A stretch of 64,000 nt of DNA, taken from NCBI GenBank assembly GCA_043228905.1, contig JBHGNT010000020.1, positions 9,548,001 through 9,612,000 on the forward strand, written 5' to 3'. The notes under the pieces were generated by a model. That model was given only the letters and a program-made list of their open reading frames with translations. It was not told where the DNA came from and searched no databases. Origin of the DNA: Azolla caroliniana (Eukaryota > Plantae > Polypodiophyta). Positions within the stretch are counted from its first letter, which is position 1, and every line of letters starts with the position of its first letter. Both the position numbers and the translations under genes were made by a program. Positions 1 to 64,000 of this stretch are shown piece by piece.

Positions 1-49
1 TGAAAGATCTTGGAAGAGGATGAAACATGAATATACAATAATGAAATAC

Positions 50-130
50 CTGAAGTGGATGATATGGCAATTGCCAGCCATGATTCCGCATCTTCTTGTG
101 TTTACTTTTGATGTGATTTTATAGAGAATT
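50..130 (-). other. Possible exon of a host gene running off the left edge (ATG at 81-79, MAGNCHIIHF...)
   Basis: On the minus strand, a ttgcAG acceptor (131-132) and a cag|GTat donor (49-48) bracket an ATG. A further GTaat donor lies near 1076 and CT/GAA repeats at 1.35-1.63 kb resemble a plant 5' UTR. No homology recognised. Confidence 0.3.
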
Positions 131-1349
131 CTGCAAGCAGATATTCTTCTTTTGCTCTCTATATGAAGGATTAACAATCTAAGCTCCAGAATGGAAACTA
201 TACGTGCATCCTAGTTAAAATAGTGGTTGGAGATAGAAGGAAAGAAGAACTAGAGAATAAGCACATATATGTCAGATACTAAAGTCTTCTGTAGCTTGTA
301 GTATGATAGAGAGAGCTTGCAATCAGATTATTCTTATCTATTCATTGCCTAAGCTCTAGCTCTAGAAAGACACCAATATGCGAATTCTTAGTTAAAACAG
401 TGGTGGAGAAGGAAACTAAACAAACAATAGAATAATCAGAGCTATGAGAGGTCCTTAGCTCATGAAGGATCCATTGCCTAAGCTCTACAATAGTAACTTT
501 GGCACATCCTAAGCTCGTGAATTAGGCTGCAGTCATACCGAGTAGCAACCATAAATATTCTCCTGAATTGGGATACATTCATCACTTGATCTCAGCTGCA
601 ATGGCAGCCATATTATGTTCATGAAGAAATTCATTGCGTCACAGCTCAGCCACAATGGCAGTCATATGCTAAATTCATTACCCAAGGTCTAATAGATTAG
701 CAAATTATGTGACGAAGTGTAAGACCCCGAGCTCAGATATAATTGCAATAATAAGTTGAATTGGTTAACTAAGCTCAGCTAAATTTCATTGCCTAGGCTC
801 TAGTATAATAGCAACCATGTATAAATACCAGTTTAAAACAATGGCTAGATAAGAGATGCAAAAGAAAAGGACTAGAGAATAATCAGAGCCATGTCAGGAG
901 CTAAAGCTCGTGAAAATGCAGACTAGAAAGGAAAGTGAAGCTAGAAGCATAAAGAGGAGAAAAGCAAGATGAGACCAAGAAGAAGAGGAAACAGAAAAGA
1001 TAGCAGTCAAATCAAAAGCGCACGAAAGGGGCAGAAAAAGCAGAAAGAAAGGCAAGGAAGAAATTGCAAAGTATTACCATGAAGTTTAGGCAGGAGAGAG
1101 AGAATCATTGTAAGATGAAATATTTTGCGTGAGAGAAACAGTTTTCCATGAAATGGAAAGGGATGGGGATAAAAAAAACAAAGAACGGTAAAAACAACGA
1201 AGAAAGCAAGGAGAGGAATGAAGGATCACTGTGATAGGAAAACAGGTTCTCAGATTTACGTCATGAGAAATTCTGTATGGGAATATACAAAGAAATGTAC
1301 AGGATCAGATATCGAGGAAGAAAGCAGACAAAATATTCTTCAAATTGAG

Positions 1350-1354
<5 letters not shown>

Positions 1355-1393
<39 letters not shown>
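1355..1393. repeat. (GA)n microsatellite
   Basis: Direct reading. Confidence 0.95.
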
Positions 1394-1396
<3 letters not shown>

Positions 1397-1724
1397 CCGA
1401 AGAATTTCTGCATACATTGTTGAGACGAGAGGAAAGGCGCCATGGCCATGGCCAGACAAAGCTGACATGACAGGAGCTCGTCCTTCCAAATATCCCTGAC
1501 CATATTATATCTGCGAATGATGAGAAAACCTACTACACAGGAGAAGCTAAGCTACACACGCAGCTCGCTCTGAGCGAAAGCAAAAAAAAGCAAAGAAAGC
1601 TCTTCTTCTTCTTCTTCTTCTTCTTCCTTCCATTCTTCGAGAGTACTTGATCCACGAGAGAAAAGGTCTTGGGTTCAATTCTCACTTTGGCTTATCATTG
1701 TTATAGACTATAGTGTATAAACCA

Positions 1725-2112
1725 TACATACCTTATATTACATGCATGCATGCATGTATATATGCATGTATAAATACATCCATACATGCATGACATACAC
1801 ACACACACATACATACATAAATTACATAGATACATATATTACATACATTACATTGTGTGTGTGTATGTAATGCATGTATGCATGCATACATACATGCATG
1901 CATGCACATTGCATACATACATACATACATACATACATACATACATACATACATACATACATACATACATACCTTACATACATGCATAGATACATCCATA
2001 CATGCATGACATACACACACACATACATACATAAATTACATAGATACATATATTACATACATATATATACATACATACACGCGCACGCTCACACATTACA
2101 TACATATACACG
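1725..2112. repeat. Compound (TACA)n/(CATG)n/(CA)n microsatellite with an internal ~70-bp block duplicated (~1774 and ~1990)
   Basis: Direct reading; explains the MYVC/HTYI pseudo-ORFs. Confidence 0.95.
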
Positions 2113-2149
2113 TATAATACTTCTAAACTATGTATTCTTTTCAAAAATA

Positions 2150-3300
2150 AAAAGCTTCTGATCTATGTATGTTGCGACGCTTGATGTATCACATTGATGA
2201 CATTGTCCTGATCTTCTTAGAATTGTATGCTCGTATGTGATTCATTTGTCGTATGACGAAACTAGGTGATAACTGAAGCACATAGAAGACCCTAGAAAGG
2301 TTGAAATTGAGAGGTGATATAATGAAATAGGAGACATACAACATAGAAGACCCGCCCCAAAAAAATTGTGAGCTTTCTTTTCTTTCGGATTCATTCCATG
2401 GCATTCGGAAATGATTTGCATTGCATGGCATCGAAGAGTTTCTTGGATTAGAATTGTACACACTTGCTTTGCAAAACGTTCGAGGGATATAATATAGTAT
2501 AAGTGAAGCATAGATGATTTCTTGAGTCCTTTCCTTGATATGCGGAAATGGTGGGGTGTCAAAAAGTTTCTCGACTTACGATTTTATGCACCTTCTTGAC
2601 GCAACATCTAGTGGAGATCGAAGATACAAGTTGACATAGAAAACCCACCACAAAAAAAAACACCTTTTTTTCAAATCCATTCCCTGACATTCACAAAAGA
2701 GTTTCCACTTATGTCCTCAAAGGATGGCAATCCTTTTTGGCATTTTCAGCCACAAAGATGGTTGTTCCCTCCGTTGATCACTTAAGACTCGAAACTATGT
2801 AAATTGCTTACACTAATGAATGGATATCCCTTATAAATAAAAAAAGAGTTTCTTGAAGGTCCACATCGACGAGTACAAATACCGTAGAGCAATAAAAGCA
2901 ATGGACATTTCAGACACGACAAAACCAATGCTTGGATGCCAATGGCTAAAAGAGTGCAACAATGCCACCATATATTGACGCGTGCATTTCCCCATATGTT
3001 TTAAGAATAGAAAATAGCAACATGTGGCTAATAGCATATTGAGACAAAGAAAAAGAGATGGTGTGGCATGCGGTGCCTTAACTAGCCTAAGCCAGAAATA
3101 CATGTGGCCTCGGTGTGCCCAAAATATACTGAAATGAGAGAGACTTGTCATGAGTTACCATATGAATGCACTACATTTCAAGAACTCTTGCAAAGGAAAA
3201 ATCCATTGGCCATATACAATTTTGGACACTTTGAAAGAGCTTTGATTAGAGCTCTCTTCAATAGCTTTGACAAATCTAACGCATAGTTACTATCAAACAC
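2150..3300 (+). pseudogene. Heavily degraded Ty3/gypsy integrase-like remnant
   Basis: Frame-hopping translation loosely follows the chromovirus integrase layout (GLLxPxP...W...DF...VDR...HFIP); no intact motif. Confidence 0.3.
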
Positions 3301-3625
3301 TAGATAATTATACATTTGTTGTTACCTATTCCAATTCAACTAAATTCCTTGATAATTTTCCACCATCATTATATATGGAGTTTATTTATATTAGAGCTTG
3401 ATAATCCCATGGATCATTTAGGCCTCACGTGGTTGATAATAGATCATCTTCAACATCATCATCAATGTCCTCCCTCCCTCCCTCCCCCTCTTCCCTTTGA
3501 ATAGTTAAATAGGAAAGCCCTCTTTATTCTTGGAATTGAGACCAAGTACGACATCTCCCTCTTCTTTGAAATGTGAGAAAGAATTTCTCTTTGTTTCTTT
3601 GTTTGTATTCCAAAGACATCTCTCC

Positions 3626-4255
3626 TTGTGTTCTTTTGCAAATGATGTATTTTCATCAACTCTCTGAGCCCCTTGGTCAACCACCTCTGGACTATCGAAC
3701 CTTGTACAAATTTCGTGACAATATGACAAATTGTTATTTCTTGAAGAAATTGGAGGTGATAGATTTGACTCTGAGAATACCACATGGGATTCAAACCGAA
3801 CTGCATCCAATGACAATACTAACAATTCACATCTCATTGTGTTCTTTTGCAAATGATGTATTTTCATTAACTCTTTGAGCCCCTTGGTCAACCACCTTTG
3901 AACTATCGAACCTTGTACAAATTTCATGACAATATGACAAATTGTTATTTCTTGAAGAAAATGGAGGTGATAGATTTGACTTTGAGAATACCACATGGGA
4001 TTCAAACCGAACTGCATCCAATGACAATACTAACAATTCACATCTCATTGTGTTATTTTGCAAATGATGTATTTTCATTAACTCTTTGAGCCCCTTGGTC
4101 AACCACCTTTGAACTATCGAACCTTGTACAAATTTCATGACAATATGACAAGTTACTATTTCTTGAAGAAAATGGAGGTGATAGATTTGACTTTGAGAAT
4201 GCCACATGGGATTCAAACCGAACTGCATCCAATGACAATACTAACAATTTACACC
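3626..4255. repeat. Tandem repeat, 211-bp unit x3
   Basis: Units start at 3626, 3837, 4048; repeated ORF starts at 3806/4017/4228. Confidence 0.95.
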
Positions 4256-6494
4256 TAACTACTTTGCAATGAAAAGATTGATTCATGTGTACATCATTTT
4301 TCACATAACTACTCCCCAGCAAACTTGTGTTCGTTCAACTAGATTTGTTTAGACTTTAGCAATGAATTGCGCCTTGCATCGACATTAGTATGGTGCTCGA
4401 TGAACCAAGAAGTCATATGCATAACAATTGAACTTAGTGTGACACAAAATATAAAGTTAAAATAAGTTACCATGGTCTTTGCAAGGTAAAATGATAGTGT
4501 ATGTAGTATGGAAAATAGGGTTGGAAATAAGCTACTCCCAATGTTTTTTTATATAAAAATGTTCCCCCCCCTCTTGTAGCGAGGGAACTTTAAGACCCTC
4601 CTCGACAACCTTATGAAGGTGTTTTGTCCCAACGTTGACCCAATGATTGACTTTTTGAGGACACAACCCTCTAAACCTTGTTATAAATTATAATTGGTTG
4701 GAGAGGTCCCGATGGACAATTAGTTTAAAGATGGGCTTGAGGCTTTAGGAGGGTGGACATACCACCCTTAAAAATTTGTTTAGACCAAAATAACTTGAAT
4801 CACAACTAATCATACAATCATCAAATATGAATGTGAGCCTCATACACATTACCATTACCCATTTGTACCCTCAAAATTGGATTCACCCAAAGCATCGACC
4901 ATAGATCATCCACTATTAAAGTGTTCCATGCCTAGTTGAGTGTGGCCTGTTTTGGTATTGGTGTTCTTCTTGGTGCATTTCATAACGTTTTCTTATTTTT
5001 TTCCTTTTCATTTTGCATATCCATGTTTCCATGCCAATTTTTGGAGACAAAATTTCACATACCATAATAATAAAACACAAATTGGGGAGAATTTTTATAC
5101 ACATAATTGGAGCTTGATTTTAACCCCCAATGTTTTTACCCTCTCCTTCTACATTCTTCTTTAGTCCTAGGGAACCTTTTCTTCATTGTTCTATGCAATG
5201 CATCAGCGATCCTTCATCACAAGGAACGTGATATTGTTACATCTAATGCCTTGCAATATTTTCAATGTATGAGTTTATTTTTAGTAAGCCAAAAACATCT
5301 GACACATATATCAAATATCGAAGAATAATGTATGCTACTCAAATCACAATGATATTTGCACGCTACTCATTTCAAAGAGAAATGTTGTACTGAAGAAGCC
5401 ATGGATGTAGTTAGTTTTTGGAAGCATGAATAAAGAAACTTGGGCATTCTGGCTACTCATCGATCGATAATCAATAAATAGCTATATTTAAATATGGACA
5501 GAAAGGATGAATTCAAAAAATTTGGGACATACAATAACGATGAGACAATTTCGAAATTTACTTTTCCAAAGCATTTGATTTCATTCATATGGCAAATGAA
5601 GTCATGTGGGATGTTAGAATTGTGATACTATAAATTAATAAATTATCTATTCAAGCACTATTTTTTAGAATCCAAATTTTAAGTGTTCATATTTAAAGTG
5701 AATCAATGGTTTTACCATTATATTGAAGTGTACAAAATAATCCCAATATATGGTGTAATATCCCATACACACTTGGTATTCTCAAAAGTGTCTTGAAACT
5801 ACTATCGATACAAAAAAGCGTAGGGTGGTTACTCTCTTATAATTATTGTATATTGTAATAGCTTAAAATCCGAAGGTCACTGCGATTCACTATCTTCCTT
5901 GTTGTGCTTGGTACAATATTAATAAAAGAATGAGAAACCATAGACAATGTAAATAGAGGACCTTAACATGAAATTAGCATAATATAGAATTTTAGGTAGA
6001 GTATTTCTTTCATAATAATTGTCTGGTTATGTTTCTCTCTTATTCAATGTAAGGTGAGAGCCTAGAGGCCCTTATATGTAATCATGTTTCTAGGCATTCA
6101 CCTCTATTTCTAGTATTGAATTGTAAAACGTAACGTGCAGAAGCTATATGACACACAAAATACCAACAGGTTTAATGGAGACCTTAAGACACGACGTACG
6201 CGGGAGAGACAGAGAGGGAAAAATACACACAGAAGAAACTGAATTCAAAATAATGTGTAAAAACTCTTTGTACATAGGATGTGCTCAGAGAGCACTTTTA
6301 AGTCCATACGGACTGACAGAAGTACTGACACATACTTCAATGCTCATAATTGAGCTCCTACACTAACTCCCAAATATATTCCCTTGCGGAATATCTGTTC
6401 AACGGCCTCCCGGTTTCCACACCGATCCGGCCTCTTGTTGCGTATCGGTTTACGCACCGATCCGGCCAATGTTGAGCTTGTATCTCAACACTCC

Positions 6495-9085
6495 CCCTCA
6501 AGCTCAACTTGAGGCTCTTCCGGTCCTTCGCTCCGTTTTCTCTTGACTTCACGCCTCGCTTGCGCTCTTCGACCCGTTCGATTCCGCGCGCCTCGACCCC
6601 TACGGTCGGCTTGTCTACTCGTGCGGTCTTTTCCAGCTCCCTTGCTGTCACGGTGTTGGCGCCTCTTCTGCTACCCTTTCTTCCGCTTGGCCTTCAATTG
6701 ATTTGGCGTCTCCAAATCAAACATTTGAGCCGAATCAGCTCCCTTCGATTCGTCTCCACTTTTGTCCGAATTGGCTGTCTCCGATTCGCGACTTACGCGA
6801 GCTTGTTTGGTTCGGGGGTTATAACACTTATAACCCTTCAGTTCGTTCGAGTAGCCGACCAAGGTACACTTCTCGGCTTTCACGTCCAGCTTCCTCCGCT
6901 TCTCCTTCGGCACATGCACATACGCGATGCTACCGAAAACCCTCAAGTGTCGTAGATTCGACTTCCTTCCGAAATACAGTTCATGTGCTGACACTTTTTC
7001 GCCGATCTGATTCTGGATGTAGACCACGGTTCGGACCGCTTTGGCCCAATAGAACTTGGGCATGCTCTTTTCTTCCAGCATTGCTTGCGCCGCTTTCACA
7101 ACCGACTGACTCTTCCTTTCGGCTATGCCGTTTTGCTCCAGCGTATACCTGCAACTGAATTCGCGCCGAATTCCCATTTGTTGCAGATAACTGTTGAATT
7201 GGCCGAAAAAATACTCTTTTCCGCCATCCGACCGCAGGCACTTGATCTTCCTCCTTGTTTCCCTTTCAACAAGATTTTTGAGGCTCTGGAAACAGAAGAC
7301 TTCACTCTTCTTTTCGATGAGGTAGATCCATGTGTGCCGGGTGTAGTCATCGATGAAGGAGATCGACTCCCGCCAAGACTCACGTTCTATGCCGGTCCCC
7401 ATACATCTGAATGTATCAAGTCAAGCTTATTTTGGCTCTGATTACGCTCGTTGGGGAAAGGAAGTCGGTGTTGCTTCCCTAGCTGGCAGGCTTCACAAAT
7501 TTGGGCCTTTCGACTACTGAATTTCGGCAATCCGAACACAACTTGTTTCGATTGCAGGTCCTCAAGCCTTTGGTAGTTGACGTGGCCTATCCGCTTATGC
7601 CACAAGTCGATATCCGACTCGACTTTTTGCTCTTTCGCGAACATGGTAGTGCCTATGTCATTGGTGTCGAGGATGAACATCCTCCCATCTCTGCGCCCTT
7701 GCGCAATAACTTGGCCTTCTTCCTCGATGAAGCACTCAAGATGCGTGAACCGGACTTGCATCCCCTAGTCGACGATCTGTTCGACCGACACCAAATTCTT
7801 CGTAATTATCGGGACGTGTAACACGTTCATTAGCTTCCCTTTTTGCTTGACGTGGCTGAGGGGAACTTCACTGACTTCTTCGTAATTATTGGGATGCGTA
7901 ACACATTCATTAGCTTCCCTTTTTGCCCGACGTGGCTGAGGGGAACTTCACTGACATGTACGATCGGATGTAGAGTGTCGTCTCTTGTTGCGACTACACC
8001 TGGTTGTTCCGGTTTTTCCAGATATGAGAACCACTCTTTATGGTTCGTCATATGGTTTGACGCTCCAGAGTCAATGTACCACACTTCGTCCAATTTCGGG
8101 GTGGTCTTCTTCATGAGTTCGCTTCGTGTCTTGTCATGAAGGCTGCCCCCTTTCCGACTTTTTTGGATCCTTCGGCGTAGTGCGTTTGCTGCCGATTTCC
8201 TTGTTCAGTTGATCCGGATCCGGATCCGGTTTTCTTCGAATCGGCGCGCTTCTTCCAACACTCGCTCTCCTTGTGACCTTTCTCGCCACAATACCAACAT
8301 TCCGCAACGTGTTTTCCTTGCTGGTTCTCGTTGCCTCCTTGACTTCCCTTGCTTCCGGAGTGTCTGGAATCGTTGTCGGCATCACCACGATGCCTTCTTC
8401 CTTGTTCCCATCGACCGCCTCTATTGCGCGCCGACTCGCCTCGTCCACCACGACCACGGGGCCTATCTCCCTCCGTGTACAACATCTTGCTGTCGGCATG
8501 CGTACTCGTCGACACACCCGCATGATTCTCCTCTACAAGGAGCATTGACTGCAAGTCGAAAAATGACGGCGTATTCTCCCTTGTACAAATAGCACTTTGG
8601 AATGCTCCGAACTTCGACGCCAATCCTCTGAGGCAGATCTGCACCATTTCGCCCTCCTCAACGTTCATGTCGATGGAGGCGAGGGAGTTGTAGATATCCT
8701 TTATCTTGGAGGTGTAGTCAGCCACCGTCATGTTGCGTTGACGCACATTGCTCAACTCCTGTCGGAGTTGGAACTTCATGGCTGTGGTGCTTGCGGCGAA
8801 AATCTTTTCAGATTTCCCCAAGCATCCGTTGGTGTTCTTGCATCCCGAATGTAGCTCAAGAGTTGTTCGCTCACACAAGATGCGAAACAGTAGGAAACTC
8901 TGTTGCCGACTGTTCCTAGGCTTGGAAGTCTCTGTGTGTCGATTTGGGTGCTGCATCATTCGCTCCATCGACATAGCTCCAGTATCCATGTTCGAGCAGG
9001 TACTGGTGCATCTTGTACGACCAAGATGCAATAGTTACTTCTGTCAAGCTTCTCAATTGGAAGCGAACTAGCCATACCTCTATCC
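6495..9085 (-). pseudogene. pol: Copia gag-PR-INT, frameshifted, fused to the post-RNaseH tail
   Basis: ORF fragments 8111-9031, 7830-8114, 7387-7761, 6671-7402. Confidence 0.9.
7796..7955. repeat. 80-bp tandem duplication in the copia protease region
   Basis: TTCTTCGTAATTAT...TTCACTGAC at 7796 and 7876, with a few mismatches. Confidence 0.9.
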
Positions 9086-9908
9086 ATTTTTCCATTCTGT
9101 TCTTCATCGAGATTAGGTTTTTTTTGTTTTGTGTGTGTTTCGAGCTGAAGTTAGTTGCAGAGGTTCTCAACCCTCTCGCTCTGATACCATGTAAAACGTT
9201 GTCGTAGTGTATTCCACACACTACGTGAAAACCATAAAATAATATATCCGATTTTAGATACATATAAATAAATAAATAATATATCAAAAGAATTTATCAC
9301 GTGCATAGGGCAGGATTTGAACCATGCACCTCCACGTAGATAAACCCCAACTTTACCATTGTAATAATTTATCTTTAGTGTTATAAATATAGATTTAATA
9401 CGTATAAGATCTTTATTTACACATACCTTTATTAAAAGGTAAAAATCATGTATTCTTTAGAGTGTGAATATTTTATTTACACGTGACATTAAAAGTGACT
9501 CATGCACATCTAGCGTGCATGAGCCCTATATTTAGGAAATGACAAAGCATCACATGCACATTTAGTGTGCATGGGCACTTTAGGTGAAAAAGCATGAAGC
9601 CATGCTTAGCCTCTTCCATCTTTATATAAGGAGGAGAAAAATATGTATATGGTTGTTGATTAATATACAAGTTTTTGATCAATCTAATATATTCGTGGGA
9701 TTCACGAATTTTGCCATCTAATTGCTCTTATAATCTAAATATTGTTTTAATTACACTAAACTCGTGAGATTCACGAGATTGCTATCTTACTTCTCTTTCC
9801 ACTATTCATAGCTAGCCTTAAGTTGTATTCCTCTTCCTCCTAGTCAAAAACCTCGGCGGTTCCCACCCGACTCACGCAACGATCCGGAGCCGAAGGGCAC
9901 GACACAGT

Positions 9909-9926
9909 TGGTGAACCCGACGTGAA
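9909..9926 (+). promoter_or_regulatory. Primer-binding site for tRNA-Trp
   Basis: TGGTGAACCCGACGTGAA complements the plant tRNA-Trp 3' end (..TTCACGTCGGGTTCACCA); second copy at 56674-56691 (-). Confidence 0.85.
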
Positions 9927-9943
9927 GTCCGGGTGGCAAGGAG

Positions 9944-11986
9944 ATGGAAAATCAACCGGAGGCTAGCAACATGATGATGATGTTCGAGCGCATGCTACAA
10001 GAACAACGTGCGATGTCGGAGATAGCGGCATCAGTGGAGCGGCTCGTGCAACGAAACAGGCAATTCAACGGGAAAGACGTGTCGCGGTATCTTCGGGACT
10101 ACAAGGCGGAGATGCTACGGTGCGGAATATCGGAAGGACTGCAAGTGACGTCCTTCAACCGGGTGGCGACCGACGGGCTTCAAGCAAGCATCCATGGGCT
10201 ACGACAGCAAAATCCGACATGGGAGGCGTTTGAAGTAGAGCTAAAGAGGGCGTTCGCCATCGAGGATTCCTCCAAGGCGACGCGAAGGGGATTCGAAGAC
10301 TGGGTGGAGACGCCGGACAAGGGATTGAAGGTCGTTGATGTGTTTTCGGCATTCGAAAGCCGGTTCGGGAGGTTGTCCGCGAGGGATCAAGCTATCCTCG
10401 TACCGGACAAGGTGATCATGTTCTTGCGAGCCGTGGACGTCCGGGACCAGAAAGATCTCGGAGTGCTCTTGGAGGACACGACCACGGAGAGCGGCCTCAC
10501 CGAAACATGGGAAAGCGTGTGGGATATCGTCGCGCGATACACGAAGAGGGGGCAATGGCTTGCCAACGAGGAAAAGAGGGTTTCGGAACCGATTCCGAAA
10601 CCGAGAACCGGATTGGAAGACCATCAACTGAGGGCTCGAGAGACTACAACCGAGAAGGCGATTGATGCATCTACGGTGGAGCAACTATTGAAGGAGATGG
10701 AGAATCTGAAGATCGCGATGGTGAAGAAGTCGGATGACCGCCCCACAAGCTCCAAGTATACGGACCGACGGTGCATATGGTGCGATAGCGCCGAACACGA
10801 TCGGAGGGATTGCGACGAGCATAAGGAGGCGCTACGGCGGGTTCTCATCTACTACGAGGGAAACCGGATTCATTCGATGGACTCTCGGAAGCCACTCCGA
10901 CCGAACTTCCGTAAAGGCGGCATGAAGAAGGTGCTCGAGGAGGAATTGGCGGCAAGAAGCAACTATGCAACAACCGCGGGAATATGTGTCGGGGAGTCAT
11001 CGAGAGCAAAGACGTCTTTTTGGCCGGAAGTTCTAGAAAACACCGAGAAGACCGACTCTAACGAGATCCGAAGCACCGCGGAAGGCGTCCGGGAAGCTAC
11101 GGGATGGGAGTGCCCTGTCGACAAGAATAGCGTATACGCCCTGTGTCAATTGCATAAGGTGTATGTGGACGAGAAACGACGACGCACGGAGGATGCGGCC
11201 GGGCCATCAAAGATACCGGAAAGCTGGAACTCCGGAGGTAAGGGAAAAGAAAAGGCGACTCCGGCATTCAAGCTCGCCTCGGACATAGAACAACAAACCG
11301 ACTTGAAAAGAGTGTTCGAGGAAAGAATCTTGGATAGCCGGGTAGATTTCTCGCTTCGGGAGCTACTCGGAATAGCAAAGAAGGAGTTCCACGATCTTCT
11401 CGTGGATCTCGTGAAGCGAAAAAGACAAAGTACGGAGGAAAATGCTCCAAGGGTGAATGCGAACACCGTTTTAATGAACGACACCGAAGTGGAGGACGAA
11501 ATTCCGAACTCCCACTATACAAGGCCACATTGGGCACGCGCGACTACGGAGACTCCGGTCCGAATCGGCAACATCAAAGAACCCGTGCTAGCATTGATTG
11601 ATCACGGATCGGAGATCAACTTGATGTCCAAGGAGTTCTACTGGAAGGGGAAGTGGCCTATTAACACCAACCATGGATGGAAGATTCGGGCGGCCACCAA
11701 AGCAACGGAAGATCTATTTGCGGCTTGTCCGGATGTGACGGTGAAGATCGGGGATGTCGAGATCGACCAAAATTTCTTCGTGCAAGATGAGGTTTCACAT
11801 TCCGTCATCCTCGGCCAACCCTTTATCACGGCATCACGGATGGAGACGAAGGTGCTCGATAGCGGTGCGGCTTTTGCACGAATTCGGAGCCAAAACGGTG
11901 GGAAATCCGTCCAATTCCTAACGGTGCCGGCAAATCACGAAAGGAACAAGAGGGAACTCTTGTCCCAAGTGAGAATGGATTTTTAA
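9944..11986 (+). CDS. gag: Gag-protease, 680 aa
   Basis: Zinc knuckle CIWCDSAEHDRRDC; protease ALIDHGSEIN and ILGQPF. Confidence 0.92.
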   Translation: MENQPEASNMMMMFERMLQEQRAMSEIAASVERLVQRNRQFNGKDVSRYLRDYKAEMLRCGISEGLQVTSFNRVATDGLQASIHGLRQQNPTWEAFEVELKRAFAIEDSSKATRRGFEDWVETPDKGLKVVDVFSAFESRFGRLSARDQAILVPDKVIMFLRAVDVRDQKDLGVLLEDTTTESGLTETWESVWDIVARYTKRGQWLANEEKRVSEPIPKPRTGLEDHQLRARETTTEKAIDASTVEQLLKEMENLKIAMVKKSDDRPTSSKYTDRRCIWCDSAEHDRRDCDEHKEALRRVLIYYEGNRIHSMDSRKPLRPNFRKGGMKKVLEEELAARSNYATTAGICVGESSRAKTSFWPEVLENTEKTDSNEIRSTAEGVREATGWECPVDKNSVYALCQLHKVYVDEKRRRTEDAAGPSKIPESWNSGGKGKEKATPAFKLASDIEQQTDLKRVFEERILDSRVDFSLRELLGIAKKEFHDLLVDLVKRKRQSTEENAPRVNANTVLMNDTEVEDEIPNSHYTRPHWARATTETPVRIGNIKEPVLALIDHGSEINLMSKEFYWKGKWPINTNHGWKIRAATKATEDLFAACPDVTVKIGDVEIDQNFFVQDEVSHSVILGQPFITASRMETKVLDSGAAFARIRSQNGGKSVQFLTVPANHERNKRELLSQVRMDF

Positions 11987-12040
11987 AGCGGACTGTTGCG
12001 GAGTGGGGAAGTGATAGTCCGAGAAACCCTGATACCCCAC
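11977..12040 (+). promoter_or_regulatory. -1 ribosomal frameshift signal (G_GAU_UUU plus H-type pseudoknot)
   Basis: Heptamer 11977-11983 just before the gag TAA; stem 1 11989-11999/12011-12021; stem 2 GTGGGG 12003-12008 with CCCCAC 12035-12040; -1 frame open into pol. Confidence 0.8.
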
Positions 12041-15000
12041 ACAGGAAGAAAACTCTCGGAGCAAAACATGTACGAACAGGTCCGGATGGGGCATCTACGT
12101 ACACGACCGTAACCGGAGGATTGAAGAAAGGATACCGACAAGTGGAGGATAAGTTGCGGTCGGCATCAATAATAAAAGAAGATGAAGAAATCGTGGGGAT
12201 AGTCGAAGAAGTGTTCTATGGGAGCACGCTACAACGACTTGAAGAACTTGCGGAAGATAAAAGCCAAGGGAACCGGGTAGTCCCGGTGGAATCGGTCGAG
12301 ATGTACGAGATCATTGCGAAAATGGAGCCGGATACGCTCCGCAAAGAAGAAGCAATGGTAAGTACGAAATACAAGACCATGGAGAAGAAGGTGAAACCGG
12401 CCGCGGGACCACTACCCGTCGATAGCGAACAAAAGAGGAAAGAAGTCTCGGGAGATCCGACACTTCGGAAGACCGTGGATATCGGACATGCCTTCACGGA
12501 TGAGACCCGGAAGAAACTTCGGATCGGTGGAGGTGGGTTCCTATTACAAAAAGAAGAAGAACGGTTTCGCGAGATGTTGGAGCAATACGGCAAAGCATTT
12601 GCATTTACATCAAGGGAGATAGGGTGCGTCGATCCGAGAACAGTGGAGCTGATGGTGATCTTCACGATTGACCATGTACCGTGGAACCTGAAGCCGATTC
12701 CGGTGCCACGAGCGCATATTCCGAAAGTCATTGACTTGCTCAAGGAGAAGGTGGCGATGGGGATTCTAGAGCCATCAACTGCTCCGTACTCAAATCGATG
12801 GTTTACGGTTCCGAAGAAGAATGGGTCACTCCGATTTATCCAAGACTTGCAACCGGTGAATAAGGTCACGATCCGGAACTCGGGAGTCGGTCCGATAGTG
12901 GACGAATTTGCGGAAGCTTTTGCCGGTCGTGCGATATACTCCATCGGAGACCTATACTCGGGGTATGACCAATTCCAACTAGCCGTGGAGAGTCGAGACA
13001 TCACAACCATGCGAACACCGATAGGATTAGTCCGAATGTGCACACTACCACAAGGAGCGACAAACTCGGTTGCTCATATGATGAACGCGATGAACAAGGT
13101 GCTTCGAGACTGCATTCCGGAGATAACGATGCCGTTCCTCGATGACATTCCGATGAAAGGATGCGCGGTAGAAGAAAAAGATGAGACTATGGATGATCGG
13201 GGATGCCGAAAGTTCGTGGTCGACCATATTCATGATTGCGAGAAAGTGTTGCGAAAGCTAGAAGATGTGCACCTAACACTTTCCGGGGAGAAATCGGCAT
13301 TCGGGCAAGAAGAAATATTGGTGGTCGGACATCTATGTGGGCCCTACGGCCGAAGACCGTCACCAACAAAGATCGATGCGATTCAAGCTATGGAGGAAGT
13401 ATGCGAGTCAACATCCGAAGTCCGAAGGTTTCTCGGTGCATGTGCATTCTATCACATATGGATTCCGCACTATGCACATATAGCGGATCCACTCTACCAC
13501 TTGTTGCGGAAAGGTAAGAAATTCGAATGGAAACCAGAACACACCAAAGCCATGAAGAAATTGAAGAAGACACTTCGGAGGGCGGAAGCACTTAAGAAAC
13601 CGAGCTATGACCGACCGATCATAGTAACGGTTGATACAAGTCCAACCGGTATCGGGTGGGTCATCAATCAAGCCGACTCGGATGGTTCGCGGTATCCGAT
13701 CCGATTCGGAGCAAAGGTTCTCAACGAAAGGCAACGTGGATATGCGCAAGTCAAAAGAGAACTGTGGGGAGTCGTGTTGGCGATAAAATCGGATCGGGAT
13801 TATTTGATCGGAGCCGAAGTGGTGATCGAGACGGATTGTCTTCTGATACTCGGGATGATGCGGTGTTGTACGATACCGGATGTAGCTATGCTAAGGTGGG
13901 TTACATATGTCAAGTCGCTTAATCCGGAGGTTCGACACATCTCGGGGAAGGACAACGCGGTAGCGGATATGTTATCAAGGGCTCGGTTCGGAGACGACAT
14001 AACCGAATTGGATAATGAAGAAGTTTCCGAAGACTACTTCGCGTCGGAGCACATATGCCGAGTAAACGTAATCCGGGAATTCCGGGAAGAAGAATACGAG
14101 GGAGAAAGCTTGATGATCGGGAAGATGTTACAAGAGGCCGAGGATTCAACAAACGATAAAGGAAGAAGAGCCGAGATCCGAAGGAAGAAGAGACAAGTCC
14201 AAAAGTTCTTCTTGGAAAACGGATTAATATGGAGGGCGCCGAAAAGACCGGATGGTATACCACTTCGAGTAGTTGGGACAAAAGAGCAACGAAACCGGAT
14301 AATGTCCGAGTTTCACGAATCCGATTGGGCTGGACACCGAGGAACATGGGCAACATTTGTGAAGATCAAGCAAAAATATTGGTGGAAGAAAATGTACAAA
14401 GATGTCGCGGAGTTCACGGAAAGCTGCGAGAAATGTCAAGTCTACTCCGGGGTTCGACATCGAGATGAGTTACATCCGACATTCTCACCGACAATCAACT
14501 TCAAGTGGATGGTTGACATAGTGGCCATGCCGATCGGGATCGGACAAAAGAAATACTTGGTATTAGCTCGGGAAGATCTCACGAATCAAGTAGAAGGTCG
14601 AGCGCTTCAGAGGAAAACGTGTTCCGCGGTATGCCAATTTCTTTTGGAGGAAGTATTTTGCAGGTACAGGTGCGTAGGACAAGTGATTGCGGACCGGGGA
14701 GAACTCGACTCGGACAAAGCTAGGGGATTCTTCGCTAAACACGGAGTTCGGTTATCGCTGACAACGGCATACAATCCGGAGGCCAACGGGAAAATCGAAT
14801 GAGGACATAGTCCGATCGTGAAAGCACTTGCGAAGGCATGCGATGGAAAGGTGAAGGACTGGCCGCAGATGCTTCTGTATGCACTATGGGCGGATCGGAC
14901 GACGCATAGTTCCATAACTGGTTACATGCCGGCAGAACTCATGACCGGACAAGCACCGGTAATGCCGACGGAAACCGCGATCGCAACATGGACAGTGCTA

Positions 15001-15618
15001 CCGTGGAAGGAAGAGATGAGCCGGGAAGAACTACTAGCGGTCCGGATACGACAACTAGAGGGAAGACCGGCAGACATAGCGGAAGCAATACGCCGACAAC
15101 AAGAAGCACGATTAAGGAACAAAAGCCGGTTCGACACAAAGCACCGACTACGACCGAGGAGGATTGAAGAAGGAGATTGGGTGATCGTCTATGACAGTAG
15201 TTTGGACCATCAACATACAACGATGCGGAAATTCGCGAAAAGGTGGTTCGGGCCATACGAGGTTCAGAAAGTCTTCGACAACGGAACGTACCGACTGTCC
15301 GAGTTGGATGGAACAATACTACGAGTGCCTATAGCCGGGAAGCGGGTGAAGATTTTCAAGAAGCGGACCGACGACAAACCCTATGTGATCCAAGCCAAGG
15401 CCGACAACGAGGAGCAATCGGACGAAGACCACGGTGATGCGGGAAGCGAAGAAAGTGAATTACAACTCATAGTCGACATAAGGGGAGAATCGGAGGAAGC
15501 TTTGGGTGAAGACGGATATGGGGGATCGAGAACTTCGGCACATACCGGAGGATGTGCGGGTTCGGAGGGGGCGAATGTCGTAGTGTATTCCACACACTAC
15601 GTGAAAACCATAAAATAA
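11983..15618 (+). pseudogene. pol: Pol (RT-RNaseH-integrase) with one premature stop (CGA>TGA at 14800-14802)
   Basis: LPQG..PFLDD (RT), VDTSPTGIG (RH), H-H-C-C, DRGE, YNPEANGKIE, WFGPY; copy 2 has Arg at the stop. Confidence 0.93.
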
Positions 15619-16005
15619 TATATCCGATTTTAGATACATATAAATAAATAAATAATATATCAAAAGAATTTATCACGTGCATAGGGCAGGATTTGAACCA
15701 TGCACCTCCACATAGATAAACCCCAACTTTACCATTGTAATAATTTATCCTTAGTATTATAAATATAGAGTTAATACGTATAAGACCTTTATTTACACAT
15801 ACCTTTATTAAAAGGTAAAAATCATGTATTCTTTAGAGTGTGAATATTTTATTTACACGTGCCATTAAAAGTGACTCATGCACGTCTAGCGTGCATGAGC
15901 CCTATATTTAGGAAATGACAAAGCATCACATGCACATTTAGTGTGCATGGACACTTTAGGTGAAAAAGCATCACATGCACATTTAGTGTGCATGGACACT
16001 TTAGG

Positions 16006-18303
16006 ATCTCGCATTCGTCCTTCATCGTGGACATGGCCTCCACCTTCGCCGGAGACAGTATCCGGACGTAAGGCCCGCACAAGTGCCCGACTACTAGGAT
16101 CTCCGACTACCCGAAAGCTGACTTCTCTCTGGAGAAGGTGAGCCGCGCGCTCTCAAGCCTTTGTAGCACCTTCTCAGAATCTTTCATGTGGTCCGCAACA
16201 AACCTTCGGCAACCGTCCGATGCAACCGACTCATCCTTATCTTCCACCGGACATCCCTTTATCGATATGTCGTCCAAAATGGCATGGTGATGTCTGGGAT
16301 GCAGTGCCTTAGCACTTTGTTCATAGCGTTCACCATGTGCGCCACCGAGTTGGTCCCTCCTTGCGACAAGGTACACATCCACACTAGGCCGAGAGGAGTC
16401 CGCATCATCGTAATATCCTTGCTCTCCACGGCTAGTTGGAACTAGTTCTACCCCAAGTATAGATCCTTGACCGAATAGATCGACCTTCCGGCGAAGGCCT
16501 TTGCAAACTCGTCAATGGTCGGCCCAATACCTGTATTTCGAATGGTCACTTTATTGACCAATTGCAGGTCCTGAATGAAGCACAACGTGCCGTTCTTCTT
16601 TGGCACCGTAAACCACCGGTTCGAATATGGGGCACTCGACGGCTCGAGGATGCCCAACTCCACCTTCTATTTCAGCGGCTTTACCAACTCCAGGATGTGA
16701 GCTCTAGGTACCGGAATTAGCTTGAGATTCCACAACACATGAGGTACCGTGAAGATCACCATTGGTTCCACGATCGTCGGGTCCACGCACCCGATCTCCC
16801 CCGGCGTGAACGCGAAGGCCTTCCCGTGCCTTCCGAGCATTCCCTGAAACCTCTCCTCCTCCACCGGTAGTAGGAAGCCACCCCAACCGACCTTGAGCTC
16901 CCGTAGCATTATGTCGGTGAACCGGTGTCCTATGCCGGCTGGATTCCGCAAACTTGGGTCCCACATGACCCCTTTTATTCATTCCTCACTGCCCTCCGGC
17001 AAGGGTGTCGCGACTGGCCTCACCTTCCAGTCCACAGTCTTGTACCTTGTATCCACGCAGGCCGTCCGATCCGACCTGACCCTTTCCCCGAAGTCGGCAA
17101 TGACTTCGTACATTCCCACCGAGTTAACCAGAATCATGCGGTCTTCACTAAGGCCTTCTTCGACCACCTTCCCGATTTCCCTGAGGGTGTCGTCGAAAGA
17201 GACCGCCTCCATGGCGCCACTAATTTCCTCATCGGGGTCGAGGACTCCGCATGTCCTGAGTGGTTCCTCTACCCGCTTCTTCTCCCAGCCAATGATGTCG
17301 GCTATTGTACAACCTCCGCTTACGGAGAACCAAAAATCCCTACCCATGGTACAAGTGTGGGGATCCTCCGGGGTGTTTGGACTATCGCAGCCCCACGCCT
17401 TGATAGCCCTCTCTAAAAATCCCCTTGTTCGCCGCTGCCGAGGGTTTCGCGGTTCCGCTCATGGTTCCGTCGTACGGTCAGGAATTGGACGGAGTGCCGT
17501 CCATCTTGGCTCTTTACGCGCGCGTATGCCGAACCATTATCCAGCACCCTTGTCACCATATGCGCCGCCGTAATATACGGCTCGCTAAGTATCACCGGCG
17601 TGCACCCATCCATTCCATAGGTACACCACATTACCCCTGAGGGCTTCGGCAAACTCCACGCAGTCTCGCCGACTGTGTCTGACCGCGTCACACCACATAC
17701 ACCGTTGTCCAGCCGGTGACCTTCGGTCGTGTGGCTGCCCTCCACTGTCTCTCCGAGCCTGCGCGATCTACAGGTCGCGTACCATTTGTGTCAGCTCCTC
17801 AAGAGCCGCTCCCCCGAATGGGCCCTTAACCGCTCCGGTCAACGTTGGCCCAGTTTCAAGCCAATCCTGGGTTTCCTCCTTTCGTGCCAACGAAGGCTCG
17901 TCGAACTTCCTTGCCGGGGCGGGTCCCGTCGCCGACGACTTCTCGTCGCCCCACTCTCGCCGTTTGTCGAAGTGGCTGCAAACCCCCTTGACCGTGGCCC
18001 AGTCAGTCGTCCGCCCATCATCTGTCTCCAGCAGGAGACCCACTTGGTCCCTATCCCGCACGTCCAACGATTTGACGAACAACAGGACACGGCTCGTGTC
18101 CAACACGGTCTTGTTCAACGTTGAGAGCCGTGCGAAGCGTTCTTCGAACTCCCGGAGGAGCGCCGACGCATTCCTCCCCTTTCCGGGGGTTTCCACCCAA
18201 TACATGAATTCCCACTTCGATAACCAAAGCACTCCATCAAGCCCGTACCTTTCGAGGAGCCGTGCTTCGAATTCTCCCCAGGTCCGGCATCCAGCAAGGA
18301 AGT
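16006..18303 (-). mobile_element. Diverged, degenerate Phygy-like fragment (copy 3; partial gag, PR end, RT)
   Basis: PYSNRWFTVPKKNG and VQFLTV..GDF* homologous to copy 1; deletion between zinc knuckle and protease end; frameshift signal at ~17360-17422. Confidence 0.9.
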
Positions 18304-18309
18304 GGGCTC

Positions 18310-21300
18310 CTTTTGGGCAAAAAACACACGTATCTCACCGAATAAAAAAGATGTATGTAGACAACGTATAAGTCGGGGTAGGTACCAGATTCACCCAAGA
18401 CACTTCTTGAAGATGACTGAGGTTATTCAATTTTTAATCTATTTGGTTTTAAATATTTTGTTGTTTACTAAATGCTTCTATTAATGTTACCTATTTATTG
18501 AGTGATGTAGGTTGAATTGTTCATGAACTTCAAAGACCAACATCCTAGCATCAATCTTGGATTTTGCAAGTTCCACGGTTTGAAACCATTTTTTGTTAGA
18601 AAGTTAAAGGAGAGGAACACATGTTTGTTGTGTGTACCACATTAAAATGGACATGTTAAGGCTTGGCGTGAACAATATGCGTACTGATTCTAAGGCTATA
18701 CATGGGGATGGGTGTGTTTGCACTTGTGAGGTATGTAGACCAAATGGGAGTGGTAATAGATGTAATGCGCAAAACATGACCTATGCAACAGTTTCTGAGT
18801 TATGGAGGTCTTTTGTTTGCGAAAAACAACCATCATCTGAGTGGCATAATCGTACATGTCTTGTCAAAACATGTAAGGTTTGCCCACAACCGTTATTTTG
18901 TAGACAGGAGGTTGACGTGGATAACTGTCATATTCTGAAATGGAAATATTTAGAGTATATGACAGAAAATATAGGCAAGGGTCTCGTTAGTAAGCGTATC
19001 AAGGAAGTATATAAGGAGACATGTGTTGCTACCCTTGTCTCAGAGTTTAAGAAGCAACTTGAGGAGTTCATTCTACATAACTTTAGGAGTTATTGGCAAA
19101 ATTCACAGTTCAAGGAATGTATAAATAACTTACCACCGGATGTTTTGGTATATGTTTTTGACTTTGTAGAGAACTATACAATTAAAGTTCAAAATGAGGT
19201 TCAGCCAATGTATTGGTACAATGACCAATGTACAATACTTGTACATATTTGCTATTGGAGAAAAGATGGTGAGTTACATAAAAAATCGATATTCTATATT
19301 TTAGATGATAAAAAGCATGATACACTATTTGTTCAACATTGTTTTAAGCTTCACCACGCAAATTTATTGTCCTTGGTTGTTAACTTTTATCGCCATTGGG
19401 TCTAGTCTGATGGTGTTGCCTCGCAATTTAAGGCGGCTTGGTCCTTCTACTTCATTGCAAGGTAAGGAAATAATCCATATGATTGGTACTTATAACTGGA
19501 AGTCTATTTTGGTAATACTTCATAGTACATCATCTATTGCTCGAGTTTCCTACCAGTACGAATATTATATGAACAGTCATAAAAAATGTTTGTATAAAAT
19601 ACAATTAGTAATTCTCCTACTACATGCACTAGTACTGTCTTGAAATGTTTGTATAAAATGCAATTAGTAATTCTCCTACTACATGCACCAGTACTGACTT
19701 GAAATGTTTGTACTATCTTGAAATGTTTGTACTAATTATGGTGTAAGTCTTGTATGTATGGTTCAAAGCCTTGAAAAGTATCCTTATTTTACAACTTAGT
19801 AGTATCATCCCACATGCACAAGTATTGACTACGGTTCAACGCCTTGTAAAGTACCCTTATTTTACAACTTAGTACTATCATCCCACATGCACAAGTACTG
19901 ACTATGTTTTACAACTTAGTACTCGGATCCCGCATTCACAAGTACTAATTGATAACTTTGTGGTGTCATCCCACAGGCAGGAGTACTAATTTGTAACTTA
20001 GCATTGTCCTCTATCGTGCATTAGTACTAATGAATAACTTAGTTCTATCTTCTTTCGGTCATTACTACTCGTTTATAACTTTGTTCATTAGTACTAACTT
20101 TGTTCAGTAGTACTAATTAGGATGAGTCTCTCTAGTGCATTAGTATTAAATAATAACTTAGTATTGTCCAACTTTGTTCATTAACACAAGTTTATAACTT
20201 ATGATTGTCATGGCCCATTAGTACAAACATTCGTACTAATTATTAGCATGAGAACTATCCAACTATGTTCATTACTACTAATTATTAACTTAGTACTGTC
20301 CAACTTTATTCATTAAGACCAAGTTATAACTTAGGACTGTCCTCTCTCATGCATTAGTACTAATCAATAGCTTAGTACTATTCTCTCTCGTTCATTTCTT
20401 TTAATTTATAACTTAGTATTGTCCTCTCTCGTGCATTAGTGGAAATTTGGTTTAAGTCATGTTAAGAGATGTAAGCTCCAGTAATGCACTAACTTTGTTT
20501 GTTGGCTAACTGTCATGCAAAACACCCAGATACTTCTCATTGACAAACATTAGGATGCAATGGAACTACTTTGGGCCTGGACATGGAAAAGGAGAGCACG
20601 ATGGCGCGGGGGTTGTGATCAAGCGTGCTCTTACAAGTGAACAGTTGGAAAATAAAGGTGCGAAGTTACAAAATGCACATGATGTTGTGGAGTGGCTGAT
20701 ATGGAAGATGTCAGATGATGGTAAGAATAGATTGTTTATTGAGGTTGGTGCTAATGTGGTGGATAGGAGTAAATCATATGGTTGTAAAACTGTGAAAGGG
20801 ACGCGCAAGACCCATTGTGTTTTAGGTTTAGTCACAGGGACACAACACAATTGTTATTCCGTAGTTTATCGTGCTTTTGTTCCATGTATTTAGATGAAGC
20901 TGGGATGAATGCACCAATCTATCAATTGTGGAGCCATGGAAGCTACAGAAACTTGAGATTGAACAATGTGTGGATATCCAGGAAGACGAACATGTAGACA
21001 ATATTGTATACTACAACCAATGTGAGGACTTGGAAGTATTATTGGAAGTTGGAGATCATTTTGCAGTACTCAAATCTCCTCAAAATGAAGATTTTGAAGA
21101 CTACCACATTGTGGTGTGCAAGCAAGGAAATACTATATTGGAAGAAGTCGTGAGGGACGGTTGGGGCAACATGTTCAACGTTGGTGAGTGTGTCGTGTAT
21201 GGCAACTACTATGCAAAGTTACCACAATGCAAGAACACGTATGCATTATTAAAAGATGCACCCACTGCAATAATCTATGTTGACGCTGTCATCGCAATCA

Positions 21301-21413
21301 AGTTCACTATGAGTCAAGCAAAGCACAAGGTTAAGGGATACAAAACTGTCTACAAGGTCCCCAAAGAGGTTCACGAACACATATTGGGGGAGGTCTCCCT
21401 CTTTAATTCTTAG
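18310..21413 (+). pseudogene. Sola2-like DDD transposase, intron-containing (introns ~18422-18510 and 19462-20529)
   Basis: F..LKPFFV...RNTCxCxxH; DFVENY..VQNEVQ..YW; DDKKHD; W*SDG..SQFK; WNYFGPGHGKGEHDGAG..IKR. GT-AG splice at 19461/20530 rebuilds AR|YFSL in frame. Stop at 19403-19405 and frameshifts. Confidence 0.85.
19590..20440. repeat. Degenerate tandem array rich in the AGTACT palindrome (transposase intron)
   Basis: About 13 exact AGTACT plus AGTATT/TGTACT variants in ~1 kb. Confidence 0.85.
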
Positions 21414-22099
21414 AATGGCAAGCATTGTTCATATGTAACATTCGCATGTCTTGTAAACTCTGGCCTACAAATGAATGGAAATATATCATCTTTGGTTTTC
21501 TTATGAGTTTGCAATGACAAAGCTCTTAATCTCGGTGTTTTGTTTAGATATGTATGTACTAAAACTATGTTAAGTGTTTCCTAACCTAGAGATATCTAAG
21601 ATAGGAGCATTCATTCCACACATGTTTCTAGTGTGTGGTACACTCATGAGGGTGTGGTTGACTAGATGAGGGAACAGATTGAACATGTTAATTGTTAGTA
21701 CTAATACAATGGTTCGTTCAAGTATACATATCATGTTCATATGCATTAAAATATAGTACTTATATTGTGCTAAGTGTTTACTAACCTAGACATATCCAAG
21801 ACAGGAGTGTCGTATGTGTCCATAACAAGCGTCAATGTCATATGTGTGCATAAGAAGTGCCATTCTTACTAAGATGAGACCTCAAATAGTATCAAATTCA
21901 CGTTCTTACAAATATATGTATCAAAGTTAGTACATCGCATATCAAGTTGGTACTAAATTAGTCACTAAGATGAGTACTCAAATAGTATCAAGTTCAAATT
22001 CAGGATAAGTAAACCAAAACAGTGTCAAGAAGTAGTTAATCAAAACTTGCTCATACGGTAATCAATTACAAACAACGATCTAAATACAAAAAACTTTGT

Positions 22100-25000
22100 T
22101 TTTAGTTTTTTCTAGATCTTGTAATGTGCCTATTTTTTGTTACACTCTTCTTAGATTTCACACCCTTCTTCTTCATCATCTTAAAGCCACGAGGTAGTAG
22201 ACTACTGAGTGGCAATTCATCATCACGGGGGGGGGGGGGGGGGCAAGCTTGAGGGAACCTTGTGCTCTACTACAACTTCCTGAGACGCACACACTTCCAA
22301 GAAGATCTTGTCGATAGTATTAGCATTAATCTGCTCTTCATGGGTAGAACCGGTGTTCTGCAGTAACACGGTATTCGTAGTACAAACGTGTTCCTCTTCT
22401 TGGGTGGTTTCCATATTCATTGCAAACTCCTCGTGGTTGAAGCTAGACACCTGGTTCTTTGTACAGTCTTGTTCCAAGTGCAGGCTACTTGCAGTTTTTT
22501 GGTAAGACATGTGATTCGTGGTACCACCTTGTTCCTCTTCTTGGGTGGTAGCTACAATCTCCTTAATGATTTATTCTTGCCCCATGTTTACGGTACTGTC
22601 AAAATTCTTCAGCTCCTCTTCTTGGGTGATTTCACATTCCTCATGTGTGGTGTTATCTGAGTCTAAAAAATCAAGATTGCTCCATAGACTGCTTGAATCA
22701 TTTGATGCTATTTGGGAATCTCCATGTTCTTCTATTCCTAAATAACAAGAACAATATCAATTCACATTCTTACAAAGTGAAGGAACCTAGCCATATCAAT
22801 TAACATACTAGATTAAGGGACAATCGTTTACCTATTGTTACATCTCCATCCAGGACTTTTGAAGATGAGTCTTTGCAGATGATTGTGTTTGTCATGTGTT
22901 GCAATACCTGGTTTGCATTGGTATTGCACTCGTCATTATTGCTTGGGATGGTACCAGTCTCAGGTTGGGGCTTTGAATCATGCCAAGATTTTACATCACT
23001 TTCTATATATTAATAGACCAAAACAATTATTGTCGCTTGGGTGATATGGTCAAAATAACTATTATATAAGAGGGTTCACAACATGTACTTGCGAGGACGA
23101 TAAATTCTTCTTCATGTTGTGGCTCTGAATCGGTATCTCCATTTTCATTAATCGTTTCTTCCTTGTCTAACAACAAAAGCACGTGGTCTTAGTCTAACTC
23201 ATTAACTTTACAGCTCTCAAAGTTTGTGAGAATTTGTATGACCCACCACTACAATGAACTCTGCATTTCTTCCCCTTTCCATACAATTTCCTTGCAGCAT
23301 TACGCTTCTTCGTAGGCTCTTTGATAGAAACATAAGAAATTAGAAGTATAGAAACAATGCATTATTAATAGTTCACACACAATTAGCATTACCGTTCACA
23401 CAATCAAGGGGAGCCGAGCTAGGAGAATTTGTTTGAAGCAACACGTCTTCAATTGTTCCAATGGCCTTTCTCATACGTTCATCTTCATCATAAATTTCCT
23501 CAGTTACCACTAAGGAATGACCATGGACTTTGGAATTTGCAACAGACTCTGTACGTAGTAGTGCGGGGGCTGGTTGGTTAGTTACCTTCCCTGGTGTGGT
23601 GTTGCTTGATACTACAACATTCATATTATAATCGTACATTAGTTCTAACATGACGACAATGTTACAAATATTATTAGTACTGAATCAAGTGGACATTTAA
23701 GACCTTCAGTACTAAAAAATCAATCTTGTTCCAATTGATCACCAAGGAATATGCATGTAATAGTAATATTAGTACTAAAACAACAAAGAGGAACTTGAGG
23801 ACACAATACAGAACCATTTGGACATGCTGTTGATATTTGTTCGGTACTAAACAAAAGACCTGCATGCCTATTTGTTCAGTCATCCAGAGCCTATTTGTTC
23901 GGTTCTCCTATTTGTTAGTACACATACAAGTGATACAACTAAACATTTAAGATGTTCAATACTAAATAATCAGTACTGAATCAACTCAACACCAAAGGAT
24001 ACAATATAATCAGTAAGTTAGTACTAAAACATCAATCAAGGAACTTGAGAGAACATTACTGAACCACCTGGACACAAAACGTACAATGTAATGGACAATG
24101 TTAGTACTTATACAAGTTATACAACCAATAAATTAAGACATTCAGTACTAAATAATCAGTACTGAATCAACTGATCACCAAGGAATACAATGTAATCAGT
24201 AATGTTAGTACTGAATCCTCCAACAAGGAACTTGAGGGCACATTACACAACCACCTGGACATGCATATTTCATGTAATGAACAATGTTAGTAATAAAAAA
24301 CCTAGACCTTCATGCCTATTTGTTCGGTCATCCAGAGCCTAAGCCAAGTCGACACAAAAAGTACAATGTAATAAATAATGTTAGTGCACATGCAAGTTAT
24401 ACAACTAAACATTTAAGATCCTCAGTACTAAATAAGATTCACATTGTCAATTGATCACCAAGGAATACAATGTAATCAGTAATGTTAGTATTGAATCATG
24501 TAAAAATGATCACCAAGGAATAGTACTCATGGGTATAAGACCAGAACCAAATGTTAAAATTATAAAAGCATAGTATAAAAATTACATATGTTCTTAATCA
24601 CATACCATAGGAATGTACTTTCAAACCTCAAGTTAAGTATTATTCGGCGCCAACTGTACTTTTACAGTGTAAACATATATTTTCTTTCTCAAAATGGTAC
24701 TTAGCGCATAAACAATGATATGTGTGCAAGCATGGTGTAATGATAGCATCCATGGCCTCAAACTTGAATCCAAGGCCACAGAATACACACCTTCAAATAC
24801 GAGAAACAACATACACTATATTAGCAACGATGATATTTTATACAATAGAAGGTCAACTTGTAAAAATATAAACCATTACCTTGATACAATAATTCTTGTA
24901 ATGGTATTTTCATTGCAAGTGGGATGCTCAACTACTTCTAGCCATAGAGGATCTAAACCTTTATCTTTTAGTCCCTTCATCAAACATGTCAGGTTCTCAG

Positions 25001-25897
25001 AGTGACTTTTTAAGGCTGATAACTTATCATCAATTTTAGAACGAGATGACCTCCATGTCTCCAGATCTTTCTTCTGTTTTCCTAGTTCAGTGCCCATATT
25101 TGTCAGCTCCTTCTTCAACTCCTCTTTCAACACATCGCTTTCAGAATGTTGGATTGTTGTTGTTATCCATTCGTATGTATTCGATATAGATGTGAATTGT
25201 TTCTCTGCCGCCATCTCACTAGATGAAACTTCTTCCAAATCGTTGAGCAACACTTGCATTCTTGTTTGCATGGAAGCTATGCAACGCAACAATCGTTGTT
25301 CATGCTTTTCTATCAATGTAGCTCTTTCTTTTGCAATCTGTTTAGTCAATACAAATGTCCTAGCTAGTATTTCAATGTGAGAGGTACCCTCAAACTTCAT
25401 AGTAGTGTTGGTACTTGAGGACCCTCTATAATGTGATGATCGATGATGAGCAAAATCTTCCCAATCAACTTCAATGCCACCATGGAGTTCACATGCAAAT
25501 GCACGTGCAAAAACAATTCCTACCTCATTGTTTAGGATATGTTTTGTATCATAAACTTGTTCATATCGTGACTTTAGTTCAGTGATATAATCCTTCTTCA
25601 ATTGAGTGAGGTGAAAACCTCTCCTTGTCTTCGGTTGTGATGAGCCCCATGTTTTGATCATCCACATGTCTACGTCTTCATAAGTGTCAGGTCGTGCATG
25701 AAGGAAATATCCCCATCCTAACTTTCTACCTCAAAGGATGTTTGTGAACATCTTCTTGCCCTGAGATGTTGACAACTTAAACCTCCCTCTAGTGGGGGTC
25801 ATCTTACTTTTTTTGATGGGGTCCTTTTTCTTTCCTTGCATGGTGTGTTGACATTTTCTTTGACCATTTTCGTCTTCGTGGGTGTCTTCCTTGTCAT
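22100..25897 (-). pseudogene. Multi-exon accessory gene of unknown function (helical domain, coiled coil, acidic TQEEE repeats, poly-Pro, basic tail)
   Basis: ORFs 24876-25667, 23373-23651, 22223-22510; candidate splice sites at 24880, 23644, 23393, ~23166, ~23090, ~23003, ~22908, ~22737; ATG at 25897. Exon phases not fully resolved. Confidence 0.65.
23660..24530. repeat. Degenerate AGTACT-rich tandem array in an accessory-gene intron
   Basis: About 11 AGTACT; repeated GATCACCAAGGAATA and CATGCCTATTTGTTC blocks. Confidence 0.85.
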
Positions 25898-26558
25898 TTG
25901 AATCCTATCTCTCTTCTTCACCTCACACACACAACAATAGTAAATAACAATAGATCAATCACAATTGTCTTTTTTCATCAATCACAACTCCCGATACACA
26001 ACATATACATGCTAAACCATGGAAAATCATTGCAGCGTACCATCATAGAACCATCTTCCAATATGTCAACATGTACCAAATTCTAAATCATGCAATAAAT
26101 GACATATGCATGTAAAATACTCTCAATTTCAAGCATATGCATGTACAAGTGTTTGAAATGATCAAGGGAGAACAACACGAACAACAACAACAAAACCCTA
26201 ACATGTAGTAGAACGTGAAGGTAAGCCTAAAACAAGATTACCTTTTCAGATGTCGTTAGGGTTGCAAATAGTAGGATTACCTTCTGAAGTCCTTGCAGAG
26301 GGGACACGTTTGAAGCACGGGTTGCAAGCAAACAGACACACCAGGTAGAGGGAACATAGTGACTTGGGAACACCTGGAGGTAGAGCAAAGCAGAGGTCAC
26401 AACTAGCAGAGAGGACACGGCCAGTAGAGCAGAGGTCGATGTTGTTAGGACACGGTGAGCACAGAACACCTAACAGTGAGGGAGAACAAGGTCAACTAAG
26501 GGAGAGAGAACGCAGTAAACCCTAGAGAGGTTGAAAGACCTGTGCAGAAGGTGGAAGT

Positions 26559-26589
<31 letters not shown>

Positions 26590-26629
26590 TATATTATCGT
26601 CTTCGGAGGTCAAATATGACCTATGAGAC

Positions 26630-29600
26630 CAAAAAGATTACATTTCACGTGATACGTGTGAAAGTGAGTAGTGACTCTCGATGTTCAAGAACTTTACCAA
26701 TGAATGTTGCAATCGAGAGTGCACATTGTGGTTGTGAGAGGAATTCATGCAAAGATTGGGCTTGATCGAAGAGATGTGGAAAGCATGGTCGAATATGATC
26801 AAAGGCAGAGCATTGTATCAAAGTGTGATACTCAGACTCGCGAACTTGTTTAGGGAAAAGTGTGCATGCCGACCACTCTCATCACTTGTACCCCAACGCC
26901 CTATTTCACATCACAATGCATGTGAGCTCAGTCGCATGGAAGCAATGGTTCGAATGGAAGATAACGGTATGGGCTCTAACACGTATGGATGTGTACGATT
27001 TCCCCGTTCCGCAAAGAATATGGTTTTGTAGTTAGGTGCAACATGTGTAGTATAATGTGTGAAGCGTGAGCCTCCACATTTGTCCCATGTCATGATACAT
27101 TGGCGTTGCAAAAATGCCTCATTTATAGAGGAATCTAATGATGCATCATGAAGCAAGTGTCTCGCATCCCATCTACCAAACCATTTTTCTATATCTTGCA
27201 TCCAACCGGAACACAAAATTTTTCTTTTATGCGTCTTTTGGATCTTTTTGCTTGCTTCCCACGCAATTCTAGGAAGTCGATGTGAGGGACTTTTTAAAAC
27301 CTTAAGCATGTATTCAACAACCCTTTCCATGGCCATGATCTCAATGGGAAGAGATCCCGTCTCAAGGAGGAGGAGGGTGTAGGGCGTTTGTTTTCTTAAC
27401 TTGTAGAAACTTGGTAAGAAAATGCTTTTGGACATTTTCAAACTCTTTCCACATAGATTTAGGGATGCTGCCGCCCCATACTTCCACCCCATAGAGAAGA
27501 ACCGGTGTCACCAAAGTGTCGAAAAGATATTTCTTGAGGACCCAACACTTAATATCTCCAAGATTGCATGTGTTCTCAAATGCATAGTATGCTCGCTTGC
27601 CTGCCTCTAAACGGCGTGTAACACATTCATTCCATCTATGATTTGAAGGAACTTCAAGGCCAAGATATTTGAAGCTTTCCACACATTCAAGTGGCTCATT
27701 GTTGTACATAATGCATGGTTTATCTCTTTTTTGGCTCTTCACAAGCATAATCTTTGTTTTAGAGCTATTGACACTTAATTTAGTATGCATGCAAAATTTT
27801 TCCAATGCCTTCATAAACTTTTGTGCATCTCCAAAAGTATTTGCAAAAAGCACTACATCATTTGCATATAGCAAAAGCATAATCACAACATTCCCAATGG
27901 CAACTTCTTCAACACATTCTTCCTTTGCAAACTTGGTAACCATTTCTTCCAATTCATCAATGCATAGACCAAATAGTGTTGGTGAGAGTGGGCATCCTTG
28001 CTTAACACCAATAGTGCTTTTGAAAAAATCTGAAAGTTTATCTCTCATGCGCACACAACATATAACCTTCTCATAAATTCGGGAAATTGCAAGCATATAT
28101 TCACTTGACACCTCAAGTTCTTCCATTCGCCTCCAAAGATGTTCACGAGGTACCATATCAAAAGCTTTCTTGAAGTCTACAAAGCAACAATATAAACCTT
28201 TACCTCTAAGGCGACTTTCCTCCATTAATACTCGAAGGGTGATAAGGTGATCAATGGTGCTATGGTGTTTCCGAAAGCCAGCTTGTCCATAAGCTCTCTT
28301 ACCACTTTTTTCAGCCCATACACTTATCTTTGATTCCATTATACATCCAAATAGTTTTGCCATTAATGAGCCAACCATGATGGTTTGATAGTTGTTTACA
28401 TTATTTATATCTCCACCTTTATGTAAAGGTTTGATCCAATTTGTAGTCCAATCGTACGGCATACCATGTTGCAATGCATCATTAAACATATCGCTTATCC
28501 ATATATGTGCTTCCTTTCCCGTCCATTTGAGCATTTTAGCCTTTATACATTGAAGATCGCTTGCCTTCCGAGAGGCCAATTTCTTAAGTCCTATGCATAT
28601 ATCTTCAATTGTAAAGAAGGGAGGCATATGTGAAAGAGAACCATAACACATCATCTTTCCGGCAAGAGATAACTCATATAAATTCTTACAATGCATAGAC
28701 AAGTCGTTAAGACTTAAGTCACCATAACTCTCAACACGTTTTCCCTTTAGATTTCCCCAAAATTTCGCACATGCATGTGTTTTCTCTTGCGTTTGGATAA
28801 GTTGTTGAGTAACTTCCCATATTCTTCTCTTTCTTTGAATAAGCCTTTTATACTCATGCAAATGCTTTTGGTAATTCTCTTTATCCTTAACTACATCCAA
28901 AACCATAAGGCACTTTCGAGCTTCACGACATTCTTTATCAAACCATTTTTTCCTAAGTTTCTTGGTGCATTTCCAAGATGTGCGATTGGTCGAAAAACAT
29001 TTGTTTGTACATGAGAGAATGACTTTCTTGAAAGCTTCCCATTTGCATTCTAGTGTGGCACCATGTTGTATCTTTGTCATTTGTAACATATCCTCAACCA
29101 TCTTGGAATACATGGGTGCTCGCTTAAGGTTCATGCTCAAGTGCGGTTGTTTATTATCTTCAATAGCCTTCTCACAATCAAACCTATGCATACATTTGAG
29201 ATCAATACATAAAGGCCTATGATCGGATTCCGGTGTCCATTCACCAAGTGAGAATTTATGTATACGATCCAAAATACCTTCGGAAAGTAGCACATAGTCA
29301 ATCACACTATTTCCGTTGTGTTTTCTACATGTAAAACCATTAGTGTTGGGCCATAAGGAAATACCATTTGCAATAAGAAATCCGGTACTATTGCACATTT
29401 GTAGGAGTAACTTCCCAAATTGGTCCGGATCTTTTTCATCGCTAGAAGAGCGGTTATACATTTGCATATCCTCTTGCATCCTTGAGATATGTGGCATGAA
29501 AGATTCTTGTGAATCAAGTTGGAAACTTCTTGTACGAGCATTCATGTCACCAAAGACAATAACTTCCCCTTTGGATTTGAAATAAGCAATATCATCTTCT

Positions 29601-30019
29601 AGATTGGCAAACGATTGATCTTTATCCAAACAAGCATAAAAGTTAGAATCATGATGAGGAATGTAACATCCAACTACAAAAGTGGGCAAATCATTAGGTG
29701 TTTCTATTTTGAGCCATATGTAGCATTTATTTTCATCATTTTTTATGATTGACACATATTTCTCTATTTCCTTCTTAATCAAACATGCCACCCCTCCTTG
29801 TCCTCTTCTTTGTCTTGGATTTTTCTTCCATATCAAAGAGTGTACATTATAGTTTCCTAAACCTTGAATCCTTTGAGTATCATGCTCCCATGTTTCAACA
29901 AGAAGTGTGATATCCGAGTCATCGGTGAACTCCTCTATGCCAAATCCCGCATACCATGGGTATCCATTGCAATTCCAAAAGTATAGTCGTAAAAGGCGCG
30001 GGTTAGTCTCATAGATCAC
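26630..30019 (-). pseudogene. LINE ORF2 (APE endonuclease, RT, C-terminal Cys/His region); frameshifted, RT YADD changed to YAND
   Basis: WNCNG, ETW, GDMNAR, IDY, SDH (APE); QAGFR, FVDFKKAFD, GVKQGCPLSP, FKYLG (RT); EIGRW..ESEYH..C. Confidence 0.92.
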
Positions 30020-30025
30020 GTGTCC

Positions 30026-30895
30026 CTATTTGCCTACATTTCCATCTTTAGGCACATCCTTAACCTTGTTTTTCAATCTTTCTTCATATGCTTTATGACG
30101 AGCATTTTGTTGTGAGATAGTACGATCTTCACTCACAAAGCATTGTGTACCTTTGAGGTATACCCAACTATTTTCGAGTATGATCCGCCGCTTTGTATCA
30201 TCTGTCATTGTGCATACAATAGGCCTTTCTCCGGAGCGAGTAACACCATGTTTCCCAACTCGGTGTGCCCCATATACATTCACATCTGACATCCCATAAT
30301 GCATGCTAAAAAAATCACCAATGGCCTTTCCAAGGGATGCAGGTGTTTCAATACTCTCTTCTTTAATCCCACGGACGACAATGTTCTTTGATCGTCGTTC
30401 ACGTTCTTTCAATTCTCGGACATCTATGTTTTCTATATTCTTCTCTTGATGCATCACATGCATATTAGATGAGTTTGATAGCACATCCCCACCACATACA
30501 TCGGCCCATGACTTCGTTGTACATACATTTTTCATCTCACTTACATCCCACCTCATCGTGTCCAATTTTTCTTCTTTTAATGCTTCCTTTAACTCAATCT
30601 TGTTAAGGTGCTCATTTGTTTCAAAAGAAGCTCTTTTACATTCTTGAATCTCTTCTTGAAGTTTTGCAACCACTTGTTTAAGACTTTCATTTTCAATGAC
30701 AACACTTTGGAGCTTAGTATTCTCTTTCATTAACGTCCTAATCTCTTCACCTTGCTTGTTTATGGTTTCTTGAAGAGAAATCAAGTGACTCATAAGCATT
30801 TTGTCCATTGCATTAGAATCGAGATTTGTTGGTGATCTCGGCTCATTATCAATTATACCCCCGAACTTTGCAGCGGTTTTACAAGTATTTGCCAT
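30026..30895 (-). CDS. LINE ORF1 (coiled coil plus RRM-like domain)
   Basis: RERRSKNIVVRGIKE..HRVGK..RPIV..SEDRT; ends 6 bp before ORF2. Confidence 0.85.
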   Translation of the reverse strand: MANTCKTAAKFGGIIDNEPRSPTNLDSNAMDKMLMSHLISLQETINKQGEEIRTLMKENTKLQSVVIENESLKQVVAKLQEEIQECKRASFETNEHLNKIELKEALKEEKLDTMRWDVSEMKNVCTTKSWADVCGGDVLSNSSNMHVMHQEKNIENIDVRELKERERRSKNIVVRGIKEESIETPASLGKAIGDFFSMHYGMSDVNVYGAHRVGKHGVTRSGERPIVCTMTDDTKRRIILENSWVYLKGTQCFVSEDRTISQQNARHKAYEERLKNKVKDVPKDGNVGK

Positions 30896-31028
30896 TGTAG
30901 GGACAAACCCTACGGGAAAAGAGAGACAGAGAGGGAAGGAGAGAGAATGTACCTTTCACTCGATTTAGGGCTTCAAAATCTACCTTCCGTTTGAGGAACC
31001 GTGGGGCAAAGATGGATGCGAATGAAAG

Positions 31029-31225
31029 AGAGATAGAGAGGGGGAGAGGAGGTACGAACAACGAGCAGTGACACGCTTGGAGTCTGCAGAGACCTGTGCA
31101 GAAGGTGGAAGAGAGACAGAGAGGGGGAGAGGAGGTACGAACGACGAGCAGTGATGCGCTTGGAGTCTGTAGAGACCTGTACAGAAGGTAGAAGAGAGAT
31201 AGAGAGGGGGAAAGGAGGTATGAAC
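31029..31225. repeat. 83-bp tandem repeat upstream of the accessory gene
   Basis: AGACCTGT at 26536, 31090, 31173. Confidence 0.8.
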
Positions 31226-31429
31226 CTCAGGAATCAGCAAGTAGAAGGGGGAAGGAGAGGGAGGGAGGGAGAGAGAGAGAGAGAGGGAGAGAGACTAACT
31301 GACAGTTCGAGATGAACATATGTGCCAAGAGAGAGAGCGAGAGAGAGACATACTTACTATATTCATAATTGAGTGCAGTTAAGATTTCCGTACAACATTA
31401 CCTAGGACTGTGACCCAACAACCTCAACT

Positions 31430-32875
31430 TTTTTAACCCAAATATTGGATTATTTTTCTTTCCTCGTCATCGAATTAGTACTAAAATTTTGGCCAAATTT
31501 TGGTACACCGTAGCGTGCTTTCACCCCCATCTTTCGCCTTGTTATGCAACCTAGTTCCGATTCTTGAGCCTCCCTCGTGCTCCTCTACATGTGCTCTCTT
31601 TCCCACTAAAACATCATATGAATCCCCATCTAACATGACCTTCCCACATGTATTTAATGCATCCTTTGCATTATCATTCTTCTTAAACTCAATCAAATTA
31701 ATACCATGAGAATTTACTTGATTTTGTGACCTTTGCTCTTCTACTTGTCTTGGAATTGGGGCAATACCTTGTCTTTTTTGCTTACGATGTGGACAATTTG
31801 GTGAAATATGCACTCGTTCAAAGCAATTATAACACTGCACATTGGGATTTTGCCTCCCAATATCTTTCTTTTGTTGAGAAACTTGCATAGATCTTGTAAG
31901 TTCAGCTTGGTTGATACAAAGCTTACTTACTTCATCAACAATCTTTTCCACTTGTGCAATATCCATGACCCCACTTGTAGAAGACTCTCTCCGTGAAGAC
32001 ACATCAGGACTTTTCTCATGTACCCTGTGAACATATGGTGTCGCACTTTCAATAGCTTCATCATCTTCTCTCATGTCCATCCCAAGCTTTCTCATCCTCT
32101 TTCTCCATTTACTTATTGCCACCTCTTTTGCCTTTTCAAAAGATCCAAGTTCCTTATCATCTACCTTCTCTTTAATATCCTCATCCAAGGCCATGATAAA
32201 TTGGTCACGCTTGAAAAAATCGGGCGGAACTTGATCATTTCCCAATATCTCCAATCTCCTATATAAATCTTCAAACCTCATATTAAAATCCCTAATATCC
32301 TCTTCATACCCTTGCCTTACCCTTCTAATATCCTTCCAAATAGCTTCTGGAGTCTCAGTTTTTTGAAATTGGGCTAACAATGCTTGTTGAAAACGTGCCC
32401 AATCATTCTTCACCTCTATTGGCACTGACCTTATATACCAATCTAAACCCAGCCCATCCAACAAAAGGCTTACTATTATCGCTACATCAGCATAACTCTT
32501 TCTAGCTTGTAAAGCCCAAATCTTCAACCGATGCACGAATTGCACCACATCACTATTGTCCTAGTGAAAGGCTCAATAAAGAGATCTGCCATTATTTTGA
32601 AATACCCAACTGCCGAAATATGCAACAAATATAACAATACCACCAACTCCAATATTAATATACTACTTGGCCTTGATTATGACAAAACTGAAAGTCCTCC
32701 GTCGTTGTCAAGATTGGTCCTCAGTGAGAGCACCAAAACCTATTGCGCGAGAATTTGCCTCTCAAAACTGTAGCACAATACATCTAGAAACACACAAGGC
32801 ACATCATCATAAGGCACCATAACAACATCTATGAGTTTACGAAAGAACACAAACAAAAAAAGAGATGAATGGGTA
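31430..32875 (-). mobile_element. gag: Truncated Ty3/gypsy 5' part (LTR stub, tRNA-Thr-like PBS, gag)
   Basis: ORF 31481-32548 with Retrotrans_gag features (W..F...L..QF, VRQG..E) and CYNC..HISPNC; PBS TGGTGCTCTCACTGAGG at 32719-32735. Confidence 0.75.
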
Positions 32876-33353
32876 TGTTGAGAATCAAGCTCAACATAGT
32901 GCAACGTGTGAACACACCTTTTGAGAATCTATGATTACTCAAAGGTCAAGCATCACACCACTACTCTCTACACATTAACTATGTGTCATATAATCATATT
33001 CTATGACACATAACTAATGAGTTACATATTCCCCATGACTATAAGTCTTCACATTCCCCAAGAGAGAGAGTGGTTGTTGTAATTAGTTAATGAAGAGAGA
33101 GGTTGACTATATATAAAACACCCTCCTCACACTTCATACTAAGTTGGTTGTGACTCCTTGTTATGCTACATTTTGTAATTCCTATTCTTCTTGTGCAATA
33201 TACACCTTCTTCTTGAGTATTCTATTTTCCTCTCATTTATCTATCTTGAGTTCTCTTTTCTCTCCTCTCTCTTCCTCTCACACATATACGCACATAACGC
33301 ACATCTATTCCACTACACAAGAATCACCATCGATTCTTTACATGGTATCAAAG
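32876..33353 (+). mobile_element. Copia-type 5' LTR (32876-33342) with degenerate iMet PBS; internal region lost
   Basis: Starts TGTTGAGAATCAAGCTCAACA like the other copia LTRs; TATA ~33108; ends TTACA|TGGTATCAAAG. Confidence 0.75.
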
Positions 33354-33499
33354 TGATTTGGTAGCTCGATCTAGCCCACTCGCCTCATCGTGATCGTGTG
33401 TTGTGCTCTAAGCCAACGTTCAAGAAGAACCGGCTCATCGCTATCGTAGTACCACTACATAACTCGTGTAAGGAAGCCGTGTGCTCCCGACCAGAGGCT

Positions 33500-33856
33500 C
33501 CTGGATTTGTCTGTGTGTGTGGGTGGAGGGAATGTGTTTTTCGTAGAGCGTACGACTCTACTACCGGCTAAGCCCAGTTGTATTCTACTTACCTTAATCT
33601 ATTCATTTGATTTTTTGGGTCAATCTCTTCTCATTTTGGGTTTCATCTCTATTTCTGTTCCTTCATATCTGTTTCCTCACTCTACCTGAGAAATGTGTGA
33701 CGCAGTTTCTTCTACAAACCTATATGTACGTTGTCTGGGTTCTAGTGACCGACCAGGCACTCTGTCACGGTATCTTGTCCTACTCCCCCTGACTCCTTGG
33801 TCTAAGACCCCCGTGGTCCTGCCCATCTCAATACATACTCGGGTAAACCCGCAACA
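33500..33856 (+). mobile_element. Partial LTR related to the solo LTR at 61458-62182
   Basis: Shared 3' end GACCCCCGTGGTCCYGCCC...CGCAACA; left boundary unclear. Confidence 0.6.
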
Positions 33857-34850
33857 ACATGATGGTCGACACGAGTCTGACCGGAATCGGTTGGTGTCAT
33901 GAGATGGCAAGACTCGAACCCATGACCTTATGGTATATGGGTCGAGCTCTTAACCATCACACCATCTATTGTAATTCATAGGATATTATTTTCATTTATG
34001 TTTTATTATAAGAAAGTAATGTATATTTCAGATTTCTCTGGAACATTCTAGAAGTTTCAGGATTACTCTTGACAACACTATAAAAGAAGGCACTAGGCAT
34101 TATGTCGAACCAAATTGGTTCAACGTCAGTCTTAAGCCTCTCAGTCGCTTTGTACTTATCTTTTCACATAATATATTAGTTGTTGTCATCATCTTTCTCT
34201 CTCTCATCCTCGCTATATCTCTCTCTCTCTCCTCTTCTCACTTCCTCTCTCGGGAATATTACGCAGTCTCGTCCTCTTAGTACTAATAGTACTGCTCTTC
34301 TTAGTACTAATTCCATCTCTGCTTTAGTACTATTCCTGACAGTTTGAACCAATTTGGTTCGACATAATGCCTAGTGCCTTCTTTTATAGTGTTGTCAGGA
34401 GTAATCCTGAAACTTCTAGAATGTTCCAGAGAAATCTGGAATATACATCACTTTCTTATAATAAAACATAAATGAAATTAATATTCTATGAATTACAATA
34501 GATGGTGTGATGGTTAAGAGCTCGACCCATATACCATAAGGTCATGGGTTCGAGTCTTGCCATCTCATGACACTCAAGTAGGCTGGAGGAAAGGAAGAAG
34601 AAAAGCAACGACGACGTGTCAATCGATTATGCCTTTATTGTGGTGGATCAGGGCATATCGCCATCAATTGTCCCCGTAGGTCAAGAAGACAGGTAAATCA
34701 AATCGTCGCCTGTACTAAACCCAAGTCAATTCTTCCCTTCGGAGTGTCTGATAGTATTAATAGTACTAATAGAGTGTCAAATAGTATTCATAGTACTAAT
34801 AGTCCAAGTATCTCAAACAAATTTGAAATCCTTAGTCAATTAGATGAAGA

Positions 34851-34910
34851 GTTAAACGATTGAGTCCAGCCAAAATAGGAGTCGTTTGGTTGGACAGCAG
34901 CCCTAGATCT
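34851..34910 (+). promoter_or_regulatory. -1 frameshift signal (G_UUA_AAC plus 11-bp stem)
   Basis: Heptamer 34851-34857; gag TGA at 34861-34863; stem GTCCAGCCAAA/TTTGGTTGGAC 6 nt downstream; protease ORF in the -1 frame. Confidence 0.7.
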
Positions 34911-37900
34911 GTACAGCCCATTAGTGGTTCCATTCCTTCCAAGCAAGTTAGCAATGTGTTCCTAGCCCAAGTCATTGTTAGTATTAAAAGTACTCCCCCA
35001 GTACCCGTCCTAGCACTCTTAGATTCCGGAGCTAATTCCTGTTTCATGGATCGAAATTTTGCCCAAGCTTCTCAGATAGCCCTAAGAAAACTTCCTTGTC
35101 CCGCATTTGTAGTAGTCATTGATGGTCGTCCCATTGCTTCCGGGAATATTGTAGAAGAATCAGAACCCATTCAAGTTGTCCTAGGTAGTTTTGTGTGTGT
35201 AATATCATTTAATATAATTAGTAGTCCAGAGCATCCCATTGTCCTAGGATTACCTTGGTTTGAATTACATAATCTAGCCATAGATTGGAGAACAAGAGAA
35301 GTCTGATATCGACCACCCCAAGAATCTACTCACCGAGTTTCGACCATTTCACTCCATCAATTACGCGAAGAAGGACACAAGGAGGCAATGTTCCTATTTG
35401 CAATATCAGTACATCCTTCCAGCACTATTCAGAAGGACTCCTCAGTACAGCTTCCGGCAAAATATCATCCTTATGCCGATGTATTTGACAAGGTAAAAGC
35501 CGGTACCCTTCCTCATCACCGTCCCTATGACTGTCCCATCGATTTACAACCAGGAATAGAGCCACCATGGGGACCAATTTACAACTTGTCACCCACCGAG
35601 TTAGAAGTTCTTCGAGCCTACATGGAGGAGAACTTGGCAAGCGGGTTCATCCGTCATTCGAAATCTCCGGCCGGTGCACCCATCTTCTTTGTCAAGAAGA
35701 AAGATGGCTCATTTCGTCTCGGCGTTGATTACCGCGGATTGAATAAGGTCACCATCCGGAATAGGTATGCACTTCCTCTTATATCAAGTCTTTTAGAGCG
35801 AGTTAATGGTGCCAAGTTTTTTACCAAAATCGATCTACGAGGAGCGTATAACCTCGTGCAAATCCGACCGGGAGATGAATGGAAGACCGCCTTTCGCACA
35901 CGGTATGGGCATTTCGAGTATATTGTTATGCCGTTCGGCCTAACCAATGCACCCGCAGTCTTCCAACACATGGCAAATGATATATTCAGAGACCTCTTGG
36001 ATATCTGTTTGATCATCTATCTTGATGATCTATTGATTTATTCGAAGACCCAGCAAGAGCACGATTCTCATGTACTATTAGTACTAAAGCGACTCCGCGA
36101 GAATGGTCTTTATGCCAAGCTAGAAAAATGTAGCTTTGACTGCAAGCAAGTGGAATTTCTAGGCTATGTCATCTCCTCAAAGGGCATCGCCATGGATCCA
36201 GCTAAAGTCCAAACTGTACTAGAGTGGCAAATTGCACGGTCGGTACGAGATGTACAATGTTTTCTAGGTTTTGCTAACTTCTACCGTAAGTTTATACACG
36301 ATTACTCGAAGATTATCTTACCCCTCACACAACTTACGAAGAAGGGCCAAGCATTTCTTTGGTCCATTGAAGCAGATATGACTTTTCGGCATCTTAAGAA
36401 AGCCTTTACATCAGCACCGATTCTAGCTCATGTGGATACTAGCAAACCATTCATCATGGAGGCCGATGCTTCAGATTTCGCCCTCGGTAGCATCCTTTCT
36501 CAACAAGGAGATAAAGAAGAGTTGCATCCGGTGGCTTTCCATTCGCGCAAATTCGATGTTGCGGAAATCAACTACGAAATACATGACAATGAGTTATTAG
36601 CCATCGTGGATTCATTTGTGCAATGGCGGCATTTCTTAGAGGGCTCTCCACATCAGGTCGTTGTCTTTAGTGATCATAAAAATCTTGCTTATTTCCAGAA
36701 CGCTCGCGTACTAAATCGACGGCAAGCTTGGTGGGCGCAATTCCTCATGCGTTTCGACTTCAAAATCACATATCAACCAGGGAAGCAGCAAGGAAAAGCA
36801 GATGCACTATCACGGCGTTCATATCTTGCACCTCGTCCTGGTGATCCAACATTTGATAATCAAAAGCAAGTAATCTTGGGACCAACACGATTGCACACGA
36901 CGCAGATTTTTCACACCCCGATGGATTCACAGATTACCGATGACATCCGTGCAAACTTGAAGATGGATAGTTTTGCTCAAAACAGTTTGGCGCACATTGA
37001 TACTTCTCGGGCATCCTGTACTCAGTCTCAACAACCAGGTATTGACTACTGACAATTCGAATATCATGATGGTTTGTTATTCTTTAAAAAGCGCGTATAT
37101 GTCCCCGATTGCTCCTGTCGCCTTCAAATCGTCCAGCATTGCCACGACATTTCGGTAGTACTAAGACGTTGGAGCTAGTGCAACGATCTTTTTGGTGGCC
37201 CCACATGCGCCGTTTTGTCGACGACTACGTTCGGACCTGTGATGCTTGCTGCCGAGCAAAGATGCCACGACACCATCCATATGGCTTGTTGGAACCCTTA
37301 CCGATTCCAAGTAAGCCGTGGTAATCTATTTGTCTTGATTTTATCATAGATCTTCCGGTCTCGTAGGGGTTCGATGCTATCTTAACTGTCATTGATCGAT
37401 ATACGAAGATGGCACATTTTGTTCCATGTACTAAGGTCATCACTAGCGAGGAAACCGCCGCCCTAGTCATGCGTGAGGTATTTCGGCATCATGGCCTCCT
37501 AGACAGTATCATCAGTGACCGAGGACTGCAATTTGTCTCCAAATTTTGGCAACATCTCTTCAACATGCTAAAGGTCTCTTGCAATCTCTCCTCCGGCTAC
37601 CTGTTATGTACACATAACGTTGGTGAGGGTAGGTCACTAATATTTACATTAGTGAAGGGTATGTTCACTATTATTAAAAAGGGGACTAATGATTGGATAG
37701 AATGAATGATATGTGCATGCACTATCATGATTTAGACAACCAATGAATAGAGAGCCTTTTAGAAAGGCACATCTATTCAAGGGGCCTAGGAAAAGGTATA
37801 AATATGAGGCTTAGCTACCCTCATAAGATCATCACATCGGAAGGCTGCTGTCGTAGACACCGGTGGTGCGGGCTAGGCTTTCGTCTCGACGATCGTGTTT

Positions 37901-38319
37901 ATCTCTTCCAAGGTATTAGTCATCCTAATATCCGGCGGTATGGGACGTCGGTGGTAGGTTGGCTATGTCTAGATCATAGCTCGGGGGTGGTCGGGTGGAA
38001 CGGGTTCTTCTATCCAATCTATTTTCTTCCTTTTTACTTGATTTGGTCTATTGATTAGTAATAGACTCTTAACAATGGTATCAGAGCTTTTACTAACAAT
38101 TTTTTTGTTGTTTTGATGTTTTTTGCGTGTGAGCGAGGGGGATCTAACAAGGCTCGTCATGCTCTTCTCAGGATCAAAACAACACTCTAAACCCGGTATT
38201 CTTCTTTTTTGATCTCTTCTCTTTTTCTATTATGCGTTCTTTATGGTCGAATCAAATTGGTATTACGTTTTATTCTCTTTCTTTCTACCTCCTACTACGC
38301 TACGATTTTACTTATTATT

Positions 38320-38835
38320 ATGCATCGGGCCGAGCGTGTTTGCACTAATCGCACACGCTCAACTCATGGCCTTTTGCATATTGCGATATATATCCCACTC
38401 TCTCCTCTCTTGAACTCTTACGATAATAATTATTCTTGTGCATTGGGTCGAGCGTGTTTGCTCTAATCGCACACGCTTATCTCATGGCCGTTTTGCATAT
38501 GATGTTGAGTATACCACTCTTCCCCTCTATTGAGCCATCACTTGGCCGATTCTAAGGGATGATGTGGCCTTGACGAGGTGTATGTTGCCTACCTATGCCA
38601 CTCTACTCTCTATTAAGCCATCAATTGGCCGATTCTATGGGATGTTGTGGCCTTGACAAGGTATATGTAGCTTACATATGTCACTTTCCTTTTTAATTAG
38701 CCATCAATTGGCCGATTCTAAGGGATGATGTGGCCTTGACGAGGTATATGTCACTTACCTATGCCACTTTCCTCTTTAATTAGCCATTACTTGGCCGATT
38801 CTAGGGATATGTGGTGGTCTTGAGGAGGTGCATGT
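38320..38835. repeat. Leader repeats: 118-bp unit x2 and 83-bp unit x4
   Basis: TTGGCCGATTCTA at 38542, 38625, 38708, 38791; GAGCGTGTTTGC blocks 118 bp apart. Confidence 0.9.
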
Positions 38836-39806
38836 CAACTACCCTAGGGTTTCGTATCTTAGGGCATGTTTGATTCCATACACCTAATTGTTGATTATTC
38901 TAATTAAATTTTAATTTCATAAGTAGTGTTTCACTTATATGATTTTCTAGTAATTATTATTTACCCGCCCACAATTAACTCTCCTTTTTCCACTTCCTTT
39001 TCATGTATAAAGTATTTACATCGTTTATTTTTAATGTAACCTTTACGTGTAGACTATTTTTTCGTATGGAGTGGCTTGTTGAACGATTTTTTTTCAACGG
39101 GTCATCTAGGTTTAACTCTTATCATCAAGCCTTAGAAAACGAGTAAAACCATATGAGTTCCCTTATTGATGTTTTACTCATGGATTTGAGTATTACATCT
39201 TTGCGCACAACACCGTCATCACTTGTATCAATTTGTGGCTTATGTCACAATTGTGCAAGTTATAACAATCATATTGGGATGTATATGTGCATACCTTGCA
39301 CTTCCCATTTATTTGTGACATTGTTTTTTTCGTAGGTAACACATGGGTTCGTCACTACTTAACTCTTATGAGTAGTGCCTTATTTTATCATTTTATCATC
39401 ACGTTTGCTTATTGCTCGCAAGACTAGAATATTACTTGTGAGTGCACTTGTTTTTTCACGTAATACACTTTCTCGACCATATAATACATGATGGGTTGGC
39501 ATTAATATAAGGCTATCTACGAAATTTCATTGATGTAAGAACCATGGTTGAGCCTCGGGGAGCCGCCATGATTACTCAAGATAGAGATCCGAGAAATACA
39601 TCTTAGCTATGTTTTCCCCCATGGTTTTTAAAACACCATAGTGTTACCATAGTTATCGGATCTCGAATCACATCTCATATGTCTAGAGGGGTAAAGACAT
39701 GAGATACTTTCTTGGATAAAGTTCTTTCAATCAAAATTTCAAGCATTCATTTTGCTTGTGTATTTTCTGAACCTCCTTATTTTATTGCATACCCACAGCG
39801 TGCATC

Positions 39807-42800
39807 ATGGAACAAGTTTTGAACGCAGTTGGAACGATCTCTCCAAATGAGACCTCTCAACCCCAATCCGCATCTCGCACACAAGCTGAGATCACTATTG
39901 AGCAATTGCTCACTACTACCTTGAATCAATTGGCCGAAATGAGACAGGCCAATATGGCATTGGAAAAGAAATTCCAAGAATTAACTATTGAGTCCAAGAA
40001 AGAAGGTGAACCTTCCTTCGTAGTCACGCCTTTCAAGGGAGATAAGAAAGAAAGAACCGAGGAGGCCATTAGCACTTGGCTTGGTCGTTGGGAGTCTCAC
40101 TTTGAGCTTCATCCCAAGCCCGATGCAGTAAAAATTGGTTATGTCGGTCGTGAGTTAGGTGGCCGAGCTGCTGCTTGGTGGCGTGGCCTAAGGACCGCAA
40201 AAAACTTACCCGGAAGGTTTCGTTGATGTTTTTAAGAAACAATTCTTGCAGCCACCTTCTCAAACCGAACAAGCGCAACACTTGCTCACATTGTCTAGTA
40301 AGCCATTTACCTCTCTCGAGGATTATGTGCATCACGCTCGGACCCAGATCCAAAAATCGGGACTTACGGGTGAGAAATGGTTTGTCGCTTGTTTTTTGAA
40401 TGGTATTCCCAATGGGGATTATCATTGGATTGTCCATGACAAGGACCCCACAACTTTCGAGGAAGCCGTCAACATTGTGCTGAGATACCATAGGACTTAC
40501 AAGAAAGACCACAATAAACCTGAGTTCGCCAAAACTCCGAATGTCAAGTTCATTGGGAAACGTAAGCAATCCAGTGACACTCTTGACCGCGACTCAAAGA
40601 AACCGAACCTCTTCTGTGCATATTGCAAGAAGCGGGGCCACACAAAGGATACTTGTCGTCGTCTTGAGAGGAAGTCAATGAACACCCCTCCTCAAGACAA
40701 ATCTACGAGTCACACAGGTAAGTCTTTTGATATTGTTGAAGTTCATACCAATCACTTAAGTTTATGTGAATGCACTTTTCCTTCACATTTACTTGGACCT
40801 AATGATTTACTCCGAGCAGTCGGATATATCAATGGAACACAAGCACATTTCTTGTTTGATTCCGGTAGTTCTCACAATTTTCTTAATGATCACTTTGTGC
40901 AGCAAATGGAGCTCCACATAAACGCAAGTGATCATATCTATCAAGTTCACATGGCAAATGGAAACGTTCAATACATCAGTGGCATTGTTTGTCAACTGCC
41001 AATTCAAATAGATACTTATTTGGAGAAGCTTGACTTTCATGTTATGAAATTACAATCCGCAGATGTCATTTTAGGATATCCTTGGTTTTTTAATAAAAAC
41101 CCTTCTTTGTCCATTGATTGGGTTAATCACTCAATCACATTTGAACTTAATAATTGTAAACATTTTATTCAATGTTCCAAACTTCCTTCTCATTCACTTG
41201 TGTCTTCTAAATCTTTAAGTGAGTATTCTAGTTCATTAATTTATTCGTGTGTAATTGATCCTGCGGTTCAATTTTATTATTTTAATATTGACACCACACA
41301 ATTACCACATTTTGAGCAACGATTACTCGACTCTATTTTAGAGGATTTTCAAGATGTGTTTCCTACTGAATTACCGCTTACTTTACCACCTAAACGTAAT
41401 GTGGACCATCAAATTGAACTCATCCCTGGGGCTGCTCCTGTGAGCATTCCACCTTACCGACTTAGTCGATTAGAAGAGGATGAGATCGCTAAACAACTTA
41501 AGGAATACTTGAGTATGGGCCACATTAGGTATAGTAAATCACCTTGGGGTGCGCCAGTTCTATTAGTCAAGAAGAAGGAAGGTTCGTGGCGAATGTGTAT
41601 CAATTATCGCCGTTTGAATAAAATGACAATTAAGAATGCATATCCATTACCTCGTGCCGATGATTTGATTGATCGTTTGCACGGGGCTCGATATTTTACG
41701 AAAATTGACTTACGAACTGGTTATCATCAGATTCGCATCGCCGAGGATGATATTCCTAAAGCCGCTTTTCGTACGCGCTATGGCCATTATGAGTTTTTAG
41801 TCATGCCGTTTGGGTTGACTAATGCTCCAGCCACATTCCAACAAGCGATGAATGATGTTTTCCGAGATCAACTCGGTGATTTTGTTGTCGTCTTCTTGGA
41901 TGATATTTTGATATATAGCCGTACCTTGCAAGATCATGTTCAACATGTTTGATTTGTTTTGCGAAAGTTGCGTGACAACTCTTTCTATGCAAAACATTCA
42001 AAATGTGACTTCTTCCAAAAATCTATTGTGTACCTAGGTCATTTAATTACAGAAAATGGCGTTGAAATTGAACCTTCTCGTATTGAAAAGGTTAAACTTT
42101 GGCCCATTCCTCGTAATATTCGTGAACTTAGATCATTCTTAGGGTTTGTTGGATTTTTACGAAAATCAATTCGTAACTATTCCAAATTGACTACGCCATT
42201 AACTGACCTTTTAAAAGGTCATCCACGTAAGTCTGTCAAACCAATTTCATGGAATGAACAACTTGACAAATCATTTGAGACACTTAAGGAGCATGTGTGT
42301 CAGGCTCCCAATCTTCTATTACCAGACCCTTCTAAGCCTTTCTCAATTGAAACCGATGCTAGTGATTATGCTATTGGTGCCGTTCTTTATCAAGGTGGTC
42401 ACCCTATTGCTTTTGAAAGTAAGAAGCTTGATGCTGCTCAATCTCGGTATTCGGTTCAAGAGAAAGAGTTGTTTGCGGTGATACACGCACTTAAAACATG
42501 GAGGCACTATCTCTATGGAAATAAATTTGTGGTTACAACAGACCATCAATCATTAAAGTATTTTTGTGACCAGCCCGATCTTGTTGGTCGTAAATGCCGT
42601 TGGGCTGACCTTATGCAAGATTTTGATTTTTCCATACGATATCGCAAGGGTTCTATGAACACCGTTGCTGATGCTCTTAGTCGCATTAAAGAAGTTAACA
42701 TGCTTAGCTTCACGGAAATAAAATCTGATCTTTTAGATCACCTTCGAGGGAAATACCTTGATGACAGTTATTTCTCAAAATACTGGACGAAAGCCGAATC

Positions 42801-44203
42801 TGGTTTAGATGCCGATACTAGCACCCTAACCTCGAAGGCGACCTTTCACATTACAAACGGTTTGCTCTACTGTAGTGGAAAGGTCTATGTTCCAGATTTA
42901 CCAAATGTTAAACAGAAATTTTTTCATGAATGTCATGATGCACCATCTGCTGGTCATCCTGGAATACAACGCACACTCGTTCTCATCTCGTGTACTTTTT
43001 TTTGACCTAAGATGCGCTCTGACGTGCATAAATACGTAACTCAATGCTTACAATGTCAGATTAATAAGTCGGAGCAACTTAAAGCTGCTGGTCTTTTACA
43101 TCCCTTAGATATTCCCAACAATAAATGGGAAAGTATCTCGATGGATTTTATTGTTAGTTTACCTCGTACACAGAGGGGTCATGATGCCATATGGGTTGTC
43201 GTTGACAGGCTAACAAAATTAGCTAGATTTATTCCTACAAAAACCACGGTAACCGCTCAACAGTTGGCTTATCAATTTGTTGATGAGTTATTTCGTTTTT
43301 ATGGATTACCGATGGATATTGTTAGTGATCGAGATTCCAAGTTTACTAGTGACTTTTGGACTCAGGTCTTTAAGAAACTAGAAACTACGTTGAGCATGAG
43401 TTCCGCAGATCATCCTCAGTCTGATGGACAAACTGAACGAGTTAATCAAATTATTGAGGACATGCTTCGAGCTTATGTAGCAAAAACCCCTTCTAAGTGG
43501 GAGCAATACCTTCCTATCTTAGAATTTGCCTATAATAGCTCTAAACATACATCCACTGGATATAGTCCTTTTATGTTGATGTATCGTTTTCAGCCACGTG
43601 CCCCAGTTGATGTCACGATTCATCATGATACATTAGACAGTACACGCAATTTTTTGCAAGACATGAACCAAATGTTGCATATTGCCAAAGAAAATGTCAA
43701 GACAGCTCAAGATCGTGCTCGATTTTATGCTGATCAGGATAGACGTCCTCGTGCATTTACTATTGGTCAAAAAGTTTTTTTGCGTGTCCCGACTGATTCT
43801 ACGTCATTATCTACGGGCAAGTGCGCTAAGTTAGCCCCACGATATTGTGGCCCATTTGAAATCCTTAAGCGAGTTGGGTCATCTGCTTATCACCTTGCCT
43901 TACCTCGTAACGTTGGTATTCATCCTGTTTTTCACGTCAATCGTCTAAAACCATTTTTAGGCTCTGGTGATAACACCATCACAATCCAAGATCTTGTAAC
44001 ATTAGAGGATTTTTTCTTACAAACCTCATGTTCCTGAACGAATTCTTGATTCTCGTACTAAACGTTTACGTTCTAAAGAGATTCGGCTATTCAAGATCAA
44101 ATGGATGGATAAACCTATTGATGATGCCACATGGGAACGCGAGCATTCGCTTAAGGCACAATTTCCTCACTTTATATTGCAAGAGTGCAATCTTTTGAAG
44201 TAG
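39807..44203 (+). pseudogene. pol: Gag-pol with group-II chromodomain; two stops and two frameshifts
   Basis: [54 protein letters not shown]; stops at 41950-41952 and 43003-43005. Confidence 0.93.
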
Positions 44204-47200
44204 GGGAGTATGTTATGTACACATAACGTTGGTGAGGGTAGGTCACTAATATTTACATTAGTGAAGGGTATGTTCACTATTATTGAAAAGGGGACTAATG
44301 ATTGGATAGAATGAATGATATGTGCATGCACTATCATGATTTAGACAACCAATGAATAGAGAGCCTTTTAGAAAGGCACATCTATTCAAGGGGCCTAGGA
44401 AAAGGTATAAATATGAGGCTTAGCTACCCTCATAAGATCATCACATCGGAAGGCTGCTGTCGTAGACACCGGTGGTGCGGGCTAGGCTTTCGTCTCGACG
44501 ATCGTGTTTATCTCTTCCAAGGTATTAGTCATCCTAATATCCGGCGGTATGGGACGTCGGTGGTAGGTTGGCTATGTCTAGATCATAGCTCGGGGGTGGT
44601 CGGGTGGAACGGGTTCTTCTATCCAATCTATTTTCTTCCTTTTTACTTGATTTGGTCTATTGATTAGTAATAGACTCTTAACACTACCATCCTCAAACCG
44701 ATGGGCAGGCAGAACGAACAAACCAAACGCTAGAGCAATATCTCCGGTGTTTCCTGAGTTATCAACAGGACGATTGGGCCGAGGTTCTCCACTTTGCGGA
44801 GTTTGCATATAATAATGTTGTTCACTCCTCGACTCGAGTCTCCCCATTCTACGCTTATACCGGTTCTCATCCTCGTTGGTCGGTGATCGACACCCCGGAG
44901 CTACCTACCAATCCTCGTGCCGAGGATCATTTGGAGAGACTACGCAAGATCCAAACAGATCTCTCGACTCATCTTCGTCATGCTCAACAGACACAGAAGA
45001 CTTACGCAGATCGTCATCAGCTTCCCTCCTCTTTTGCCATCGGAGATCGAGTATGGCTCTTACGTCGTCACATCAAGACTACTCGACCGTGCGACAAGTT
45101 GGATTATCGACGACTCGGTCCTTTCCTTATTACGGGTAAAGTTAATGATGTCACATTCCGCCTTGATCTCCCTTCGCAGCTTCAGATACATCCGGTTTTC
45201 CATTGTTCTCTTCTTGAACCTTATAAAGCAAACACCATTCCCGATCGTGTTACACCACCGCCGCACCCGCTGGAGTTGGACGCCAGCCCGGAGTATGAAG
45301 TTGCTGCCATCCTCGATTCCAAACTTATTCGCAACAAACTTTATTATTTGGTCGATTGGGTTGGTTATAGTCCGAGCGAACGCACTTGGGAACCTGTCGA
45401 GCATGTTGCCAATGCTCAGGATCTGCTTGCTGATTTCCACCGAAAGTATCCGGACAAACCCGGTCCGCAATCAGCGCCGACTCGTTCCACTCGTCGTCTT
45501 TAAGGGGAGATAGTGTCATGAGATGGCAAGACTCGAACCCATGACCTTATGGTATATGGGTCGAGCTCTTAACCATCACACCATCTATTGTAATTCATAG
45601 GATATTATTTTCATTTATGTTTTATTATAAGAAAGTAATGTATATTTCAGATTTCTCTGGAACATTCTAGAAGTTTCAGGATTACTCTTGACAACACTAT
45701 AAAAGAAGGCACTAGGCATTATGTCGAACCAAATTGGTTCAACGTCAGTCTTAAGCCTCTCAGTCGCTTTGTACTTATCTTTTCACATAATATATTAGTT
45801 GTTGTCATCATCTTTCTCTCTCTCATCCTCGCTATATCTCTCTCTCTCTCCTCTTCTCACTTCCTCTCTCGGGAATATTACGCAGTCTCGTCCTCTTAGT
45901 ACTAATAGTACTGCTCTTCTTAGTACTAATTCCATCTCTGCTTTAGTACTATTCCTGCTTTAGTACTATTCCCGCAACAACATGATGGTCGACACGAGTC
46001 TGACCGGAATCGGTTGGTGTCATGAGATGGCAAGACTCGAACCCATGACCTTATGGTATATGGGTCGAGCTCTTAACCATCACACCATCTATTGTAATTC
46101 ATAAGATATTATTTTCATTTATATTTTATTATAAGAAAGTAATGTATATTCCAGATTTCTCTAGAACATTCTAGAAGTTTCAGGATTACTCCTGACAACA
46201 CTATAAAAGAAGGCACTAGGCATTATGTCGAACCAAATTGGTTCAACGCTAGTCTTAAGCCTCTCAGTCGCTTTGTACTTATCTTTTCACATAATATATT
46301 AGTTGTTGTCATCATCTTTCTCTCTCTCTCATCCTCGCTATCTCTCTCTCTCTCTCCCCTTCTCACTTCCTCTCTCGGGAATCTTACGCAGTCCCGTCCT
46401 CTTAGTAATAATAGTACTACTCTTCTTAGTACTAATTCCATCTCTGCTTTAATACTATTCCTGACAGTTGGGTGATCAATCAGGAGGATGAAGCTGGAAT
46501 ATGGTTCCCCATCCGGTTCAGTGTGAAGGTGCTGAGAGAGTGGCAATGATGATATGCCCAAGTTAAACGCGAACTGTGGGGTGTCGTTTCGGCAGTCAAG
46601 GCCGACAAAAACTATCCGATCGGGATAGAAGTGATCATCGAGATGGATTGCTTACTATGAAAGGGTTTTTAGAATCTAAGCCATTGAACATTAGAAGAAT
46701 ATAAAGTATGGATAATTCACATTTGGAGGCTAAGAACACGAACCAAGACCTTAGGAAGAAGTCAAAAGTAAAAGTAAGAGACCAAGAGAAAAGTAAAAAG
46801 AGAAAATGTAGACCATAAAAAATAGTAAAAAAGGAATGGTCATAACTCCTTCGTTTTTCACCCAAATTTTATGTTTAAATATGGGTTAGAAATATTGTAA
46901 AGAGAGATATCTATAACTTTTTAAATCACTAAATTTGGAGCTCGGATGAGGGAGATATGACGAGGTAGCTAAAAATAGGAGATAAAAAGCTTCTAAAAAT
47001 AGCGTGAACGAGGAAGAAGAAGAAAATTATAAAAGAAGAAGTAGGGGTTCTAATAGAAAAGGGGTACTAATAGAGAAAGGATCCTAATAGAGGGGGAGGA
47101 GTCTTAGGAAGAGGTATCTTAGTGGAAGAAGATGGTTCTTAGTAGTGGGTTTGAGTGATGGGTAGTAAGAAGGTCTTTGATTTTTGTAGAAAGTAACGTG

Positions 47201-47575
47201 CGGAAGCAAGTATGAAGACCGAACAAAAGGAAGGAAACTCAAGTTCAATGGAGAGCTTGAGCTTACACGGTATACACGGGAGAGACAGAGAGAGTGAGAG
47301 AGAAGACACACAAAAAACTATATTCAACAATAATACTCAGTCTGTACATAAGACGTGCTCAGTGAACACTTTTATACAAGTCCTAGAAGGACTGACCGAA
47401 GTACTGACAGTACTTCAATGCTCATCAAGAGCTCCTACACTAACTCCCAAATATATTCCTCACGGAATATCTTTCCTAACGACCTCCCGGTTTACGCACT
47501 CGGCCTAACCGATCGGTCCCAACCGATCCGGTCCTCGGCTTCTTCAGCCGAACCAGCCGATGTTGAGCTTGTCTC

Positions 47576-50319
47576 TCAACACTCCCCCTCAAGCTCAACT
47601 TGAGGCTCTTCGGGATCCTCGGGCTCACAGCTCCGGTTCCTCCTGGCTTCACGCCTCGCTCGCGCTCCTCGACCTGTTCGACTCCACGCGCTTCGACCCT
47701 TTCGGTCGGCTTGTCTGCTCATGCGGCCCTTATCAGCTCTTCTGCTGTTGCGGTGTCGACACTTCTTCTGCTGCCTTTTCTTCCGCTTGGGCCTCGGTTG
47801 ATTCAACGTGTCTGAATCAAACATCCGAACCGACTCGGCTACCTCCGATCGGTTTTCGCTCTCGTCCGAGTTGGTTGTCTCCAACTCGTCTTCGGTCTTC
47901 TCGTCCTTGATTGCGTCATCTCCCCCATGCGTGGTTGGCTTCGGCTCTCTCCTTCGGTTGCTCCCCTTCTGTCCGCTTTTGGACTTTTCCGTGGGTCCGC
48001 CCTCGGCTTCTTCAACCGACCCGAACTCGAACTCCACAACCGAGTCTACCGACTCGGACTCGATGTCGCGGTCTCCGCTCCTTTCCTGCTGCCTTGCTTG
48101 GTCGTTCGGGACTGTTCTCCCCCTCAAGGTCGGCACATCAAGGTGACGCAACCCGAGCGCACCTGAGAATTGCCGCAACTTGTCCAGACCAAGAGGCTTG
48201 GTGAAGATGTCGGCAGTCTGCCGATCCGTCGGAACGTACTGAAGTTCGACTTCACCGGAAAGGACACGCTCACGGACGAAATGGTAGTGCACCTCAATGT
48301 GCTTGGTCCATGCATGGAAAACGGGGTTCTTCGCGAGCTGGATGCTGCTAAGGTTGTCGCAGTAGATCGTCGTCGGATCTGACACCTCCACTTGCAGGTC
48401 CTTAAGTAGCTGCTTCAACCATATGGCTTCGCATGTCGCGACAGCCGCTCCTCGGTACTCAGCTTCGGTGCTCGACAGTGCAATTGTCGGCTGCTTCTTA
48501 CTGCTCCACGCGATCGCGGCACTCCCGACGGAGAATGCGTATCCGGACGTGGATCGGCGATCGGCGGCGTTGCCAGCCCAATCAGCATCGGTGTAGCCAA
48601 CTAACTGCACGGCTGCACCGGTCCGATATAACAGTCCTCAGTCCTTAGTGCCACTTACGTACCGCAGTACGCGTTGCGCACACTGAAGGTGCTCCTCGGT
48701 AGGTCGCGCCATGAACTAACTGATCACCCCGATCGTATAACTGAGGTCGGGTCGGGTGATGGTCAAGTATATGAGGCTTCCGACAATTTGTCGAAACCTC
48801 GTCGGGTCGTATACCTTTCCCGTATCGGGACGAAGCTTGATGGTTCTGTCCAGAACAGTCGAGACGGACTTACAGTCGGCCATCCCGAGTTTGAAGAGCA
48901 TACCCAGCACGTAATGACGTTGGCTGATCAATATGCCTTCGAGGTTACGGATCACTTCGATCCTGAGGAAGTAATGAAGTCCCCCAGATCTTTCATGTTG
49001 AACGATGCCGCAAGCTGGAGCTTCACGTGGTTGATTTCACCTAGGTCGGCGTCGGTGATGACCAAGTCATCAACATATAGTAAAATACTAACCGGTCCGG
49101 GTCGACCTTTCCGGATGAACAGGGAAGAGTCCGATTTTGACGTGACGAAGCCCATCCGACGCAGTTGTTGTGTGATCTTCGCGTTCTAGGCACGCGGGGC
49201 TTGCTTCAGTCCGTAAAGGGACTTCTTTAGTCGCCATACTGCCGAGGAGTTCATTCCAGAGTGAAATCCGGGGGGCTGTACCATGTCCACCTGTTCCTCA
49301 AGGTCACCTTGTAGGAACGCATTCTTTACATCCATCTGATGTAAGTGCCACCCCTTGGCCGCGGCTACTGCGAGCAAAACACGGACGGTCATCATTTTCA
49401 CGACCGGCGCAAACGTCTCATCGTAGTCGATGCCGTGTTTCTACGCGTAGCCCTTTGCCACTAGCCGAGCCTTGTACCGGTTGACCGAGCCATCGGTGTT
49501 GTACTTGACCTTGTACACCCACCTACACCCGATCGGTTTCACCCCTCTTGGTGCGTCAACTAGGTCCCAGGTCTCGTTCTCCGCCAATGCGTGCATCTCT
49601 TCTTCCATCGCGGCACGCCAATTCGCGTCTTTAGCCGCTTCTGCGTAGCTCTCTGGCTCACGCACTTCCACTATACGGGTCATGTACGCATAATGATGCG
49701 CCATGTACTCGTTGTACCCGAACCGCAAAACAGGATTCTTCTGGCGGGTAGATCGGCGTAATCTCACATTAGCCGATGTCGAGGTCTTCTCGGTTGACAC
49801 GGTCTTTACCTTTAAAGACCCGTCACCAGTTCCCTCAGAGTCGGACTCGCGTCGGTCTGACTCGTTCTTATCGGTGCCGGAATCTGACACCTTCTTCTTC
49901 CCATTCTCTTTGCGCGTAAGCCGTCTCCTCGGCTTCTTGCGCAGGGAATGCACAGCCGAGTCTCCACTACTCACCGGCTCTTCGTCGGACTGGTCATACC
50001 GACTCAGTTGTCCAATCGGTCCACTTAACCGGAGTGAAATCGGACTCTCTTCGCGGGTCTCAATTTCGGGCTCATTCGGAGGCATCTCAGCCTCGCTGAC
50101 CTCATCGTCAGAGCTCGGATTGGGGTCAGGGTTTGGAGTCGGGGGCAAGTACCAGGACGCAGACTCGTCAAACACAACGTCACGGCTGACACGCGATTGT
50201 TTGGTGCGAGGGTTATAGCACATATAACCCTTCTGCTCATCCGAGTAACCGACCAAGATGCATTTCTCGGCCTTTGCGTCCAACTTCCTCCTTTTCTCCT
50301 TCGGTACATGCACATACGT
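47576..50319 (-). pseudogene. pol: Copia INT end, RT, RNaseH and ~180-aa charged extension
   Basis: [41 protein letters not shown]. Confidence 0.93.
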
Positions 50320-50981
50320 TGTCATGCCCTTCGGCTCCGGATCGTTGCGTGAGTCGGGTGGGAACCGCCGAGGTTTTTGACTAGGAGGAAGAGGAATACA
50401 ACTTAAGGCTAGCTATGAATAGTGGAAAGAGAAGTAAGATAGCAATCTCGTGAATCTCACGAGTTTAGTGTAATTAAAACAATATTTAGATTATAAGAGC
50501 AATTAGATGGCAAAATTCGTGAATCCCACGAATATATTAGATTGATCAAAAACTTGTATATTAATCAACAACCATATACATATTTTTCTCCTCCTTATAT
50601 AAAGATGGAAGAGGCTAAGCATGGCTTCATGCTTTTTCACCTAAAGTGCCCATGCACACTAAATGTGCATGTGATGCTTTGTCATTTCCTAAATATAGGG
50701 CTCATGCACGCTAGATGTGCATGAGTCACTTTTAATGTCACGTGTAAATAAAATATTCACACTCTAAAGAATACATGATTTTTACCTTTTAATAAAGGTA
50801 TGTGTAAATAAAGGTCTTATACGTATTAAATCTATATTTATAACACTAAAGATAAATTATTACAATGGTAAAGTTGGGGTTTATCTACGTGGAGGTGCAT
50901 GGTTCAAATCTTGCCCTATGCACGTGATAAATTCTTTTGATATATTATTTATTTATTTATATGTATCTAAAATCGGATATA

Positions 50982-53900
50982 TTATTTTATGGTTTTCACG
51001 TAGTGTGTGGAATACACTACGACATTCGCCCCCTCCGAACCCGCACATCCTCCGGTATGTGCCGAAGTTCTCGATCCCCCATATCCGTCTTCACCCAAAG
51101 CTTCCTCCGATTCTCCCCTTATGTCGACTATGAGTTGTAATTCACTTTCTTCGCTTCCCGCATCACCGTGGTCTTCGTCCGATTGCTCCTCGTTGTCGGC
51201 CTTGGCTTGGATCACATAGGGTTTGTCGTCGGTCCGCTTCTTGAAAATCTTCACCCGCTTCCCGGCTATAGGCACTCGTAGTATTGTTCCATCCAACTCG
51301 GACAGTCGGTACGTTCCGTTGTCGAAGACTTTCCGAACCTCGTATGGCCCGAACCACCTTTTCGCGAATTTCCGCATCGTTGTATGTTGATGGTCCAAAC
51401 TACTGTCATAGACGATCACCCAATCTCCTTCTTCAATCCTCTTCGGTCGTAGTCGGTGCTTTGTGTCGAACCGGCTTTTGTTCCTTAATCGTGCTTCTTG
51501 TTGTCGGCGTATTGCTTCCGCTATGTTTGCCGGTCTTCCCTCTAGTTGTCGTATCCGGACCGCTAGTAGTTCTTCCCGGCTCATCTCTTCCTTCCACGGT
51601 AGCACTGTCCATGTTGCGATCGCGGTTTCCGTCGGCATTACCGGTGCTTGTCCGGTCATGAGTTCTGCCGGCATGTAACCGGTTATGGAACTATGCGTCG
51701 TCCGATCCGCCCATAGTGCATACGGAAGCATCTGCGGCCAGTCCTTCACCTTTCCATCGCATGCCTTCGCAAGTGCTTTCACGATCGGACTATGTCCTCG
51801 TTCGATTTTCCCGTTGGCCTCCGGATTGTATGCCGTTGTCAGCGATAACCGAACTCCGTGTTTAGCGAAGAATCCCCTAGCTTTGTCCGAGTCGAGTTCT
51901 CCCCGGTCCGCAATCACTTGTCCTACGCACCCGTACCTGCAAAATACTTCCTCCAAAAGAAATTGGCATACCGCGGAACACGTTTTCCTCTGAAGCGCTC
52001 GACCTTCTACTTGATTCGTGAGATCTTCCCGAGCTAATACCAAGTATTTCTTTTGTCCGATCCCGATCGGCATGGCCACTATGTCAACCATCCACTTGAA
52101 GTTGATTGTCGGTGAGAATGTCGGATGTAACTCATCTCGATGTCGAACCCCGGAGTAGACTTGACATTTCTCGCAGCTTTCCGTGAACTCCGCGACATCT
52201 TTGTACATTTTCTTCCACCAATATTTTTGCTTGATCTTCACAAATGTTGCCCATGTTCCTCGGTGTCCAGCCCAATCGGATTCGTGAAACTCGGACATTA
52301 TCCGGTTTCGTTGCTCTTTTGTCCCGACTACTCGAAGTGGTATACCATCCGGTCTTTTTGACGCCCTCCATATTAATCCGTTTTCCAAGAAGAACTTTTG
52401 GACTTGTCTCTTCTTCCTTCGGATCTCGGCTCTTCTTCCTTTATCGTTTGTTGAATCCTCGGCCTCTTGTAACATCTTCCCGATCATCAAGCTTTCTCCC
52501 TCGTATTCTTCTTCTCGGAATTCCCGGATTACGTTTACTCGGCATATGTGCTCCGACGCGAAGTAGTCTTCGGAAACTTCTTCATTATCCGATTCGGTTA
52601 TGTCGTCTCCGAACCGAGCCCTTGATAACATATCCGCTACCGCGTTGTCCTTCCCCGAGATGTGTCGAACCTCCGGATTAAGCGACTTGACATATGTAAC
52701 CCACCTTAGCATAGCTACATCCGGTATCGTACAACACCGCATCATCCCGAGTATCGGAAGACAATCTGTCTCGATCACCACTTCGGCTCCGATCAAATAA
52801 TCCCGATCCGATTTTATCGCTGACACGACTCCCCACCGTTCTCTTTTGACTTGCGCATATCCACGTTGCCTTTCGTTGAGAACCTTTGCTCCGAATCGGA
52901 TCGGATACCGCGAACCATCCGAGTCGGCTTGATTGATGACCCACCCGATACCGGTTGGACTTGTATCAACCGTTACTATGATCGGTCGGTCATAGCTCGG
53001 TTTCTTAAGTGCTTCCTCCCTCCGAAGTGTCTTCTTCAATTTCTTCATGGCTTTGGTGTGTTCCGGTTTCCATTCGAATTTCTTACCTTTCCGCAACAAG
53101 TGGTAGAGTGGATCCGCTATATGTGCATAGTGCGGAATCCATATGTGATAGAATGCACATGCACCGAGAAACCTTCGGACTTCGGATGTTGACTCGCATA
53201 CTTCCTCCATAGCTTGAATCGCATCGATCTTTGTTGGTGACGGTCTTCGGCCGTAGGGCCCACATAGATGTCCGACCACCAATATTTCTTCTTGCCCGAA
53301 TGCCGATTTCTCCCCGGAAAGTGTTAGGTGCACATCTTCTAGCTTTCGCAACACTTTCTCGCAATCATGAATATGGTCGACCACGAACTTTCGGCATCCC
53401 CGATCATCCATAGTCTCATCTTTTTCTTCTACCGCGCATCCTTTCATCGGAATGTCATCGAGGAACGGCATCGTTATCTCCGGAATGCAGTCTCGAAGCA
53501 CCTTGTTCATCGCGTTCATCATATGAGCAACCGAGTTTGTCGCTCCTTGTGGTAGTGTGCACATTCGGACTAATCCTATCGGTGTTCGCATGGTTGTGAT
53601 GTCTCGGCTCTCCACGGCTAGTTGGAATTGGTCATACCCCGAGTATAGGTCTCCGATGGAGTATATCGCACGACCGGCAAAAGCTTCCGCAAATTCGTCC
53701 ACTATCGGACCGACTCCCGAGTTCCGGATCGTGACCTTATTCACCGGTTGCAAGTCTTGGATAAATCGGAGTGACCCATTCTTCTTCGGAACCGTAAACC
53801 ATCGATTTGAGTACGGAGTAGTTGATGGCTCTAGAATCCCCATCGCCACCTTCTCCTTGAGCAAGTCAATGACTTTCGGAATATGCGCTCGTGGCACCGG

Positions 53901-54617
53901 AATCGGCTTCAGGTTCCACGGTACATGGTCAATCGTGAAGATCACCATCGGCTCCACTGTTCTCGGATCGACGCACCCTATCTCCCTTGATGTAAATGCA
54001 AATGCTTTGCCGTATTGCTCCAACATCTCGCGAAACCGTTCTTCTTCTTTTTGTAATAGGAACCCACCTCCACCGATCCGAAGTTTCTTCCGGGTCTCAT
54101 CCGTGAAGGCATGTCCGATATCCACGGTCTTCCGAAGTGTCGGATCTCCCGAGACTTCTTTCCTCTTTTGTTCGCTATCGGCGGGTAGTGGTCCCGCGGC
54201 CGGTTTCACCTTCTTCTCCATGGTCTTGTATTTCGTACTTACCATTGCTTCTTCTTTGCGGAGCGTATCCGGCTCCATTTTCGCAATGATCTCGTACATC
54301 TCGACCGATTCCACCGGGACTACCCGGTTCCCTTGGCTTTTATCTTCCGCAAGTTCTTCAAGTCGTTGTAGCGTGCTCCCATAGAACACTTCTTCGACTA
54401 TCCCCACGATTTCTTCATCTTCTTTTATTATTGATGCCGACCGCAACTTATCCTCCACTTGTCGGTATCCTTTCTTCAATCCTCCGGTTACGGTCGTGTA
54501 CGTAGATGCCCCATCCGGACCTGTTCGTACATGTTTTGCTCCGAGAGTTTTCTTCCTGTGTGGGGTATCAGGGTTTCTCGGACTATCACTTCCCCACTCC
54601 GCAACAGTCCGCTTTAA
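50982..54617 (-). CDS. pol: Pol (RT-RNaseH-integrase), open, reached by -1 frameshift; stop lies inside the 3' LTR
   Basis: 1165-aa ORF, open upstream to the slippery site at 54617-54623. Confidence 0.93.
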   Translation of the reverse strand, partial: LKRTVAEWGSDSPRNPDTPHRKKTLGAKHVRTGPDGASTYTTVTGGLKKGYRQVEDKLRSASIIKEDEEIVGIVEEVFYGSTLQRLEELAEDKSQGNRVVPVESVEMYEIIAKMEPDTLRKEEAMVSTKYKTMEKKVKPAAGPLPADSEQKRKEVSGDPTLRKTVDIGHAFTDETRKKLRIGGGGFLLQKEEERFREMLEQYGKAFAFTSREIGCVDPRTVEPMVIFTIDHVPWNLKPIPVPRAHIPKVIDLLKEKVAMGILEPSTTPYSNRWFTVPKKNGSLRFIQDLQPVNKVTIRNSGVGPIVDEFAEAFAGRAIYSIGDLYSGYDQFQLAVESRDITTMRTPIGLVRMCTLPQGATNSVAHMMNAMNKVLRDCIPEITMPFLDDIPMKGCAVEEKDETMDDRGCRKFVVDHIHDCEKVLRKLEDVHLTLSGEKSAFGQEEILVVGHLCGPYGRRPSPTKIDAIQAMEEVCESTSEVRRFLGACAFYHIWIPHYAHIADPLYHLLRKGKKFEWKPEHTKAMKKLKKTLRREEALKKPSYDRPIIVTVDTSPTGIGWVINQADSDGSRYPIRFGAKVLNERQRGYAQVKRERWGVVSAIKSDRDYLIGAEVVIETDCLPILGMMRCCTIPDVAMLRWVTYVKSLNPEVRHISGKDNAVADMLSRARFGDDITESDNEEVSEDYFASEHICRVNVIREFREEEYEGESLMIGKMLQEAEDSTNDKGRRAEIRRKKRQVQKFFLENGLIWRASKRPDGIPLRVVGTKEQRNRIMSEFHESDWAGHRGTWATFVKIKQKYWWKKMYKDVAEFTESCEKCQVYSGVRHRDELHPTFSPTINFKWMVDIVAMPIGIGQKKYLVLAREDLTNQVEGRALQRKTCSAVCQFLLEEVFCRYGCVGQVIADRGELDSDKARGFFAKHGVRLSLTTAYNPEANGKIERGHSPIVKALAKACDGKVKDWPQMLPYALWADRTTHSSITGYMPAELMTGQAPVMPTETAIATWTVLPWKEEMSREELLAVRIRQLEGRPANIAEAIRRQQEARLRNKSRFDTKHRLRPKRIEEGDWVIVYDSSLDHQHTTMRKFAKRWFGPYEVRKVFDNGTYRLSELDGTILRVPIAGKRVKIFKKRTDDKPYVIQAKADNEEQSDEDHGDAGSEESELQLIVDIRGESEEALGEDGYGGSRTSAHTGGCAGSEGANVVVYSTHYVKTIK

Positions 54618-56656
54618 AAATCCATTCTCACTTGGGACAAGAGTTCCCTCTTGTTCCTTTCGTGATTTGCCGGCACCGTTAGGAATTGGACGGATTTCCC
54701 ACCGTTTTGGCTCCGAATTCGTGCAAAAGCCGCACCGCTATCGAGCACCTTCGTCTCCATCCGTGATGCCGTGATAAAGGGTTGGCCGAGGATGACGGAA
54801 TGTGAAACCTCATCTTGCACGAAGAAATTTTGGTCGATCTCGACATCCCCGATCTTCACCGTCACATCCGGACAAGCCGCAAATAGATCTTCCGTTGCTT
54901 TGGTGGCCGCCCGAATCTTCCATCCATGGTTGGTGTTAATAGGCCACTTCCCCTTCCAGTAGAACTCCTTGGACATCAAGTTGATCTCCGATCCGTGATC
55001 AATCAATGCTAGCACGGGTTCTTTGATGTTGCCGATTCGGACCGGAGTCTCCGTAGTCGCGCGTGCCCAATGTGGCCTTGTATAGTGGGAGTTCGGAATT
55101 TCGTCCTCCACTTCGGTGTCGTTCATTAAAACGGTGTTCGCATTCACCCTTGGAGCATTTTCCTCCGTACTTTGTCTTTTTCGCTTCACGAGATCCACGA
55201 GAAGATCGTGGAACTCCTTCTTTGCTATTCCGAGTAGCTCCCGAAGCGAGAAATCTACCCGGCTATCCAAGATTCTTTCCTCGAACACTCTTTTCAAGTC
55301 GGTTTGTTGTTCTATGTCCGAGGCGAGCTTGAATGCCGGAGTCGCCTTTTCTTTTCCCTTACCTCCGGAGTTCCAGCTTTCCGGTATCTTTGATGGCCCG
55401 GCCGCATCCTCCGTGCGTCGTCGTTTCTCGTCCACATACACCTTATGCAATTGGCACAGGGCGTATACGCTATTCTTGTCGACAGGGCACTCCCATCCCG
55501 TAGCTTCCCGGACGCCTTCCGCGGTGCTTCGGATCTCGTTAGAGTCGGTCTTCTCGGTGTTTTCTAGAACTTCCGGCCAAAAAGACGTCTTTGCTCTCGA
55601 TGACTCCCCGACACATATTCCCGCGGTTGTCGCATAGTTGCTTCTTGCCGCCAATTCCTCCTCGAGCACCTTCTTCATGCCGCCTTTACGGAAGTTCGGT
55701 CGGAGTGGCTTCCGAGAGTCCATCGAATGAATCCGGTTTCCCTCGTAGTAGATGAGATCCCGCCGTAGCGCCTCCTTATGCTCGTCGCAATCCCTCCGAT
55801 CGTGTTCGGCGCTATCGCACCATATGCACCGTCGGTCCGTATACTTGGAGCTTGTGGGGCGGTCATCCGACTTCTTCACCATCGCGATCTTCAGATTCTC
55901 CATCTCCTTCAATAGTTGCTCCACCGTAGATGCATCAATCGCCTTCTCGGTTGTAGTCTCTCGAGCCCTCGGTTGATGGTCTTCCAATCCGGTTCTCGGT
56001 TTCGGAATCGGTTCCGAAACCCTCTTTTCCTCGTCGGCAAGCCATTGCCCCCTCTTCGTGTATCGCGCGACGATATCCCGCACGCTTTCCCATGTTTCGG
56101 TGAGGCCGCTCTCCGTGGTTGTGTCCTCCAAGAGCACTCCGAGATCTTTCCGGTCCCGGACGTCCACGGCTCGCAAGAACATGATCACCTTGTCTGGTAC
56201 GAGGATAGCTTGATCCCTCGCGGACAACCTCCCGAATCGGCTTTCGAATGCCGAAAACACATCAACGACCTTCAATCCCTTGTCCGGCGTCTCCACCCAG
56301 TCTTCGAATCCCCTTCGCGTCGCCTTGGAGGAATCATCGATGGCGAACGCCCTCTTTAGCTCTACTTCAAACGCCTCCCATGTCGGATTTTGCTGTCGTA
56401 GCCCATGGATGCTTGCTTGAAGCCTGTCGGTCGCCACCCGGTTGAAGGACGTCACTTGCAATCCTTCCGATACTCCGCACCGTAGCATCTCCGCCTTGTA
56501 GTCCCGAAGATACCGCGACACGTCTTTCCCGTTGAATTGCCCGTTTCGTTGCACGAGCCGCTCCACTGATGCCGCTATCTCCGACATCGCACGTTGTTCT
56601 TGTAGCATGCGCTCGAACATCATCATCATGTTGCTAGCCTCCGGTTGATTTTCCAT
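54614..56656 (-). CDS. gag: Gag-protease, 680 aa
   Basis: As copy 1. Confidence 0.93.
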   Translation of the reverse strand: MENQPEASNMMMMFERMLQEQRAMSEIAASVERLVQRNGQFNGKDVSRYLRDYKAEMLRCGVSEGLQVTSFNRVATDRLQASIHGLRQQNPTWEAFEVELKRAFAIDDSSKATRRGFEDWVETPDKGLKVVDVFSAFESRFGRLSARDQAILVPDKVIMFLRAVDVRDRKDLGVLLEDTTTESGLTETWESVRDIVARYTKRGQWLADEEKRVSEPIPKPRTGLEDHQPRARETTTEKAIDASTVEQLLKEMENLKIAMVKKSDDRPTSSKYTDRRCIWCDSAEHDRRDCDEHKEALRRDLIYYEGNRIHSMDSRKPLRPNFRKGGMKKVLEEELAARSNYATTAGICVGESSRAKTSFWPEVLENTEKTDSNEIRSTAEGVREATGWECPVDKNSVYALCQLHKVYVDEKRRRTEDAAGPSKIPESWNSGGKGKEKATPAFKLASDIEQQTDLKRVFEERILDSRVDFSLRELLGIAKKEFHDLLVDLVKRKRQSTEENAPRVNANTVLMNDTEVEDEIPNSHYTRPHWARATTETPVRIGNIKEPVLALIDHGSEINLMSKEFYWKGKWPINTNHGWKIRAATKATEDLFAACPDVTVKIGDVEIDQNFFVQDEVSHSVILGQPFITASRMETKVLDSGAAFARIRSQNGGKSVQFLTVPANHERNKRELLSQVRMDF

Positions 56657-57173
56657 CTCCTTGCCACCCGGACTTCACGTCGGGTTCACCAACTATGTCG
56701 TGCCCTTCGGCTCCGGATCGTTGCGTGAGTCGGGTGGGAACCGCCGAGGTTTTTGACTAGGAGGAAGAGGAATACAACTTAAGGCTAGCTATGAATAGTG
56801 GAAAGAGAAGTAAGATAGCAATCTCGTGAATCTCACGAGTTTAGTGTAATTAAAACAATATTTAGATTATAAGAGCAATTAGATGGCAAAATTCGTGAAT
56901 CCCACGAATATATTAGATTGATCAAAAACTTGTATATTAATCAACAACCATATACATATTTTTCTCCTTCTTATATAAAGATGGAAGAGGCTAAGCATGG
57001 CTTCATGCTTTTTCACCTAAAGTGCCCATGCACATTAAATGTGCATGTGATGCTTTGTCATTTCCTAAATATAGGGCTCATGCACGCTAGATGTGCATGA
57101 GTCACTTTTAATGTCACGTGTAAATAAAATATTCACACTCTAAAGAATACATGATTTTTACCTTTTAATAAAG

Positions 57174-57993
57174 TGTTGGGATTTCGGTCCCTCCGGATGG
57201 GATGTCCGGAGATGAATGACGGCAAGCCCGGTTGCGGTTACGGAACCGGATGATGAAGAGTACCCGGCATGAAGCCGGATGAAGAGTACCCGGATGCGGA
57301 TCCGGATGATGAAGAGTACCCGGATGCGGATCCGGATGATGAAGAGTACCCGGCATGAATCCGGATGAAGAGTACCCGGTTACGGAGCCGGATGATGAAG
57401 ACCCCGGCTACGGAGCCGGATGATGATGACCCCGGCTACGGAGCCGGATGATGAAGACCCCGGCTACGGAGCCGGATGATGATGACCCCGGCTACGGAGC
57501 CGGATGATGAAGACCCCGGCTACGGAGCCGGATGACGAATGTACCCGGAGAGAGATCCGGATGCAGGGACATATTTGTGAATATGTTTGCTAAGAGCCCT
57601 TGAGGCTATATTTGTAAATATCCCGAAAGTCATATATGTATAAATATGACTTAGGGCAAACAGTTTTATGTTGTTGCTCATTTTCATGAGAAGTGAGAGC
57701 AGCCGAGAGAGAGAGAGAGAGAGTGAGACGAAGAGGTCGTTGCCTCTGTGTATTACCGCCGCCTGTGGCGAAGACCGTGAGTTCAAGGTTGTTGCCTTGA
57801 AGCTTCACCATTGTACATCTCTGTTCATAGTGATAGTTGGAGTTTGAGAACTCCCGTGGTTTTTTCCCAGTTAGGGTTTTCCACGTAAAACATCCAGTGT
57901 ACCTTTCTCTCTATTGTTTTGTGCATTTCCTATTTCCTGTTTTCTGGTAGTTGATTCCATCCCTCGGTTGTGGCCGAGCACTGTTTTTCAACA
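57174..57993 (+). mobile_element. Solo LTR (820 bp, copia-like), TSD TAAAG
   Basis: TGTTGG..TCAACA; TSD at 57169-57173 and 57994-57998; TATA ~57640; GGTTTTTCCC..GGGTTTTCCACGTAAA motif. Confidence 0.92.
57235..57565. repeat. 27-30-bp CCGG-rich minisatellite in the solo-LTR U3
   Basis: CCGGATGATGAAGA(GTA)CCCGG.. units, about 11 copies. Confidence 0.93.
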
Positions 57994-58229
57994 TAAAGGT
58001 ATGTGTAAATAAAGGTCTTATACGTATTAAATCTATATTTGTAACACTAAAGATAAATTATTACAATGGTAAAGTTGGGGTTTATCTACGTGGAGGTGCA
58101 TGGTTCAAATCCTGCCCTATGCACGCGATAAATTCTTTTGATATATTATTTATTTATTTATATGTATCTAAAATCGGATATATTATTTTATGGTTTTCAC
58201 GTAGTGTGTGGAATACACTACGACAACGC

Positions 58230-60326
58230 AATGCTACCGAACACCCTCAAGTGTCGTAAGTTCGGCTTCGTTCCGAAATATAGCTCGTGCGCTGACACTT
58301 TGTCTCCGATCCGGTTCTGAATGTATACCGCGGTCCTTACCGCCTCGGCCCAGTAGAACTTGGCCAAGCTCTTCTCCTCCAGCATTGCCCGTGCCGCTTC
58401 CACAACTGACCGATTCTTTCTCTCGGCCACGTCGTTCTACTCTGGCGTGTATCTACAACTGAATTCGCGGCGAATTCCCATTTGTTGTAGGTAACCGTTG
58501 AATTGTCCGGAAAAGTACTCTTTCCCACCTTCTGACCGCAGGCACTTGATCTTTCATCCCGTTTCCGTTTCCACGAACCCTTTGAGGTCCTGGAAACAGT
58601 CGAAGACTTCGCTCTTCCTCTCAATGAGGTAGATCCACGTGTGCCGCATGTGGTCGTCGATGAAGGAGACGAAATATCGGCTCCCGCCAAGACTAACATT
58701 TTGTGCCGGCCCCCACACATCGGAGTGTATAAGGTCGAGCTTGTTCCGGCTCCGGTTTCGCTCATTGGGGAAGGGAAGCCGATGTTGCTTCCCGAGCTGG
58801 CAGGCTTCACAAATTTGTGCCTTTCGGCCACTAAATTTGGGCAATCCAAACACTACCTGTTTCGATTGCAAATCTTGAAGCCGCTGGTAGTTGACGTGGC
58901 CTATCCGCTTATGCCACAAGTCGATGTCCAACTCGGTTTTTCTTCCCTTCGCGAACATTGCGGTGCCGCAGTCAGTGGAGTCGAGGATGAACATCCTCCC
59001 GTCTCTGTGTCCTTGCGCAATCACACGGCCTTCTTCCTCAATGAAGCACCCGAGGTGTGTAAACCGAACCTCCATCCCTTGGTCGACGATCTGTCTGACT
59101 GAGACCAAGTTTTTCGTGATTGTTGGGACGTGCAGCACGTTCATGAGTTTCCCTTTCTGCCCGACATGGCTAAGGGGAACTTCTCCGACATTCGCGATCG
59201 GATGCGTAGTTTCGTCTCCAGTTGCGACTACTCCAGGTTGTATCGGTTTTTCAAGGTACGAGAACCACTCCTTATGGCTCGTCATGTGGTTTGACGCGCC
59301 GGAGTCTACGTACCACACCTCATCCGATCTCGGGGTGGTCTGTTTCATTGAGTTTACTTCGTGTCTCGTCACGAAGACAGACCCTTCTCCGGCTCTCCCG
59401 GAGTCTTCGGCGTAGTGCGATCACTGCCAATTTCCCTTGTCGGTATGTCTAGAGCCATTCCCAGAACCAGTTCTCTCCGAATCGGCGCGCTTCTTCCAAC
59501 ACTCACTTTCCCTGTGGCCTTTCTTGCCACAGTACCAGCACTCCGCGATGGACTTCCCTTGCCGGTTCTCATCGCTTCGACTCCCCCTGTTTCCGAAGGG
59601 TCCGGAGTTGTTGTCGGCATCACTTCGGTGCCTTCTTCCCTGATCTCGTCGGCCACCTCCATTGCACGCTGACTCGCCTCGTCCTCCACGTCCACGGGGC
59701 CTATCTCCCTCCATGTACAACATTCTGTTGTCGGTGTGCGTGCTTGTAGACGCACCTGCGTGGTTCTCCTCTACCAAGAGCATTGACTGTAAGTCAAAGA
59801 AGGACAGCGTATTCTCCCGGGTACACACAGCCGTTCGAAACGCTCCGAACTTCGACGCCAAACCTCCGAGACATATCTAGACCATCTCGCTCTCCTCGAT
59901 GTTCACCTCTATGGAGGCGAGGGAGTCGCAGATATCCTTGATCTTCGAGGTATAGTCCGCCACCGTCAAGTCGCGTTGTCGTAGGTTGCTCAACTCCTGT
60001 CGGAGCTGAAGCTTCCTGGCTGTGGTGCTCGCGGTGAAAATCTTCTTCAGATTTTCGCACGTACCCTTCGGCGTCTTTGCATCCCGAACATAGCTCAATA
60101 GTTGTTCGCCCACACACGACGCAAAGCAGTACAATACCCTGCTCGCCGATTGCTCCCGCGACGGGAAGTCTCTGTGTGTCGATTCGGGTGCCGCGTCATT
60201 AGCTCCTTCGACATAACTCCAGTAGTCGTGCCCGAGCAGGTACTGGTGCATCTTGTAGGACCAAGACGCGTAGTTGGTTCTGTTGAGCTTCTCTGTTGGA
60301 AGCGAGCTCGCCATGCCTCTATCCAT
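58230..60326 (-). pseudogene. gag: Copia-2 gag-PR-INT N-terminal half
   Basis: KLNRTNYASW, CWYCGKKGHRESEC, WYVDSGASNHM, HSDVWGP. Confidence 0.92.
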
Positions 60327-61457
60327 CGTTCTTCTCGTTCTTCTTCGTCAAGCTGTGTCGGCTGCAAAGAGGTTCTCAACCCTCACGCTCTGATACCATG
60401 TAGAAAGTAACGTGCGGAAGCAAGTATGAAGACCGAACAGAAGGAAGGAAACTCAAGTTCAATGGAGAGCTTGAGCTTACACGGTATACACGGGAGAGAC
60501 AGAGAGAGTGAGAGAGAAGACACACAAAAAACTATATTCAACAATAATACTCAGTCTGTACATAAGACGTGCTCAGTGAACACTTTTATACAAGTCCTAG
60601 AAGGACTGACCGAAGTACTGACAGTACTTCAATGCTCATCAAGAGCTCCTACACTAACTCCCAAATATATTCCTCACGGAATATCTTTCCTAACGACCTC
60701 CCGGTTTGCGCACTCAGCCTAACCGATCAGTCCCAACCGATCCGGTCCTCGGCTTCTTCAACCGAACCAGCCGATGTTGAGCTTGTCTCTCAACAGTTTT
60801 TAAGTTCATTGTGGAGTTTATCCTCTTTGTATTGACTTGAAGTGGAATATTATAACATTCTTATCTCTTTCTCATCTTCCCTACCTCTTATCTTAATTTC
60901 TTATGTTTTCCTCTCTAAATCATAGTTACCTAGATCTATATAATCTATTATAATTCACAACTCCATCTAATCGGTTTGATCAAGCCCTCGTATTGTGTAC
61001 GAGTATCATCTGTCTTATACACCCTATCGCCTATCGATCCTCGGTATGGTTTCCGGATGCGCGACTCCAGAGTTAGCAATGCTCCGGTGGATCGCGTATA
61101 TTAAGTCCCTAAATCCGGAGATATGACACATCTCCGGGAAAGACAACACCATGGCCAACATGCTATCGAGGGACCAATACGATGACAAAAACGACATGGT
61201 ATCGGAGGACGAAGAAGTCGGCGTGGACTTCTTTGAGTCGGCTCGAATGTCAGCGAAAAATCGGACCTAAATGAGCTCGACAAGAACGACTACGATGGGG
61301 AGTGGCTCCAAATCTGTAAGTTCCTTAGCACGATGGCACCATATGTGGCATGGACGAAGGATGAAGCAAGTCATATCAGGAAGAAGGCTTACCGGTTCTT
61401 CCTAAGGGAGGTAAAATGTGGTGGCTTTCAAAGAGACAGATAGGCACACAACTCCGG

Positions 61458-62182
61458 TGTCGTGAAGATTCTGGGCCATTGTGAGAAACCAGGGAATATC
61501 GGAAGAATCGGCGGAGTGCACCATGTGCACTTACCCTTGTAAAAACGTGTGAATAATAGGAGTTAAGTTGGGATAGAGGATCCCATGTAATAAGGGATTT
61601 ATCCCACATTGTTACGCATCCCTCTCCTTGTTCTATAAAAGGAAGGGAGCGCCCTTTATAAAGTTGCCCATTTTGTGTTAGGGGGTATACCGTTAGATTA
61701 GGGTTAGGCGGGTTTACCTTGGTAGTTTTTTTTTTCTTCTTCTTCATCTTCCTCGCCGTGAGGGTTGAGAGTTCGTGTTTGTTCAGGGTTTGCTTCTGCT
61801 CAGTCTCCTGTGCAAGACCCCGCTCGGCGCGACGAGCCCGTGAGCTTCCCCGATCGACGGCTTGGCAGCAGACTGTTGTTGTAACCTACCTTGGTCCAAC
61901 TCGAAGCCGGGGTTGTATCTCTTCCATTGTAATATATATATATATATATATATTTGGTTGTGCACATCCGCGTCTCTAGTAGTGTCGGGTGTCTCCCCCC
62001 CTTTTTGTTTTCCGTGCATAAGAGTCAGTGTAGCGTGCGCAAACTCTCTCTCTCTCACTCTCTCTCTCATGTTGGTTGCCTATGGGATGTGTCCGGAGTA
62101 GGTTTCTCGGCATCCCTTCCTCTCTCGTTCGAGACCCCCGTGGTCCCGCCCCTTCTACACGCATGCGCGTAACAACGCAACA
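61458..62182 (+). mobile_element. Solo LTR (Phygy-like), 4-bp TSD CCGG
   Basis: TGTCGTGAAG..GCAACA; TSD at 61454-61457 and 62183-62186; start resembles the LTR at 63387. Confidence 0.88.
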
Positions 62183-63833
62183 CCGGGTGGTGACGAAGAA
62201 GGAAGAATAGTCGATGCTCCTGTCGGAGTTCCATGAGAGTCCCTGGTCTAGACACCAAGGAATGTGGGCCACATTCGAAAAACTAAAGGAAAGGTATTGG
62301 TGACCCAAAATGTACAAGGACGTGCACCACTTTGTAACGTCATGCGAGAGTTCTCAAGTGCACCAGGACGAGCTGCAGTCGACCTACCCGCCATTCATTC
62401 ACTTTAAATGGATGGTCGACCTGGTGATGATGCAGATAGGGGTGGGGCAGATAAGGTACCTGGAGCTCACGAGAGAAGACCTAACGAACCAGGTGGAGGG
62501 TCGGGCCTTAACAAACAAGACGACTACCACGGTTTGCAAGTACTTGGTCGACTATGTCATCTGCTAATCATGGGGAGCTAAACGCACAGGACGCGGAGGA
62601 GTTCTTTGACTGACTAGGGGTTAAGATCTCCCTCACCATGGCGTACAATCCAGAAGCGAACGGGAAGGTAGAGAGAAGTGAAAGTGCTAGTGCGAGCATG
62701 CGACAGACAAGTTGGGAACTGGATGAGGCTTCTTCCTTACGTTTTGTGGGCCGAATGAACCACACACAGTTTGGTGACCGGGTACATGTTGGCCGAACTC
62801 ATCTCTGGGCAAAAACCAATCATGCTTGTGGAGCGGACAATCTCTTCGTGGATGGTGGTCGTCTAGACAGAGGAAATGAGCCATTGGAGGAGCTGTTGGC
62901 GGCACGAATCTGACAGCTTGAGCAAAAACCAGAAGACATAGAGCGAACGACAGTGAGAGTGGAGGAGGCACAGAGGAAGAACAAGGGCCAGTTCGACCAG
63001 ACATACCGGCTCAGGCCGAACAAGATCGAAGAAGGCGACTAGGTGCTGGTCTACAATAGCAGCCTCGACAACTAGCACCGGTCAACCCAAAAATTTGCGA
63101 TGCATTGGTTGGACCTTACGTGGTGACGAGTGTGAACAACAATGCAACGTACCACCTAGCGGAGCTTGACGAAACAAGGATCATGGTACCGGTTGCGGCG
63201 AAACGGATCAAGGCCTTCAAGAAACGGCACGAAGCGGAACCGGATCCGGAGATCGAAGACGGAAGCGCGGGCGAGGGCGAGCAGTCGGATGAGGACAAGT
63301 CCGGCGGCGAGTAAAGGTCGAGCCGGAATCTCCACCGCTGCACTACTTGCCACATGTCGGAGGATGTGCGGTTTGGTGGGGGTGGATGTCATGAAGAATT
63401 CTAGCCATATGAAGAAAGAGTTGTGGATAGGCATGTGAACGAGGGTGTGAAAGTAGGCACAAAACACAAGGACCGGAGTACAAGAAATGTAAATATGTGT
63501 TTACTATTTTTAAAAGTGCTAGGTAGAGTAGTTAATGGGTACTTTATGACCCACACATACAAAGAATAAGAATAAGTTTAGATGGAGAGAACCGAGGGCA
63601 ATCTCTAGCCGAAAGGGCTATCATTTACTTGCGATGCAACGGCCTCCCCTTGTTCTATAAAAGGGGTGGCTCTAAACTGTTTTGGGGTCCACCGTTTGGA
63701 GAAAGAAGTTTTGTCGGTTTGAGACCCGATCTCTATTGTTCCCTCTGTTTTCTGTTCTGTGCTGATTTTGGGAAGAAGGTGGAGTCCTCTACTCACGTAG
63801 GAAGCCCATGTGCTCCTGACCAAAGGCATGTCA

Positions 63834-63837
<4 letters not shown>

Positions 63838-63900
<63 letters not shown>

Positions 63901-63922
63901 CGTGCGCGCGCGCACGTGTGTG
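63838..63922. repeat. (GT)n/(GC)n microsatellite inside the LTR
   Basis: Direct reading. Confidence 0.95.
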
Positions 63923-64000
63923 TAGAGCTTGAAGCTCTGCTGCCGGCCGCGACCAATTGTACTCTCTCCATGTTCTCTATTAATCATTAATTTACTAAGT

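What the first reader, a model, noticed from the sequence alone, without database searches (positions are those of the whole stretch)
18305..26500. Candidate transposon-encoded anti-silencing system: Sola2 element with an orphan accessory gene and intronic AGTACT arrays
Seen: a spliced transposase and a convergent multi-exon gene (YEQVY..NNEV..FARAFACE..G.EVDW..FA domain, coiled coil, acidic repeats, basic tail). The large introns of both genes contain different degenerate repeats that share the palindrome (T)AGTACT(A): about 13 copies in 19.6-20.4 kb, about 11 in 23.7-24.5 kb, and a few more between the genes. It is scarce in the exons. Known: Arabidopsis VANDAL21 encodes VANC21, which binds short motifs (YAGTATTAY) amplified as tandem repeats in non-coding parts of the element and removes methylation. 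Inference: this could be an analogous protein-plus-motif system in a different superfamily.
Basis: partly seen in the sequence, partly recalled or inferred. Interest (0 to 1): 0.82.

Follow-up and report, generated by a model that had tools for sequence, protein, structure and literature searches.

The report
RING-gene transposon with family-specific motif arrays
This is a broken copy of an abundant plant (likely fern) jumping gene that always carries a second conserved gene with a RING finger and packs its introns with one short DNA word, while a sister family with the same layout uses a different word; the second protein likely reads its own family's word and would tag chromatin there with ubiquitin to escape silencing.

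Summary
In detail: 13 and 11 AGTACT lie in the two large introns (shuffles give about 1; random genome 0.24/kb). The window holds a 5'-truncated, decayed copy of an 11-12.5 kb Sola2 family (26-bp TIRs, 4-bp TSDs, over 100 copies, old subfamily A and intact subfamily B). The second gene lies inside the TIRs, faces the transposase in 72 of 72 linked loci, and is under purifying selection (dN/dS 0.35). A distant Sola2 family (D) in the same genome has the same layout and a homologous RING gene, but its termini and intron arrays carry TAGCTA (about 200 per element, versus 1-2 in A/B). This family-specific switch is the VANC-type signature and points to an element-encoded reader. No VANC domain was detected. 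The scan had noted what is probably family D on other DNA (e1-10618503); the two-family comparison is made here.

The parts
18297..31526 (.). Sola2 element, subfamily A, 5'-truncated at 18297 (abuts a retrotransposon gag-like frame), interrupted by an insertion at about 26569-31022
   Evidence: BLAST of window against 10 other copies; all matches start at 18297, right end at 31526
18297..18421 (+). remnant of transposase exon 1
18511..19461 (+). transposase exon 2 (Cys-rich region, first two catalytic D motifs); one frame change and one stop
   Evidence: motifs match Sola2 alignment
19462..20529 (+). transposase intron 2 with tandem array (units of 59, 73 and 41 bases): 13 AGTACT, 17 (A/T)GTACT
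20530..21413 (+). transposase exon 3 (GHGKGEHDG motif, third D); two frame changes
21414..22107 (.). intergenic stretch with 3 AGTACT
22108..23611 (-). accessory gene, 3' exons: short conserved block, acidic low-complexity region, basic tail; decayed
   Evidence: tblastn of the 922-aa subfamily B model
23612..24605 (-). accessory intron 2 with tandem array (186-base unit): 11 AGTACT, 13 (A/T)GTACT
24606..24790 (-). RING-H2 exon, in frame with exon 1; two stops right after the RING in this copy
   Evidence: PF13639 E 2.2e-4 here and 4.5e-5 in subfamily B, below the curated cut-off; frame check
24880..25897 (-). accessory exon 1: basic N-terminus, conserved helical core domain (about 25430-25730), predicted coiled coil; one frame break and one stop near the 5' end
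26569..31022 (-). inserted LINE-like retroelement (887-aa frame at 27362-30025); the label is read from its motifs, not from a family search
   Evidence: gap in the alignment to other copies; ORF list
31477..31482 (.). subterminal AGTACT just inside the right TIR
31501..31526 (.). right terminal inverted repeat (26 bases, ends CCC)

Best explanation
This is a dead copy of a two-gene Sola2 transposon family whose members keep a RING-finger accessory gene and a family-specific short DNA word amplified in their non-coding parts; the accessory protein likely reads that word and would act as an addressed ubiquitin ligase that keeps the family's own copies active.
For: TIRs and 4-bp TSDs enclose both genes in 5 of 6 A/B copies whose two ends I read (one ambiguous). 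72 of 104 accessory loci have a transposase hit within 20 kb and all 72 are convergent; chance about 0.011 per locus. dN/dS A vs B1: exon 1 0.35 (0.25-0.48), core 0.42, coil 0.29, RING 0.26, exon 3 0.37; transposase 0.16-0.21. Open 922-aa six-exon model with GT-AG ends in a B copy. Core + coil + RING order is kept in two proteins at 20-26% identity and in family D. Arrays of A and B, and of the two introns, do not align yet carry the same word; density is steady across copies although array length varies 0.7-2.1 kb. GTACT positions diverge less than other non-CG/CHG positions between B lineages (13/1068 vs 257/5905; 13/692 vs 210/4279) but equally between dead A copies (0.033 vs 0.032; 0.039 vs 0.041). 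Family D: transposase 42% identical, first 12 TIR bases nearly the same, TAGCTA 193-210 per element in 3 of 3 counted versus 1-2 in 4 of 4 A/B copies; (A/T)GTACT 11-13 versus 38-102. D's transposase array sits in intron 1, that of A/B in intron 2, so it arose separately. Four methyltransferase-carrying families of the same genome lack AGTACT arrays. VANC proteins likewise have variable regions with tandem peptide repeats and family-specific motifs (PMC5735166, passages).
Against: No recognised DNA-binding domain in the accessory protein, whereas the transposase has an HTH (family D: PF08279 E 6.5e-5) and its N-terminal part is about as diverged between families (27-33%) as the accessory core (19-24%). 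The RING scores below Pfam's cut-off (24.1 vs 27.3 bits). Only two motif states are known, so co-evolution rests on one contrast. In the transposase intron other frequent 5-mers are as conserved as GTACT (rank 10 of 41; rank 1 of 37 in the accessory intron), and alignment of repeat units can flatter shared words. CG/CHG sites in B arrays still diverge 2.5-fold faster than other sites, so the arrays were methylated for part of their history. The word is not private: paired AGTACT occurs 5715 times genome-wide versus 542 for the control pattern. Family D also has a NIF phosphatase-like frame (PF03031 E 4.4e-7) that A/B lack, so the accessory genes may not do the same job.
Confidence: 0.45

Rival explanations
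1. The transposase itself reads the family word: subterminal copies help build the transpososome and the intron arrays act as transposase-responsive enhancers; the RING protein does a separate job, for example degrading a host defence protein without binding DNA.
For: The word sits within 150 bases of both ends in A, B and D. The transposase has an HTH and a diverged N-terminus. AtMu1 transposase is reported to activate cognate copies (bioRxiv 10.64898/2026.08.24.746577, abstract).
Against: The outer TIR, the expected transposase site, is nearly the same in A/B and D while the word differs. Most copies of the word lie 3-9 kb from the ends, half of them in the accessory gene's own intron at the same place in A, B and D.
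Confidence: 0.25
2. The arrays recruit host transcription factors: (A/T)GTACT would be a site for SBP/SPL proteins, giving the element developmental or copper-dependent expression; the accessory gene is independent of them.
For: SBP domains bind a GTAC core and moss PpSBP2 binds GTACT (PMC3617394, passages). 41 of 41 GTAC in one B transposase intron are (A/T)GTACT. Two unrelated LTR families carry AGTACTnnnAGTACT.
Against: Family D has the same layout with TAGCTA, which has no GTAC; a second host factor would have to be captured in all the same compartments.
Confidence: 0.12
3. The arrays are neutral satellites: slippage and microhomology at short A+T-rich palindromes amplify any such word in introns, where length is tolerated.
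For: Array length is very variable; words lacking CG and CHG survive in methylated DNA; other frequent 5-mers are similarly conserved in one intron.
Against: The same word fills non-homologous units in two introns, the intergenic stretch and both ends, and switches as a set between families; lower divergence of the word is seen between B lineages but not between dead A copies.
Confidence: 0.1
4. The accessory protein binds the word but works as a transposition cofactor (TnpA-like bridging of ends through its coiled coil), not against silencing.
For: Subterminal copies at both ends; long predicted coiled coil; maize TnpA is required for transposition (bioRxiv 10.64898/2026.08.24.746577, main text part 1).
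Against: Does not account for kilobase arrays deep inside the element or for the conserved RING.
Confidence: 0.08

Closest known systems
Sola2 DNA transposons (Repbase group; alignment in PMC3627910 Additional file 10, part 1 of 2 read; traits in PMC10741241, passages)
   Same: DFAENY / SDG / HGKG-x-x-DG catalytic motifs and the upstream blocks match; 4-bp TSD; TIR of 26 bases; size within the reported range.
   Different: A fixed second gene with RING-H2 and family-specific intron arrays were not found described for Sola2 in my searches.
VANDAL/VANC anti-silencing system of Arabidopsis MULEs (PMC5735166, passages; PMC10398659, passages; PMC13547354, passages)
   Same: Accessory gene inside a DNA transposon; short word amplified as fast-changing tandem repeats in introns, intergenic and terminal parts; different word in a related family; variable protein region with tandem peptide repeats; coiled coil.
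   Different: Other superfamily; no DUF1985 or DUF287 hit; VANC is described as MAIN-related and dicot-specific; no RING is mentioned for VANC in the passages read; binding and demethylation are untested here.
Spm/CACTA TnpA regulators (bioRxiv 10.64898/2026.08.24.746577; abstract and main text part 1 of 3 read)
   Same: Accessory factor with family-specific clustered motifs, including near the ends.
   Different: TnpA derives from a transposase and acts at the termini; this protein shows no transposase similarity and most motifs are intronic.
Sola1-1_Ec32 of Ectocarpus with a ParB-like + N4C/N6A methyltransferase gene (PMC12477816, passages)
   Same: Large Sola element with an accessory gene proposed to modify its own sequence.
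   Different: Sola1; a methyltransferase rather than a RING protein.

Membership tests
Sola2 | DDD transposase with the Sola2 motifs | tested here: met
   Subfamily sequences compared by eye with the Sola2 alignment; no profile score was computed; Pfam has no model (PMC5751038 passages)
Sola2 | 4-bp target site duplication | tested here: met
   5 of 6 A/B copies with both ends read; 7 of 7 family D copies with both ends, of 8 fetched
Sola2 | TIRs; G-R-G termini (the terminal rule is recalled; the original paper was not held) | tested here: met
   26-base TIRs beginning GGG; 254 exact pattern matches in the genome, 0 for the control
VANC (homology) | DUF1985 and DUF287 domains | tested here: not met
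   No hit at E <= 1 in any Pfam scan of A, B, D or the 16 aligned homologs (first 25 of 42 families shown, 121)
VANC (homology) | MAIN/VANC-like fold | tested here: inconclusive
   Fold searches listed no VANC chain among shown rows; a weak or missing match excludes nothing
VANC (homology) | Encoded by a MULE/VANDAL element | tested here: not met
   The carrier is Sola2 with 4-bp TSDs
VANC-like system (function) | Accessory gene inside the element under purifying selection | tested here: met
VANC-like system (function) | [quoted passage not shown] | tested here: met
VANC-like system (function) | Related families use different motifs | tested here: met
   A/B versus D, one contrast only
VANC-like system (function) | The accessory protein binds the motif | not testable with these tools
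   Needs EMSA, DAP-seq or ChIP
VANC-like system (function) | Expression removes methylation from cognate copies | not testable with these tools
   Needs methylome data after expression
RING-H2 E3 ligase | C3H2C3 zinc-ligand pattern | tested here: met
   All eight ligands present in A and B; PF13639 E 4.5e-5 but under the curated cut-off; profile hits solved RING-H2 ligases such as RNF38 at E 5e-4
RING-H2 E3 ligase | E2-dependent ubiquitin transfer | not testable with these tools
   Needs an in vitro ubiquitylation assay

The most novel reading that the evidence does not exclude
A clade of Sola2 transposons in seed-free plants encodes sequence-addressed ubiquitin ligases: a new helical DNA-binding domain, re-tuned family by family to its own intron arrays, delivers a RING-H2 (and in one family a phosphatase-like domain) to the element's chromatin. 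This would be an anti-silencing system that evolved independently of VANC and TnpA and brings its own catalytic arm, and LTR retrotransposons carrying the same word may be hitch-hiking on it.
Probability: 0.3. Interest if true: 0.9.

Novelty: new variant of a known kind. Interest (0 to 1): 0.76.

Why it matters
Sequence-specific anti-silencing has been shown for MULE (VANC) and Spm (TnpA) elements of flowering plants. A third, unrelated protein in a Sola2 clade of a seed-free plant would show that the address-array strategy evolved repeatedly. The RING finger gives a direct biochemical handle, which VANC lacks as far as the passages read show. Two intact families in one genome with different words give a ready swap experiment (B versus D protein on B versus D arrays), and a small re-targetable DNA-binding domain fused to an E3 could be useful for epigenome editing.

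Tried and rejected
Fold of the core domain: model of the B core had pLDDT 77, pTM 0.73; Foldseek gave no match at E <= 0.001 in PDB or viral structures; VIA best Z 3.4. Model of the D core had pLDDT 66; no Foldseek match; its VIA job had not finished when the session ended. These blanks show neither a new fold nor a difference from VANC. ESM Atlas: no usable hit in 2 of 2 queries. Homodimer prediction for core + coil: no answer. Longer homologs: none among 7992 candidates, weak evidence. Metagenome scans with P0012 and P0030 returned no locus, so no element from another species could be read. Sequencing runs: no listed holder is on record as RNA; contigs of 4 runs laid on a B copy showed GT..AG joints only on the transposase strand (intron 1 in one run; the donor of the array intron joined to three alternative acceptors), none for the accessory gene, so its exon model rests on conserved GT-AG ends and frame; on the window copy the output was dominated by the inserted LINE. 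Idea that AGTACT is the target of the genome's transposon-borne amino-methyltransferases: their elements hold 0-2 AGTACT each in 8 of 8 copies; not supported. Search for a third family: queries with P0012, P0023, P0026, P0050 and P0036 returned A/B loci at the top; a variant TIR pattern returned family D variants and an unrelated repeat in 16 of 67 places inspected. The 5' part of the window copy was not found elsewhere in the window. B1 vs B2 dN/dS of 1.75 in the last exon is not used, because tandem peptide repeats misalign. Annotated ordinary introns were not available as a control; unannotated genome stretches and shuffles were used instead. The original Sola paper and Yuan and Wessler 2011 were not held. 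Supplements of the bioRxiv preprint were closed and could bear on the TnpA comparison.
Full report
Observation. AGTACT occurs 53 times in the window against 11.9 expected. Thirteen copies lie in the transposase intron 19462-20529 and eleven in the accessory intron 23612-24605; shuffles of these introns give means of 1.06 and 0.57. Nineteen 10-kb stretches from round coordinates elsewhere in the genome hold 45 in 190 kb, 0.24/kb, so the introns are about 50-fold richer.

The element. The accessory exon has at least 150 relatives in the 523-Mb genome (the listing is capped): an older, stop-ridden subfamily A that includes the window copy, and a subfamily B at about 62% identity with many open 357-aa frames. 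I entered 104 of these 150 loci (the top 20 and 84 B-type rows; 46 intermediate, mostly partial rows were left out) and all 150 listed transposase hits: 72 of 104 have a transposase within 20 kb and all 72 face it tail to tail. Whole copies measure 11.0-12.5 kb, end in 26-base TIRs beginning GGG, and have 4-base TSDs in 5 of 6 copies whose two ends I read. The TIR pattern has 254 exact matches, the control 0. The transposase motifs match the Sola2 alignment of PMC3627910 Additional file 10 (part 1 of 2 read), and Sola elements make 4-bp TSDs (PMC10741241, passages). The window copy lacks its 5' end, is split by a LINE-like insertion, ends at 31526, and has stops or frame breaks in both genes. 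It is dead; the family is the object of interest.

The accessory gene. An intact B copy gives an open 922-aa, six-exon model with GT-AG ends: basic N-terminus, a conserved domain of about 100 aa, a predicted coiled coil, a RING-H2 finger in its own 185-base exon, a short conserved block, an acidic region with tandem peptide repeats, and a basic tail. Between the A and B1 consensus dN/dS is 0.35 (0.25-0.48) for exon 1, 0.26 for the RING and 0.37 for exon 3, against 0.16-0.21 for the transposase. Homologs: 29 proteins at E <= 0.001; 5 of the 10 I looked up are hypothetical proteins of the fern Adiantum nelumboides, which makes a fern host likely. Two distant unnamed proteins keep core + coil + RING at 20-26% identity. 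The core folds in silico into a small helical domain (pLDDT 77). No Pfam family fits it, including VANC's DUF1985 and DUF287.

The word. In a B transposase intron 41 of 41 GTAC are (A/T)GTACT: 26 asymmetric and 15 AGTACT. The arrays of A and B, and those of the two introns, do not align, so different repeat units carry the same word. Across the copies measured, array length varies from 0.7 to 2.1 kb while density stays at 21-32/kb in B and 11-16/kb in A. The word also lies just inside both TIRs. Between B lineages, in disjoint pairs, GTACT positions differ at 13/1068 versus 257/5905 for other non-CG/CHG positions, and 13/692 versus 210/4279 in the other intron; between dead A copies there is no such difference. 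The control weakens this: GTACT ranks 10 of 41 frequent 5-mers in one intron and 1 of 37 in the other. I count it as moderate support for selection on the word.

The sister family. A distant Sola2 transposase turned up in a flank and has at least 150 relatives. Eight copies were fetched. This family D is 10.8-12.2 kb with 4-base TSDs in 7 of 7 copies with both ends, has the same convergent layout, a homologous core (NNELSVSFARAFA block; hhalign E 2.6e-4, probability only 42%) and a RING followed by an array intron at the same place. Its word is TAGCTA, usually as TAGCTAATTAGCTA: 193-210 per element, 3-5 within 150 bases of each end, versus 1-2 in A/B; (A/T)GTACT falls to 11-13. Its transposase array is in intron 1, where A/B have a short plain intron. 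The outer TIR bases are nearly shared. Both words can be read as TAG and CTA half-sites with 2 or 0 bases between, though only part of the A/B sites fit; this is a hint. Four methyltransferase-carrying families noted by the scan have no AGTACT arrays.

Mechanism. A word that switches as a set in both ends, the intergenic part and two intron arrays when the family changes is best explained by a reader that travels with the element. This is the pattern of VANC21 and VANC6 (PMC5735166, passages). I favour the accessory protein as reader because the TIR, the expected transposase site, hardly changes while the word does, because most copies lie far from the ends, and because the gene is fixed, selected and faster-evolving than the transposase. 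The RING would then bring ubiquitin transfer to the element's chromatin. Each of these steps is inference. The transposase, which has an HTH, is the main rival, with precedent in AtMu1 (bioRxiv 10.64898/2026.08.24.746577, abstract). A host SBP/SPL factor is a real alternative for A/B: moss PpSBP2 binds GTACT (PMC3617394, passages), and AGTACTnnnAGTACT occurs 5715 times versus 542 for the control; 6 of 6 such loci I read belong to two LTR-type families also present in the window. That rival does not explain family D. CG/CHG sites in the B arrays still mutate fast, so any protection from methylation was not constant.

Known or new. It is a Sola2 element by transposase and TSD. It is not a VANC homolog by Pfam or carrier; the fold test is inconclusive. 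VANC is described as MAIN-related and dicot-specific (PMC13547354, passages). Ten full-text searches found no paper on Sola elements with a RING accessory gene or family-specific intron arrays; the library lacks most subscription papers and Repbase entries, so this is not proof. Large Sola elements with accessory genes are known from Ectocarpus (PMC12477816, passages). PMC10398659, PMC4455052, PMC5753468, PMC10294476 and PMC5751038 were seen as passages only.

Verdict. Real and well supported as anatomy and evolution; function inferred. New variant of a known kind, interest 0.76. The boldest reading, a sequence-addressed ubiquitin ligase against silencing, has about 0.3 probability.

Noticed in passing
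window 33894-34343, 45513-46469: LTR family with four AGTACT within 70 bases of one LTR end; more copies at 34762-34989 in the internal part.
   Followed up: partly
window 47400-47414, 60614-60628 (related LTR at 6180-6510): A second, unrelated LTR family with AGTACTGACAGTACT about 25 bases from a TATA-like box on the minus strand.
   Followed up: partly
L039:1030-2310; L119-L134: Sola2 family D with dense TAGCTA arrays, RING accessory gene and a NIF phosphatase-like frame (L126:448-1584, minus); many copies with intact 619-aa transposase frames.
   Followed up: yes
L041:1330 to 1549, 5700, 5895; 5998 to 6125, 6280: Contigs join the donor of the transposase array intron to acceptors far downstream, antisense to the accessory gene, skipping the exon with the third catalytic D; may be regulatory splicing or deleted copies.
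   Followed up: no
L027:8649-8945 (minus): A 99-aa open frame between the two genes in subfamily B with no Pfam hit.
   Followed up: partly
window 22192-22224 (minus); P0029, P0031: A short C-terminal block (DD-x-x-LS-x-L-x-P-x-G-x-K) is kept in A, B and Adiantum homologs although the acidic region before it is not alignable; possible host-binding motif.
   Followed up: no
L079-L082 about 6500-8900: One methyltransferase-carrying family has an array rich in ATGCAT near its methyltransferase hit.
   Followed up: no
window 9200-15971 and 50311-57173: Two 99% identical copies of a 6.7-kb LTR retrotransposon in opposite orientation: recent activity.
   Followed up: no
window 3621-4253 and 57235-57548: Tandem arrays of 211 bases (3 copies) and 28 bases (11 copies) outside the element.
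   Followed up: no
L140, L144-L146, L149: An unrelated repeat family that contains GGGTAAAAGCACACA, resembling the Sola2 terminus.
   Followed up: no

What the first reader, a model, noticed from the sequence alone, without database searches (positions are those of the whole stretch)
33899..33966. Antisense tRNA-like Pol III cassette forms the start of the Tcn1-like LTR
Seen: the reverse complement reads GATGGTGTGATGGTTAAGAGC...AGGTCATGGGTTCGAGTCTTGCCATCTCA, with an A-box-like TGGTGTGATGG (33964-33954) and a B box GGTTCGAGTC (33920-33911) 33 nt apart, the tRNA spacing. This block is invariant in all four LTR copies, while the rest of LTR C differs by about 3%. Known: Cassandra LTRs carry 5S sequence, and TFIIIC-bound B boxes can act as chromatin barriers. 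Inference: an outward-facing Pol III promoter or insulator in a protein-coding element.
Basis: partly seen in the sequence, partly recalled or inferred. Interest (0 to 1): 0.72.

Follow-up and report, generated by a model that had tools for sequence, protein, structure and literature searches.

The report
Moss retrotransposons carry tRNA-derived promoter boxes
Two distant lineages of protein-coding jumping genes, in what is likely a moss, keep the two promoter boxes of a tRNA gene (but not its fold) at fixed spacing near the outer edge of their end-repeats, where they likely bind the tRNA-gene factor TFIIIC and would shield the element's own promoter from surrounding silent chromatin.

Summary
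The cassette is real and far wider than reported. An antisense A box (33964-33954) and B box (33920-33911) sit at the U3 tip of a self-priming Tcn1-type chromovirus LTR. Across families the boxes are kept: 75 of 80 loci chosen only by their chromodomain (nine sister families) carry at least 12 of 13 box positions antisense; integrase control 0 of 80. The cloverleaf stems are lost. Part of a second Gypsy lineage (Phygy-like, 25% identical RT-RH) carries it too, once in sense orientation. The genome holds 10,699 exact A+B matches at tRNA spacing, against 2 for the control. Best reading: a selected TFIIIC/Pol III promoter module that likely acts as a boundary or chromatin opener for the LTR's Pol II promoter. 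No binding or RNA data exist here. Closest known: non-autonomous Helenus TRIMs. The scan noted LTR-borne tRNA-like promoters before in other, probably fungal, genomes, but my look-ups found none for this LTR.

The parts
33954..33964 (-). A box (tRNA positions T8-G19; this subfamily has G instead of A at position 14)
33911..33920 (-). B box (positions 52-61), ending 16 nt from the LTR tip
33925..33928 (-). Conserved AGGT (tRNA variable-loop positions 44-47) just 5' of the B box
33965..34010 (-). AT-rich flank upstream of the A box, where TFIIIB would be placed (inferred)
   Evidence: 85% AT at -40..-21 in 28 representatives against 83% in 3 tRNA genes
33895..34341 (+). LTR A (5' LTR, TG..CA, 447 bp), preceded by the 5-bp target sequence GTTGG at 33890-33894
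34079..34086 (+). TATA box of the LTR's Pol II promoter (motif match), about 113 nt from the A box
34112..34123 (+). Sequence complementary to the PBS; predicted start of R for self-priming
34342..34355 (+). Self-priming-type PBS directly after the 5' LTR (also after other genomic 5' LTRs)
34344..34572 (-). Copy D: inverted U3 of a different copy (97.8% to A), with its own cassette at 34503-34556
34848..37052 (+). Broken pol: protease, RT, RNase H
44682..45503 (+). Integrase C-terminus with Tf2-1-like SH3 and chromodomain (separated from RT by a nested Gypsy element, 37602-44683)
45514..45957 (+). LTR B (3' LTR, after the PPT at 45502-45513; 100% identical to A); cassette at 45530-45583
46018..46466 (+). 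LTR C (96.8% to A), flanked by GTTGG on both sides; cassette at 46034-46087
9302..9373 (-). Same kind of cassette in the LTR of a Phygy-like Gypsy element (further copies 15678-15749 minus, 50851-50922 plus, 58052-58123 plus; all antisense to their element)

Best explanation
This is a tRNA-derived A-box plus B-box module kept at fixed spacing in U3 of many protein-coding Gypsy families, which likely binds TFIIIC as DNA and would act as a boundary or chromatin opener between the flanking chromatin and the LTR's own Pol II promoter. Shown: the boxes, the AGGT before the B box and the 43-44 nt spacing are conserved across families whose surrounding LTR sequence differs, while the tRNA stems are lost. 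Inferred: an ancestral tRNA or tRNA-SINE head was captured into U3; TFIIIC binds, probably loads TFIIIB on the AT-rich flank and keeps a nucleosome-poor patch. Elements that insert into silent, transposon-rich regions would gain by keeping their TATA-driven promoter, 113-256 nt further in, usable. Short or read-through Pol III transcripts may be made but would be by-products.
For: 75 of 80 loci chosen by chromodomain (51-66% identical tail, nine sister families) have at least 12 of 13 box positions antisense within 260 nt of the chromodomain; 0 of 80 in an integrase control. In 10 protein-chosen families T8, T16, G18, G19, A44, T47, G53, T55, C56 and A58 are 10 of 10 while spacer positions vary. 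T-stem and anticodon-stem Watson-Crick pairing is 33% and 23% in 28 representatives, like a swapped-family control (28%, 28%) and unlike tRNA genes (86%, 80%). 10,699 genome matches at a 31-33 nt spacer against 164 shorter and 298 longer. In contigs of four coded organisms, variants above 8% fall in the spacer and at A-box positions 12 and 14 (G to the consensus A), none in the B box. Orientation is reversible: one Phygy-like family has it sense, 83 nt before the TATA box, with a T run 30 nt after the B box. In every assigned case it lies between the LTR tip and the TATA box. Yeast Pol III complexes act as barriers (review PMC13578239, passage and section 20 read); moss RLG1 sits in heterochromatic islands yet is transcribed (PMC7466625, passages read).
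Against: No occupancy, chromatin or RNA data were obtained. [quoted passage not shown] A conserved A box, strict spacing and an AT-rich flank fit a working transcription promoter equally well; B-box-only sites suffice for TFIIIC binding in yeast (recalled). Some complete Phygy-like LTRs lack the cassette (L259, L270, L271), as do four other LTR families in the window and the Selaginella SM-Tcn1 LTR (read by eye), so it is dispensable for such elements. DNA methylation impairs TFIIIC binding (PMC11346459, passage read), so most copies may be inert. Sixteen of the 28 representatives were picked by the box pattern, which inflates conservation there; and the 10-family table in 62 are free of that.
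Confidence: 0.5

Rival explanations
1. The module is a working Pol III promoter whose transcript matters: antisense RNA from the 3' LTR into the PPT and integrase, or outward RNA from the 5' LTR, would tune element expression or small-RNA silencing.
For: Complete type-2 promoter anatomy with AT-rich flank; antisense in all Tcn1-type families and most Phygy-like ones; in the window's family the antisense strand has no T4 for often more than 700 nt into pol.
Against: Transcript ends are not conserved: T4 lies inside the LTR 12-19 nt after the B box in F1, F3 and F4, in the PPT in F2, F5 and F7, and hundreds of nt away in F0 and F6. One family is sense with an immediate T run. No conserved fold or spacer sequence.
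Confidence: 0.27
2. The conserved letters serve a replication step (an RNA or cDNA hairpin next to the PPT, or a protein site near the integrase attachment end) rather than Pol III factors.
For: The window's cassette folds into one long hairpin on both strands (z -4.5 and -4.3) right after the PPT.
Against: A z-score below -3.5 occurs in only 6 of 28 representatives; distance to the LTR tip varies from 16 to about 200 nt; the conserved positions are exactly the tRNA A-box and B-box positions.
Confidence: 0.08
3. It is a neutral relic of a captured tRNA or SINE head, carried along in U3.
For: Within a young family it decays like the rest of U3; some Phygy-like families lack it.
Against: Post-insertion decay is expected whatever the function. 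Between families the boxes and spacing persist while stems, spacer and flanks turn over.
Confidence: 0.07
4. The cassette is a landing pad or decoy for elements that target Pol III start sites, as yeast Ty3 does.
For: Earlier scan notes report such pile-ups in other genomes (unchecked).
Against: Only 9 genome-wide matches for a Tcn1- or Phygy-type LTR end within about 30-90 nt after an intact F0 B box, 6 of them in three paired-LTR couples that look inherited rather than inserted. The test sees only inserts that begin with that motif.
Confidence: 0.04

Closest known systems
Helenus TRIMs (TRIMp3; Kojima 2024, PMC10886601; abstract, Results part 1 of 2, Discussion and searched passages read; supplements not read)
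   Same: [quoted passage not shown]
   Different: Helenus elements are non-coding and 311-1263 bp, and the promoter is thought to make the element's RNA. Here the host is a 5.7-kb gag-pol Gypsy with its own TATA box, and the cassette is mostly antisense at the U3 tip. The paper says autonomous partners must use Pol II and notes only that 'not a few' Repbase LTRs hold part of a tRNA; 'moss' and 'Physcomit' do not occur in its text.
Cassandra TRIMs (as described in PMC10886601)
   Same: Pol III promoter carried in both LTRs of a plant retroelement.
   Different: 5S-derived (type 1), non-autonomous, and transcribes the element from 5' LTR to 3' LTR.
Tcn1 chromoviruses of mosses and lycophytes (PMC2864245 passages and supplement S3; PMC6317226 passages and Additional file 5)
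   Same: Chromodomain, self-priming PBS, 5-bp TSD, size 5.5-6 kb; RT reads very like SM-Tcn1 by eye.
   Different: Neither paper's text contains 'polymerase III'; the SM-Tcn1 LTR shows no such cassette by eye.
tDNA/TFIIIC barriers and ETC sites of yeasts (reviews PMC13578239, PMC11346459; passages read)
   Same: A/B-box DNA elements with roles beyond making tRNA; nucleosome-poor sites.
   Different: Host loci, shown by experiment in yeast; not described in plants, and not as cargo of an autonomous retrotransposon in what I read.

Membership tests
Tcn1 chromovirus | Gypsy order PR-RT-RH-INT with chromodomain | tested here: met
   Pfam hits in order, Chromo E 1e-12, SH3_Tf2-1 E 2e-17
Tcn1 chromovirus | Self-priming PBS complementary to the LTR | tested here: met
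   12-nt complement at 34112-34123; same PBS after genomic 5' LTRs; 83% of Tcn1 are self-priming
Tcn1 chromovirus | 5-bp TSD | tested here: met
   7 LTR pairs: 3 exact, 4 with one mismatch
Tcn1 chromovirus | Placement in the Tcn1 clade of an RT tree with reference elements | tested here: inconclusive
   No named references in my tree; likeness to SM-Tcn1 judged by eye only
Helenus / TRIMp3 | tRNA-derived sequence in the LTR with boxes A and B conserved | tested here: met
Helenus / TRIMp3 | Non-autonomous TRIM, about 0.3-1.3 kb, no coding region | tested here: not met
   5.7-kb coding element; sister families hold open frames of 1215-1230 aa
Helenus / TRIMp3 | Pol III promoter positioned to transcribe the element | tested here: not met
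   Antisense at the U3 tip; the one sense family has a T run 30 nt after the B box
tRNA gene | Cloverleaf stems; covariance score over the Rfam cut-off of 29 bits | tested here: not met
   (best family 20.3 bits on my own model)
Type-2 Pol III promoter | A box and B box at tRNA spacing with AT-rich upstream flank | tested here: met
Type-2 Pol III promoter | TFIIIC/TFIIIB/Pol III occupancy and transcription | not testable with these tools
   No chromatin data; no RNA holder listed
TFIIIC/tDNA barrier | Blocks spread of silencing in a B-box-dependent way | not testable with these tools
   Needs a reporter assay
Phygy (second lineage) | Non-chromovirus Gypsy, 4-bp NCGN target, tRNA-Trp PBS | tested here: inconclusive
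   No chromodomain hit; ACGT and GCGT flank the ends; Phygy features; the assignment of the PBS to tRNA-Trp is recalled; no reference tree

The most novel reading that the evidence does not exclude
Autonomous moss Gypsy elements of two distant lineages carry a portable, orientation-independent TFIIIC insulator in U3. They have seeded over ten thousand Pol III-factor sites, far more than tRNA genes are likely to supply, giving the first Pol III-type chromatin barrier in plants and a sequence-level cause for the interleaved silent and active chromatin of moss chromosomes.
Probability: 0.3. Interest if true: 0.88.

Novelty: new variant of a known kind. Interest (0 to 1): 0.68.

Why it matters
Pol III boxes in LTRs are described for short non-coding TRIMs, where they are thought to make the element's RNA. 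Here they are retained by full-length coding elements that have their own Pol II promoter, mostly backwards, so they must do something else. The most abundant repeats of this genome carry them, so any effect on chromatin, TFIIIC titration or flanking transcription is multiplied about ten thousand times. A Pol III-type barrier is stated to be undescribed in plants (PMC13578239), and the leading moss model allows precise gene targeting (recalled), so the question is directly testable.

Tried and rejected
ARAGORN and Rfam: no tRNA call. Four-copy and within-family conservation as evidence: rejected. The 11-subfamily profile (B box 2.7%, rest of U3 8.7%) is partly circular because 7 of the 11 rows were picked by the box pattern, and its AGGT window was off by one base; I do not lean on it. 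The stem registers were wrong and were corrected; acceptor and D-stem registers stay unreliable even for real tRNAs (41% and 31%), so only T and anticodon stems are used. One search crashed midway; its two misplaced families were redone. Conserved hairpin: not general. Conserved long antisense transcript through T4 avoidance: seen only in F0 and F6. Landing pad: no support; no LTR tips next to 30 tRNA loci. Expression: no RNA holder listed; two guessed-RNA contig sets gave 12 and 0 weak pieces; uninformative. Distant Gypsy relatives: 0 of 12 and 1 of 76 (L295, sense, not checked for LTR position) show a cassette. CpG asymmetry in the B box (G57A tolerated between families, C56 fixed; 3 against 2 among 30 copies) is suggestive only. 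Literature searches listed no paper on such a cassette in autonomous moss LTRs; subscription papers on moss chromoviruses and the moss genome, Repbase entries, and the large REXdb supplements (Additional files 1 and 3, too large to read) could not be seen and may mention it.

Full report
Observation. The minus strand at 33899-33966 carries TGGTGTGATGG (33964-33954) and GGTTCGAGTC (33920-33911), 33 nt apart, as reported. It starts 4 nt inside an LTR that begins at 33895. The window has four copies: LTR A (33895-34341), an inverted U3-only copy D (34344-34572), LTR B (45514-45957, identical to A) and LTR C (46018-46466, 96.8%). The block is the same in all four, but that is weak: P=0.057 for the 8 variable sites to miss it, and among 29 close genomic copies it departs from the majority at 1.67% of cells against 1.63% for the rest of U3. 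It is tRNA-like beyond chance (score 37 against a shuffle maximum of 31 in 300; top of 3118 windows; top hit of a model built from 14 of the genome's tRNA genes, 13.8 bits) but is not a tRNA gene.

The element. The ORFs give protease, RT, RNase H, integrase SH3 and chromodomain. A DNA search of the own genome (523 Mb) reports 3017 candidates and paired LTRs about 5.7 kb apart with 5-bp target duplications (3 exact and 4 one-mismatch in 7 pairs). After the 5' LTR there is no tRNA PBS but a sequence complementary to LTR positions 218-229, the self-priming layout that Neumann et al. give for 83% of Tcn1 elements. A TATA motif lies at 34079. So the cassette is at the outer tip of U3, antisense, about 113 nt from the Pol II TATA box. 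The host is likely a moss; this is inferred from the joint presence of Tcn1-type and Phygy-like elements, which that survey ties to mosses and club-mosses.

Conservation between families. I searched the genome with the chromodomain tails of two diverged relatives and read what follows the PPT in 80 loci (60 returned loci plus 20 that I picked from the list). They fall by eye into nine sister families with different LTR starts. Of the 80, 75 have at least 12 of 13 textbook box positions antisense within 260 nt; one more scored best in sense through its palindromic B box and also shows the antisense boxes; four scored lower; the integrase control gave 0 of 80. In 10 protein-chosen families the fixed or nearly fixed positions are T8, R9, A14, R15, T16, G18, G19, A44, T47 and 52-61, while the spacer varies. 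The window's G14 is a subfamily deviation: close metagenome relatives and most related contigs have the consensus A. In contigs of four coded organisms, variants above 8% sit at 33931-33936, 33947, 33952, 33958 and 33960, none in the B box or at T8, G18 or G19 (limited to contigs at least 80% alike). Stems are gone: T-stem and anticodon-stem pairing is 33% and 23%, like a swapped-family control, against 86% and 80% in 29 tRNA genes. What is kept is the DNA promoter, not the RNA.

Genome-wide and second lineage. An exact A+B pattern with a 31-33 nt spacer matches 10,699 places (control 2), against 164 with shorter and 298 with longer spacers; the window's own G14 variant is not counted. Of the first 30 places, 14 are Tcn1-type LTR tips, 10 are antisense cassettes in Phygy-like LTRs (some assigned by likeness rather than by an adjacent ORF), 1 is a sense Phygy-like cassette, 2 are tRNA genes and 3 are unassigned. 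The Phygy-like lineage (DUF4100 gag; 25% identity over RT-RH) is also in this window, with the cassette at 9302-9373. Among 20 loci taken in rank order from a DUF4100 search, 5 score above the null maximum with a matrix built from Tcn1 families only, about 4 more show weaker or degenerate versions, and at least three complete LTRs lack it. One Phygy-like family (4 loci) has it in sense orientation, about 250 nt from the tip, 83 nt before the TATA box, followed by T runs. Four other LTR families of the window, 12 of 12 distant chromoviruses and 75 of 76 distant Gypsy contigs lack it, as does Selaginella SM-Tcn1 by eye. It therefore looks like a gain in this plant lineage that is shared by two Gypsy groups, by U3 exchange or by repeated capture; I could not tell which.

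How it likely works. Shown: position, spacing, box-specific conservation, loss of fold, AT-rich flank upstream of the A box (85% at -40..-21). From established knowledge: A and B boxes are read by TFIIIC, which places TFIIIB on an AT-rich flank (PMC13578239 section 20), and such complexes can stop the spread of silencing in yeast, a role not described in plants. Inferred: the module gives each LTR a TFIIIC-bound, nucleosome-poor site between the insertion flank and its Pol II promoter. This fits the constant placement, the reversible orientation, the loose distances to tip (16-200 nt) and TATA (113-256 nt in most families), and the report that moss RLG1 lies in heterochromatic islands yet is transcribed; whether this family is RLG1 was not tested. 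I put this at 0.5. The main rival, a functional Pol III transcript (0.27), has the intact promoter and the antisense bias for it and the unconserved terminators and the sense family against it. A replication hairpin, a neutral relic, and a landing pad are less likely. No expression or occupancy evidence was available.

Comparison and novelty. Helenus TRIMs have tRNA-derived LTR boxes but are short and non-coding, and Kojima argues that their autonomous partners use Pol II, adding only that 'not a few' Repbase LTRs contain part of a tRNA. This element fails two Helenus criteria. Nine literature searches listed no description of the cassette in autonomous moss LTRs, with the caveat that subscription papers, Repbase and two large supplements were out of reach. 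Earlier scan notes describe LTR-borne tRNA-like promoters in other, probably fungal, genomes; a look-up by this LTR's sequence found nothing, and the 8 shown of 45 notes on this genome concern another feature. Verdict: real, under selection, lineage-wide; a new variant of a known kind, with function inferred. Interest 0.68.

Noticed in passing
window 34342-34572: Copy D joins the element exactly at the PBS. The self-priming PBS equals the reverse complement of the R start, so a nested antisense copy followed by a deletion through this 12-13 nt microhomology would leave an inverted U3 running into gag, making LTR A plus D a 680-bp near-palindrome.
   Followed up: partly
window 45958-46017: LTR B lacks its last 3 nt and is followed by a 14-nt local repeat and a 46-nt copy of LTR A's left flank before LTR C; the GTTGG target sequence stands left of A, left of C and right of C. 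This looks like a repair-mediated duplication with later replacement of one LTR.
   Followed up: partly
window 33848-33894 (minus strand): The insertion site lies in a stretch that reads like a tRNA 3' end directly before another LTR starting at 33856, matching earlier scan notes on a PPT-less Gypsy lineage in this genome.
   Followed up: no
window 33895-33972: The cassette folds as one long hairpin on both strands (z about -4.5) because the spacer holds an inverted near-copy of the B box; shared by the closest subfamilies only.
   Followed up: yes
L217 and L218, about 165 nt upstream of the matched cassette on the element strand: This Phygy-like family seems to carry a second, more worn cassette in the same LTR.
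   Followed up: no
L223 and L228, 1500-1850: A repeat with an intact A/B head and about 320 nt of shared body (80% identity) with no LTR evidence; a candidate tRNA-SINE and possible source of the cassette.
   Followed up: partly
L099, L119, L126 and L262, U3 regions: Tcn1-type and Phygy-like U3s share repeated GCCAA(A/G)TGGCATGC-like motifs downstream of the cassette, hinting at U3 module exchange between the lineages (by eye).
   Followed up: no
Supplement S3 of PMC2864245 (SM-Tcn1): The paper found no self-priming signal, but by eye the bases after its 5' LTR are complementary to an LTR-internal stretch at the same relative place as here.
   Followed up: no
L295, about 505 nt after the integrase match: A distant Gypsy contig from the viral collection has a strong sense A/B cassette downstream of integrase.
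   Followed up: no
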